From Nitrospinota bacterium (lineage in GTDB: Bacteria; UBA8248), in NCBI GenBank assembly GCA_030754595.1, contig JASLZZ010000062.1:1-39716 (forward strand): a stretch of 39,716 bases of DNA. Direction: 5' to 3'. The notes below the pieces were generated by a model. The model worked only from the letters and a program-made list of their open reading frames with translations. It ran no database searches and was not told where the DNA came from. Positions 1 to 39,716 of this stretch are shown here, piece by piece. The position numbers and the translations under genes are program-made. Numbering within the stretch: position 1 is the first letter of the stretch; every line of letters begins with the position of its first letter.

Positions 1-331
1 GTCTGGTTGGCCAGAGACGGGATACCTGCGCGCGCATGAGAAAAACCGGCCACCGGGAGGCTCTTCGGAGTTCCGATGACCGAAGATAAAATGGAAAATG
101 GGTATGAATTGTGGCTAAAATGCTGCGATAACACAAAATCGAGGGAAGTTAGGCGGTTTTTAGAGGTTCCCTATAATCCCTCGCAACAATAATCTGGGGG
201 GCATTTGCCCTTCCCTGAACCCACCGGCATCATTGGATTTGTAAACGGACAATCTCAAAATTTAGGGATTTGAGTTGATTTCCCTCCAGCCCCTCAACAT
301 CGCCGGGGCTGCCTGAACAGGATGGAAGACG

Positions 332-1114
332 ATGTTTTTTCTAAGGAAATTTATTGCAGCAACCCTATTTCCCGCTGCTTTGTGCGCCGAACTCATGGTC
401 ATCGGCCTCTTCTTCTTGTTGATGACCCGGCGGAAGATCCTGGGAAAGATTTTTCTTTCCGCCGGAATCTTGATTTTCTTGCTGGTCAGCCAAAATGTAG
501 TGAGCGACGCACTGCTCAGACCGCTGGAATCCACTTATCCGGCCCTTCAGAAGCCGGGCCGAATTGCCTCAAAAAGTCCCAAAAGTATTCGTTGGATAGT
601 CGTTCTCGGCGGTGGATACAGCTTCGACCCAGACCTTCCGATTACCTCTCGCCTCTCACCTGCCAGTATCTATCGCCTCATTGAGGGTATTCGGCTTCTG
701 CGTAGATTTCCGCGCAGCCGGCTCATTCTATCGGGAGGCACTATCTGGAACAAAGAATCCGATGGAAAAGGTTTTCAGAGACTGGATATCGCTTTGGGCG
801 TGGATAAGCAGAGAATAATCCTTGAGGAAAAATCGCGAACCACCCGGGATCAGGCAGTATATATCAAAAAAATTATCGGAAATGACAGGTTAGTCCTGGT
901 AACTTCAGCCTCTCACATGCCCAGGGCGATGGCGATGTTCCAAAAGGAGGAAATGAACCCCATTCCGGCGCCAACGGACCACCGGGTATCAAAAAATCCT
1001 TCTCCGGTTTATATGAGACTTATCCCCAATGCAGACGCTTTGGTAAAATCAAAGCGGTCATTCTATGAGTACCTGGGGCTGGCCTGGGCCAAATTACGCG
1101 GCGATATCAATTAG
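332..1114 (+). CDS. elyC: Envelope biogenesis factor ElyC / YdcF (DUF218) family protein
   Basis: Two N-terminal TM segments, then LLRPLESTYP, IVVLGGG, RLIEGIRL, LVTSASHMPRA and C-terminal YEYLG, closely resembling E. coli ElyC. Confidence 0.85.
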   Translation: MFFLRKFIAATLFPAALCAELMVIGLFFLLMTRRKILGKIFLSAGILIFLLVSQNVVSDALLRPLESTYPALQKPGRIASKSPKSIRWIVVLGGGYSFDPDLPITSRLSPASIYRLIEGIRLLRRFPRSRLILSGGTIWNKESDGKGFQRLDIALGVDKQRIILEEKSRTTRDQAVYIKKIIGNDRLVLVTSASHMPRAMAMFQKEEMNPIPAPTDHRVSKNPSPVYMRLIPNADALVKSKRSFYEYLGLAWAKLRGDIN

Positions 1115-1150
1115 CCGCCGAATCGAGGTTCTCTTTTTCAAGTACGAAAA

Positions 1151-1417
1151 TTATCTGCCGAACGATGCGGTTTTCGTGGATGACAGGTTATTACCGCTGG
1201 CAGACTCATCGCAATGAAGCGTTCCATTCCCCGGAATTTCGGATTTGGGGGTCACCATCACCTGAAAGCAGTCCGCGCAAATACCGTGAGAAACGGGAAC
1301 CTGCTCCGCCTTGGGAGGAGCAACGTCCAGGTGCACGATGGGCTCAGTCAACCCTATTCCGTGGTACGTCCCATCATCACCCAAAACCCGAAAACAATAA
1401 CCACATTGCTTAATCAT
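1151..1417 (-). CDS. Small putative zinc-binding protein (CxxC ... SHGICxxC)
   Basis: ORF track gives 1151..1441; the ATG at 1417 follows an AAAGGGGA RBS. The protein has CGYC and SHGICADC, the pattern of the Zn-ribbon seen at the C-terminus of many PAS/response-regulator proteins. Confidence 0.65.
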   Translation of the reverse strand: MIKQCGYCFRVLGDDGTYHGIGLTEPIVHLDVAPPKAEQVPVSHGICADCFQVMVTPKSEIPGNGTLHCDESASGNNLSSTKTASFGR

Positions 1418-1532
1418 TCTGATATCCCCTTTTCTCATCACTCAATTAACAATGCCGAGGCTAAACGATCTCATCGTTATATTTGCTCAAGCCAGGGTCG
1501 TACGGTCCTGAAAACCACTCGTCCCATATAAG

Positions 1533-1549
1533 TGCAACCTTTGTGCCGA
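1533..1549 (-). promoter_or_regulatory. Putative sigma-54 (-24/-12) promoter
   Basis: Minus strand reads TCGGCACAAAGGTTGCA, i.e. GG-N10-GC with GGCAC and TTGCA, about 115 nt upstream of the 1417 ATG. An AT-rich, IHF-like sequence lies at about 1575-1587. Confidence 0.7.
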
Positions 1550-1889
1550 TTCGAAGTCCAGGGGAAAATCGACCTAACTGTTAAATTATAAAGAATTACC
1601 ATTCAAAAATTCCTGCTCCCTTTATTCACACCCTTCACCACCGTCAGGAAATCCTTTCCACTTATCATAGAAATGGGGCGACAAAATACACAATTCACTA
1701 AATAACAAAGACATACATAGAGATAATTTTTTTGCGGGAATCAGACGCAAGGAGCCATATTCCTGGCGCCTTGAAACGATATTCCGGAACCATGGGAGAG
1801 AATTGATCTCAAAAAGAGAGGTGCAACACTAAAACTCTTGGATTTCACCCGATTATTATGATTTTAGCGGCTGCTCCTCATTCTCCGAA

Positions 1890-2972
1890 TCAGGGACTCC
1901 CGGAATCAGGGTCCAGGACGGGAGGCCCAAGGTCGTCACCGGATACATCGCCGGAGGAGGAATCCGAAACGGATGGATCCGAGACGGATGAGGGCTCGGG
2001 GCCGGGCTCTCCCTCTGAAGCCAGGGGGAGGAAGGGGCGAACCTTATAAAAGGAGCGCTGCATAATTGAATTTCGGCTTGTAAATGGTTCATCGCCCCGA
2101 TCCAGTTCAATGGTGCGCACGACCAGATTAAATTTCGCATCGATATCATCGGCATAGTGAAGCAGCATTGCCTCGGGCGTCATCGGCACCTTCACCGTTC
2201 CCCATTCGAGTTGCCCTTGGTGGGCAAGGATCATATGTTCGATGTGGAGCAGAAATTCCTCGGGCAATTTCCCGAACTGCTTGGCCCGATCGCGGACGAT
2301 ATCCCTGCTCAGAACCACGTGCCCCAAAAGCCTTCCCTCATCCGTGTAAGAAATCCCCCCGCTCGCCGAAAGTTCATCCACCTTCCCGATGTCGTGCAAC
2401 ATCGCGCCAGCAATGAGCAGATCCTTTGAAACATCGTATTTATCCGCCAAATACAGGCAGGTTTTCGTCACCGAAAGGGTATGCTCCAAAAGCCCCCCAA
2501 GGTAGGGATGATGAATCCGCAAGGCGGCCGGCCAGGTTTTGAATTTCTCCTCGTAGCGGTCAAAAACAGATATGAGAAATTCACCCACCAAGGGATGGCA
2601 GGCGAGGGCTATCTGGCGAATTTCCTCCCACATGGAGTCAATGTCGAAGGGGGTCTGCTCGACGCAGTCCTCCGGGCGAAATCCCTCCTCGAAATCCTCG
2701 TCAATGACTTTGCGAATTTTCTGGACACGAAGCTGAAGCGCTCCCCGGTAGGATTCCACCGAGGCGCGAACCTTGACGAAGTCCCCCTGCTCGATCACAC
2801 CGAGCACCTGCTCCCCGGCTTCCCACACCTTCGCGGGTAGCGCGGCCGAGCGGTCCTCGAGAACTAAATCCAGATATTTTTTCCCGTTTCGCGTTTCCCG
2901 CTCGCCGTATTCGCGAATCCGGAAAAACCCGTCGAATCTCTCGCCTTCCCTGAGTTCCGATATCCTAGGCAC
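1890..2972 (-). CDS. yhaM: YhaM/Cbf1-like 3'-5' exoribonuclease (OB fold + HD domain)
   Basis: N-terminal OB fold (TRNGKKYLDLVLEDRS...KVW), PAA..IHH.Y.GGLLEH, LHDIGK, GRLLGH, HMILAHQG, EAMLLHYADDIDAK. GTG start after GGAGA. Confidence 0.85.
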   Translation of the reverse strand: MPRISELREGERFDGFFRIREYGERETRNGKKYLDLVLEDRSAALPAKVWEAGEQVLGVIEQGDFVKVRASVESYRGALQLRVQKIRKVIDEDFEEGFRPEDCVEQTPFDIDSMWEEIRQIALACHPLVGEFLISVFDRYEEKFKTWPAALRIHHPYLGGLLEHTLSVTKTCLYLADKYDVSKDLLIAGAMLHDIGKVDELSASGGISYTDEGRLLGHVVLSRDIVRDRAKQFGKLPEEFLLHIEHMILAHQGQLEWGTVKVPMTPEAMLLHYADDIDAKFNLVVRTIELDRGDEPFTSRNSIMQRSFYKVRPFLPLASEGEPGPEPSSVSDPSVSDSSSGDVSGDDLGPPVLDPDSGSP

Positions 2973-3189
2973 TCCGTTCTCCTGAAGCGCGGCCCGCCCC
3001 AGGGTCCGCCCTCACTCGATTCAAAGGCAAATATTTTTCTTTAATTGAAACTCCAACAATCCGCCTCCGGCGTCAATAGACGAAAGCCCGGGAAACCCGC
3101 TCCAGGTCCGCCATTGATATAATTTTTTAACTTGTCGGCAATTTATTGTATTATTTATATCGCTTCTTGCTCATCTAAATCCCCCTGGA

Positions 3190-3717
3190 TTGGGCGGTCA
3201 CACCGAAAGAGTATCGAAAATTCTCTCATTCAGCATGGACCGGTTTGGAGGGGGAGGATCACTCTCAACGCTCCTTCACGATGTCGGCAAGGTGGGGATT
3301 CCCGACGGCATCCTGTTCAAGCCGGGCCGCCTCGAGCCCGAGGAGTACGGGGTGATGAAGACCCATTCGCGCATCGGCCAGGATACGTCCCGGAAGGCGC
3401 AGGCTCATATCGGAGACGACAACTTCCTCTCGCTCGAGGTGGACATTGCCGGCCATCACCACGAGCGATGGGACGGGAAGGGGCATCCCTCCGGGCTCAA
3501 GGAAGACGAAATTCCTTTCGCGGCGCGAATCGTGGCGATCGCCGATGTGTACGATGCTCTGGTCTCGCCGCGGGTATACAAGGCGGCGTGTTCGCACGAA
3601 GAGACGATGAAATACATGATCGAAGGCGGGGGCACCCAGTTCGACCCCATTCTGACCGAAGTGCTCGGCGAGCAGGGCGAGGCGTTCCGGAAAATCCGGG
3701 ACACCTGGGAGGAGTAG
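3190..3717 (+). pseudogene. HD-GYP domain (c-di-GMP phosphodiesterase family), probably a degenerate fragment
   Basis: GHTERV, LLHDVGK, HHHERWDGKGHP and RIVAIADVYDAL are present. There is no sensor domain and no clear RBS, the HxxRV-to-HD spacer is short, and there is an apparent frameshift at about 3191. Confidence 0.6.
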
Positions 3718-3751
3718 TCCCCTTCCGCCCCGAATTACTCGCCTCGACTCC

Positions 3752-4792
3752 TTAACACTCCAGTACAACCTTGATGGCGTTGTCTTTTTTTCCGCTGAAC
3801 ACATCGAATCCTTCCACGAATTCCTCGAGCTGGAAGGTATGGGTATTGATGGGGCCGCTGTCGATGCGTCCGCTTTCGTATGCGCGGACCGCGCGTTCGA
3901 CGGAGTAGTCTCCTTCTCCCCTGATGCCGTAGATGGTGATTTGATCGAGCGGGACGCGGTTCAGGGGCGCGGTGGGCTCCTCGCCTATCGTGATTCCGAG
4001 CAGGAGTACGCGCCCGCCCCGCCGCACCCGGCGGATGCATTCGGCCTGGAGAGCTCCGACGCCGGCCGCTTCGATCGCGAGGTCGGGGCCCCCCTTCCAG
4101 CCCCGCTCGGCCAGAATCACGTCCAAATCCTCGATTCCGGCGCACACCGTGACCTCGGCGCCGAGTTTTTTGGCGACCTCGAGCCGCGATGGAAGGGTGT
4201 CCACGATGCAGACCTCCCCCGCGCCGAGAAAGCGGGCAAACTGCATCGTCAGCAGCCCGATGGCTCCGGCCCCGTAAATCAGAACCCGGTCGCCGGTCTC
4301 GATTCCGCAGGTCTCCACGCCGACGATGGCCGTGCCCGCCGTCGTCATCAGCGTTCCGGTCGTGAAGGGCATGCCCTCGGGTAGGCGGTGAAGGAGCCTC
4401 ACCGGCACCACGCATAGCTGCGCGAAGCCGCCGTTGGTCGTCATCCCGATCTGGCGGTGAAGGGGCCGGCGGCCGTAGTTCTCGCATATGGTGTAGAATC
4501 CGCGCATGCAGTTGCAGCACCGGCCGCACCCTGCGTGGCTCTCGGTGGCGACCCGGTCGCCGGGGGAGAACTCATCCACGAGCTCGCCGGCCGAGACGAC
4601 CTCGCCGGTCCACTCGTGCCCCGGGATGAGGGGATAGACCACACCTGGCATCTTCCCCTCGATCAGGTGGGTATCCGATCCGCAAAAGCTGCAGGCCTTG
4701 ACGCTCACGAGCACTTCATCTGGCCCCGGCTCGGGCTCGGGCATATCCTTCACTTCATAGGAATGGGGTTTTTCGACGTAAACTGCGCGCAT
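3752..4792 (-). CDS. Zinc-dependent alcohol dehydrogenase (MDR; threonine/sorbitol dehydrogenase-like)
   Basis: CGSD catalytic Cys, GHE motif, structural Zn CGRCCNC-x7-C, GAGAIG Rossmann motif; AAAGGAG RBS. Confidence 0.92.
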   Translation of the reverse strand: MRAVYVEKPHSYEVKDMPEPEPGPDEVLVSVKACSFCGSDTHLIEGKMPGVVYPLIPGHEWTGEVVSAGELVDEFSPGDRVATESHAGCGRCCNCMRGFYTICENYGRRPLHRQIGMTTNGGFAQLCVVPVRLLHRLPEGMPFTTGTLMTTAGTAIVGVETCGIETGDRVLIYGAGAIGLLTMQFARFLGAGEVCIVDTLPSRLEVAKKLGAEVTVCAGIEDLDVILAERGWKGGPDLAIEAAGVGALQAECIRRVRRGGRVLLLGITIGEEPTAPLNRVPLDQITIYGIRGEGDYSVERAVRAYESGRIDSGPINTHTFQLEEFVEGFDVFSGKKDNAIKVVLEC

Positions 4793-4942
4793 GAAAAGTC
4801 TCCTTTATAAACAGGGGATGAATGAGATTTATCACAGAGGAGGGCCCCGGCGGCAAGTGGGGGCGGGCTCCGGGACTCCGGCCCCTCCGCCTTGAGGAAG
4901 AGTGCGCAGAATGCCATATTGAAGATATGATACTACTAAACG

Positions 4943-4968
4943 TGGCCACCCGGAACCTCGGGTGGCCA
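4943..4968. promoter_or_regulatory. Perfect 10-bp inverted repeat in the divergent ADH/Mo-enzyme intergenic region
   Basis: TGGCCACCCG-gaacct-CGGGTGGCCA; could be an operator or a 5'-UTR hairpin. Confidence 0.4.
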
Positions 4969-5022
4969 ATCCCTGATTTTTTCGATTATCGATAAGCGGC
5001 TCTCGAGTCGGGAGGAGAAACA

Positions 5023-7305
5023 ATGGTGCCCCCCATGAACATTGTAGGCAAGCGGTATCCCCGGGATGACGCCCCCCAGGGAGTGTCCGGGGGGAGTAAG
5101 TATGTGGACGATTTAAATCCTCCGGGTGTCCTTTACGGGGCGGTTCTCAGGGCGGGAAGGGCCCACGCGCGCATCCTCGAGATCGACACCTCCCGCGCGG
5201 AGCGCTCCGAGGGGGTGGCTCGTGTCCTGACGGGCCGGGATGTTCCTAAAAACGCCTACGGTCTCTACGTCGACGATCAGCCCGTTCTCTGCCTGGACCG
5301 GGTCCGCTACGAGGGGGATCCCGTTGTCGTCCTTTGCGCCGAGAGCTGGGAGGCGGCCGCCGAGGCTATCCGGAAGGTCCGGGTGGAGTATGAGGATCTT
5401 CCCGCCGTCACCGACCCCGAGGAGGCGCTGAAGCCGGGGAGCCCGATCCTCCACGAGTCGAACCCGGGCGGAAATCTCTTGCTCGAATGGAAGGTCCGGC
5501 GAGGAGAGATGGAGCGAGGGTTCGCCGAGGCGGACTTCATCGTCGAGGAGCGCTACCGCTCCCGCCCGCAGGAACACGTCTCGATCGAGACCCATCACTG
5601 CATGGCCGAGGTGGATTCTTCCGGAAAGGTGACCATCTATGTTTCCTCCCAGACGCCCTACATCATGCGGGCGAATCTGAGCAAAGTGCTCAAGCTTCCC
5701 ATTTCGCGCCTCCGGATCGTGGGGTGCAAGGTGGGGGGCGGCTTCGGCGGAAAGCACGAAATCCTGCTTGAGCCCTTCGCCGCGCTCTGCGCGATGAAGA
5801 CGGGGCGTCCCGTGAAATTCCGGATGTCGCGGGAGGAGGAGTTCACCGCATCGACCATCCGGCACTCCCTGATCATGGACTACAAGACAGGCGTCAGCCA
5901 TGCGGGGGAGATCACCGCCCGCGAACTCAAGATCATTCTCGACGGCGGCGCCTACGCCTCCTTCGGGGAGACAACCGCCTCGAAGGCCGCACTCATGGGC
6001 GCGGGGCCCTACCGAATCGACAATCTTTTTGTGGATGCCTCGCTGGTCTATACGAACAACGGTCTCGCCGGCGCCGTGCGCGGGTTCGGCGTCACCCAGA
6101 CCACCTACGCCTGCGAGAGCCACATGGACACCATCGCCCGGCGGCTCGAGATGGACCCGCTCGATTTCCGCCGGCGTAACGCGATCCGCGAGGGTGACTC
6201 TGCCCACAGCGGCGACACCATCCGGAGTTGCGGTCTGGAGGAAACGATGGAGGCCGTCGCCCGCGAGGTCGGCTGGAACGCCATCGGCAAGGGGCGGCTC
6301 TCCCCCTGCGGAACCCGCCGCCGAGGCCGCGGGTTGGCGGCCATGATCTATCCGGTCGGCTTTACGGCGACGAACAACCCGAGCGCGGCCTTCGCGCGGG
6401 TGAACGAGGACGCCACGCTGACGCTCTGGAGCGGAGTGGTGGACATGGGCCAGGGCGCCCATACGATTCTGCGCCAGATCGCCGCCGAGGAGATGGGTGT
6501 CCCGCTCGAGGCCGTCCAGATTATCTCGGGCGATTCGGATATCGCCCCGCTGGACTTAGGCTCCGTCGCCAGCCGCGTCACCCATATCGCCGGCAACGCC
6601 GTCCTACGGGCGGTGGGCAAGGTCAAGGCCCAGTTGGCTCGAAAGGCGGGGGAGATGCTTGAAGCTTCTGAAAAGGACATTAAAATCGAGGATTCCACCG
6701 CATTTGTCGAGGCAGCTCCCGAGCGCAGCCTCCCGCTCTCGGAGGTGGCCCTGAAGTGCCACAAGGACGGGGAGATTATCATAGGAGAAGACACCTATAA
6801 TCCCCCCGATCTCCATCTGGACAAATCGACTGGCCAGGGAAAGCCATACGACTGCTATGTCTTCGCGACTCACGCAGCCGAGGTGGAGGTGGACACCGAC
6901 ACCGGCGAGTACCGGGTGCTTCGGCTGGCGGCGGCCCACGACGTGGGCCGGGCGGTGAACCCGATGAACGTGGAGGGCCAGATCGAGGGTGGAGCGCTCC
7001 AGGGCTATGGTTTCGGAATGATGGAGCGAATCGAATTCAAGGGCGGGATCGCCCAGAATCCCAGCCTGGAGGGATATATGATCCCGACCTCATTGGACGC
7101 TCCCGGCGAAATGAAGGTCATCGTCGTGGAGACCCATGAGCCCTCGGGCCCCTTCGGGGCCAAGGGCGTCGCGGAGCCCGCGCTCAATCCGACGACGCCC
7201 GCCGTGTTAAACGCGATTTACGATGCCGTCGGCGCCAGGGTTCAGGATCTTCCTGCGACGCCGGAAGCGGTTCTCCGGGCGATGCCCGGCCGGAACGGCG
7301 GCTGA
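5023..7305 (+). CDS. Xanthine dehydrogenase family molybdopterin-binding subunit (copy 1)
   Basis: YVDD, HARI, GGGFGGK, AVRGFG loop, DMGQG, ASR, HDVGRAVNP..VEGQIEGG, GPFGAKGVAE; GGAGGAG RBS. Confidence 0.93.
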   Translation: MVPPMNIVGKRYPRDDAPQGVSGGSKYVDDLNPPGVLYGAVLRAGRAHARILEIDTSRAERSEGVARVLTGRDVPKNAYGLYVDDQPVLCLDRVRYEGDPVVVLCAESWEAAAEAIRKVRVEYEDLPAVTDPEEALKPGSPILHESNPGGNLLLEWKVRRGEMERGFAEADFIVEERYRSRPQEHVSIETHHCMAEVDSSGKVTIYVSSQTPYIMRANLSKVLKLPISRLRIVGCKVGGGFGGKHEILLEPFAALCAMKTGRPVKFRMSREEEFTASTIRHSLIMDYKTGVSHAGEITARELKIILDGGAYASFGETTASKAALMGAGPYRIDNLFVDASLVYTNNGLAGAVRGFGVTQTTYACESHMDTIARRLEMDPLDFRRRNAIREGDSAHSGDTIRSCGLEETMEAVAREVGWNAIGKGRLSPCGTRRRGRGLAAMIYPVGFTATNNPSAAFARVNEDATLTLWSGVVDMGQGAHTILRQIAAEEMGVPLEAVQIISGDSDIAPLDLGSVASRVTHIAGNAVLRAVGKVKAQLARKAGEMLEASEKDIKIEDSTAFVEAAPERSLPLSEVALKCHKDGEIIIGEDTYNPPDLHLDKSTGQGKPYDCYVFATHAAEVEVDTDTGEYRVLRLAAAHDVGRAVNPMNVEGQIEGGALQGYGFGMMERIEFKGGIAQNPSLEGYMIPTSLDAPGEMKVIVVETHEPSGPFGAKGVAEPALNPTTPAVLNAIYDAVGARVQDLPATPEAVLRAMPGRNGG

Positions 7306-7353
7306 GACGGTTAATTCAAGAACATTTTCGATCCGGTTCAAGGAGGAGTCTCG

Positions 7354-8565
7354 ATGGTCGATTTTAAGCTCACCGAACAACAGGTCATGCTCCGCGACAT
7401 GGCGCGGAAGTTTGCCCAGGAAGAAATCGTTCCCGTCCGCGCCGAACTCGACCGCGAGTCCGACCCTCACGACGGCTTCTCCTGGGAGTTGCTCCGCAAG
7501 GCGGACGCCCTGGGCCTGCGCACCTTATCCCTCAAGGAGAAGGACGGCGGCATCGAGGCCGATATCATCACGCGCTGCATCGTGGGCGAGGAGCTTGCGA
7601 CGGGCGACCTGGGCTTCGCGGTCTGCCTCGATCAGATCTGGAAAATTTCGGGGGCCATCGAGAAGCTCTGCAACGATGAGCAGAAGGAGCGTTTCATCCC
7701 GATGTTCCGGGACGACCCCGAGTGCGTCCTTTCGATCGGGGTCACCGAACCCTCGGGCGGGTCGAACTACATACCGCCCATAGAGCGCAAGGAGACGCTC
7801 CAGACGCGTGCCGTGCTCAAGGGCGATCAGTGGGTGATCAACGGCTCGAAGTGCTTTGTCTCGAACGCGGGCCTCTCGAAGATCTACCTCGTTTTCGCCA
7901 TGACCGATCCTGACAAGCCTTTCTACGAGCGCTTCAGCGCGTTTCTCATCACCAGCGACGCGCCGGGTTTCTCCGTCGGCAAGACCGAAGACAAGATGGG
8001 CCAGCGCCTCGTCTGGAACAGCACCTTCAACTTCGACGACTGCACGGTTCCGGCGAAAAACCTGGTTGGCCGCCGCGGAGGGGGGATGCCCGATGTGCTC
8101 AAGTTCCTGGCCGAGGAGGGGAGCAACATCCAGGCCGGTGCGACCGTCCTGGGCACGGCGCGGGCCGCCTACGAAGCCGCCGTCGAGTACGCCAATGAGC
8201 GCTTCATCGGCGGCAAGATCATGATTCACCACCAACTGACCCACCACAAGCTGGCGAGCATGAAAATGCGCCTCGACGCGGCGCGCTCCTACCTCTACCG
8301 GGCGGCCTACAACATCGACTCGCCCGATGAGGAAAGCGACTACTCCATGGCGCCGCTGGCGAAGGTCTTCGCAGCGACATCCGCCTTCGACGTGGCCAAG
8401 GAGGCGCTCGAGTTGTTCGGGGCCTACGGCTATATGAAAGATCTTCCGATGGAGAAATACCTGCGCGATGCGGCGAGCTTCCTGCACTCGGACGGCGTGA
8501 ACGATGTCCTGCTTCTCCGGGCGGCGCGCCTGCTCTACGATCTGCCCGCGGAGATGTATCAGTAG
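7354..8565 (+). CDS. Acyl-CoA dehydrogenase family flavoprotein (atypical)
   Basis: TEPSGGSN, WVINGSKCFVSN, EDKMGQR, FGAYGY, EKYLRDA; AAGGAGG RBS. Confidence 0.9.
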   Translation: MVDFKLTEQQVMLRDMARKFAQEEIVPVRAELDRESDPHDGFSWELLRKADALGLRTLSLKEKDGGIEADIITRCIVGEELATGDLGFAVCLDQIWKISGAIEKLCNDEQKERFIPMFRDDPECVLSIGVTEPSGGSNYIPPIERKETLQTRAVLKGDQWVINGSKCFVSNAGLSKIYLVFAMTDPDKPFYERFSAFLITSDAPGFSVGKTEDKMGQRLVWNSTFNFDDCTVPAKNLVGRRGGGMPDVLKFLAEEGSNIQAGATVLGTARAAYEAAVEYANERFIGGKIMIHHQLTHHKLASMKMRLDAARSYLYRAAYNIDSPDEESDYSMAPLAKVFAATSAFDVAKEALELFGAYGYMKDLPMEKYLRDAASFLHSDGVNDVLLLRAARLLYDLPAEMYQ

Positions 8566-8622
8566 GCGGATAGCGGGGGTGGAGATTCGCCGGGCCGAAG
8601 CGGCCATCGGCGGCCGGTCTTG

Positions 8623-9318
8623 TCAGGGAAGGATATTCCGCACTTCCCGCCGAAGGGTTTCGAACTCGATGGGTTTGGCTATGTAGCTGTCGGCGCCGGC
8701 CTGGAGGCAATTATCCTTGTCCTCGGCCATGGCCTGAGCGCTTACGCCGAGAATGGGAATGTCCTTTGTCTCGGGGTTCTGTTTGATCCGGCGAATCGCT
8801 TCGAATCCGTCCACGAACGGCATCCGGAGGTCCATGATAATGAAATCGGGGTGGTCCCGGCCGAGGGCGTCGAGGGCTTCCTGGCCGTTAAATGCGGATT
8901 GTATTTGACCCGCCGATCTCATCAGCATTTTCATCAACTGGTGATAGTCCGCCAGAACATCGACGACGAGGACCTTCCGTCCCCTCCAGGGGGAATCGGA
9001 GCGAGCCCGGACGGCGGTGGGGCTGGTTTCCCCGCCGGCGGCTTCTCGATCGGGCGAGAGCGGGACAGCGAATATGAATGAACTTCCTTTCCCGGCCTCG
9101 GATTCCACCCAGATTCTCCCGCCGTGAAGGGCGAGGAGCTGTTTGATGAGGCTGAGGCCGATTCCCAGCACGCCGGTTTTCCGCTGGTGACCACCCTCGA
9201 CCTGCTCGAAACGATCGAAAATGGACTCGTGAAGGTCGGGACTGATTCCTAACCTCTCGTCGCTGACGCTTACCCGGACCTCGTCACCGTGGGCCGTTTC
9301 GGGCGAGCATGTCTTCAT
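8623..9318 (-). pseudogene. Remnant of a hybrid histidine kinase (partial HATPase_c + receiver domain)
   Basis: Degenerate G1 (DERLGI), F box (IFDRF), G2 (GVLGIGL), HGGRIWVES..GKGS.F, then a REC domain (LVVD, MDLRMPFVDG, KP). HisKA and the N box are absent. Confidence 0.75.
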
Positions 9319-9364
9319 CGAGAAGCATGTCCGGTTGGAGGTCTTCGAGGTTAATGACGCCCAA
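9284..9364 (-). pseudogene. 26-aa 5' fragment of an unrelated small gene abutting the kinase remnant
   Basis: TTG start after GAGG; MGVINLEDLQPDMLLDEDMLARNG resembles the 'I.l.dL.pGM.La.D....nG' N-terminal motif of HD-GYP-associated proteins; stops two codons later. Confidence 0.45.
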
Positions 9365-9555
9365 TTGATGGCCTCGCGGAAGTTGGATTGCTATGCCGGG
9401 ATCAAGAAAATGGATCCTCTGGGCCCGGGGACGGAGGGCATTGAATAGCTAAAAAGAGCAATATATGCACTCTAGTCAACATTCCCAAACTCCGGCCCAA
9501 AATGCAAGCCGATATTAGTTCATTTCGAAAAATATTGGAACTCGGTGCGTATTAA

Positions 9556-9585
9556 TTAAGAAAATTCAAATATTTATCGTATAAT
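9556..9585 (+). promoter_or_regulatory. Putative sigma-70 promoter of the second Mo subunit
   Basis: TTAAGA-N18-TATAAT in AT-rich DNA about 60 nt upstream of the GTG at 9644. Confidence 0.4.
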
Positions 9586-9643
9586 CCGGGAGAAACCTTA
9601 TCGAAAAAATTTAGCCCCTTTTACAACAAGAACGGAGAGATTC

Positions 9644-11947
9644 GTGGCTGAAGCCAAGGATATGGGCGGTGTGGTGGTGGGCCAGAACATGACCTTTATG
9701 GACGCTCTCGAGAAGGCCTCGGGGGAGCCATTGTACCTGGACGATCTTCAGCTTCCGGGAATGCTGGTGGGATTCGCCCTCAGGAGCGAGCACGCTCACG
9801 CGAAAATTCTCTCGGTGGACGCCGGGGCCGCCCGGAGAGTCGAGGGAGTGGCAGCGGTTCTCACCGGCGCGGATCTCGAGGGCGAGCCGCGGCAGACGCC
9901 CCACAAGCGGGGCGTGCCCATGATCGCCCGCGACCGGGTGCTCTACATGGGCGATGTCGTGGCCCTCGTCGCCGCGGAGGGGGCCGCCGCCGCCAAGGAG
10001 GCGATGCGCCTGATCAAGGTGAAATACAAGCCCATGCCGACCATCGACGACCCGCGCGCGGCGCTCGACAAAGGCGCTCTCCGGCTGTGGCCCGAGGGCA
10101 ACATGCTCAATCACGGTAAAATCCGCAGGGGAGACATCGAGGAAGGTTTCAAGGCCGCCGACATCATCGTCGAGAACGTCTACCGGACACCGGCGGTCGA
10201 TCATCTCTACATGGAGGTCGAGGCGGGCTGCGCCGCGCCTCTCCCGGGCGGGGGGATGCAGGTCTGGTGTTCGACCCAGCAGCCCTTTCTCATGCGCTCG
10301 AACGTGGCGCGTGTTCTCGGCCTTCGGGCCGAGTCGGATGTGCGCTTCATCCAGACCTTGCCGGGCGGCGGTTTCGGGGGTAAGAACGAGGCGAGCCTGG
10401 ACGTCACGCTGAGGGCGGCCCTCCTGGCCCGGGCGACAGGAAGACCGGTCAAGCTGGTTTACTCGCGCGAGGAGAGCCTGATCGCCTCCGCCAAGCGCCA
10501 CAGCTCGATAATCCACTACCGCACGGGCGCCACAAAGGAAGGCCGGCTGGTGGCCTCCGAGGTGGAGGTCTATCTCGACAAGGGCGCCTATGCGGCGAGC
10601 GGGGGAGACAATCCGCCCGCCTTCAAACGGGCGACTTACCATTCCTGCGGCCCCTACGATGTCCCCAACGCCAAGGTGGATGTCTACTGCGTCCATACCA
10701 ACAATCCTTATGGAGGGCAGATGCGCGGGCCCGGCTGCCCCCAGGTTCACTTCGCCGGCGAGCAGCAGATGGATCAACTCGCCCGGGTCCTGGGCTTGGA
10801 TCCGATCGAGTTTCGGCGTATCAACGGGCTCAAGGAGGGTTCGAGGACGGCCTGGAATCAGCGCCTCGACGAGAGCGTGGGGCTACTCGAGACGCTGGAG
10901 AAGGCGGAGGCGGCCTCGGGGTGGAAAACCCGGAGCGGCGGCTCCCGCCGCGCGGCCGACGGGCGGTTGAGGGGATTCGGGGTGGCGAGTTGCCTCTACG
11001 GGACGGGAAACGCCTACTCCGCGGCCGAGGCCTATATTTTCCTCACCTCGGAGGGGAAGATCCGAATCGCCGCCGGGGTGGTGGATTTCGGTCAGGGCTC
11101 AAAGACTGTGCTCTCCCAAATCGCCTCGGAGGTGCTCGACATTCCCTACGGCGAGTTCGTGATGGGCGTCGTGGACACGGCGATCGACCCCTTCGGCGGG
11201 ACGAGTTCGAGTTCTCGGGTGACGATGCAGGGAGGCAAAGCTGTCTACAACGCCGCGATCAAGGCGCGCGAGGAACTTTTGCGGCTCGGCGGGCGGCTGC
11301 TCGATGTGGACCCGGAAGATCTCGAGCTCTCGGGCGGGGTGGTCCGCTCGAAGGGGCATCCCGGCACGCAGGTTACCCTCGCCGAGATGGCGGCGGCCTT
11401 CGTCACCGACGAGCTCAAGCAGATCGGCGTCGCCGACCATATCCCCCCGGCCGCGGCGACCGACAAGGAAACCGGTCTCGGCCAACCCTACGAGGTCTAC
11501 GGGTTCGGGACGCAGATCGCCGAGGTCCTCGTAGACCCCGGCACTGGCGAGATCGAGGTGGCCGGCGTCTGGGCGGCGCACGATGTCGGCAAGGCCATCA
11601 GCCCGATGGGCGTCGCCCAACAGATCGAAGGCGGCGTCTACATGGGCCTGGGTTTTTGCCTGATGGAGGAGATCGTCCAGAAAGATGGGCGGATGTTCAA
11701 TCCCGACATGCACGGCTACCTGATTCCGACCTCAGAGGATATCCCCGACGCGCTTGAGCCAATCATCGTCGAGGAGCCCTACTCGAGGGGCCCCTTCGGG
11801 GCCAAGGGGGTGGGCGAGATGGTGACGGTGCCCACGGCGGCGGCCATCGCCAACGCGGTCCACGACGCGATCGGAATCCGCTTCCCCGAGTTGCCGTTGA
11901 CGCCCGACCGGGTGGCGATGGCGGTGGCTCGGGCAAAGAAGGGGTAG
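9644..11947 (+). CDS. Xanthine dehydrogenase family molybdopterin-binding subunit (copy 2)
   Basis: YLDD, HAHAKI, GGGFGGK, QMRGPG loop, DFGQG, SSR, HDVGKAI, QIEGG, GPFGAKGVGE. Confidence 0.93.
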   Translation: MAEAKDMGGVVVGQNMTFMDALEKASGEPLYLDDLQLPGMLVGFALRSEHAHAKILSVDAGAARRVEGVAAVLTGADLEGEPRQTPHKRGVPMIARDRVLYMGDVVALVAAEGAAAAKEAMRLIKVKYKPMPTIDDPRAALDKGALRLWPEGNMLNHGKIRRGDIEEGFKAADIIVENVYRTPAVDHLYMEVEAGCAAPLPGGGMQVWCSTQQPFLMRSNVARVLGLRAESDVRFIQTLPGGGFGGKNEASLDVTLRAALLARATGRPVKLVYSREESLIASAKRHSSIIHYRTGATKEGRLVASEVEVYLDKGAYAASGGDNPPAFKRATYHSCGPYDVPNAKVDVYCVHTNNPYGGQMRGPGCPQVHFAGEQQMDQLARVLGLDPIEFRRINGLKEGSRTAWNQRLDESVGLLETLEKAEAASGWKTRSGGSRRAADGRLRGFGVASCLYGTGNAYSAAEAYIFLTSEGKIRIAAGVVDFGQGSKTVLSQIASEVLDIPYGEFVMGVVDTAIDPFGGTSSSSRVTMQGGKAVYNAAIKAREELLRLGGRLLDVDPEDLELSGGVVRSKGHPGTQVTLAEMAAAFVTDELKQIGVADHIPPAAATDKETGLGQPYEVYGFGTQIAEVLVDPGTGEIEVAGVWAAHDVGKAISPMGVAQQIEGGVYMGLGFCLMEEIVQKDGRMFNPDMHGYLIPTSEDIPDALEPIIVEEPYSRGPFGAKGVGEMVTVPTAAAIANAVHDAIGIRFPELPLTPDRVAMAVARAKKG

Positions 11948-11970
11948 AAGGCGGGACGGTTCGGGAATCT

Positions 11971-12012
11971 GGATTCGAGATTCAGGATTCTTGATTCAAG
12001 ATTCTTGATTCA
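11971..12012. repeat. Six tandem heptamers (nGATTCn) between convergent genes
   Basis: ggattcg agattca ggattct tgattca agattct tgattca. Confidence 0.85.
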
Positions 12013-12023
12013 AAACAAAGGGC

Positions 12024-12731
12024 TTACCCGATTCCGAGGTGTGTTTGCTTGATTTCCTCGTTTTCCCAGAGTTCCTGGGGGGAGGAGTCGTGAACGACCT
12101 GTCCCCTGGTGATGATGGATACGCGGTCCACCGTCCTGATGGCGAAGGGGGTGTTCTGCTCGACGAGGATGATCGAGAGGCCCTCGTCCTTGAGGGAGCG
12201 GATGGCGTCTCCGATGTCCTGGATGATAAGCGGGGCGAGACCCTCGGAGGGCTCGTCGAGTATCAGGCACTCCGGGTTGGTCATCAGCGCCCGCCCGACG
12301 GCGAGCATCTGCTGCTCGCCGCCCGATAGCGATCCGGCGCGCTGATCGGCGCGCTCGCCCAGCCGCGGGAATAACTCGTAAACTATTTCGGTGTTCCACC
12401 GATTTCCCGAATGCGTTTGCTCGGCGACGATGAGATTTTCCCGGACGGTCAGGGTGGGGAACACCCGCCGTCCCTGCGGGCACAGGCCGATGCCCAGCGC
12501 CGAGATGTCGTAGCTGGTTTTGTCGGTGATGTCCTTTCCGTCGAAGGATATCTTGCCCCGCCGGGGAGGGACGAATCCCATGATGGAATTGATCAGCGTG
12601 GTTTTTCCCATGCCGTTTCGCCCGAGGATGCCGAGCGCTTCGCCTTTTTCGACTTTGATGCTCAGCCCCTGAAGGACATAGGAGTCGCCGTAGTAGGTGT
12701 GAATGTCCTGAACGGAGAGAAAGGCGGCCAC
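12024..12731 (-). CDS. livF: Branched-chain amino acid (HAAT)-type ABC transporter ATP-binding protein
   Basis: Walker A GRNGMGKTT, LSGGEQQMLA, LDEPSEGLAP, LVEQN. Confidence 0.92.
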   Translation of the reverse strand: MAAFLSVQDIHTYYGDSYVLQGLSIKVEKGEALGILGRNGMGKTTLINSIMGFVPPRRGKISFDGKDITDKTSYDISALGIGLCPQGRRVFPTLTVRENLIVAEQTHSGNRWNTEIVYELFPRLGERADQRAGSLSGGEQQMLAVGRALMTNPECLILDEPSEGLAPLIIQDIGDAIRSLKDEGLSIILVEQNTPFAIRTVDRVSIITRGQVVHDSSPQELWENEEIKQTHLGIG

Positions 12732-12734
12732 GAT

Positions 12735-13502
12735 TTATCCCTTCCCCAGATAGATTTCCTGGACACGCGGATCGTTTCTGATCTGATCGGCCGGCCCGTC
12801 GGTTAATAGTTCTCCGTAGTGGAGTACGGAAATATGAGAAGCCACCTCGAAGATGACGTCGAGGTCATGCTCGATGATGAGGATGGAAATATTCGGGTCG
12901 AGCGATTTGAGGAAGTCGGCCATCTCGCGGGATTCGCCGGTGGCCAGCCCGGCCGAAGGCTCGTCGAGGAGGAGCACCTTCGGGTCGCTCGCCAGCGCCA
13001 GTACGATTTCGAGTTGGCGCTGCTCGCCGTGGGAGAGGTTCCGGACCTCGGTGTCCTTGAGTTCCCAGAAACCCGCCTGGGTCAGGAGTTGTTCGGTTTT
13101 CTCGAAAACTTCGGTGAAGCTCGACAATGGCCGCCACATCACCATCTTCATCTTGCGGAGCCCCTGAACCGCGAGGATCACGTTGTCCATTACGCTGAGA
13201 CGGGGAAACAGGCTGGTGATCTGAAACGTGCGCGCCATGCCCATGGCGACCCTGCGGTGGGTTTTCCAATCGGAAACGTCCTGGCCGTACATCAGGACCT
13301 CGCCCGAGGTCAGCGGCAAGACGCCGGTGATGAGGTGAAAAAGGGTGGTCTTTCCCGCGCCGTTCGGCCCGAGGATACCCCTTCGCTCTCCTTGCCCGAG
13401 GCGGAGCGTGATATCATTGACGGCCATGAGGCCGCCGAACTGCTTGGTTACGCTCTTGAGTTCGAGCGCGGTTTCCGTTTCTGCCAAACCGGTGTTCTCC
13501 AT
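12735..13502 (-). CDS. livG: HAAT-type ABC transporter ATP-binding protein
   Basis: FGGL.AV, GPNGAGKTT, RTFQ, LSHGEQRQLEI, LLDEP, IEHD, YLG. The start is probably ATG 13502 (or TTG 13487) rather than 13595. Confidence 0.92.
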   Translation of the reverse strand: MENTGLAETETALELKSVTKQFGGLMAVNDITLRLGQGERRGILGPNGAGKTTLFHLITGVLPLTSGEVLMYGQDVSDWKTHRRVAMGMARTFQITSLFPRLSVMDNVILAVQGLRKMKMVMWRPLSSFTEVFEKTEQLLTQAGFWELKDTEVRNLSHGEQRQLEIVLALASDPKVLLLDEPSAGLATGESREMADFLKSLDPNISILIIEHDLDVIFEVASHISVLHYGELLTDGPADQIRNDPRVQEIYLGKG

Positions 13503-13552
13503 TGCTTTTGGTGTTGACGACTTCTGGCGTTGACATCCCAGGTGCGGACGCA

Positions 13553-13589
13553 CCCGCCGCCCGAAGAGGGTTTCTCTCCGGGCGGCGGG
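13553..13589 (-). terminator. GC-rich stem-loop downstream of the substrate-binding protein gene (mRNA stabiliser or partial terminator)
   Basis: CCCGCCGCCCG...CGGGCGGCGGG, an 11-bp perfect stem that can be extended; no U-tract. Confidence 0.55.
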
Positions 13590-13604
13590 GGTCAAGCGTG
13601 CGCT

Positions 13605-14861
13605 TTATTTGCAGTATTTGCAGCCGGGGAAGCTCTTGCTGTAGACGGGCTGCTTGAGAAACTCCTCCGGCGTTTGTTTATAGAACTGGCTGACCGCCGG
13701 GTATGTCTTGATGACGATGTTCCACAGCGAGTTGGACTTCACGCCCAGGCCGAGCCGGTCGCCCGAAACCCGCTGGACTTTCCGGACGTAGCTGTTCTGG
13801 ACGACGTTGCCGTGGCTGTCGATGTAGAGCGGACCGCGGACGGCGGTGATCCGGATCTTCTTGAACTCGCGGATGAAGCCCGCCGTGTCGTCAGGGTTCC
13901 ATTTAACCTTTTCGAGTGCGTCGCGAATCCACTGGCCCGTGGTGTAAGTGGTCTCCGAGTAATAGGAGGCCATCTTCCCGTAGCGGCTCTGGTACTCCTT
14001 GACGAATGCCTTGTTCTTGTCGGTGGTGAGCGCGGCGCTGTACTGGGCCGACGTCACGTAGCCGATGGCCTCATCGCCCATCGAAGGGAGAACGAACTCG
14101 TCCGCGCTGGTCACGCCGCCGAGCATCGGCATCTTGAACCCGGCCGCCCGGAACTGCTTCGGGAAAGCCAGCGACATGGGGCCGACCATCAGGGCCATGA
14201 TGGCGTCGGCGTCCTTGGGAATCTGGGGAAGGTAGGGGCCAAAGTCCTTGGCTCCGAGTTTCGCCCATATCTTCTTGATGATCTTGCCGCCGCGTCTCTC
14301 GAACTGACGCTGGAAGCCGCCCAGGGTCTCGTAGCCGAAGGCGTAGTCCGCGCCGATCATCACGATCCGCCGGTAGCCCTGATCGTAGGCGTAGTCGGCG
14401 AGGGGATGGCTGTTCTGGCTCGAGGTGAATCCGCTTCTCAGGAAGTATTTAGGCGGCTTCCGCTGGGTCATGTCGTCTCCGGCCGGAACCGGCGAGATGT
14501 AGAGGGTCTTGAAGCGGTCGGCCACGGCGCCCAGGGCGTAGCCCGTGCTGGCGAGAAGACCGCCCACGAACATATGCACCTTGTCGCGGCGGATTAACTT
14601 GATCGCCTTTTGCCGGTTGACCGAGGGCTTTCCGGTCGAGTCCTCGAGGATGAACTTCACCTTGACGGGACCCATCATGCTCTTGTTCTGGGCAAGGTAC
14701 ATTTTGAAGCCGTTGGCCATGTCCTTGCCGATCGCTGCGAAGAAGCCTGTCATCGGAGCGATGAACCCGATGCGGAGTTCCTTCGCGGCCAGGGCGGGGC
14801 CAGCGGTGGCTGCGAGTGCCAGAGCGGCTGCGGCGATAATGACCAAACATCTTTTTTTCAT
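13605..14861 (-). CDS. HAAT-type ABC transporter substrate-binding protein (aromatic-acid-binding-like subfamily)
   Basis: Signal peptide MKKR...ALA, IGFIAPMTG, EDSTGKP, ADYAFGYE, DFGPYL. The ATG at 14861 follows GGGGAGG. Confidence 0.9.
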   Translation of the reverse strand: MKKRCLVIIAAAALALAATAGPALAAKELRIGFIAPMTGFFAAIGKDMANGFKMYLAQNKSMMGPVKVKFILEDSTGKPSVNRQKAIKLIRRDKVHMFVGGLLASTGYALGAVADRFKTLYISPVPAGDDMTQRKPPKYFLRSGFTSSQNSHPLADYAYDQGYRRIVMIGADYAFGYETLGGFQRQFERRGGKIIKKIWAKLGAKDFGPYLPQIPKDADAIMALMVGPMSLAFPKQFRAAGFKMPMLGGVTSADEFVLPSMGDEAIGYVTSAQYSAALTTDKNKAFVKEYQSRYGKMASYYSETTYTTGQWIRDALEKVKWNPDDTAGFIREFKKIRITAVRGPLYIDSHGNVVQNSYVRKVQRVSGDRLGLGVKSNSLWNIVIKTYPAVSQFYKQTPEEFLKQPVYSKSFPGCKYCK

Positions 14862-14909
14862 CTTGGTCCTCCCCAAATCGTCCTGCGAGAGATAAAGAGA
14901 CGCGGCGAA

Positions 14910-15935
14910 TCAGCCTTCCGAATTATCGGCCGCGGCGGATGAACTCCGTAGCTTATTTGCGATTCCGAGTATTCCGTCCACCCCGTAGAGGCGGCTGAGC
15001 ATTATAGTAATAATGTATATCGATCCGAGGATGAGCGGCCACCTTTCCACATAAATACTGGCCAATTGCTGGAGCGAGCGGATGATGGCCGCGCCGATGA
15101 CGGGTCCGATCAGGGTGGCCGGGCCGCCGAGCGCGACCATGAAAAGCGCCTCGGCCGAGGTGATGAGCTCGACGTCCGGCGGGCTGACGAACAGGTTATA
15201 GAGCGTCCACATCACGCCGGCGACGCCGCTGAAGGTCCCGGCGATGATGAAGGCCAGGTATTTATGCAGCCAGATGTTGTAGCCGAGCATCTCCATGCGC
15301 TCCTCGCGCTCGCGGATGCCGACGAGGGTGCGGCCGAAGGGGCTCCGGGTGATGAGGTAGATCACCCCGAGGCACAGGAGAAACACGGCCAGCGTAAAGT
15401 AGAAAAAGGGGAGCCCCTCTTCGAGGGAGATGCCGAAAAGCGAGGGGCGGCCGGGTACGATAATTCCGTTGTCCCCCTCCGTCACCGCGCTCCAGCGGTA
15501 GGCCAGGCCCCAGACCACCATGGCGAGGGAGAGCGTGATCATCAGGAAATAAACGTCCTTCGCGCGGATGGCCAGAAATCCGAAAAGGACCGCGAAGGCG
15601 ACGGCCACAAGAACACCGATAATGAACAAATAGAAAAGGCCTAGGCCCGACGAGTCGGTCCAGGTGAAAATGGCGTAGGTCACCGTCCAGCTTTGCTTGG
15701 TCATGATGATGGCCGAGGCGTAGGAGGCGACTCCGAAATAGGCCGCGTGGCCCAGCGAAGCCAGGCCGGTAAAGCCGAGAAGGATGTCCAGGCTCATGGC
15801 CAGGATGCCGAAGACGAGAATCTCGGTGACGAGGGACTGAAGAAAAAGGTCGAGAAACGGCGTGATCAAGGCCAGGGCGGCGAACACCCCCATGACAATC
15901 ATGATTCGCCGGCGCTCGATTTCGGATCCCGTCAT
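14910..15935 (-). CDS. livM: HAAT-type ABC transporter permease
   Basis: SLDILLGFTGLASLGHAAYFG, YFLMITL, TEGDNG, SPFGRTL.GIRE.E.R, LGG..T..GP. Confidence 0.92.
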   Translation of the reverse strand: MTGSEIERRRIMIVMGVFAALALITPFLDLFLQSLVTEILVFGILAMSLDILLGFTGLASLGHAAYFGVASYASAIIMTKQSWTVTYAIFTWTDSSGLGLFYLFIIGVLVAVAFAVLFGFLAIRAKDVYFLMITLSLAMVVWGLAYRWSAVTEGDNGIIVPGRPSLFGISLEEGLPFFYFTLAVFLLCLGVIYLITRSPFGRTLVGIREREERMEMLGYNIWLHKYLAFIIAGTFSGVAGVMWTLYNLFVSPPDVELITSAEALFMVALGGPATLIGPVIGAAIIRSLQQLASIYVERWPLILGSIYIITIMLSRLYGVDGILGIANKLRSSSAAADNSEG

Positions 15936-15938
15936 CGT

Positions 15939-17036
15939 CTAACCTTTTCCAAACAGGCCCGTCGGCTTGACGGCGAGGATAATGGCCATCGGCGCGAAAA
16001 GGGCGAAGTAGGCGAGTTCGGGGAAAAGGGCGGTTCCGAAGTTTTCCATGAAGCCGACCACGAGGCTTCCCACGACCGCGCCGGTGAGGTTTCCCAGCCC
16101 GCCGATGATGACCACCGCGAAGGCGTAGGGGAGTATCTCGAAGTCCAGCCCGGGGTAGACTCCGAAAAAGGCCCCGCCGACGACGCCGCCGATCGCGGCG
16201 AGCAGGGCGCCGATGGCGAAGATGCTCATCGAAACGATGTTGGTGTTGATGCCGATTCCGCGCGCCATCTCGGGGTCGTCCACGGTGGCGCGCATGATAG
16301 CCCCGAGCCGGGTTCGCTCGATTCCGAAGAGGAGCGCGAGCCCGACGATAATCGCGACCATGATCATGAAAAGGCGGTACTGGGGAAACGACATGCCCGC
16401 GATGATTAAGGTTTTATTAAAGGGCCAGGGCGCCTCGAACATGAAGTTGTCGCCGCCCCAGGTGTAGAGCGAGCCGTCCTGAAGGATGAAGGCGAACCCG
16501 ATGGTGACGAGCACCTGGGCGAGGGTGTCCTTCCCGAAGTGCCGGAGAAAGAAGCGCTCGATGAGCATCCCGCCCAGGCCGACCATGATCACGGCGACGG
16601 CGATGGCGGCCGAGAGCGCAAAAAAATTCACCTGGTCGATTTTCTGGACCTTGATGACGGGAAAGAAAAGCTCGAAGAAGCGATAGTCCCAGGCCGCGCT
16701 GGTGACGATTTCGGCGATGATATAGGCGCCGAGCAGCCCCAGGGCCGCCCGTCCCTCGCCGGCGGCCCGCGAGAGGCCACGCCAGGCGAAATAAAGCGCC
16801 GCCCAGGCGGCGAGCTGGATGAGCCGGGGCATGATCGAGGCGGCGCCGTAGATGATGTTGTAGAACTCAAGCCCGATGTAGCCCGCGAACAGGAAAAACG
16901 CGGCGTGGGCGAGGTTGACGATCCGCATGACGCCGAAAATCAGCGAGAGCCCGCTGGCCAGGAGGAATAGAAGGGAAGCGTAGGAGAGGCTGCTGTAGGA
17001 GAGCTCGATTACGTTCGTGATAGGTAGCGAAACCAT
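15939..17036 (-). CDS. livH: HAAT-type ABC transporter permease with an internal hydrophobic insertion
   Basis: ASGLSLIFGVMRIVNLAH, IERFFLR, TRLG..MRA, GIN, IIGGLG, KPTGLFG. Confidence 0.92.
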   Translation of the reverse strand: MVSLPITNVIELSYSSLSYASLLFLLASGLSLIFGVMRIVNLAHAAFFLFAGYIGLEFYNIIYGAASIMPRLIQLAAWAALYFAWRGLSRAAGEGRAALGLLGAYIIAEIVTSAAWDYRFFELFFPVIKVQKIDQVNFFALSAAIAVAVIMVGLGGMLIERFFLRHFGKDTLAQVLVTIGFAFILQDGSLYTWGGDNFMFEAPWPFNKTLIIAGMSFPQYRLFMIMVAIIVGLALLFGIERTRLGAIMRATVDDPEMARGIGINTNIVSMSIFAIGALLAAIGGVVGGAFFGVYPGLDFEILPYAFAVVIIGGLGNLTGAVVGSLVVGFMENFGTALFPELAYFALFAPMAIILAVKPTGLFGKG

Positions 17037-17347
17037 ACGGTAATTACCTCAAAACAAAAAAAGCGCGGCTCGTGTCTCCCCGCCAATGGTGTTCAAGTCG
17101 CTGAAATCCCATAAGAAAATACGATTGCGCATGCATAAGGGACAGCCTATGCCGGAGGAGCGTATTTGCTCACTTTACGGCCCCCGGGTCAAGGGGCCTT
17201 CCCCCGTTTGGGCCTTGATCGGCCTCCGGAAGGGGCGGATGATGGCCCATCGTTGTTTCAGGCCTATTTTTCGGTTATCTCGGACGCGGTTTTTCCCGCG
17301 CGCGTGGTTGTTTCCCGCCAATGAGTTTCTCGGCGAGGTCGCCGGGA

Positions 17348-17381
17348 GGCACGCCCGGCGCGGTCGGCACGCCCGGCGCGG
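17348..17381. repeat. 16-bp direct repeat, two copies, 18-bp period
   Basis: GGCACGCCCGGCGCGG at 17348-17363 and 17366-17381. Confidence 0.75.
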
Positions 17382-17636
17382 GAGGTGAGGGCGGGGGGGC
17401 TTGCGGTGGAAAGCGGGATTCTTTTTCGGGGCGCGCGGGTGGGCGCCGGGGCGGACCTCATAGAAGAGCATTATGACGGGCCACTAATACACCGACGGTA
17501 CCGGTGCTCTTGGCCGCCAGGGGGTACATCCTTACACCGCCGCTTACAGCTCACCCAGGAAATGCCGCGATATGGCGAGGTGGCTGCGCCAAAGGGCGTG
17601 AAGATTCGCTTGGGGGCGCAGATCGAAATTTTCGCC

Positions 17637-19313
17637 CTAGCGCTCGAGGGGCTCGAGGTCGATGGCGGCGTCGATGAGCCAGGGCTTGCCCGAGGCGAGG
17701 GCGGCCTGGACGGCCTCGATGAGCTCGGCGGGGGTCTCGGCGCTCGTGGCGCCCACACCCATCGACCTCGCCAGGCCCGGGAAGTCGAGGGGCGGGTCGT
17801 TGAGGTCCATCGCCGGGAACTGGCGGAACTCGTTGGCCTTGCCGTCGAGGTTGAGGATGCGCTCCTTGAGGATGCGGTAGGAGCGGTTGTTGGCGATGAT
17901 CCAGACGGCGCTCAGGCCGTAGCGGGCGGCCGACCAGAGGGTCTGGATGGTGTACATGGCCGAGCCGTCGCCCGAGACGCAAACCACCGGGCGGTCAGGC
18001 ATCGCCGCCTTCACGCCCAGGGCGGTGGGCAGGCCCATGCCGATTCCGCCGCCCTTCATGCCGAAAAGGTCGGTGGCTTTTCCGCCGATGGCCCGGCGGA
18101 GGGCGTTTCCGCCGGTCGTCAGGGATTCGTCCACAAAGGCTGCGCCCTCGGGCAAGGCCTCCCGAATCGCTGCCTGAAAAGCCGCACGGGACATGCCGGG
18201 CTTGGTTTCTTCTCCTAGCTTGAAGGCCGGGTCCACGGTCTCCCAGTAGCGGCGGGTCTCCGCCTCCACCTCCGCGCGGCGTTCCTGAGCCCTCTGGCGC
18301 TCCGGGACGCCCCACATTTCGCCTATAGCGCTTGTAATTATAGGCAAAGTGGTCTTCGGGTCGCCATAAAGGGCCGCCTCCACCGGAAAGTTCTTCCCGA
18401 TATCCCATGAGTTCAGGTCGAGGTGAATGGCGCGGACATGCTCCGGAATGGGATGAACGTCGGGGGGGAATGAGAGCACGAGGGGCTCGGAACCGATGAA
18501 GAATAATATATCGGCGTCCTCGAGCAACTCGCGCATTTTTCCAGCGATCCTCGGAAGATCCCCCGCAAACTGTGGATGTGTTACGGGAAAGCTGAAAGCA
18601 TTTGAGGCGCACTCGCCGTATACTTTTGCGCCAATCAATTCGCTGAGTTTAATCAATTCTTCCATTGCGTCCGAGCGGGCGACGCCCTGGCCTGTTATTA
18701 GAATGGGCCGTTTCGCGGCAACAAGGAGTTTCGCCGCCCGGTCGATAGCTTCCGCGGACGCTGGAAACTGGGTGGGTATCCGCGTAGGCGAACCGATGAT
18801 ACCGCCTGCTTCGGTCTGGAGAACGTCACCGGGAAGCGAAAGAAAGACTGGTCCGGTGGGCGGCGTCAAGGCCACCTTGATGGCGCGGCGGACAGCATGT
18901 TCCAGGTCTCCCACATCCCTGACCTCATATGCCCATTTGGTTAGTGGCTCGGCCATCCTCGGGAGGTCGTCCCAAAGGATTATTTCGTGGAAGTGGCCCG
19001 GTTGGCCCTGATTTCCTGTCACCAGAACAAGGGGCGAGCCGGCGCGCTTTGAGTTGTAAAGATTTCCCATGGCGTTGCCGAGGCCGGGAGCAACGTGGAG
19101 GTTGACGATTCCCGGGCCACCAGTAGCGAACGCATAGCCTTCCGCCGCGGCGACGGCGACGGACTCTTGAAGGCAAAGATAGTATTGAAGGCGATTTTCA
19201 TTTACCAAGGCATCCATCAATGGGAGTTCGGTAGTTCCTGGATTTCCGAAAATACACTTCACCCCTTCGTCTAAAAGGGTTTCCAAGAACAAGGTGGCGC
19301 CATTGGTTTTCAT
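17637..19313 (-). CDS. Thiamine diphosphate-dependent enzyme, benzoylformate decarboxylase-like
   Basis: IFGNPGTTELP, catalytic Glu in LQESVA, NLHVAPGLGN, ThDP motif GDGSAMY...NN; GAAGGGA RBS. Confidence 0.88.
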   Translation of the reverse strand: MKTNGATLFLETLLDEGVKCIFGNPGTTELPLMDALVNENRLQYYLCLQESVAVAAAEGYAFATGGPGIVNLHVAPGLGNAMGNLYNSKRAGSPLVLVTGNQGQPGHFHEIILWDDLPRMAEPLTKWAYEVRDVGDLEHAVRRAIKVALTPPTGPVFLSLPGDVLQTEAGGIIGSPTRIPTQFPASAEAIDRAAKLLVAAKRPILITGQGVARSDAMEELIKLSELIGAKVYGECASNAFSFPVTHPQFAGDLPRIAGKMRELLEDADILFFIGSEPLVLSFPPDVHPIPEHVRAIHLDLNSWDIGKNFPVEAALYGDPKTTLPIITSAIGEMWGVPERQRAQERRAEVEAETRRYWETVDPAFKLGEETKPGMSRAAFQAAIREALPEGAAFVDESLTTGGNALRRAIGGKATDLFGMKGGGIGMGLPTALGVKAAMPDRPVVCVSGDGSAMYTIQTLWSAARYGLSAVWIIANNRSYRILKERILNLDGKANEFRQFPAMDLNDPPLDFPGLARSMGVGATSAETPAELIEAVQAALASGKPWLIDAAIDLEPLER

Positions 19314-19903
19314 TTTTATCCCTTCGGTTTAAAGAGGACTAGGTTATAAGAACCTCCGCTTTTCCCTCTGCGGCATTATTGCCGGCAATTTTAAGGGATT
19401 TTCGGGTATTAGGAGGCACGCTCAATCCAGCTCGGGCTTAACAAGAGGTGCTTCATGCTGAATCTTTCAAATTCCGTGTGGTGCAAATAGGATTTAAGTA
19501 TTATGAGCACAGTTAGCGTGTTCCGCTAGTGTCTTATAGAACAGAAAATTTCATTTCCACTACTCCCAGATTCGACTGCTGATTGGGCCGCACTCTGAGC
19601 GGCCTGAACCTCACCAAGAAGGTTCTTCATTAGTTGGGTGGCTTCTCTCAAAACATCCATGCGGCAAGGGCCGCCCAGGTAGCCATGCAGATTTTCGCCG
19701 GAACCCAAGGAGGAGATGCTCTCCTTTTCCCATGGAGCGCTCGAGGGCGCCTCGGGCCCTAAGGCGAAAATATCGATCCGCGCCCCCAAGCGAATCTCCC
19801 GCCGTTTGACGGCATTTCCTGTGAATGTCTCCCCGTGTTTTTGCGGGATTTGCCGTTTTGCATTGAGTTATTCCTGTTATTGAGAAATTGGAATTTTCTC
19901 CCG

Positions 19904-19932
19904 TTGACGAGGGGCAAATAGGCTTATATGAT
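19904..19932 (+). promoter_or_regulatory. Putative sigma-70 promoter upstream of the wecA-like gene
   Basis: TTGACG-N17-TATGAT. Confidence 0.65.
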
Positions 19933-20061
19933 TTATTTTATTAGCTACAGGTTACCTTCCTTGTTAATACTTATGGGGAGATTGAAAGAGTTTGCCCTTA
20001 TTTTGTGCTTTTAACCCGTATAAATATTCCAGTCCGCCGCTTGAAATGAAAGAAAATTTAG

Positions 20062-21867
20062 ATGCTGTCAATTCCTGTGAAATTCGAGCCTATTCCATAC
20101 GCATTTTTTATTGCCCTCATTGTTGTATTGTCTCTTACACCTTTCGTCAAAATGTTCTCCTCAAAATTCGGTTTTTTAGCCCAGCCTGGTGGGTCCAGGT
20201 GGCACAGGGAGCCAACCCCTTTGATGGGCGGTCTTTCCATTTTTGCCGGTGTTGCGCTGGGGTTGGTGTACTTTCTTATTGATTTTTGGGAACCACGCTT
20301 GCTCGGTTTTGTCTTGGGCGGTTTGGTTGTTTTCGTCGTCGGTCTTTGGGACGATGTTTCGAGCCTTAGACCAGTCACAAAGCTCTTGGGGCAGATTATT
20401 GCAGCTTGTATCGCAGTATCGACGGGTACGCTCTTCAATTTTGGTGGTCATGAGCTTTTTGCCGTTTTGTTGACTATTTTCTGGATTGCTTCTGTCACCA
20501 ATGCTTTTAATTTAATCGACAACATGGATGGCTTATGCGCCGGAACGGCTTGTATCTCGGGCCTAGTTCTAGTTGCTTACGCTTTTGTAAACGGAGATCC
20601 CGTGGTCGGCATGATTTCAGCCGCTTTTGTCGGGGCTTGTTTGGGTTTCCTTTGGTACAATTTTTCGCCGGCATCGATTTTCATGGGTGACAGCGGAAGT
20701 ATGATGATTGGATATACTTTTGCCGTGGTTTCAATCATGGCTACGGGAAAAGGGGTGGGTAATTTTGTCGCCACCTTGGCGATTCCGGTGTTGGTGTTGG
20801 GCGTTCCTATTTTCGATACGGCGCTTGTTTCTTTTTCCCGAATTTTTATGGGCAAGCGCATCTCGCAAGGCGGAACGGATCATACCTCTCACAGGCTGGT
20901 AATACTGGGATTAAGCGAACGCCAAACCGTTCTGTTGATTTATGCGTTTAGTCTCATTCTCGGCACTACAGCGTTCCTCTATGCCTATCTGAATTTTTCG
21001 ATTGTTATCGTTTTTTCGGTGATTTTAATTTCATGTGCGGTTGTTTTCGGCCTTTTCCTTGGTGAGGTAAAAGTGGAACCGGTGGAACTTACATCGGCAT
21101 TGAGCGAGCGAAAAGGGTCTCATCCGGCGGTCCTGGGAACGAATGTTTTTCACAAGCGCGCGTTTGTCGAAATGTTGCTTGACTTGGTGGCGATATGTCT
21201 GGCCTTTTACGCCGCGACGTTGTTACGCTATGAGGCCGAGCTTACACCCACCCGGATTGCCCGGATATGGGTGAGCTTGCCTGTCATAATTCCCGTGAAA
21301 CTAATTGTTCTCTATGCGTTCGGTCTTTATCGGAGCATGTGGCGATATCTTGGTTTCGTGGATCTGATTCACATTTTCAGGGCCGTAACGACATCTTCGG
21401 TTTTAAGCGTCGTAGCTGTTCTTATGGTTTGGAACTTCGAAGGGTATTCGCGGACTGTTTTTGTCATCGATTGGATGATAATGCTCATGTTGGTGTCCGG
21501 TTTGCGGCTCATGTTTCGAGGGCTTCGCGACACACTTTCAGGCACTCAAAAAAATACAGGCAAGCGCGTTCTGATCATAGGGGCGGGGGATGCAGGGGAG
21601 ATGCTGGTAAGGGAAATGCAAAACAATTCCCGTTTAGGTTATTTGCCCATTGGATTTATTGACGATAATCCGGGGAAAATCGGCCGCAGGATGTTTGGGC
21701 TCGAGGTTATGGGAAGCAGATCGGATTTAAGGCGAATCATCGTGGAAGAGCGGGTCGAAGAGGTCATTGTTGCCATTCCCTCCGTCCCGGAAGATGATCT
21801 GGCCGATTTCTTTTACCCGTGCACCGAGCTTGGGGTTCCTTGCCGCAGGACTCACAGCCTTATTTAA
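20062..21867 (+). CDS. WecA/MraY-family polyprenyl-phosphate GlcNAc-1-P transferase fused to a CapD/PglF-like membrane + CoA-binding (Rossmann) region
   Basis: H..PTPLMGG, GLWDD, NAFNLIDNMDGL, IFMGDSGS, PIFDT, DHTSHRL; then GLYRSMWRY...DL and VLIIGAGDAGE...GFIDDNP.K.G; ends without a dehydratase domain. Confidence 0.88.
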   Translation: MLSIPVKFEPIPYAFFIALIVVLSLTPFVKMFSSKFGFLAQPGGSRWHREPTPLMGGLSIFAGVALGLVYFLIDFWEPRLLGFVLGGLVVFVVGLWDDVSSLRPVTKLLGQIIAACIAVSTGTLFNFGGHELFAVLLTIFWIASVTNAFNLIDNMDGLCAGTACISGLVLVAYAFVNGDPVVGMISAAFVGACLGFLWYNFSPASIFMGDSGSMMIGYTFAVVSIMATGKGVGNFVATLAIPVLVLGVPIFDTALVSFSRIFMGKRISQGGTDHTSHRLVILGLSERQTVLLIYAFSLILGTTAFLYAYLNFSIVIVFSVILISCAVVFGLFLGEVKVEPVELTSALSERKGSHPAVLGTNVFHKRAFVEMLLDLVAICLAFYAATLLRYEAELTPTRIARIWVSLPVIIPVKLIVLYAFGLYRSMWRYLGFVDLIHIFRAVTTSSVLSVVAVLMVWNFEGYSRTVFVIDWMIMLMLVSGLRLMFRGLRDTLSGTQKNTGKRVLIIGAGDAGEMLVREMQNNSRLGYLPIGFIDDNPGKIGRRMFGLEVMGSRSDLRRIIVEERVEEVIVAIPSVPEDDLADFFYPCTELGVPCRRTHSLI

Positions 21868-21919
21868 CCCTTTATCTGAAGTTGGCGAAAAAGCGACCTT
21901 ATCGCTCCTTCTCTCCCGT

Positions 21920-22780
21920 TTATTTTTCCACCGTTGCCTTTTCAATGTCGATCATCGCGCTCATGCCGATATCGGCGAACATGTCGGCCTGGATAGCTTC
22001 CATTTCCTCGGATGTCATATCGTCCCAGTTCGTATCCGAAATAGTTGCCTCGTAACACGCCTTCCAGGCGCGGTAGGCGGCGAGCAGAGGGCGGGCCGGG
22101 TCGATCAGGATACGGCAGCCGAGTCCGGCCACGTCGGCCAAGGTCAGGCCGAGCCGCTTGAGCCCGCCGGGCGGTAGGTTGAACATGAAGGGTGGTTCCA
22201 GTCGCGCCGCCAGGATTTCGAATTCCTCGACCGTGCGCGGCGCCAGCATCAATAGATCGACCCCGGTTTTCTTGTACGCTTCCGCCCGGCGCAACGCGTC
22301 GTCCATGTTCGAGGCGCGGATGGCGTTGGTGCGCCCGACGATCAACATTTCCGGGTCCCTCCGCGTGGCGACGGCTTCGCGGAGTTTGTCCGCCATCAAT
22401 TCCAACGGGATCATGTGTTCGACGCCGATGTGGTGGTGGGCGCGTTTGGGGATAATCTGATCCTCGATTTCGATGGCCGCGAACCCGGCGGCTTGCGCAG
22501 TGGTGATGACGCGGTGTATGTGCATCGGGTCGCCCCAGCCGCACGCCGCGTCCAGGATCAACGGCGCGTCCACCGCCGCGCGGATTTCAATGCCAAGCTG
22601 CGTCATCTCCGTCAGGTTTAGGTTGGCTTCCAGGACGGTCTTCACATAACCCAGCGTACCGCCGCCGAGATACAGCGCCGGAAAGCCCGCCGCCGTCGCA
22701 ATCCGGGCCATCAACGGGTTGAACACGACGGTGGCGAGAACGGCTTCATCGCCTGAGACGAGAGAACGAAGCGAGGTCAT
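21920..22780 (-). CDS. Isocitrate lyase / PEP mutase superfamily enzyme (PrpB or oxaloacetate decarboxylase-like)
   Basis: ARIA..AGF.ALY, ILDAACGWG, IEIEDQ..PKR, IVGRTNA, RAEAY...GVD; AAGGAG RBS. Confidence 0.88.
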   Translation of the reverse strand: MTSLRSLVSGDEAVLATVVFNPLMARIATAAGFPALYLGGGTLGYVKTVLEANLNLTEMTQLGIEIRAAVDAPLILDAACGWGDPMHIHRVITTAQAAGFAAIEIEDQIIPKRAHHHIGVEHMIPLELMADKLREAVATRRDPEMLIVGRTNAIRASNMDDALRRAEAYKKTGVDLLMLAPRTVEEFEILAARLEPPFMFNLPPGGLKRLGLTLADVAGLGCRILIDPARPLLAAYRAWKACYEATISDTNWDDMTSEEMEAIQADMFADIGMSAMIDIEKATVEK

Positions 22781-22858
22781 GACGGACTCCTTAGATTGTG
22801 TGTCGAATGTGGTCCGCGAAGTTCATAGCGCCGGGTAGTGTGGCCGGGTTTGAGTAAA

Positions 22859-23971
22859 TTAGCTGTAAAACCCTCGAATGGCTTGGACCACGTACTCCTG
22901 CGCCTTCTCGGTGATTTCAGGAAACATGGGAAGCGCAAGAACTTCGTTGCTGGCCCTTTCGCTTTCGGGGAAGTCTCCCCTGTTGTAGCCATAGCGCCGA
23001 AAGCAGGGTTGAACATGAAGGGGAAGCGGATAATAAACGCCCGTGGATATTTCCTTTTCTTTCAAACGATCTCTAAGCGAATCCCGGTCGCGAGCCCGTA
23101 TCACATATTGATGGAACACATGATTGTTCCCTGGAATTTCCGGCGGAGCTACAATATCGCCTGAAATGCCCGAATTTTCGAGAAGGGAGTCATAGGTAAG
23201 TGCGTGCGCTCTTCGTTTTGTTGTCCATTCGTCCAGGTATTTCAGTTTGACCTGAAGTACAGCTGCTTGAAGCGTGTCGAGCCGGAAATTGCCTCCTACT
23301 TCCTCGTAAACGTATTTTTCCATGGAGCCGTGGACCCTTAATTTCTTGAGGCGGTTAAACAGTTTTTCGTCTTGCGTGACGACCATCCCGGCGTCACCGA
23401 AAGCCCCCAGATTCTTGGTCGGGAAAAAAGAGTAACAACCCGCATCGCCGATTGCGCCCGCAATCCCCTGGTCCGTCCGTGCTCCAATGGCCTGGGCGGC
23501 ATCCTCCACGATATAGATATCATTTTCTTTTGCGATCTTCAGAAGTGGTTCCATTGAAACGCATCGCCCGAAGAGATGGACGGGTATTATCGCCTTGGTT
23601 TTTTCCGTGATGACTTCTTCCACTTTTGCAACGTCAAGATTAAAGCTCTCCGGCTCGATATCGACGAAAACAGGCCGGGCGCCAAGCCGGACAATTACCC
23701 CGGCGGTCGCAAAAAAAGTAAACGGAGTTGTGATGATTTCGTCTCCCGGGGAAATATTGAGCGCCATCAGGGCGAGCAACAGTGCATCGGTCCCCGACGA
23801 TACGCCGACGGCATGTCGGGCGCCGCAATAGTCGGACAACTCTTTTTCAAGAGCTTCGATCTCCGGTCCTAATATGAATTGCCGGTGAGCCATCACGTTT
23901 TCAATCGCCACATGAATCTCGGCCTGAGTTCGCTCTACTTGGTTCGTTAGGTCGAACTGGGGTACTCGCAT
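22859..23971 (-). CDS. DegT/DnrJ/EryC1/StrS PLP-dependent sugar aminotransferase (WbpE-like)
   Basis: SGTDAL, FTFFATA, PVHLFG, EDAAQA, SFFPTKNLGAFGDAG, NFRLDTLQAA, YYPLPLH. Confidence 0.93.
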   Translation of the reverse strand: MRVPQFDLTNQVERTQAEIHVAIENVMAHRQFILGPEIEALEKELSDYCGARHAVGVSSGTDALLLALMALNISPGDEIITTPFTFFATAGVIVRLGARPVFVDIEPESFNLDVAKVEEVITEKTKAIIPVHLFGRCVSMEPLLKIAKENDIYIVEDAAQAIGARTDQGIAGAIGDAGCYSFFPTKNLGAFGDAGMVVTQDEKLFNRLKKLRVHGSMEKYVYEEVGGNFRLDTLQAAVLQVKLKYLDEWTTKRRAHALTYDSLLENSGISGDIVAPPEIPGNNHVFHQYVIRARDRDSLRDRLKEKEISTGVYYPLPLHVQPCFRRYGYNRGDFPESERASNEVLALPMFPEITEKAQEYVVQAIRGFYS

Positions 23972-24220
23972 GGAAATAAAAAGCCTCTGTTATGTGAGAA
24001 TTAAGCCCGGGCGATTGAAACTCATCAGGAAAATTAGCGAAATTATCTCCCCCGACAATCTGTTTCTGCAATATGCCAATTAGTAAGGCATGAAACAAAC
24101 CCGGAATTTGATCGATGAATTATGGTCAAGAAGCGGGCGACTCGGACATATTTGCTCTTAATGATATATGATGAAGTCGATATTGAAGAAGAACCGCCCT
24201 TTTTGTTTTGAGTTCCCGGT

Positions 24221-25477
24221 ATGTCTGAAAACAAGCCTTTGCGCATCCTTCGCATTATTGCACGCCTCAACGTGGGTGGTCCTGCCCGCCATGTCATCCT
24301 TCTGACGGAAAAGTTCCGGGAAAAAGGATGGATATCCGAATTGGTGGTTGGCGAAGTGGGGAAAGATGAAGCGTCCATGGAGGACATGGCGTTTGACAGG
24401 AATATTCATCCAATAAAAATCGATGTCCTCGGGAGAGAAATTCACCCGGTGCAGGATCTCCTCCTGGTGTGGAAGCTTTTTTGGCTTTTGCGCAAGTTAA
24501 AGCCGGATATTGTTCACACACACACCGCTAAGGCCGGCGGCGCGGGCCGGGCCGCCGCCTTCCTCTATCGGCGGCTCCATTTGAAGGGACTATGGAGCCC
24601 CTTGCCGCTTCAGGTCTATCACACGTTTCATGGGCATGTACTTCACGGATATTTCTCACCCCTTAAGGAGTGGATTTTCCTGCAAATTGAAAGACTGTTG
24701 GCAAAAGTGTCAACGAATCTGATTACATTGAGCCCTTCGCTCCGGGAGGAACTGGCTCGTTTGGGTGTGGCCCCCCAGGAAAGAATAAGAATCGTTCCTT
24801 TGGGCATCGAGCTTGAGCCTTATCTGGGGTGCGAAGAAAGTGTGTCAGGAGAAAGTTCCCTTCGTGCGGAGCTGGGGGTTGATTCGGATACGCCCCTCGT
24901 GGGAATCATCGGCCGCTTGGTTCCGATTAAAGACCATTCAATTTTCTTCCGGGCGGCGGCTTCACTAATTAAGGAATTTAGGAATGAGAAGGCTTCGATG
25001 GCTCATTTTGTCATCGTGGGCGGAGGCGAACTTCTCGAAAGTCTCGAGGCGGAAGTTCGTGAACTGGGAATTGAGGACAGATGTCATTTTGCTGGCTGGC
25101 GGTCTGATCTTCTTCTCATATACGAAAGCTTGAATCTTGTGGCATTAACCTCGCGAAATGAAGGAACCCCTCTTTCATTGATTGAGGCGATGGCTGCGGC
25201 ATGTCCGATTGTCGCGACATCGGTGGGCGGCGTTCCGGATTTGGTGGGGTGGAATGAATCCGGATCCGAAATTCCCGAGGGTGGGTTTGACGAACTTCCC
25301 GTGGGGGCTCTGGTTCGCCCGGGAGATAAAGAGGGATTGTCGCGGGCGATGAAATACCTACTGGAAGATGGAAATCGAGCCGTCGAAATGGGCCGGGCGG
25401 GGCGAAACCGGGTGCGAGAGCGCTACTCCATTAATCGGCTGGCGAATGATTTGGAGGCCCTTTACCTTAAAGGATAG
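24221..25477 (+). CDS. Glycosyltransferase family 4 (GT-B)
   Basis: RIIARLNVGGPA, VHTHTAKAG, HTFHGHV, GRLVPIK, SRNEGTPLSLIEAMAA. Confidence 0.92.
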   Translation: MSENKPLRILRIIARLNVGGPARHVILLTEKFREKGWISELVVGEVGKDEASMEDMAFDRNIHPIKIDVLGREIHPVQDLLLVWKLFWLLRKLKPDIVHTHTAKAGGAGRAAAFLYRRLHLKGLWSPLPLQVYHTFHGHVLHGYFSPLKEWIFLQIERLLAKVSTNLITLSPSLREELARLGVAPQERIRIVPLGIELEPYLGCEESVSGESSLRAELGVDSDTPLVGIIGRLVPIKDHSIFFRAAASLIKEFRNEKASMAHFVIVGGGELLESLEAEVRELGIEDRCHFAGWRSDLLLIYESLNLVALTSRNEGTPLSLIEAMAAACPIVATSVGGVPDLVGWNESGSEIPEGGFDELPVGALVRPGDKEGLSRAMKYLLEDGNRAVEMGRAGRNRVRERYSINRLANDLEALYLKG

Positions 25478-25598
25478 AGGGGTAATTACGGGGATATCTC
25501 CTAGGGAAATCATCTAGATTAGTTGAAATTCATAGACCGGCACTTTTCAAGGAATTACCGTAATTTTTCCGGCCCAAGAGAAATCCTTCACTTTTTAA

Positions 25599-25657
25599 TT
25601 GACAAGTCCCTTGCTTGTGTGTTCATAATATGAACGATTGAGGTTCATGAAATGAAC
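25599..25657 (+). promoter_or_regulatory. Promoter region with tandem palindromic operator GTTCAT-N3-ATGAAC (two copies)
   Basis: TTGACA at 25599; GTTCATaatATGAAC at 25621-25635 and GTTCATgaaATGAAC at 25643-25657. The first overlaps a CATAAT -10-like hexamer, though the spacer is a non-ideal 19 nt. Confidence 0.75.
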
Positions 25658-25725
25658 ATATATGTGATTGATTTTTAGGAAGATATCATCATGCTTTTGT
25701 GTTCTTTCGCACAACCTTTGGGGGG

Positions 25726-26223
25726 ATGATGGATTGGTATGTGGTTCATACGAAAAGCCGGCATGAACGAATAGTTCGAGATTCCCTGGTTCAGGCTGGT
25801 CATTGCGTATTTCTCCCCGAAAAGGTGGCATGGAGTCGTCGGAGAGACCGCCGCAGGCAAATTTCAATCCCTCTTTTTCCCGGATATCTCTTTGTAGAGC
25901 CAAGCACAAGGGACAACTGGTTGCGTGAGGTCATTACGGTTCGTTCGGTTGTGCGTGTTTTAGGAGTGGATAGTTGTCCTATTCCGATTCCAAGAAGCGA
26001 AATTGATTCTCTTCGAATTCTTGTTGATAGCGGAGAACTATTAGCACCTGTTTCGGGTATATGCCAGGGAGATCGGGTTAGGGTCGAGGAAGGACCGTTT
26101 TCCGGAGCCGAGGGCGTTGTTATTCGCAGAGGTCGTAAATGCCATCTGGTGGTAAATATTTCGCTAATGCAGCGATTCGTTTCGGTGGTTTTGAATGAAA
26201 ATATTTTAGCAAAGGTTTCGTGA
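25726..26223 (+). CDS. UpxY/RfaH/NusG-family transcription antitermination factor
   Basis: WYVVHTKSRHE, PLFPGYLFV (NGN domain), GDRVRVEEGPFSGAEG (KOW). The start is probably ATG 25726 or 25729 rather than 25699. Confidence 0.9.
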   Translation: MMDWYVVHTKSRHERIVRDSLVQAGHCVFLPEKVAWSRRRDRRRQISIPLFPGYLFVEPSTRDNWLREVITVRSVVRVLGVDSCPIPIPRSEIDSLRILVDSGELLAPVSGICQGDRVRVEEGPFSGAEGVVIRRGRKCHLVVNISLMQRFVSVVLNENILAKVS

Positions 26224-26447
26224 ATATCGGGATTCGCAAGGTGACATAGGCCAATGGAGTCTTAAGGTTTAATCGGACTTATTTTCTAGAAGTTATCGAA
26301 AATGATTCGGACTGTTATTGGGGTCTGAACCTCAAGTTGCGTGGATGTAACTACTTGTAATTTAAATGTTTATATGATTTTTGCCATGTAATCGAGAGGG
26401 CGGAGCTATGTCTGCCCCCTTGTTCTGGGCTTATCGGAGTTATTGAT

Positions 26448-27050
26448 TTGCGTAAAGAGGATATCCAGGAACTTAAATTAATGGAGGAAGTATTTAAGAA
26501 CGAAGGGATCGCTACGCAACGGGAACTTGCCCAGAATCTGAATATTTCGCTCGGGCTGGTAAACGCTTTCATCAAACGAATCGTGCGAAAAGGTTACTTC
26601 AAGGTAGCTACGATTCCCGGGCGACGGATGCGTTATCTGCTCACGCCCAAGGGGGTCGCCGAAAAATCTCGCCTTACCGCGGAATATCTTCAGTACTCTC
26701 TTTCCTATTATGTTGAAATTCGCAAGAGGCTAATGCTTTATGCGGAAGAATTAAGGAAAGAGAATGTGCAAAAAGTGGTACTTGTGGGGACAGGGGAGCT
26801 CGCCGAACTTTTTACGCTAGCTCTGCAGCAAGCGAAAATCGAGATTACCCAACTTTTTTCAGAAGATGATAATAACGCTCGCCGGTTTTTAGGTTATCCG
26901 GTCGAGCCTCTAAGCGCTCTCAAGAACTTCGATGAAAAATCGTTCGATAAGATTTGTTTGATAGGGATTGAGGACGTTACATTAGTGCAATCGCGCCTCG
27001 GAGAAATTGGGGATTTGAGGGATCAAATAGTGATTTGCCCTGAATTTTGA
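26448..27050 (+). CDS. Winged-helix (MarR-like, EPS-locus-associated) transcriptional regulator with C-terminal Rossmann-like domain
   Basis: TQRELAQNLNISLGLVN, YLLTPKG..EK..LT..YL, then VVLVGTGELAE; TTG start after GGAG. Confidence 0.88.
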   Translation: MRKEDIQELKLMEEVFKNEGIATQRELAQNLNISLGLVNAFIKRIVRKGYFKVATIPGRRMRYLLTPKGVAEKSRLTAEYLQYSLSYYVEIRKRLMLYAEELRKENVQKVVLVGTGELAELFTLALQQAKIEITQLFSEDDNNARRFLGYPVEPLSALKNFDEKSFDKICLIGIEDVTLVQSRLGEIGDLRDQIVICPEF

Positions 27051-27191
27051 ATAAATGCGTTCCGAAGGAGAGCCTCATTCCTCCGGTTGAAGCGGTGTAA
27101 TTTGAGTTTGAATGTATCTTGAGTATATCCGCTCACCAAAGGTCGAATCGGTTGGATTTTCGATTCCTCCCAACCCATAAAGTCAGGAAAT

Positions 27192-28220
27192 ATGAATGAT
27201 TTCGAAGCTTCGAAAATTGATTTAAACGGGAAAACCGTTCTTGTGACCGGCGGGACCGGTTCATTTGGGAAGCGGCTCGTCCGAACAATATTGGATGCCT
27301 ACGAGCCGCACAGGCTGATTATTTTTTCCAGGGATGAACTCAAGCAAGTTGAAATGCAACGGGTTCTCGAAAAAGGAAAGCGAGATTGCCTCCGGTTTTT
27401 TATTGGTGATGTGCGGGACGCCAGCCGATTGGAAATGGCGATGCGGGAGGTGGACTATGTGGTTCACGCCGCAGCTTTAAAACAGGTGCCGGTCGCCGAA
27501 TACAATCCGTTTGAATGCATTAATACCAATGTGATCGGCGCCCAGAATGTGGTTTGTGCGGCGCTTCAGACAAATGTGAAGCGAGTAATTGCCTTATCAA
27601 GCGACAAGGCGGTGAGCCCCCTAAATTTGTATGGTGCAAGTAAACTCGCGGCTGACAAAATTTTTGTCGCCGCCAACAACCTGAGCGGGTCAATTGGAAC
27701 TCGGTTTTCCGTCGTTAGGTACGGCAACGTAGTTGGCTCTCGGGGGAGCGTGGTTCCGTTTTTTAGAAAGTTGATTGAAGAAGGCGAAAAAGAACTCCCC
27801 ATAACCGATGTGAGAATGACGAGATTTTGGATTACTTTGGACAGAGGAGTAAATTTTGTCCTTTCATGTTTGGAAATGATGAACGGCGGCGAGATTTTTA
27901 TTCCGAAAATACCCAGCATGAAAATTGTTGATTTGGCTACCGCATTGGCTCCGAAGTTGTCCCATCGTATTGTTGGAATCAGGCCGGGAGAGAAAATCCA
28001 CGAGATTCTCATCACCGCGGATGATGCCCGGTCCACATTGGAGCTGAGAGATCGGTATATCATCGAGCCTACCTATGCATCTTGGTCCCAGGATGCTTGT
28101 CTCGATAAAGGCGCTTCAAGGGTGCCTGAGTTGTTTCACTACAGCAGTGATTCGAATAAGGATTGGCTGGATACAAAGGCGATTTTACATATGGTAAACG
28201 AAGGGGCAGAGGCGTTTTAG
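27192..28220 (+). CDS. pseB: UDP-N-acetylglucosamine 4,6-dehydratase (inverting)
   Basis: TGGTGSFG, SRDELKQ, HAAALKQVP.AEYNPFEC, DKA, YGASK, RYGNVVGSRGSVVP, RMTRFWIT, GIRPGEK. Confidence 0.93.
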   Translation: MNDFEASKIDLNGKTVLVTGGTGSFGKRLVRTILDAYEPHRLIIFSRDELKQVEMQRVLEKGKRDCLRFFIGDVRDASRLEMAMREVDYVVHAAALKQVPVAEYNPFECINTNVIGAQNVVCAALQTNVKRVIALSSDKAVSPLNLYGASKLAADKIFVAANNLSGSIGTRFSVVRYGNVVGSRGSVVPFFRKLIEEGEKELPITDVRMTRFWITLDRGVNFVLSCLEMMNGGEIFIPKIPSMKIVDLATALAPKLSHRIVGIRPGEKIHEILITADDARSTLELRDRYIIEPTYASWSQDACLDKGASRVPELFHYSSDSNKDWLDTKAILHMVNEGAEAF

Positions 28221-28233
28221 CCCAAGATTCTGG

Positions 28234-29079
28234 ATGACACGCCCTCGAATCCTCGTCTCCGGCGCGAGCGGCTTGCTCGGGCCTTATTTGGCCATGGCAG
28301 CGAAGGAATGGGGGGACGTTTTTACGACTTCGCGAACAAGCGGAGATTTTCCTGCCGACCTCATCGACCCGGACGAAACGAAGAATTTAATCAAGAAAAC
28401 GGAGCCGTACATACTTGTCAATGCTGCGGGTCTGACGGATGTGGATTTATGTGAAAAAGATCCGCATTTAGCGTCTGATCTCAATACAAACGTAACGGAA
28501 AACCTTGCCGGTTTACTTTCGTCCGGCGCTTGCTTCGTGTGCATTTCAACCGATCAAGTTTATCCCGACTCGCCGGGGCCACATTTCGAAGGTGCGGAAG
28601 CCCCGGTGAATGTATACGGCCGGAGCAAACTCGCTGGAGAGAAGGCGGCTTTGGCTCATCCGGGCGGGCTGGTGTTACGGACGAACTTTTTCGGACCCTC
28701 ACAGACTCCAGGACGCAACAGCTTGAGTGATTTTTTCATTGATAATTTTCGGGCAAAGAAGGAAGTCACTCTTTTTTCGGACGTTTTTTTTTCCCCGCTA
28801 CATATGAAGACGCTGTGTGATTTGATTTTTCGTTCGGTTTCCGAAGGACTGAGGGGCATATACAACCTGGGCTCGAGGGAAGGTACCTCAAAAGCGGAAT
28901 TTGGATTTTCTGTAGCCCGGCACTTTGGACTTAGTACGGAAAAAGCTATCTTGGGAAAAGCGCAATTGCACCCAGACAGGGCGAAACGACCCGCCGATAT
29001 GCGAATGGATGTGACCAAAATCGAAACTGCTTTGAAAACGAAAATGCCGACGCTCGAGGAAGAAATATCCAGACTTTGA
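28234..29079 (+). CDS. RmlD-like NAD(P)H-dependent nucleotide-sugar 4-keto reductase (SDR)
   Basis: GASGLLG, NAAGLTDVDLCE, ISTDQVY, PVNVYGRSKLAGE, LRTNFFG, AKRP. Confidence 0.88.
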   Translation: MTRPRILVSGASGLLGPYLAMAAKEWGDVFTTSRTSGDFPADLIDPDETKNLIKKTEPYILVNAAGLTDVDLCEKDPHLASDLNTNVTENLAGLLSSGACFVCISTDQVYPDSPGPHFEGAEAPVNVYGRSKLAGEKAALAHPGGLVLRTNFFGPSQTPGRNSLSDFFIDNFRAKKEVTLFSDVFFSPLHMKTLCDLIFRSVSEGLRGIYNLGSREGTSKAEFGFSVARHFGLSTEKAILGKAQLHPDRAKRPADMRMDVTKIETALKTKMPTLEEEISRL

Positions 29080-29105
29080 AGGCTCGTTTTTTATCATAAA
29101 GGTGT

Positions 29106-30845
29106 TTGATTGTGAATATTCTTGGTGTTGCTTTTCTTTCAGATGCGTCGGCGGTTGTAATCCGGGATGGGAAGCTCGCAGCAGGTGTGAGTGAGGAGCG
29201 TCTAAACCGTACCAAGCTATGGCACGGGGTGCCGCAGGGCGCCATTAAGGCAGTACTTAATATCGCTGGGTTGGAACTCAAGGATATTGATCTGGTAGCC
29301 ACTCATGGAGAAGCGCCATCCGTACCGGATCCGAAACCTTTCGAGGAGAAGAAAAGTCATATTCGTGAGGCGGATTTGACGGAGGACGTTCGCGATGCGC
29401 AAATTGCCCATATTCAAAGCCGGTTTGAGCATGAACGAATGGTCCTGGGAGAGCGGACTCCCGCATACCTTGCTGAGATTTACTCATTGGGCCGTCCTGT
29501 CAAAATTTACCCCCATCATAAAGCCCATGCGGCCGGCGCATACTTCGGGTCGGGTTGGAATGAATGCTTTGTGTTAACGGCCGATGGTTGGGGAGAAGAT
29601 GCTTCCGCCACTCTTTGGGAAGTGGACAACGGCGAATTAAAAATTATTTCAAGATCGCATACATTCGATTCACTCGGTTATTTTTATGGCAGTGTGACAA
29701 AAGCGCTCGGCTTCACTCCACATCGCCACGAGGGGAAAGTTCTGGGCCTCGCTGCCTACTGTCAAAACCCCCGTTCGTACCTGAAAATTCGGGAAATGAT
29801 TGATTACGATCCCCAAAATCAAAGTTTCATCGGCCGAATGGAAAAAGGTCTTTACGCCCCGCGCTTCGAAAATCAACATTTAAAGGAATTTGTCGCCGAT
29901 TTTCCGCGGGAAGATATTGCGGCTTCCACTCAAAGAGCTTTGGAGGAAGTTGTATGTGAACTTGTATCGGGGTTGGGGTCCGGAAAATTCCGGTTGGCCT
30001 TGGCGGGTGGTGTCTTCGCAAATGTGAAGCTGAATCAACGAATCCGAGAGATTCCGGCGGTAAGCGAAGTATACGTATTTCCAAACATGGGCGACGGCGG
30101 CTTGTCGGCGGGAGCGGCATGGTTGGCGTATTCCGAGACGAATAGTGGCCCTCCTGCGGCAATTAACGGTGTTTTGTTGGGGCATTCTCCAAATGATTCT
30201 GAAATCGATTCAGCTCTTTCGCAAAGCGGTTTGCGCTTTAACCGATGTCCCGGGATTGAAGTCCGTATTGCCGAACTCCTTGCCGAAGGGAACGTGGTGG
30301 CCCGGTGCTCCGGGCCCATGGAGTATGGCCCGCGAGCCCTGGGCAATCGGAGTATCTTTTTCCACGCCGGCGATAAGACCGTTAACGACTGGCTCAACAA
30401 TCAACTTCAACGCTCTGAATTTATGCCGTTCGCGCCAGCGACTTTAGCGGAGTACGCTCACCTTTATTTCAAAGACATTGAAAAAAGCCGGAACGCCTCG
30501 AATTACATGACGATTACTTTTGACTGTACCGAACGAATGCTCAACGAGGCGCCGGCCGCCGTGCATGTTGACGGAACGGCGCGGCCACAGATAGTTTCGC
30601 GTGAACGCTACCCCGAATTTCACAAAATCCTTAGTGCGTACCATGACCTTACAGGCTTTTCCAATATTATCAATACGAGTTTCAATATGCATGAGGAGCC
30701 GATTGTTTGTACTGCAAGTGACGCAGTTCGCGCATTTCGGGATAGCAAATTGCCATATATGGCGTTGGGGAATTATTTGGTGGAAGGGGTGGAAACTATC
30801 TCTTCGTCCGTGGAACATAAAGGACTTCTGTCAAAGAAGGAATAG
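29106..30845 (+). CDS. Carbamoyltransferase (NodU/CmcH/TobZ family)
   Basis: SEERLNR.K, HHKAHA, DGWGE, SLGYFY, EGKVLGLA, AGGVFANVKLN, MEYGPRALGNRS, PFAP, HVDGTARPQ, NTSFN.H.EPIV. Confidence 0.93.
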   Translation: MIVNILGVAFLSDASAVVIRDGKLAAGVSEERLNRTKLWHGVPQGAIKAVLNIAGLELKDIDLVATHGEAPSVPDPKPFEEKKSHIREADLTEDVRDAQIAHIQSRFEHERMVLGERTPAYLAEIYSLGRPVKIYPHHKAHAAGAYFGSGWNECFVLTADGWGEDASATLWEVDNGELKIISRSHTFDSLGYFYGSVTKALGFTPHRHEGKVLGLAAYCQNPRSYLKIREMIDYDPQNQSFIGRMEKGLYAPRFENQHLKEFVADFPREDIAASTQRALEEVVCELVSGLGSGKFRLALAGGVFANVKLNQRIREIPAVSEVYVFPNMGDGGLSAGAAWLAYSETNSGPPAAINGVLLGHSPNDSEIDSALSQSGLRFNRCPGIEVRIAELLAEGNVVARCSGPMEYGPRALGNRSIFFHAGDKTVNDWLNNQLQRSEFMPFAPATLAEYAHLYFKDIEKSRNASNYMTITFDCTERMLNEAPAAVHVDGTARPQIVSRERYPEFHKILSAYHDLTGFSNIINTSFNMHEEPIVCTASDAVRAFRDSKLPYMALGNYLVEGVETISSSVEHKGLLSKKE

Positions 30846-30850
30846 AAATA

Positions 30851-31915
30851 ATGGTTAAATTTGGGGACCGTTCGGTAGGAGATGGCCATCCTTGTTTTAT
30901 TACCTTTGAAGCGGGACCCACGCACGACGGACTGGAATCGGCGAAAAAGCTGGTGGCCTGCGCCGCCGAATCCGGTGCGGATGCCATAAAGTTTCAAGTT
31001 ATCGATCCGGATCGCCTTGTTGCCGACAAATCGGTTCCTTTTAGTTACGATGTGTTGATCGATCGCGAAAGCGGAGCAACTGAAACCGTTACTGAGCCTC
31101 TCTATGACATCCTCTGCCGGCGTGTGTTAAATGCGTGGGAATGGAAAGAACTGAAGCAATATAGCGACTCCCTCGGGCTCGCTTTTTTTGCCACGATCTG
31201 TTTCCCCGAGGAAATCGATATGCTGGTCGAGTTGGGATGCCATTCTATCAAAATCGCGTCGGCGGACGTGAATCACGTGCCGCTGCTCCGGAAAGCGGCC
31301 CGATCGAATTTATGTTTGCAGTTCGATACGGGGAACGCCACGATCGGAGAGATTGAAGCGGCCATCGATATTATCAGGGAAGAAGGAAACGAGAACGTCA
31401 TAATTCATCATTGCCCCTCCGGATATCCCGCACGCATTGAGAGCATCAATCTCAGAATAATCAGGTCGCTCAGGCAAATGTTCGCGTTTCCGATTGGATT
31501 TTCGGATCACTCACCGGGTTGGGACATGGATGTGGCGGCTGTGGTGATCGGAGCGAACCTGGTTGAAAAAACCATTTCGCTGGACAGAACGACGCCGAGC
31601 ATCGAACACATTATGTCGCTGGAGCCATCTGACACGAAGCAGTTTGTGCAGGTCATTAGGGACTTGGAGCAGGCCCTCGGGTCGCCGCGCAGGATTTTGC
31701 ATCCGGCTGAAAAAGAAAAGCGGCAGATTATCAGGCGGAGCGTGCACGCTCTGGAAGATATGGAGGCGGGGAGGGTGTTGGCCGAGTCCGATTTCGATTA
31801 TAGGCGCCCCGGCGACGGGATTCCTCCCTCGGAGGTGGATGCGCTTGTCGGGAAGACGCTCAAAATATCAAAGTCTCAGGGCGATCGGATCGAGTGGACG
31901 GGTATCAATCTGTAA
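30851..31915 (+). CDS. N-acetylneuraminate synthase family protein (NeuB/SpsE-like, divergent)
   Basis: GADAIKFQ, IKIASAD, HC.SGYP, GFSDHS, EK.ISLDR, SLEP, RRS and C-terminal SAF domain (RPGDGI). Confidence 0.9.
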   Translation: MVKFGDRSVGDGHPCFITFEAGPTHDGLESAKKLVACAAESGADAIKFQVIDPDRLVADKSVPFSYDVLIDRESGATETVTEPLYDILCRRVLNAWEWKELKQYSDSLGLAFFATICFPEEIDMLVELGCHSIKIASADVNHVPLLRKAARSNLCLQFDTGNATIGEIEAAIDIIREEGNENVIIHHCPSGYPARIESINLRIIRSLRQMFAFPIGFSDHSPGWDMDVAAVVIGANLVEKTISLDRTTPSIEHIMSLEPSDTKQFVQVIRDLEQALGSPRRILHPAEKEKRQIIRRSVHALEDMEAGRVLAESDFDYRRPGDGIPPSEVDALVGKTLKISKSQGDRIEWTGINL

Positions 31916-31930
31916 TAATAGAGAGTTGCC

Positions 31931-32551
31931 ATGACTAATTCGTCTGTCGCGGTAATTGATTACGGAATGGGCAATATCAGGTCGGTGTTGAATGCTCTTG
32001 AAGAGGTGGGAGCGGGGGGGGTGCTGGTCGATAATCCGGAGTATTTGGGTTCTTTTGAAAAGGCCATCCTTCCCGGAGTGGGCGCTTTTCAGGAGGCGAT
32101 GGAAAACCTGAACGAGAGCGGAATGACGGAGGCTCTCAACGCCCATGTCTCCCGGGGAAATCAATTATTGGGCGTTTGCCTCGGAATGCAACTCATATGC
32201 CTGGACTCGGAAGAAAACGGTTTCCATGAAGGCCTCGGTTATTTGAATGCCCATGTCGTCTCATTTCCTCAAGTGGCCGGATTGAAAGTGCCCCACATGG
32301 GCTGGAATGCCATCGAATTTCGACAGGGCCATGCGGTATTTTCGGATATCGAAACCGGAAGTGATGTTTACTTTGTCCATTCGTACAATGTGCAGTGTGC
32401 GGATGAATCCAATGTGCTGGCGACTTCGAATTACGGTGTTCCTTTCGTTTCCATCGCGGCAAGCGGTAATGTTTTAGGTATGCAATTTCATCCCGAAAAA
32501 AGCCAAGGCGTGGGATTGCATCTTCTTCGGAATTTTGTTGCCCTTAAATAA
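31931..32551 (+). CDS. hisH: Glutamine amidotransferase, HisH paralog associated with glycan loci (WbuY-like)
   Basis: IDYGMGN, ILPGVGAF, GVCLGMQ, VPHMGWN, YFVHSY, QFHPEKS. Confidence 0.92.
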   Translation: MTNSSVAVIDYGMGNIRSVLNALEEVGAGGVLVDNPEYLGSFEKAILPGVGAFQEAMENLNESGMTEALNAHVSRGNQLLGVCLGMQLICLDSEENGFHEGLGYLNAHVVSFPQVAGLKVPHMGWNAIEFRQGHAVFSDIETGSDVYFVHSYNVQCADESNVLATSNYGVPFVSIAASGNVLGMQFHPEKSQGVGLHLLRNFVALK

Positions 32552-32573
32552 ATTTCGAGTTTCTCGCCGTTAG

Positions 32574-33359
32574 GTGTTTCCTTTGCTAAAGAAACGTCTC
32601 ATCGCCGTTTTAATCCTCCGGCAGGGTCAGGTGGTCCAAAGCATTCGATTCAAGCATACGAACGTCATTCACTACGACGCTGTTCACGCGATTGAAGCGT
32701 TCAATAAATGGGCCATTGACGAAATCGTCATCCTGAATGTAACGCGCGATGAAAGTTCGCGCGATCAGTTCGCCGAGGTGGTTTCCAACGTCTCAAGGCA
32801 TTGTTTTGTCCCCTTAACCGCGGGTGGCTGGATCGGAGACGAGGACTATGCCAAACGTTTATTGCGAAGCGGGGCGGATAAATTGGTTCTCAATACCGCA
32901 GTGGCGGATAATCCGGACCTTGTCCGGACTCTTTCGAAACGCTACGGCCGCCAGTGTATTGTGGCTTCAATCGATGCGAAACGGACCGAGGGGGGAGATG
33001 TCCGGGTTGCAGTTGATCGCGGCCGGAAAATGACCGACTCGGACCCTGTCATGTGGGCGCAAAAGTCGCGCGATCTTGGGGCGGGGGAAATTTTTTTCAA
33101 CTCAATCGATCATGACGGCGCGCGCAAGGGATACGACCTGAAAACATTGACCGAAATTTGCGGGGCGGTTGATCTGCCAGTGATCGCTTTTGGCGGCGTA
33201 TTCACATGGGACCATTTGGCCGAAGGAATCTGCGCGGGCTCGGACGCCGCCGCGGCGGCCAATATTTTCCACTACACGGAGCAGAGCACTAAAAAAGCGA
33301 AATCCTTTCTCGCGAAGGCCGGGATTCCAGTTCGCAAGGAAGGCCGGCATGGGGCTTAG
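32574..33359 (+). CDS. hisF: HisF paralog associated with glycan loci (WbuZ-like ammonia tunnel subunit)
   Basis: DEIVIL, VPLTAGG, GADK, YG.QCIVASIDAK, GAGEI..NSIDHDG...GYD, PVIAFGG. The catalytic Asp of the usual CLD motif is absent (LIAVLIL). Confidence 0.9.
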   Translation: MFPLLKKRLIAVLILRQGQVVQSIRFKHTNVIHYDAVHAIEAFNKWAIDEIVILNVTRDESSRDQFAEVVSNVSRHCFVPLTAGGWIGDEDYAKRLLRSGADKLVLNTAVADNPDLVRTLSKRYGRQCIVASIDAKRTEGGDVRVAVDRGRKMTDSDPVMWAQKSRDLGAGEIFFNSIDHDGARKGYDLKTLTEICGAVDLPVIAFGGVFTWDHLAEGICAGSDAAAAANIFHYTEQSTKKAKSFLAKAGIPVRKEGRHGA

Positions 33360-33406
33360 TCTCTCTCTCTTCATTTAACTTTTTTAATCATATCTGGGGA
33401 AATAAC

Positions 33407-34699
33407 TTGGAATATTGCGCTAGATGCATGTACCCGGCGAACGCCAAACCAACCATCATTATGGATGACGAAGGCGTTTGCAGCGGATGCAGGTACCACG
33501 AGAGCCGCGGGGGGCTTGAGATTAGCTGGGATGAGCGGGAGAAAATGCTCGCTCAGATTCTCGACGAAGCCAAAGTAATGGCCCGTGAGCGGGGAAATTC
33601 ACACGATTGCATTGTCCCTATAAGCGGAGGAAAAGATTCCCACTATCAGGTATGGCTCCTGAAAGAAAAATACGGGATGAATCCCCTTCTGGTGAAGTTC
33701 AATCATGCTTTCAATGCCCCCTCCGGGATTAGAAATCTTGAAAATCTTGTGTCGAAGTCAGGTTTTGACCTGATTCGATATACGGCGGGACTGGATTCGG
33801 TCAGGCGAATATCGAAGTACATGCTGGAAACGGTGGGAGACGTGACCTGGCATTATCATGCCGGTATTCGGACCTTTCCCTTTCAGGTGGCGGTAAATTA
33901 TAACATTCCCCTCATTGTATGGGGAGAACATGGGTTTGCCGAACTCACCGGTTTGGTGACGCTGGAGGATTTCGTTGAGTTCACGAAATGGACACGCAAG
34001 GAACACGACATGCGTGGATTCGAACCTAATGACCTGGTGGGAAAAGGTGGAATCACGGAAAAGGATATCGCCCCGTATGTCTATCCCACCGACGATAAAA
34101 TCGCGGAAACGGAAGTCCGCGGAATCTACCTAAGCAATTTTGTCGTGTGGGACGCAAAGTGTCAGGGCGAAACGATGCAGGAAAAGTGGGACTTCGCCCC
34201 CATCACCTACAAGCGGGACCGCACGTTTAACATATATGCGAAAATCGATGACCATGCGAACGATGTCCACGATTATTTGAAATACTTGAAATTCGGTTAT
34301 GGGCGGGCCACGGATGACGCGAGCATCGAAATTCGCCACGGGCGGATGACGCGGGAAGAAGGCATTGAGATGGTAAGGCAATACGATGCAACCGAGCCTT
34401 CAACGTTGGCCATGTACTGCGATTTTCTGGGCATGAAGACCGAGGATTTTTATAAGCTTGTGGAACCGATGAGGGATCCGTCTGTGTGGGAAAAGTTAAA
34501 CGATGGTCCCTGGAAACCGAAAGACAGCATTACCCGGCATGAAATCGAGGCTTCCGAGGAGGCGGCGCGCGTTTCCCAGTCCGAGGATAGAACCTTCGCG
34601 CCGCACAACATGCATCTTTATTATAACGAAGCGTCTCCTCCCGAGAAAACCGGTGATCCCAGGTTGGACGAATTTCCGAGAAAATTCCAAATTCTATAA
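33407..34699 (+). CDS. N-acetyl sugar amidotransferase (WbuX/PseA/WbpG family)
   Basis: N-terminal CARC...CSGC, PP-loop DCIVPISGGKDS, WGE, HDYLKYLKFGYGRATDDAS.EIR.G.MTREEG. Confidence 0.92.
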   Translation: MEYCARCMYPANAKPTIIMDDEGVCSGCRYHESRGGLEISWDEREKMLAQILDEAKVMARERGNSHDCIVPISGGKDSHYQVWLLKEKYGMNPLLVKFNHAFNAPSGIRNLENLVSKSGFDLIRYTAGLDSVRRISKYMLETVGDVTWHYHAGIRTFPFQVAVNYNIPLIVWGEHGFAELTGLVTLEDFVEFTKWTRKEHDMRGFEPNDLVGKGGITEKDIAPYVYPTDDKIAETEVRGIYLSNFVVWDAKCQGETMQEKWDFAPITYKRDRTFNIYAKIDDHANDVHDYLKYLKFGYGRATDDASIEIRHGRMTREEGIEMVRQYDATEPSTLAMYCDFLGMKTEDFYKLVEPMRDPSVWEKLNDGPWKPKDSITRHEIEASEEAARVSQSEDRTFAPHNMHLYYNEASPPEKTGDPRLDEFPRKFQIL

Positions 34700-34762
34700 A
34701 TCGGGCGGAGGAAGCCGAAAATCCTCCGGCCGGCAAATATCATCCAGGCGAGGAAATGACCG

Positions 34763-35386
34763 GTGACGAAGCAGTTGGATCTGTGGCGTTCTGAATTTGG
34801 CAGCGAATATTCCAAACGGAATAACAACAGGATTACGGAAGAAGATAATCAGCGCCTCATGCAGGACTGGGGGAAAATTCTTGGGCATGCCGTCACCCCT
34901 AAGCCGAAAAGCGTTTTGGAGGTTGGCTGCAATATCGGCCGAAACCTCGTAGCGCTGCGTCATTTCGCGGATGAGATTCATGCCGTGGAGCCGAATCCGG
35001 CTGCATGCCAGGCCGTCCGGGAAAATCCCGTGCTAAAGGATGTTGTCATCAAGGAGGGTGACGGATTCAGCCTTCCCTATGGCGACGAGGAAATCGATCT
35101 CGTTTTTACGTCGGGAGTTTTGATTCATGTCGCGCCGGATGATCTCGGCAGGATGGTCGATGAAATTTTCCGGGTTGCTCGCCATTACATCGTTTGCACC
35201 GAGTATTTTTCTCATGAACCCGAAGAAGTGAAATATCGGGACATGGAAGGGTACTTGTTCAAAAGGGACTTTGGCCGTTTCTATATGGAGCGGCATTCCG
35301 GCTTGCGCGTCCTTGATTACGGCTTCTTGTGGCAACCATTGGACTCCAGCGATGACAGCAACTGGTGGCTTTTTGCAAAACGGTAG
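34763..35386 (+). CDS. Pseudaminic acid biosynthesis-associated SAM methyltransferase
   Basis: W..EFG.EY..RN, SVLEVGCNIG.NL, DLVFTSGVLIH, EYF, LFKRDF, LDYGF. Confidence 0.88.
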   Translation: MTKQLDLWRSEFGSEYSKRNNNRITEEDNQRLMQDWGKILGHAVTPKPKSVLEVGCNIGRNLVALRHFADEIHAVEPNPAACQAVRENPVLKDVVIKEGDGFSLPYGDEEIDLVFTSGVLIHVAPDDLGRMVDEIFRVARHYIVCTEYFSHEPEEVKYRDMEGYLFKRDFGRFYMERHSGLRVLDYGFLWQPLDSSDDSNWWLFAKR

Positions 35387-35401
35387 GGACCGTTCAAGCC
35401 G

Positions 35402-36124
35402 ATGACTCAGGGTCGGGTATTGGGGCTGATTCCCGCCAAGGGCGGTTCAACTCGCCTCCCGCGTAAAAACATCCTCTCCCTTGGGGGGCGTCCGCTGATT
35501 GCCTGGACGGTGGAGGCGGCCCGCGAAAGCGGTGTGATTGATCGGCTGATTGTTTCTACCGAGGATCATGAAGTGGCCGATATCGCAAGTAGCCTTGGAG
35601 CCGAAATTCCGTTTATGCGGCCTCCGGAACTGGCACGGGATCCGGCCGGCGTGGTGGATGTCGCGCTTCATGTCCTGGATGAGCTAGAGCGATCTGGTGA
35701 TCGGTTCGAATCCTTGATTATTTTGATGCCGACATGCCCGTTCCGGAATGCCGATGATATTCGGGCGGCGTACGCCTCCTTCCGTGAGAATCATTGGTCA
35801 TTTTTGATGAGCGTTTCCCGGTTCGGTCATACCCCATTTGCGGCGATGGGACTGGGTGAGAACGATAAGTTGACGCCATATTTCCCCAACCATACCGGAA
35901 AAAAATCCCAGGAACTTCCCCCAGCGTATCGGCCGAACGGCGCGATTCAGATTCTCGATGTCGAAGCTTTTCAAAGAGAAAAAACGTATTTTGGCGAACC
36001 GCTTTTTGGGTATGAAATGCCGATTGAGCGATCAATTGATATTGATAGCGCGGAAGATCTTCGATTCGCTGAAGTGACTATTTCCTCGAGGGGCTCTCCA
36101 GAGGCTCGCGGCGGCCATGAGTAA
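35402..36124 (+). CDS. pseF: Acylneuraminate / pseudaminate cytidylyltransferase (NeuA/PseF family)
   Basis: IPAKGGSTRLPRKN, VSTED, PFMRP.ELA.D, PTCPFR, SQELP..Y..NGA, SIDIDS.ED. Confidence 0.82.
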   Translation: MTQGRVLGLIPAKGGSTRLPRKNILSLGGRPLIAWTVEAARESGVIDRLIVSTEDHEVADIASSLGAEIPFMRPPELARDPAGVVDVALHVLDELERSGDRFESLIILMPTCPFRNADDIRAAYASFRENHWSFLMSVSRFGHTPFAAMGLGENDKLTPYFPNHTGKKSQELPPAYRPNGAIQILDVEAFQREKTYFGEPLFGYEMPIERSIDIDSAEDLRFAEVTISSRGSPEARGGHE

Positions 36125-37193
36125 TCCTGCCTTTAAGCGGACCGCGATATTTCGCACCGAGGCCTCTCCGGAAATCGGGGGAGGACATCTGATTCGGTGC
36201 CTATCTCTCGCGGACGGTCTTTCGAAGGAAGGGTGGAAATGTGTATTCGCGGCAACGGGAAAAACCCCGGACACCGTACCCGCGCTAAGTGACTCTGGCC
36301 ATACCATCCAAATTTTGAGCGGCCCCGCCGAGGATGAGCCGGCCGATATCGCTTCGAAATGGGGCGATGGATACGTCTTTCTCGTTGTTGACCATTACGG
36401 GCGCGATATAAATTTCGAAGGGGCATGCCGCTCCTGGGCGGATGGAATTCTTGTCATCGACGATTTGGCCAATCGGGCTCATGATTGTGATTTGCTATTG
36501 GATCAGACCTTGGGAAGAGTCCGGGAAGACTACGCTCCGAGCGTCAATCGAGAATGCCGGATGCTTCTGGGGCCTGATTACGCACTGCTTCGGGACCAGT
36601 TTCCGGCGGCCCGAAAAGAGGCGTTGTCCCGCCGCATGAAGGCCGGCGCCGTCCGGCGAATTCTAATTAGTCTCGGTGCGACCGACCTGGAGGACGTAAA
36701 TAGCCTGATTCTTCAGGGAGTTGCCCGATCGGGAGCGGACGCGGAGGTGGATGTAGTAATGGGTTCTCAATCCCCCAATCTGGCAAAAGTCAAAAAAATT
36801 GCCGAGGGGATGCCCCGAAAGGTGAGGGTTCTTACCGATGTGAGCGATATGGCCGCGCTTATGGCCTCGGCGGATCTATCGGTGGGCGCGGCCGGGGTTT
36901 CCACCTGGGAGCGATGTTGTCTCGGGCTCCCGTCGATTGTGATTATTCGGGCCGAAAGCCAACGTCTTCAAGGACACTTTGTAAAAAAGAACGGCTTGGG
37001 GATGGTCCTCGGATGGACCCATGAGGTTTCAGAAGTGGATATCTCGAGCGCCGTTACGCTGCTGGTGGAGAATTCCGATCGCCGCCAAGAAATCGGTAAT
37101 GCCGCTTCGGCCGCATGCGATGGCCGGGGGGTGAAGCGGACGGTCCGGGAAATCGATAAACTTGCCAGACCCAAGAGTTTAAGTGTGGGATGA
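36117..37193 (+). CDS. pseG: UDP-2,4-diacetamido-2,4,6-trideoxy-beta-L-altropyranose hydrolase
   Basis: FRTEASPEIGGGHLIRCLSLA, VVDHY, IDDLANR.HDCD, GPDYALLR, LGATD, GAAG.STWERCCLGLP. No fused PseH domain. Confidence 0.9.
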   Translation: MSNPAFKRTAIFRTEASPEIGGGHLIRCLSLADGLSKEGWKCVFAATGKTPDTVPALSDSGHTIQILSGPAEDEPADIASKWGDGYVFLVVDHYGRDINFEGACRSWADGILVIDDLANRAHDCDLLLDQTLGRVREDYAPSVNRECRMLLGPDYALLRDQFPAARKEALSRRMKAGAVRRILISLGATDLEDVNSLILQGVARSGADAEVDVVMGSQSPNLAKVKKIAEGMPRKVRVLTDVSDMAALMASADLSVGAAGVSTWERCCLGLPSIVIIRAESQRLQGHFVKKNGLGMVLGWTHEVSEVDISSAVTLLVENSDRRQEIGNAASAACDGRGVKRTVREIDKLARPKSLSVG

Positions 37194-37236
37194 AGAGGGA
37201 GCCGTCTAAAGGGCCCCGATAATCTCCGGTGACGCG

Positions 37237-38328
37237 ATGGAAGTGAAAGAAATTAAAATTGACGGACACCTCATAGGACCTTCTCATCCACCCTATATCG
37301 TGGCCGAGATGTCGGGAAATCATAATGGAGATATCGGCCGTGCGTTTCAGATTATGGAGGCGGCGAAGAAGGCCGGCGCTCATGCGGTCAAGATTCAAAC
37401 CTATACGGCCGATACGATAACTCTTGATCATGACGGCCCGGAATTCTTTATCGAAGGTGGGCTCTGGGACGGAAAAAAACTCTACGACCTTTACAAATGG
37501 GCACACACGCCGTGGGAGTGGCACGAAGCTCTTTTCGGGAAGGGAAAGGAGTTGGGTCTCGCGGTTTTCAGCACGCCTTTTGACGACACGGCAGTTGATT
37601 TTCTCGAAGACCTGAATTCGCCCGCATATAAAATAGCTTCATTCGAGGCAATTGATCTTCCTCTGATTGCCAAGGTTGCCGCAACGGGGAAGCCGATGAT
37701 CATCTCCACCGGAATGGCCACCTTCGATGAAATTTGCGAGGCCACGGAAACCGCGCGCGATAGCGGATGCGGTGGTTTGGTGCTCCTCCATTGCGTCAGC
37801 GGGTATCCGACATCGGTGGAGGACAGCAACCTGCGCACAATCCCCGATCTCGCCGAGAAATTCGGCGTCATAGCCGGGCTGTCGGACCACACCCTGGGCC
37901 CTGCCGTACCGGTGGCCGGTGTGGCCCAGGGCGCGTGTTTAATTGAAAAACACCTCACTCTCAAGAGGTCGGACGGTGGCCCGGACGCTGCATTTTCTTT
38001 GGAGCCGGAGGAGTTGGAAAAACTTTGTGGCGGGTGCGTTCAGGCGTGGGAGTCATTGGGCTGTGTGAATTACGATATTAAACTGAGCGAGGATCATAAT
38101 CAGATATTCAGGAGATCCATTTATGTGGTCGAGGATATTTCATCCGGAGAAGAGTTGACGACGAAAAATATTCGGTCGATTCGCCCGGGAAACGGTCTTC
38201 ATCCCAAGGAGCTTCCAAATGTCCTCGGCCGGCACGCGCTGAATAACATGAAACGGGGAACGGGATTGCAGTGGGAGGATATATCTTCTACCGGCGCCGA
38301 ATCCGGGGAAAGCCAAAAATCTGATTGA
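37237..38328 (+). CDS. pseI: Pseudaminic acid synthase
   Basis: AEMSGNHNG, KIQTYTADTIT, GLWDG..LYDLY..AHTPWEWH, YKIASFE, GLSDHT, GGPD.AFSLEP, FRRS, SAF domain. Confidence 0.93.
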   Translation: MEVKEIKIDGHLIGPSHPPYIVAEMSGNHNGDIGRAFQIMEAAKKAGAHAVKIQTYTADTITLDHDGPEFFIEGGLWDGKKLYDLYKWAHTPWEWHEALFGKGKELGLAVFSTPFDDTAVDFLEDLNSPAYKIASFEAIDLPLIAKVAATGKPMIISTGMATFDEICEATETARDSGCGGLVLLHCVSGYPTSVEDSNLRTIPDLAEKFGVIAGLSDHTLGPAVPVAGVAQGACLIEKHLTLKRSDGGPDAAFSLEPEELEKLCGGCVQAWESLGCVNYDIKLSEDHNQIFRRSIYVVEDISSGEELTTKNIRSIRPGNGLHPKELPNVLGRHALNNMKRGTGLQWEDISSTGAESGESQKSD

Positions 38329-38458
38329 ACTCTTCTTTGAGGAATCGATTGATAACAGTTGATGCCCTTCATCTGACACATGGTTCAATGAGTATTGTTT
38401 TTAATGAACGCCTAAACCGATTGCTAGTAGGAGCAGGTGGTTCTGAAAGGGGACATGG

Positions 38459-39511
38459 ATGAACGATTCCGAAAAACCTGGGCGCCTGGCGCTTCCCAAG
38501 TTCGTGGAAGAGAGACAAAAAGTCGCCGAAAAAGGCCAACTTTGGGATCGATATGCGGAGTCTATTAAAAATACCGTTTTAAGCGAAGCTCCTCCGGTTC
38601 CGAATTCCATGCTTGTTGAAGTAGCGAATATTTGTAATCACAAATGCGCTTTTTGCGCCTATCCGTTGATGACCCGGCCGAGTCAGGTCATTGACCCGAA
38701 ATTTTTCAAGAGTATCGCTATGCAAGCTTATGAACTCGGGGTGCGCGAGGTAGGTCTTCACGGAGGAAGCGAACCCTTGGCCTGCAAGCAGCTTGAGGGT
38801 CACATCGCTACGTGCCGGGACCTGGGTTTCAGTTACATATATTTTTCGACCAACGGTTCGCTGGGCGATGAAAAAAGGTTCAAGACCATAATGGATTCGG
38901 GCGTTCATTCGATTAAATTCTCGATCAACGGAGGGGACCGGGAAACCTACAAGGAAATCCATGGGCGGGATCATTTCGACAAAGCCCTCAATAATTTGGC
39001 GTTTATCAGTGGGTACCGAAAATCATGCCCACAAGAGATCATGTTGTCGGTGTCGTTTATCGAGGTTCCGGAGAATGCGGCCTCCCTGCCGGCGCTCCAA
39101 AAAGCGGTTTTGCATCTGGTCGACGAGATTTTCCATGTCTCGGCGAACAACCAGTCTGGCCAGATGCTCAATTTGCAGGTTTCGACACATCTTCCCGACA
39201 CCTGTCAGATTCCCTTTAATCAGATCAACATCACTCGGGAAGGATATCTCAGGGGGTGTTGCAACGATTATCAGAACGTGTTGGCCATGGTGGACCTCAA
39301 TGAAATTTCGCTTAAGGAAGCTTGGGCCGGGGGGCATTTCCGCTCGTTCCGCCGCCGCCATTTGGCCGGAGATCTGGTCGGTACGCTTTGCCACAATTGC
39401 ATTCATGGTGTAAACGAACCGGCTGCTCCGCTTCGCCCCGAACTCGGCGATTGGGGCATCCTCGGGGAAGACGACCGGAATATTATCCAGGTGGGCGTTC
39501 CGAAGTCATAA
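38459..39511 (+). CDS. Radical SAM protein with SPASM/twitch domain
   Basis: CNHKCAFC (CxxxCxxC), GSEPL, STNG; C-terminal CQIPF...GCC.D...CHNC; AAAGGGG RBS. Confidence 0.9.
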   Translation: MNDSEKPGRLALPKFVEERQKVAEKGQLWDRYAESIKNTVLSEAPPVPNSMLVEVANICNHKCAFCAYPLMTRPSQVIDPKFFKSIAMQAYELGVREVGLHGGSEPLACKQLEGHIATCRDLGFSYIYFSTNGSLGDEKRFKTIMDSGVHSIKFSINGGDRETYKEIHGRDHFDKALNNLAFISGYRKSCPQEIMLSVSFIEVPENAASLPALQKAVLHLVDEIFHVSANNQSGQMLNLQVSTHLPDTCQIPFNQINITREGYLRGCCNDYQNVLAMVDLNEISLKEAWAGGHFRSFRRRHLAGDLVGTLCHNCIHGVNEPAAPLRPELGDWGILGEDDRNIIQVGVPKS

Positions 39512-39716
39512 TAATCCACATTATGCGGCGGACCAGAGCAAAATGAGGCCGGAATCCTCGTAACCATATGATATGATTGGCCAAAATCGCCCGGGCGAGA
39601 GGATGTCAGATGCCCGGAGATGGTGGCAGCCAAAAAGAGGCCCTACGGCCCAACTTCGACCGCTCTATCATAATTGATTTCCGGGGCGCGAAGATAAGCT
39701 CCGACACGGGTTTTCT

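Follow-up and report, generated by a model that had tools for sequence, protein, structure and literature searches.

A marine pse-like operon with a reductase and a carbamoyltransferase-like gene in the pseC slot, predicted to make a nonulosonate with oxygen at C7

Introduction

To our knowledge, C7 bears nitrogen in nearly every 9-deoxy nonulosonate of bacteria. In the canonical CMP-pseudaminic acid (CMP-Pse) pathway of Campylobacter jejuni and Helicobacter pylori (PseB, PseC, PseH, PseG, PseI, and PseF; TIGR03584-03590), PseC aminates the intermediate and PseH N-acetylates it. Fusobacterium nucleatum ATCC 25586 carries 7-hydroxy fusaminic acid and 6-deoxy-L-AltNAc together. In the FN1682-FN1686 locus, the RmlD-like gene FN1685 lies between two NeuB-domain genes, and the gene table includes a GNAT but names no carbamoyltransferase (PMC4045943, Table 4). 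No papers assigning the fusaminic acid pathway were found in the searchable literature. Here, we describe an operon without pseC, found on a contig of an uncultured marine bacterium.

Results

The window (the whole 39,716-nucleotide stretch analyzed) is the entire contig C62 of the assembly. Families were assigned from NCBIfam profile bit scores relative to each model's cut-off, and from Pfam domains. An ORF check of the window found 12 co-oriented ORFs at 27192-39511, all on the plus strand, separated in order by 13, 26, 5, 15, 22, 47, 63, 15, −8, 43, and 130 nt. The run from pseB to a radical SAM gene is thus as the first-pass annotation had described it, including the 13-nt gap between pseB and the reductase and the lack of any aminotransferase or GNAT within 27192-39511. 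An assembly artefact is excluded by a single contig of an independent run, which covers 24349-33257 with 2 differences, and by a congener genome with the same gene order. An UpxY-type antiterminator and an EPS-associated MarR regulator head the operon (25699-27050, plus strand; NF033644, 100.3 bits, cut-off 100; TIGR04176, 58 bits, cut-off 88), and marR also lies 5′ of pseB in related loci. The contig breaks in a dispersed repeat (39508-39716) with 19 genome matches counting itself, 16 of them within 500 bp of a contig end; read depth in the last bin is 50-126, versus 2-22 in the other bins. About 36 kb of the congener's island had no matched counterpart in the studied assembly.

The first gene encodes PseB, the inverting UDP-GlcNAc 4,6-dehydratase (27192-28220, plus strand; TIGR03589, 528 bits, cut-off 408), with both its S-D-K and YxxxK motifs. 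The next encodes an RmlD-like SDR (28234-29079, plus strand; PF04321), our candidate 4-keto reductase in place of PseC. It shares the SDR motifs of the dTDP-4-dehydrorhamnose reductase RmlD, with an intact glycine nucleotide-binding motif and Y128xxxK132, but scores below the equivalog cut-off (TIGR01214, 127 versus 224 bits) and has no rmlABC neighbors; Pfam and NCBIfam profiles found no rml genes within the 12-gene run. In a quick tree, it clusters with reductases from other nonulosonate loci, in a group with an SH-aLRT of only 83 whose sister is a pair of rml-operon RmlDs.

The third gene, 26 nt 3′ of the reductase and within the pseC slot, encodes a CmcH/NodU-family carbamoyltransferase-like protein (29106-30845, plus strand; PF02543 and PF16861), proposed to replace PseH. 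It has the Kae1-like and YrdC-like domains of TobZ/GdmN/NovN-type O-carbamoyltransferases (E values of 4e-59 to 4e-52) and retains their His-His-Asp-Asp iron site, the ligands (H137, H141, D160, and D330) being kept in 119/119 homologues. It differs at the K-x-R lysine, which is Leu here, a change common to 140 of 150 wider relatives, and at the general base: GdmN H27 corresponds to Ser12, and S, A, T, or P fills this position in 116/119 close homologues. O-carbamoylation is therefore not assured. The clade has its own set of invariant residues, and the genome's two other carbamoyltransferases, at other loci, retain the general-base His.

Two genes encode NeuB-fold proteins. The one at 37237-38328 (plus strand) is a canonical PseI (TIGR03586, 496 bits, cut-off 340) with both manganese histidines kept. 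The other (30851-31915, plus strand) is a non-canonical paralogue scoring 248 bits against the NeuB profile (cut-off 400) and 210 bits against PseI (cut-off 340). It has the TIM barrel and antifreeze-like domain (model pLDDT, 89; best matches, PseI 8H2C and NeuB 1XUU), and so shares the fold and dimer domain of Neisseria meningitidis NeuB and C. jejuni PseI, as well as equivalents of Glu25, Lys53, Gln55, Lys129, Ser132, Ser213, His215, Glu234, and Arg314. It differs from them in His236 to Thr/Ser, Ser154 to Asp, Asp247 to Glu, and an additional invariant His186. The two manganese histidines and three PEP-phosphate serines of NeuB synthases have been termed fully conserved (PMC11339185), yet the His236 and Ser154 changes occur in 81/81 clade members, whereas the His is kept in 74/74 other NeuB proteins; in the window protein, Thr241 and Asp159 fill the manganese-His and phosphate-Ser positions. 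The earlier reading of this gene as a synthase is at odds with these invariant losses. The paralogue is accompanied by a canonical synthase at 64 of the 81 loci and, since it mostly co-occurs with PseC, is not a marker of a 7-hydroxy route.

An acetamidino trio follows, made up of a HisH-like glutaminase (31931-32551, plus strand; TIGR01855, 227 bits, cut-off 105; Cys and FHPE motifs), a HisF/WbuZ-like protein (32574-33359, plus strand; TIGR03572, 232 bits, cut-off 300; NF038364, 189 bits; both below cut-off), and a WbuX/PseA-type N-acetyl sugar amidotransferase (33407-34699, plus strand; TIGR03573, 332 bits, cut-off 203; SGGKDS motif). The remaining plus-strand genes encode a Pse-associated methyltransferase (34763-35386; TIGR03587, a hypothetical equivalog, 149 bits, cut-off 112), a PseF-like CMP-nonulosonate synthetase (35402-36124; TIGR03584, 186 bits, below the cut-off of 206) that is 57-63% identical to PseF from syntenic PseC-bearing loci, and PseG, the UDP-sugar hydrolase (36117-37193; TIGR03590, 239 bits, cut-off 154). 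The GGH and DHY motifs of PseG align with those of C. jejuni PseG, and it ends at the point where its relatives' fused GNAT starts. Last is a BtrN-like radical SAM/SPASM protein (38459-39511) with CxxxCxxC and SPASM/twitch cysteines, whose best solved relative is BtrN (E value of 9e-14, two domains matched). BtrN-type chemistry oxidizes a sugar or cyclitol alcohol, and a sugar dehydrogenase or epimerase is a possible role here.

Searched genome-wide, the studied assembly (97% complete, island incomplete) had four DegT matches, none above the PseC cut-off of 423.5 bits (best, 253), in agreement with the lack of pseC that the first-pass annotation had noted. For pseH, noted there as absent too, no PseH-like acetyltransferase was found either: TIGR03585 had no match in the genome, although this model is insensitive and PseC-bearing controls likewise fall below its cut-off, and five tblastn queries with the GNATs of related loci (3 fused and 2 free) found none at an E value of ≤1e-4. 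One DegT match, a divergent WbpE/QdtB-like aminotransferase (22859-23971, minus strand), was rejected as PseC, scoring 251 bits, with QdtB and WbpE among its best solved relatives and 29-31% identity to in-locus PseC. This gene, absent from the first-pass annotation, lies 3.2 kb upstream of the operon on the opposite strand. In the congener, whose island is on one 77-kb contig, the divergent DegT is the only DegT match genome-wide, and 3-dehydrogenase-like and hexapeptide-acetyltransferase genes partner it. A DegT pair on contig C29 of the studied genome belongs to a separate sugar locus with HldE-like, SIS, and E1-dehydrogenase genes.

Among related pseB loci, 57/67 have PseC over the cut-off, in 48 of those directly after pseB. 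Related operons (≤74% identical) have pseC straight after pseB, and their PseG has an acetyltransferase (GNAT) joined to it, a fusion found on 10/16 PseG proteins tested. In the window, the reductase and carbamoyltransferase genes occupy this pseC slot, and PseG is without the fused domain. The close carbamoyltransferase clade occurs in 4 of 80 loci, with the reductase visible in three and on an adjoining contig in the fourth; in metagenome locus L120, the carbamoyltransferase is directly behind a related reductase. Recurrence, which the first-pass annotation had proposed as a check, was observed: two unrelated alphaproteobacterial genomes have the same gene set and are without PseC. Both retain a GNAT at the locus, and one adds a class III aminotransferase and a UDP-GlcNAc 2-epimerase. 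In a pseB+NeuB tree (FastTree), the swap loci occupy three positions, only three independent lineages having been seen. Across whole genomes, PseC was over the cut-off in 0/5 swap genomes versus 3/3 control genomes. In a same-family genome, pseB, the altered NeuB, and pseF occur together with a related reductase and a second NeuB, and neither PseC over the cut-off nor a close carbamoyltransferase is present.

Discussion

We predict from the sequence a sialic-acid-like nine-carbon surface sugar that probably has oxygen in place of nitrogen at C7, with that oxygen probably present as a carbamate. PseB, assigned by family, would convert UDP-GlcNAc to the L-arabino 4-keto-6-deoxy sugar, and the RmlD-like enzyme would reduce C4 to give UDP-6-deoxy-L-AltNAc, replacing amination by PseC. 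The carbamoyltransferase-like enzyme, at the weakest step, may then turn the 4-hydroxyl into a carbamate shaped like PseH's N-acetyl. PseG, PseI, and PseF, by their families, would strip UDP, condense the sugar with PEP, and add CMP. HisH, HisF, and WbuX would convert the 5-N-acetyl group to acetamidino, which the methylase may methylate; the altered NeuB and radical SAM protein would serve accessory steps. The full product, a CMP-activated 7-O-carbamoyl, 5-acetamidino, 9-deoxy nonulosonate for a surface polysaccharide, has in our judgment an even chance of being correct. Taken as a whole, the first-pass interpretation is partly supported.

That the sugar instead keeps a free 7-hydroxyl, as fusaminic acid or as the C4 epimer with Pse configuration (292.127 Da in the acetamidino form), the carbamoyltransferase acting on O4, O8, or another polymer sugar, is somewhat unlikely. 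Fusaminic acid itself is unsubstituted there, two further carbamoyltransferases are encoded elsewhere in the genome, and the reductase route can exist without the carbamoyltransferase, since the same-family genome has a related reductase without a close carbamoyltransferase and without PseC over the cut-off. Against this, the carbamoyltransferase gene starts 26 nt after the reductase gene within the pseC slot, it directly follows a related reductase in L120, and none of the 4 loci (of 80) that have it contains PseC, which would fit an enzyme dependent on the new 4-hydroxyl. Ordinary pseudaminic acid, made with pseC and pseH from the unassembled part or with a non-orthologous DegT (such as that at 22859-23971) aminating C4, the reductase and carbamoyltransferase forming a side branch, is quite unlikely. 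The contig does end in a repeat with the island incomplete, the genome (6.4% contamination) has four DegT matches, and three of five other tested genomes with a pseC-less locus carry PseC over the cut-off at another site. However, the congener's island contig has only the divergent DegT, the C29 pair belongs to a different sugar locus, the GNAT of PseG was lost along with pseC, and 0/5 swap genomes have PseC.

We consider it very unlikely that the two enzymes yield only a UDP-6-deoxy-L-AltNAc/NAm donor, possibly carbamoylated, beside idle or decaying nonulosonate genes: the F. nucleatum 25586 polymer has 6-deoxy-L-AltNAc as a residue and the PseF-like score is below cut-off, but pseG, pseI, and pseF are undamaged and encode their catalytic motifs, the congener has them at 87-89% conservation, neither unrelated swap locus has lost them, and hexose and nonulosonate co-occur in F. 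nucleatum. Most improbable is PLP-independent nitrogen installation, in which carbamoylation beside the 4-keto group, cyclization, and SDR reduction would place nitrogen at C4 and give a 7-amino or 7-ureido sugar. We know of no precedent for this in sugar-nucleotide chemistry, the SDR motifs are those of an ordinary RmlD, O3 must be freed to serve as the ring oxygen, and related reductases occur without the carbamoyltransferase. In its favor, the general-base His is gone from the carbamoyltransferase clade, which shows invariant residues of its own, two swap loci retain a GNAT, and carbamate-to-ketone cyclization is described for GdmN products in a figure legend.

Extending the carbamoylated product, the altered NeuB might bind the finished alpha-keto acid and, through retro-aldol/aldol chemistry, invert C4 so that the configuration becomes fusaminic (L-gluco), while the BtrN-like enzyme may oxidize or epimerize another center; the product would be a new class of 7-O-carbamoyl-5-(N-methyl)acetamidino nonulosonate with remodeled stereochemistry. 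We regard this as unlikely. If true, a NeuB-fold enzyme other than a PEP synthase would close the gap in the route to 4-epi-pseudaminic and fusaminic acids. In that reading, the PEP-phosphate site holds an Asp and the metal site has been rebuilt. The paralogue is widespread, and its changed active site suggests new chemistry.

Compared with close PseC-bearing relatives, the operon is a natural gene-for-gene swap and therefore names candidate enzymes: a reductase for 7-hydroxy sugars and an enzyme whose carbamate product may mimic the acetamido group. Annotation of pseB, pseG, and pseI does not by itself imply pseudaminic acid. The whole picture is a prediction based on sequence. The calculated exact masses (335.133 Da for 5-acetamidino-7-O-carbamoyl-3,5,9-trideoxy-nonulosonic acid and 349.149 Da when methylated) provide search targets for marine biomass.

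Relative to the canonical CMP-Pse pathway, PseB, PseG, PseI, and the methylase score above cut-off here, and PseF-like and acetamidino genes are also present; the window is without PseC, no PseH-like GNAT was found, and the reductase, carbamoyltransferase, altered NeuB, and radical SAM genes are additions. The Kiloniellaceae/Pelagibius operons (L039, L040, L041, L059, L071, and L112), its sister group (support, 91), share the core order pseB, altered NeuB, acetamidino trio, methylase, pseF, pseG, and pseI, with 62-74% identity for pseB, NeuB, hisF, wbuX, methylase, and pseI, but have their own pseC after pseB and a PseG-fused GNAT (separate in L112), without reductase or carbamoyltransferase. 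Fusaminic acid, the chemical precedent, has the 7-hydroxy, 5-acetamidino, 9-deoxy skeleton of the predicted product, from 6-deoxy-L-altrosamine. The first-pass view of the sugar as undescribed is thus narrowed: its skeleton is known, and only the carbamoyl or methyl decoration or a Pse-type C4 would be new. Fusaminic acid differs in having C4 opposite to that of Pse, and its reported structure is without a carbamoyl group; the loci are alike in placing an RmlD-like gene in a PseC-less NeuB locus, the F. nucleatum side being known via its gene table.

Operon and host genome

The operon comprises 12 open reading frames (ORFs) in one orientation (27192 to 39511, forward strand; intergenic gaps, −8 to 130 nt) in a 3.55-Mb genome of 138 contigs (G000; completeness, 97%; contamination, 6.4%), of which the window makes up the whole of contig C62. 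Family scans bore out the gene names of the first-pass annotation, with PseB, WbuX, the pseudaminic acid (Pse) methylase, PseG, PseI, and HisH above their cut-offs; PseF, HisF/WbuZ, the RmlD-like gene, and the first NeuB were below theirs. No aminotransferase or GNAT acetyltransferase was found among the 12 ORFs by domain scan, as had been noticed from the sequence. HisH, HisF, and WbuX would fit acetamidino formation by family name, and the Pse methylase may N-methylate, by analogy with Campylobacter and Legionella. The best solved relative of the radical SAM protein was BtrN.

Near-identical DNA occurred in at least 20 runs from 12 studies (labeled seawater, marine, or hydrothermal vent metagenome; 4 runs are possibly the source). 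Each of 3 other DNA runs covered 30 of 30 bins, and a single contig from an independent run covered pseB to hisF with 2 differences. The 12-gene feature is real and not a product of chance. One RNA run yielded 8 short contigs, and a promoter scan was at chance level (10 found versus 14.9 expected). Because gene GC content is low (48 to 57% versus 60% for the genome) and the nearest operons are alphaproteobacterial, the operon was likely acquired horizontally. The upxY/marR lead-in and adjoining glycosyltransferases point to a surface polysaccharide as the destination; no Maf-type transferase was found in G000 or in a congener with the same operon (G001), and there was one flagellin N-domain match. 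Elsewhere, the window encodes an OB-fold plus HD-domain protein, YhaM-like by domain order (1890 to 2972, reverse strand), and, at 5023 to 11947, an acyl-CoA dehydrogenase together with a pair of large subunits of the molybdopterin xanthine-dehydrogenase family, 760 and 767 aa long.

Proposed replacement of pseC

The reported absence of pseC held genome-wide: the PseC model gave four matches in G000, the best of them at 253 bits (cut-off, 423.5), and none passed. One is a divergent DegT gene (22859 to 23971, reverse strand), with QdtB and WbpE among its best solved relatives; it is also the only genome-wide DegT match in G001, whose island encodes 3-dehydrogenase-like and hexapeptide-acetyltransferase genes, and with these partners it would presumably have a WbpE-type role. 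The surrounding region (20062 to 25477), conserved in the congener, holds a WecA-like/CoA-binding fusion (601 aa), a PEP-mutase-family gene and the DegT gene on the opposite strand, and a GT4. Two further matches lie in a separate sugar locus on contig C29 (L206:298-9878), with HldE-like, SIS, E1 dehydrogenase alpha/beta, two tandem DegT, and several epimerase genes, which possibly makes a branched-chain amino sugar.

The PseH model (TIGR03585) had no match in G000, but it is weak and was dropped as proof of PseH absence, because PseC-bearing controls also fall below its cut-off. The supposed lack of this acetyltransferase was upheld by a tblastn search with five GNATs of related loci (three fused, two free), which found no match in G000 at an E value of ≤1e-4. 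Two points count against firm absence of pseC and pseH: an assembly gap, with the contig terminating in a dispersed repeat, and the ~36 kb of the G001 island that is unmatched in the G000 assembly. The ~200-bp repeat (39508 to 39716) has 19 genome matches, 16 of them close to contig ends.

Searching genomes with the first NeuB as query confirmed 180 relatives, and the best 80 were used with up to 10 kb per flank (loci from genomes and metagenomes carry L-numbers). The PseC cut-off was passed by 58 of 68 DegT-like proteins from these loci; PseC occurred in 57 of the 67 loci that have pseB, immediately after it in 48. The closest operons, from Kiloniellaceae and Pelagibius, have the gene order of the window (62 to 74% identity across six core genes). 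Ten of 16 PseG proteins tested bear a C-terminal GNAT domain (in L112 the GNAT is a separate gene), and the window PseG terminates at the point where this domain begins in its relatives. Because the closest operons have both pseC and a PseG-linked GNAT, we infer that pseC and the acetyltransferase were both lost, with the reductase and carbamoyltransferase now in the pseC slot.

Of the 80 loci, 4 have a member of the close carbamoyltransferase clade (two congeners, Methyloligellaceae L061, and Tagaea L106). None of the four has PseC at the locus or above the cut-off genome-wide, and 3 of 3 control genomes do. The recurrence of the swap that the first-pass annotation proposed to look for was thus seen in L061 and L106. 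Contrary results are that both retain a GNAT and that L061 additionally encodes a class-III aminotransferase and a 2-epimerase. Seven other pseB loci lack pseC; of the six tested, four genomes encode PseC away from the locus, one has broken matches only, and one has none, so supply of PseC in trans exists, although no swap genome shows it. In a FastTree phylogeny of pseB plus NeuB (67 rows), the window pair was sister to a PseC-bearing Kiloniellaceae group (support, 91) and L061 to a PseC locus (support, 99); placement of L106 was unsupported. The positions of the window and L061 suggest that the swap may have happened repeatedly. A wider search brought no further loci of the carbamoyltransferase clade: it was in 3 of 51 genomes of its own phylum (all congeners, including G000); in four alphaproteobacterial orders it was in 0 of 78, 1 of 50, 0 of 127, and 0 of 91, the one match being the Tagaea locus above; and it was in 0 of 5 further genomes and in none of the viral contigs or plasmids searched.

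Reductase, carbamoyltransferase, and first NeuB

The reductase (28234 to 29079) retains SDR motifs and, in a quick 97-row tree, fell in a 22-row group (support, 83). Members with NeuB nearby are L037, L061, L106, L029, L117, L119, and L121; the L120 gene lies immediately before a carbamoyltransferase, and L118 has no NeuB within 5.4 kb. RmlDs of rml operons were mostly outside the group, with two in a sister branch. A metagenome scan with the reductase gave 3 close loci out of 80, and viral matches were distant (≤41%), with none in a swap locus among the matches listed. A genome of the same family (G027) has pseB, an altered NeuB, pseF, the reductase, and another NeuB, with no PseC above the cut-off and no close carbamoyltransferase; by gene content, this locus looks like a plain 7-OH version. 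Another NeuB clade lies beside RmlD-like reductases (L029:2924-4036, L117:1847-2686, L119:1517-2581, and L121:4821-5357), and its aligned members have Asp at the position of the conserved Glu25. FN1684/FN1685 of Fusobacterium nucleatum show the same adjacency (PMC4045943, Table 4, in excerpt), and by this analogy the clade is a candidate fusaminic-type synthase.

The carbamoyltransferase (29106 to 30845) has both domains, and its iron ligands match GdmN H133, H137, D156, and D333. Where a NovN-type structure has its N-terminal His in the alignment (GdmN H27, the proposed general base; PMC9633730, in excerpt), the window protein has Ser, and 116 of 119 close homologues have S, A, T, or P; a nearby His is kept by 93 of 135 scorable wider relatives. 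Because this His is replaced, the Pfam name overstates how surely the acceptor, and the reaction itself, can be assigned. The close clade has its own invariant residues, which could stand in for the missing His. K-to-L and R-to-M changes were ruled out as clade specific, being shared with 140 of 150 wider relatives.

The first NeuB (30851 to 31915) adopts the NeuB fold. In an alignment to Neisseria meningitidis NeuB, all 81 clade members have Thr/Ser in place of His236 and Asp in place of Ser154; Thr/Ser also occupies the former position in 120 of 120 homologues, and His is retained by 74 of 74 other NeuB proteins of the same loci. The residues at both positions are described as fully conserved metal and phosphate ligands (PMC11339185, in excerpt). 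Of 81 loci, 64 had a second, canonical NeuB within the flanks examined, and we read PseI (37237) as the probable synthase and the first NeuB as an accessory enzyme. Because fusaminic acid and Pse differ at C4 (PMC9912281, in excerpt), our boldest guess is that it may be a C4 epimerase or retro-aldolase. The altered NeuB was dropped as a 7-OH-route marker. Beside it in L047, L051, L052, L061, L065, L070, and others are a Gfo/Idh/MocA oxidoreductase, a class-III aminotransferase, and a GNAT in varying combinations. Such genes could provide the nonulosonate with a further amino group, 8-amino-Kdo being the analogy.

Congener island

The G001 island, on one 77-kb contig, carries the same operon at 85 to 96% identity. 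An extra methyltransferase (311 aa, L026:18148-19080) lies between pseI and the radical SAM gene, where the window has only 130 nt (38329 to 38458). Directly 3′ of the radical SAM gene is a 551-aa gene (L026:15197-16849) with no Pfam/NCBIfam match; its language-model neighbors include LIC12162-like clusters (a lead only), it did not align with the Tagaea candidate, and it is a candidate nonulosonate transferase. Downstream of the operon are a third NeuB, a KdsC-like phosphatase, glycosyltransferases, and an O-antigen-ligase-like gene; at L026:6658-8246 and L027:18147-19800 the island encodes, besides this NeuB and phosphatase, a DapA-family aldolase and another CMP-transferase. Nothing closely matching the third NeuB was found in the G000 assembly. 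Together, the NeuB, KdsC-like, CMP-transferase, and DapA-family genes suggest that the congener may make a second ulosonate.

Product and comparison with known pathways

The literature searched (which further included excerpts of PMC13014188, PMC7371886, PMC12940168, and PMC8208679) covered few subscription journals, a frequent home of glycan structures, and among the matches listed held no carbamoylated nonulosonate and no fusaminic acid pathway; the word carbamoyltransferase was absent among the matches listed of one search (best 30 of 126). No tie to the operon could be made for the C10 ulosonic acid of Magnetospirillum (bioRxiv 10.64898/2026.04.20.719630, in excerpt). Taking all readings together, we consider it fairly probable that the product is a 7-oxygenated nonulosonate of the type of fusaminic acid, the 7-OH 9-deoxy sugar of F. 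nucleatum, and give a 7-O-carbamate on it an even chance. Because PseC and PseH were not recovered, the operon is not a member of the pseudaminic acid pathway, yet it works like one.
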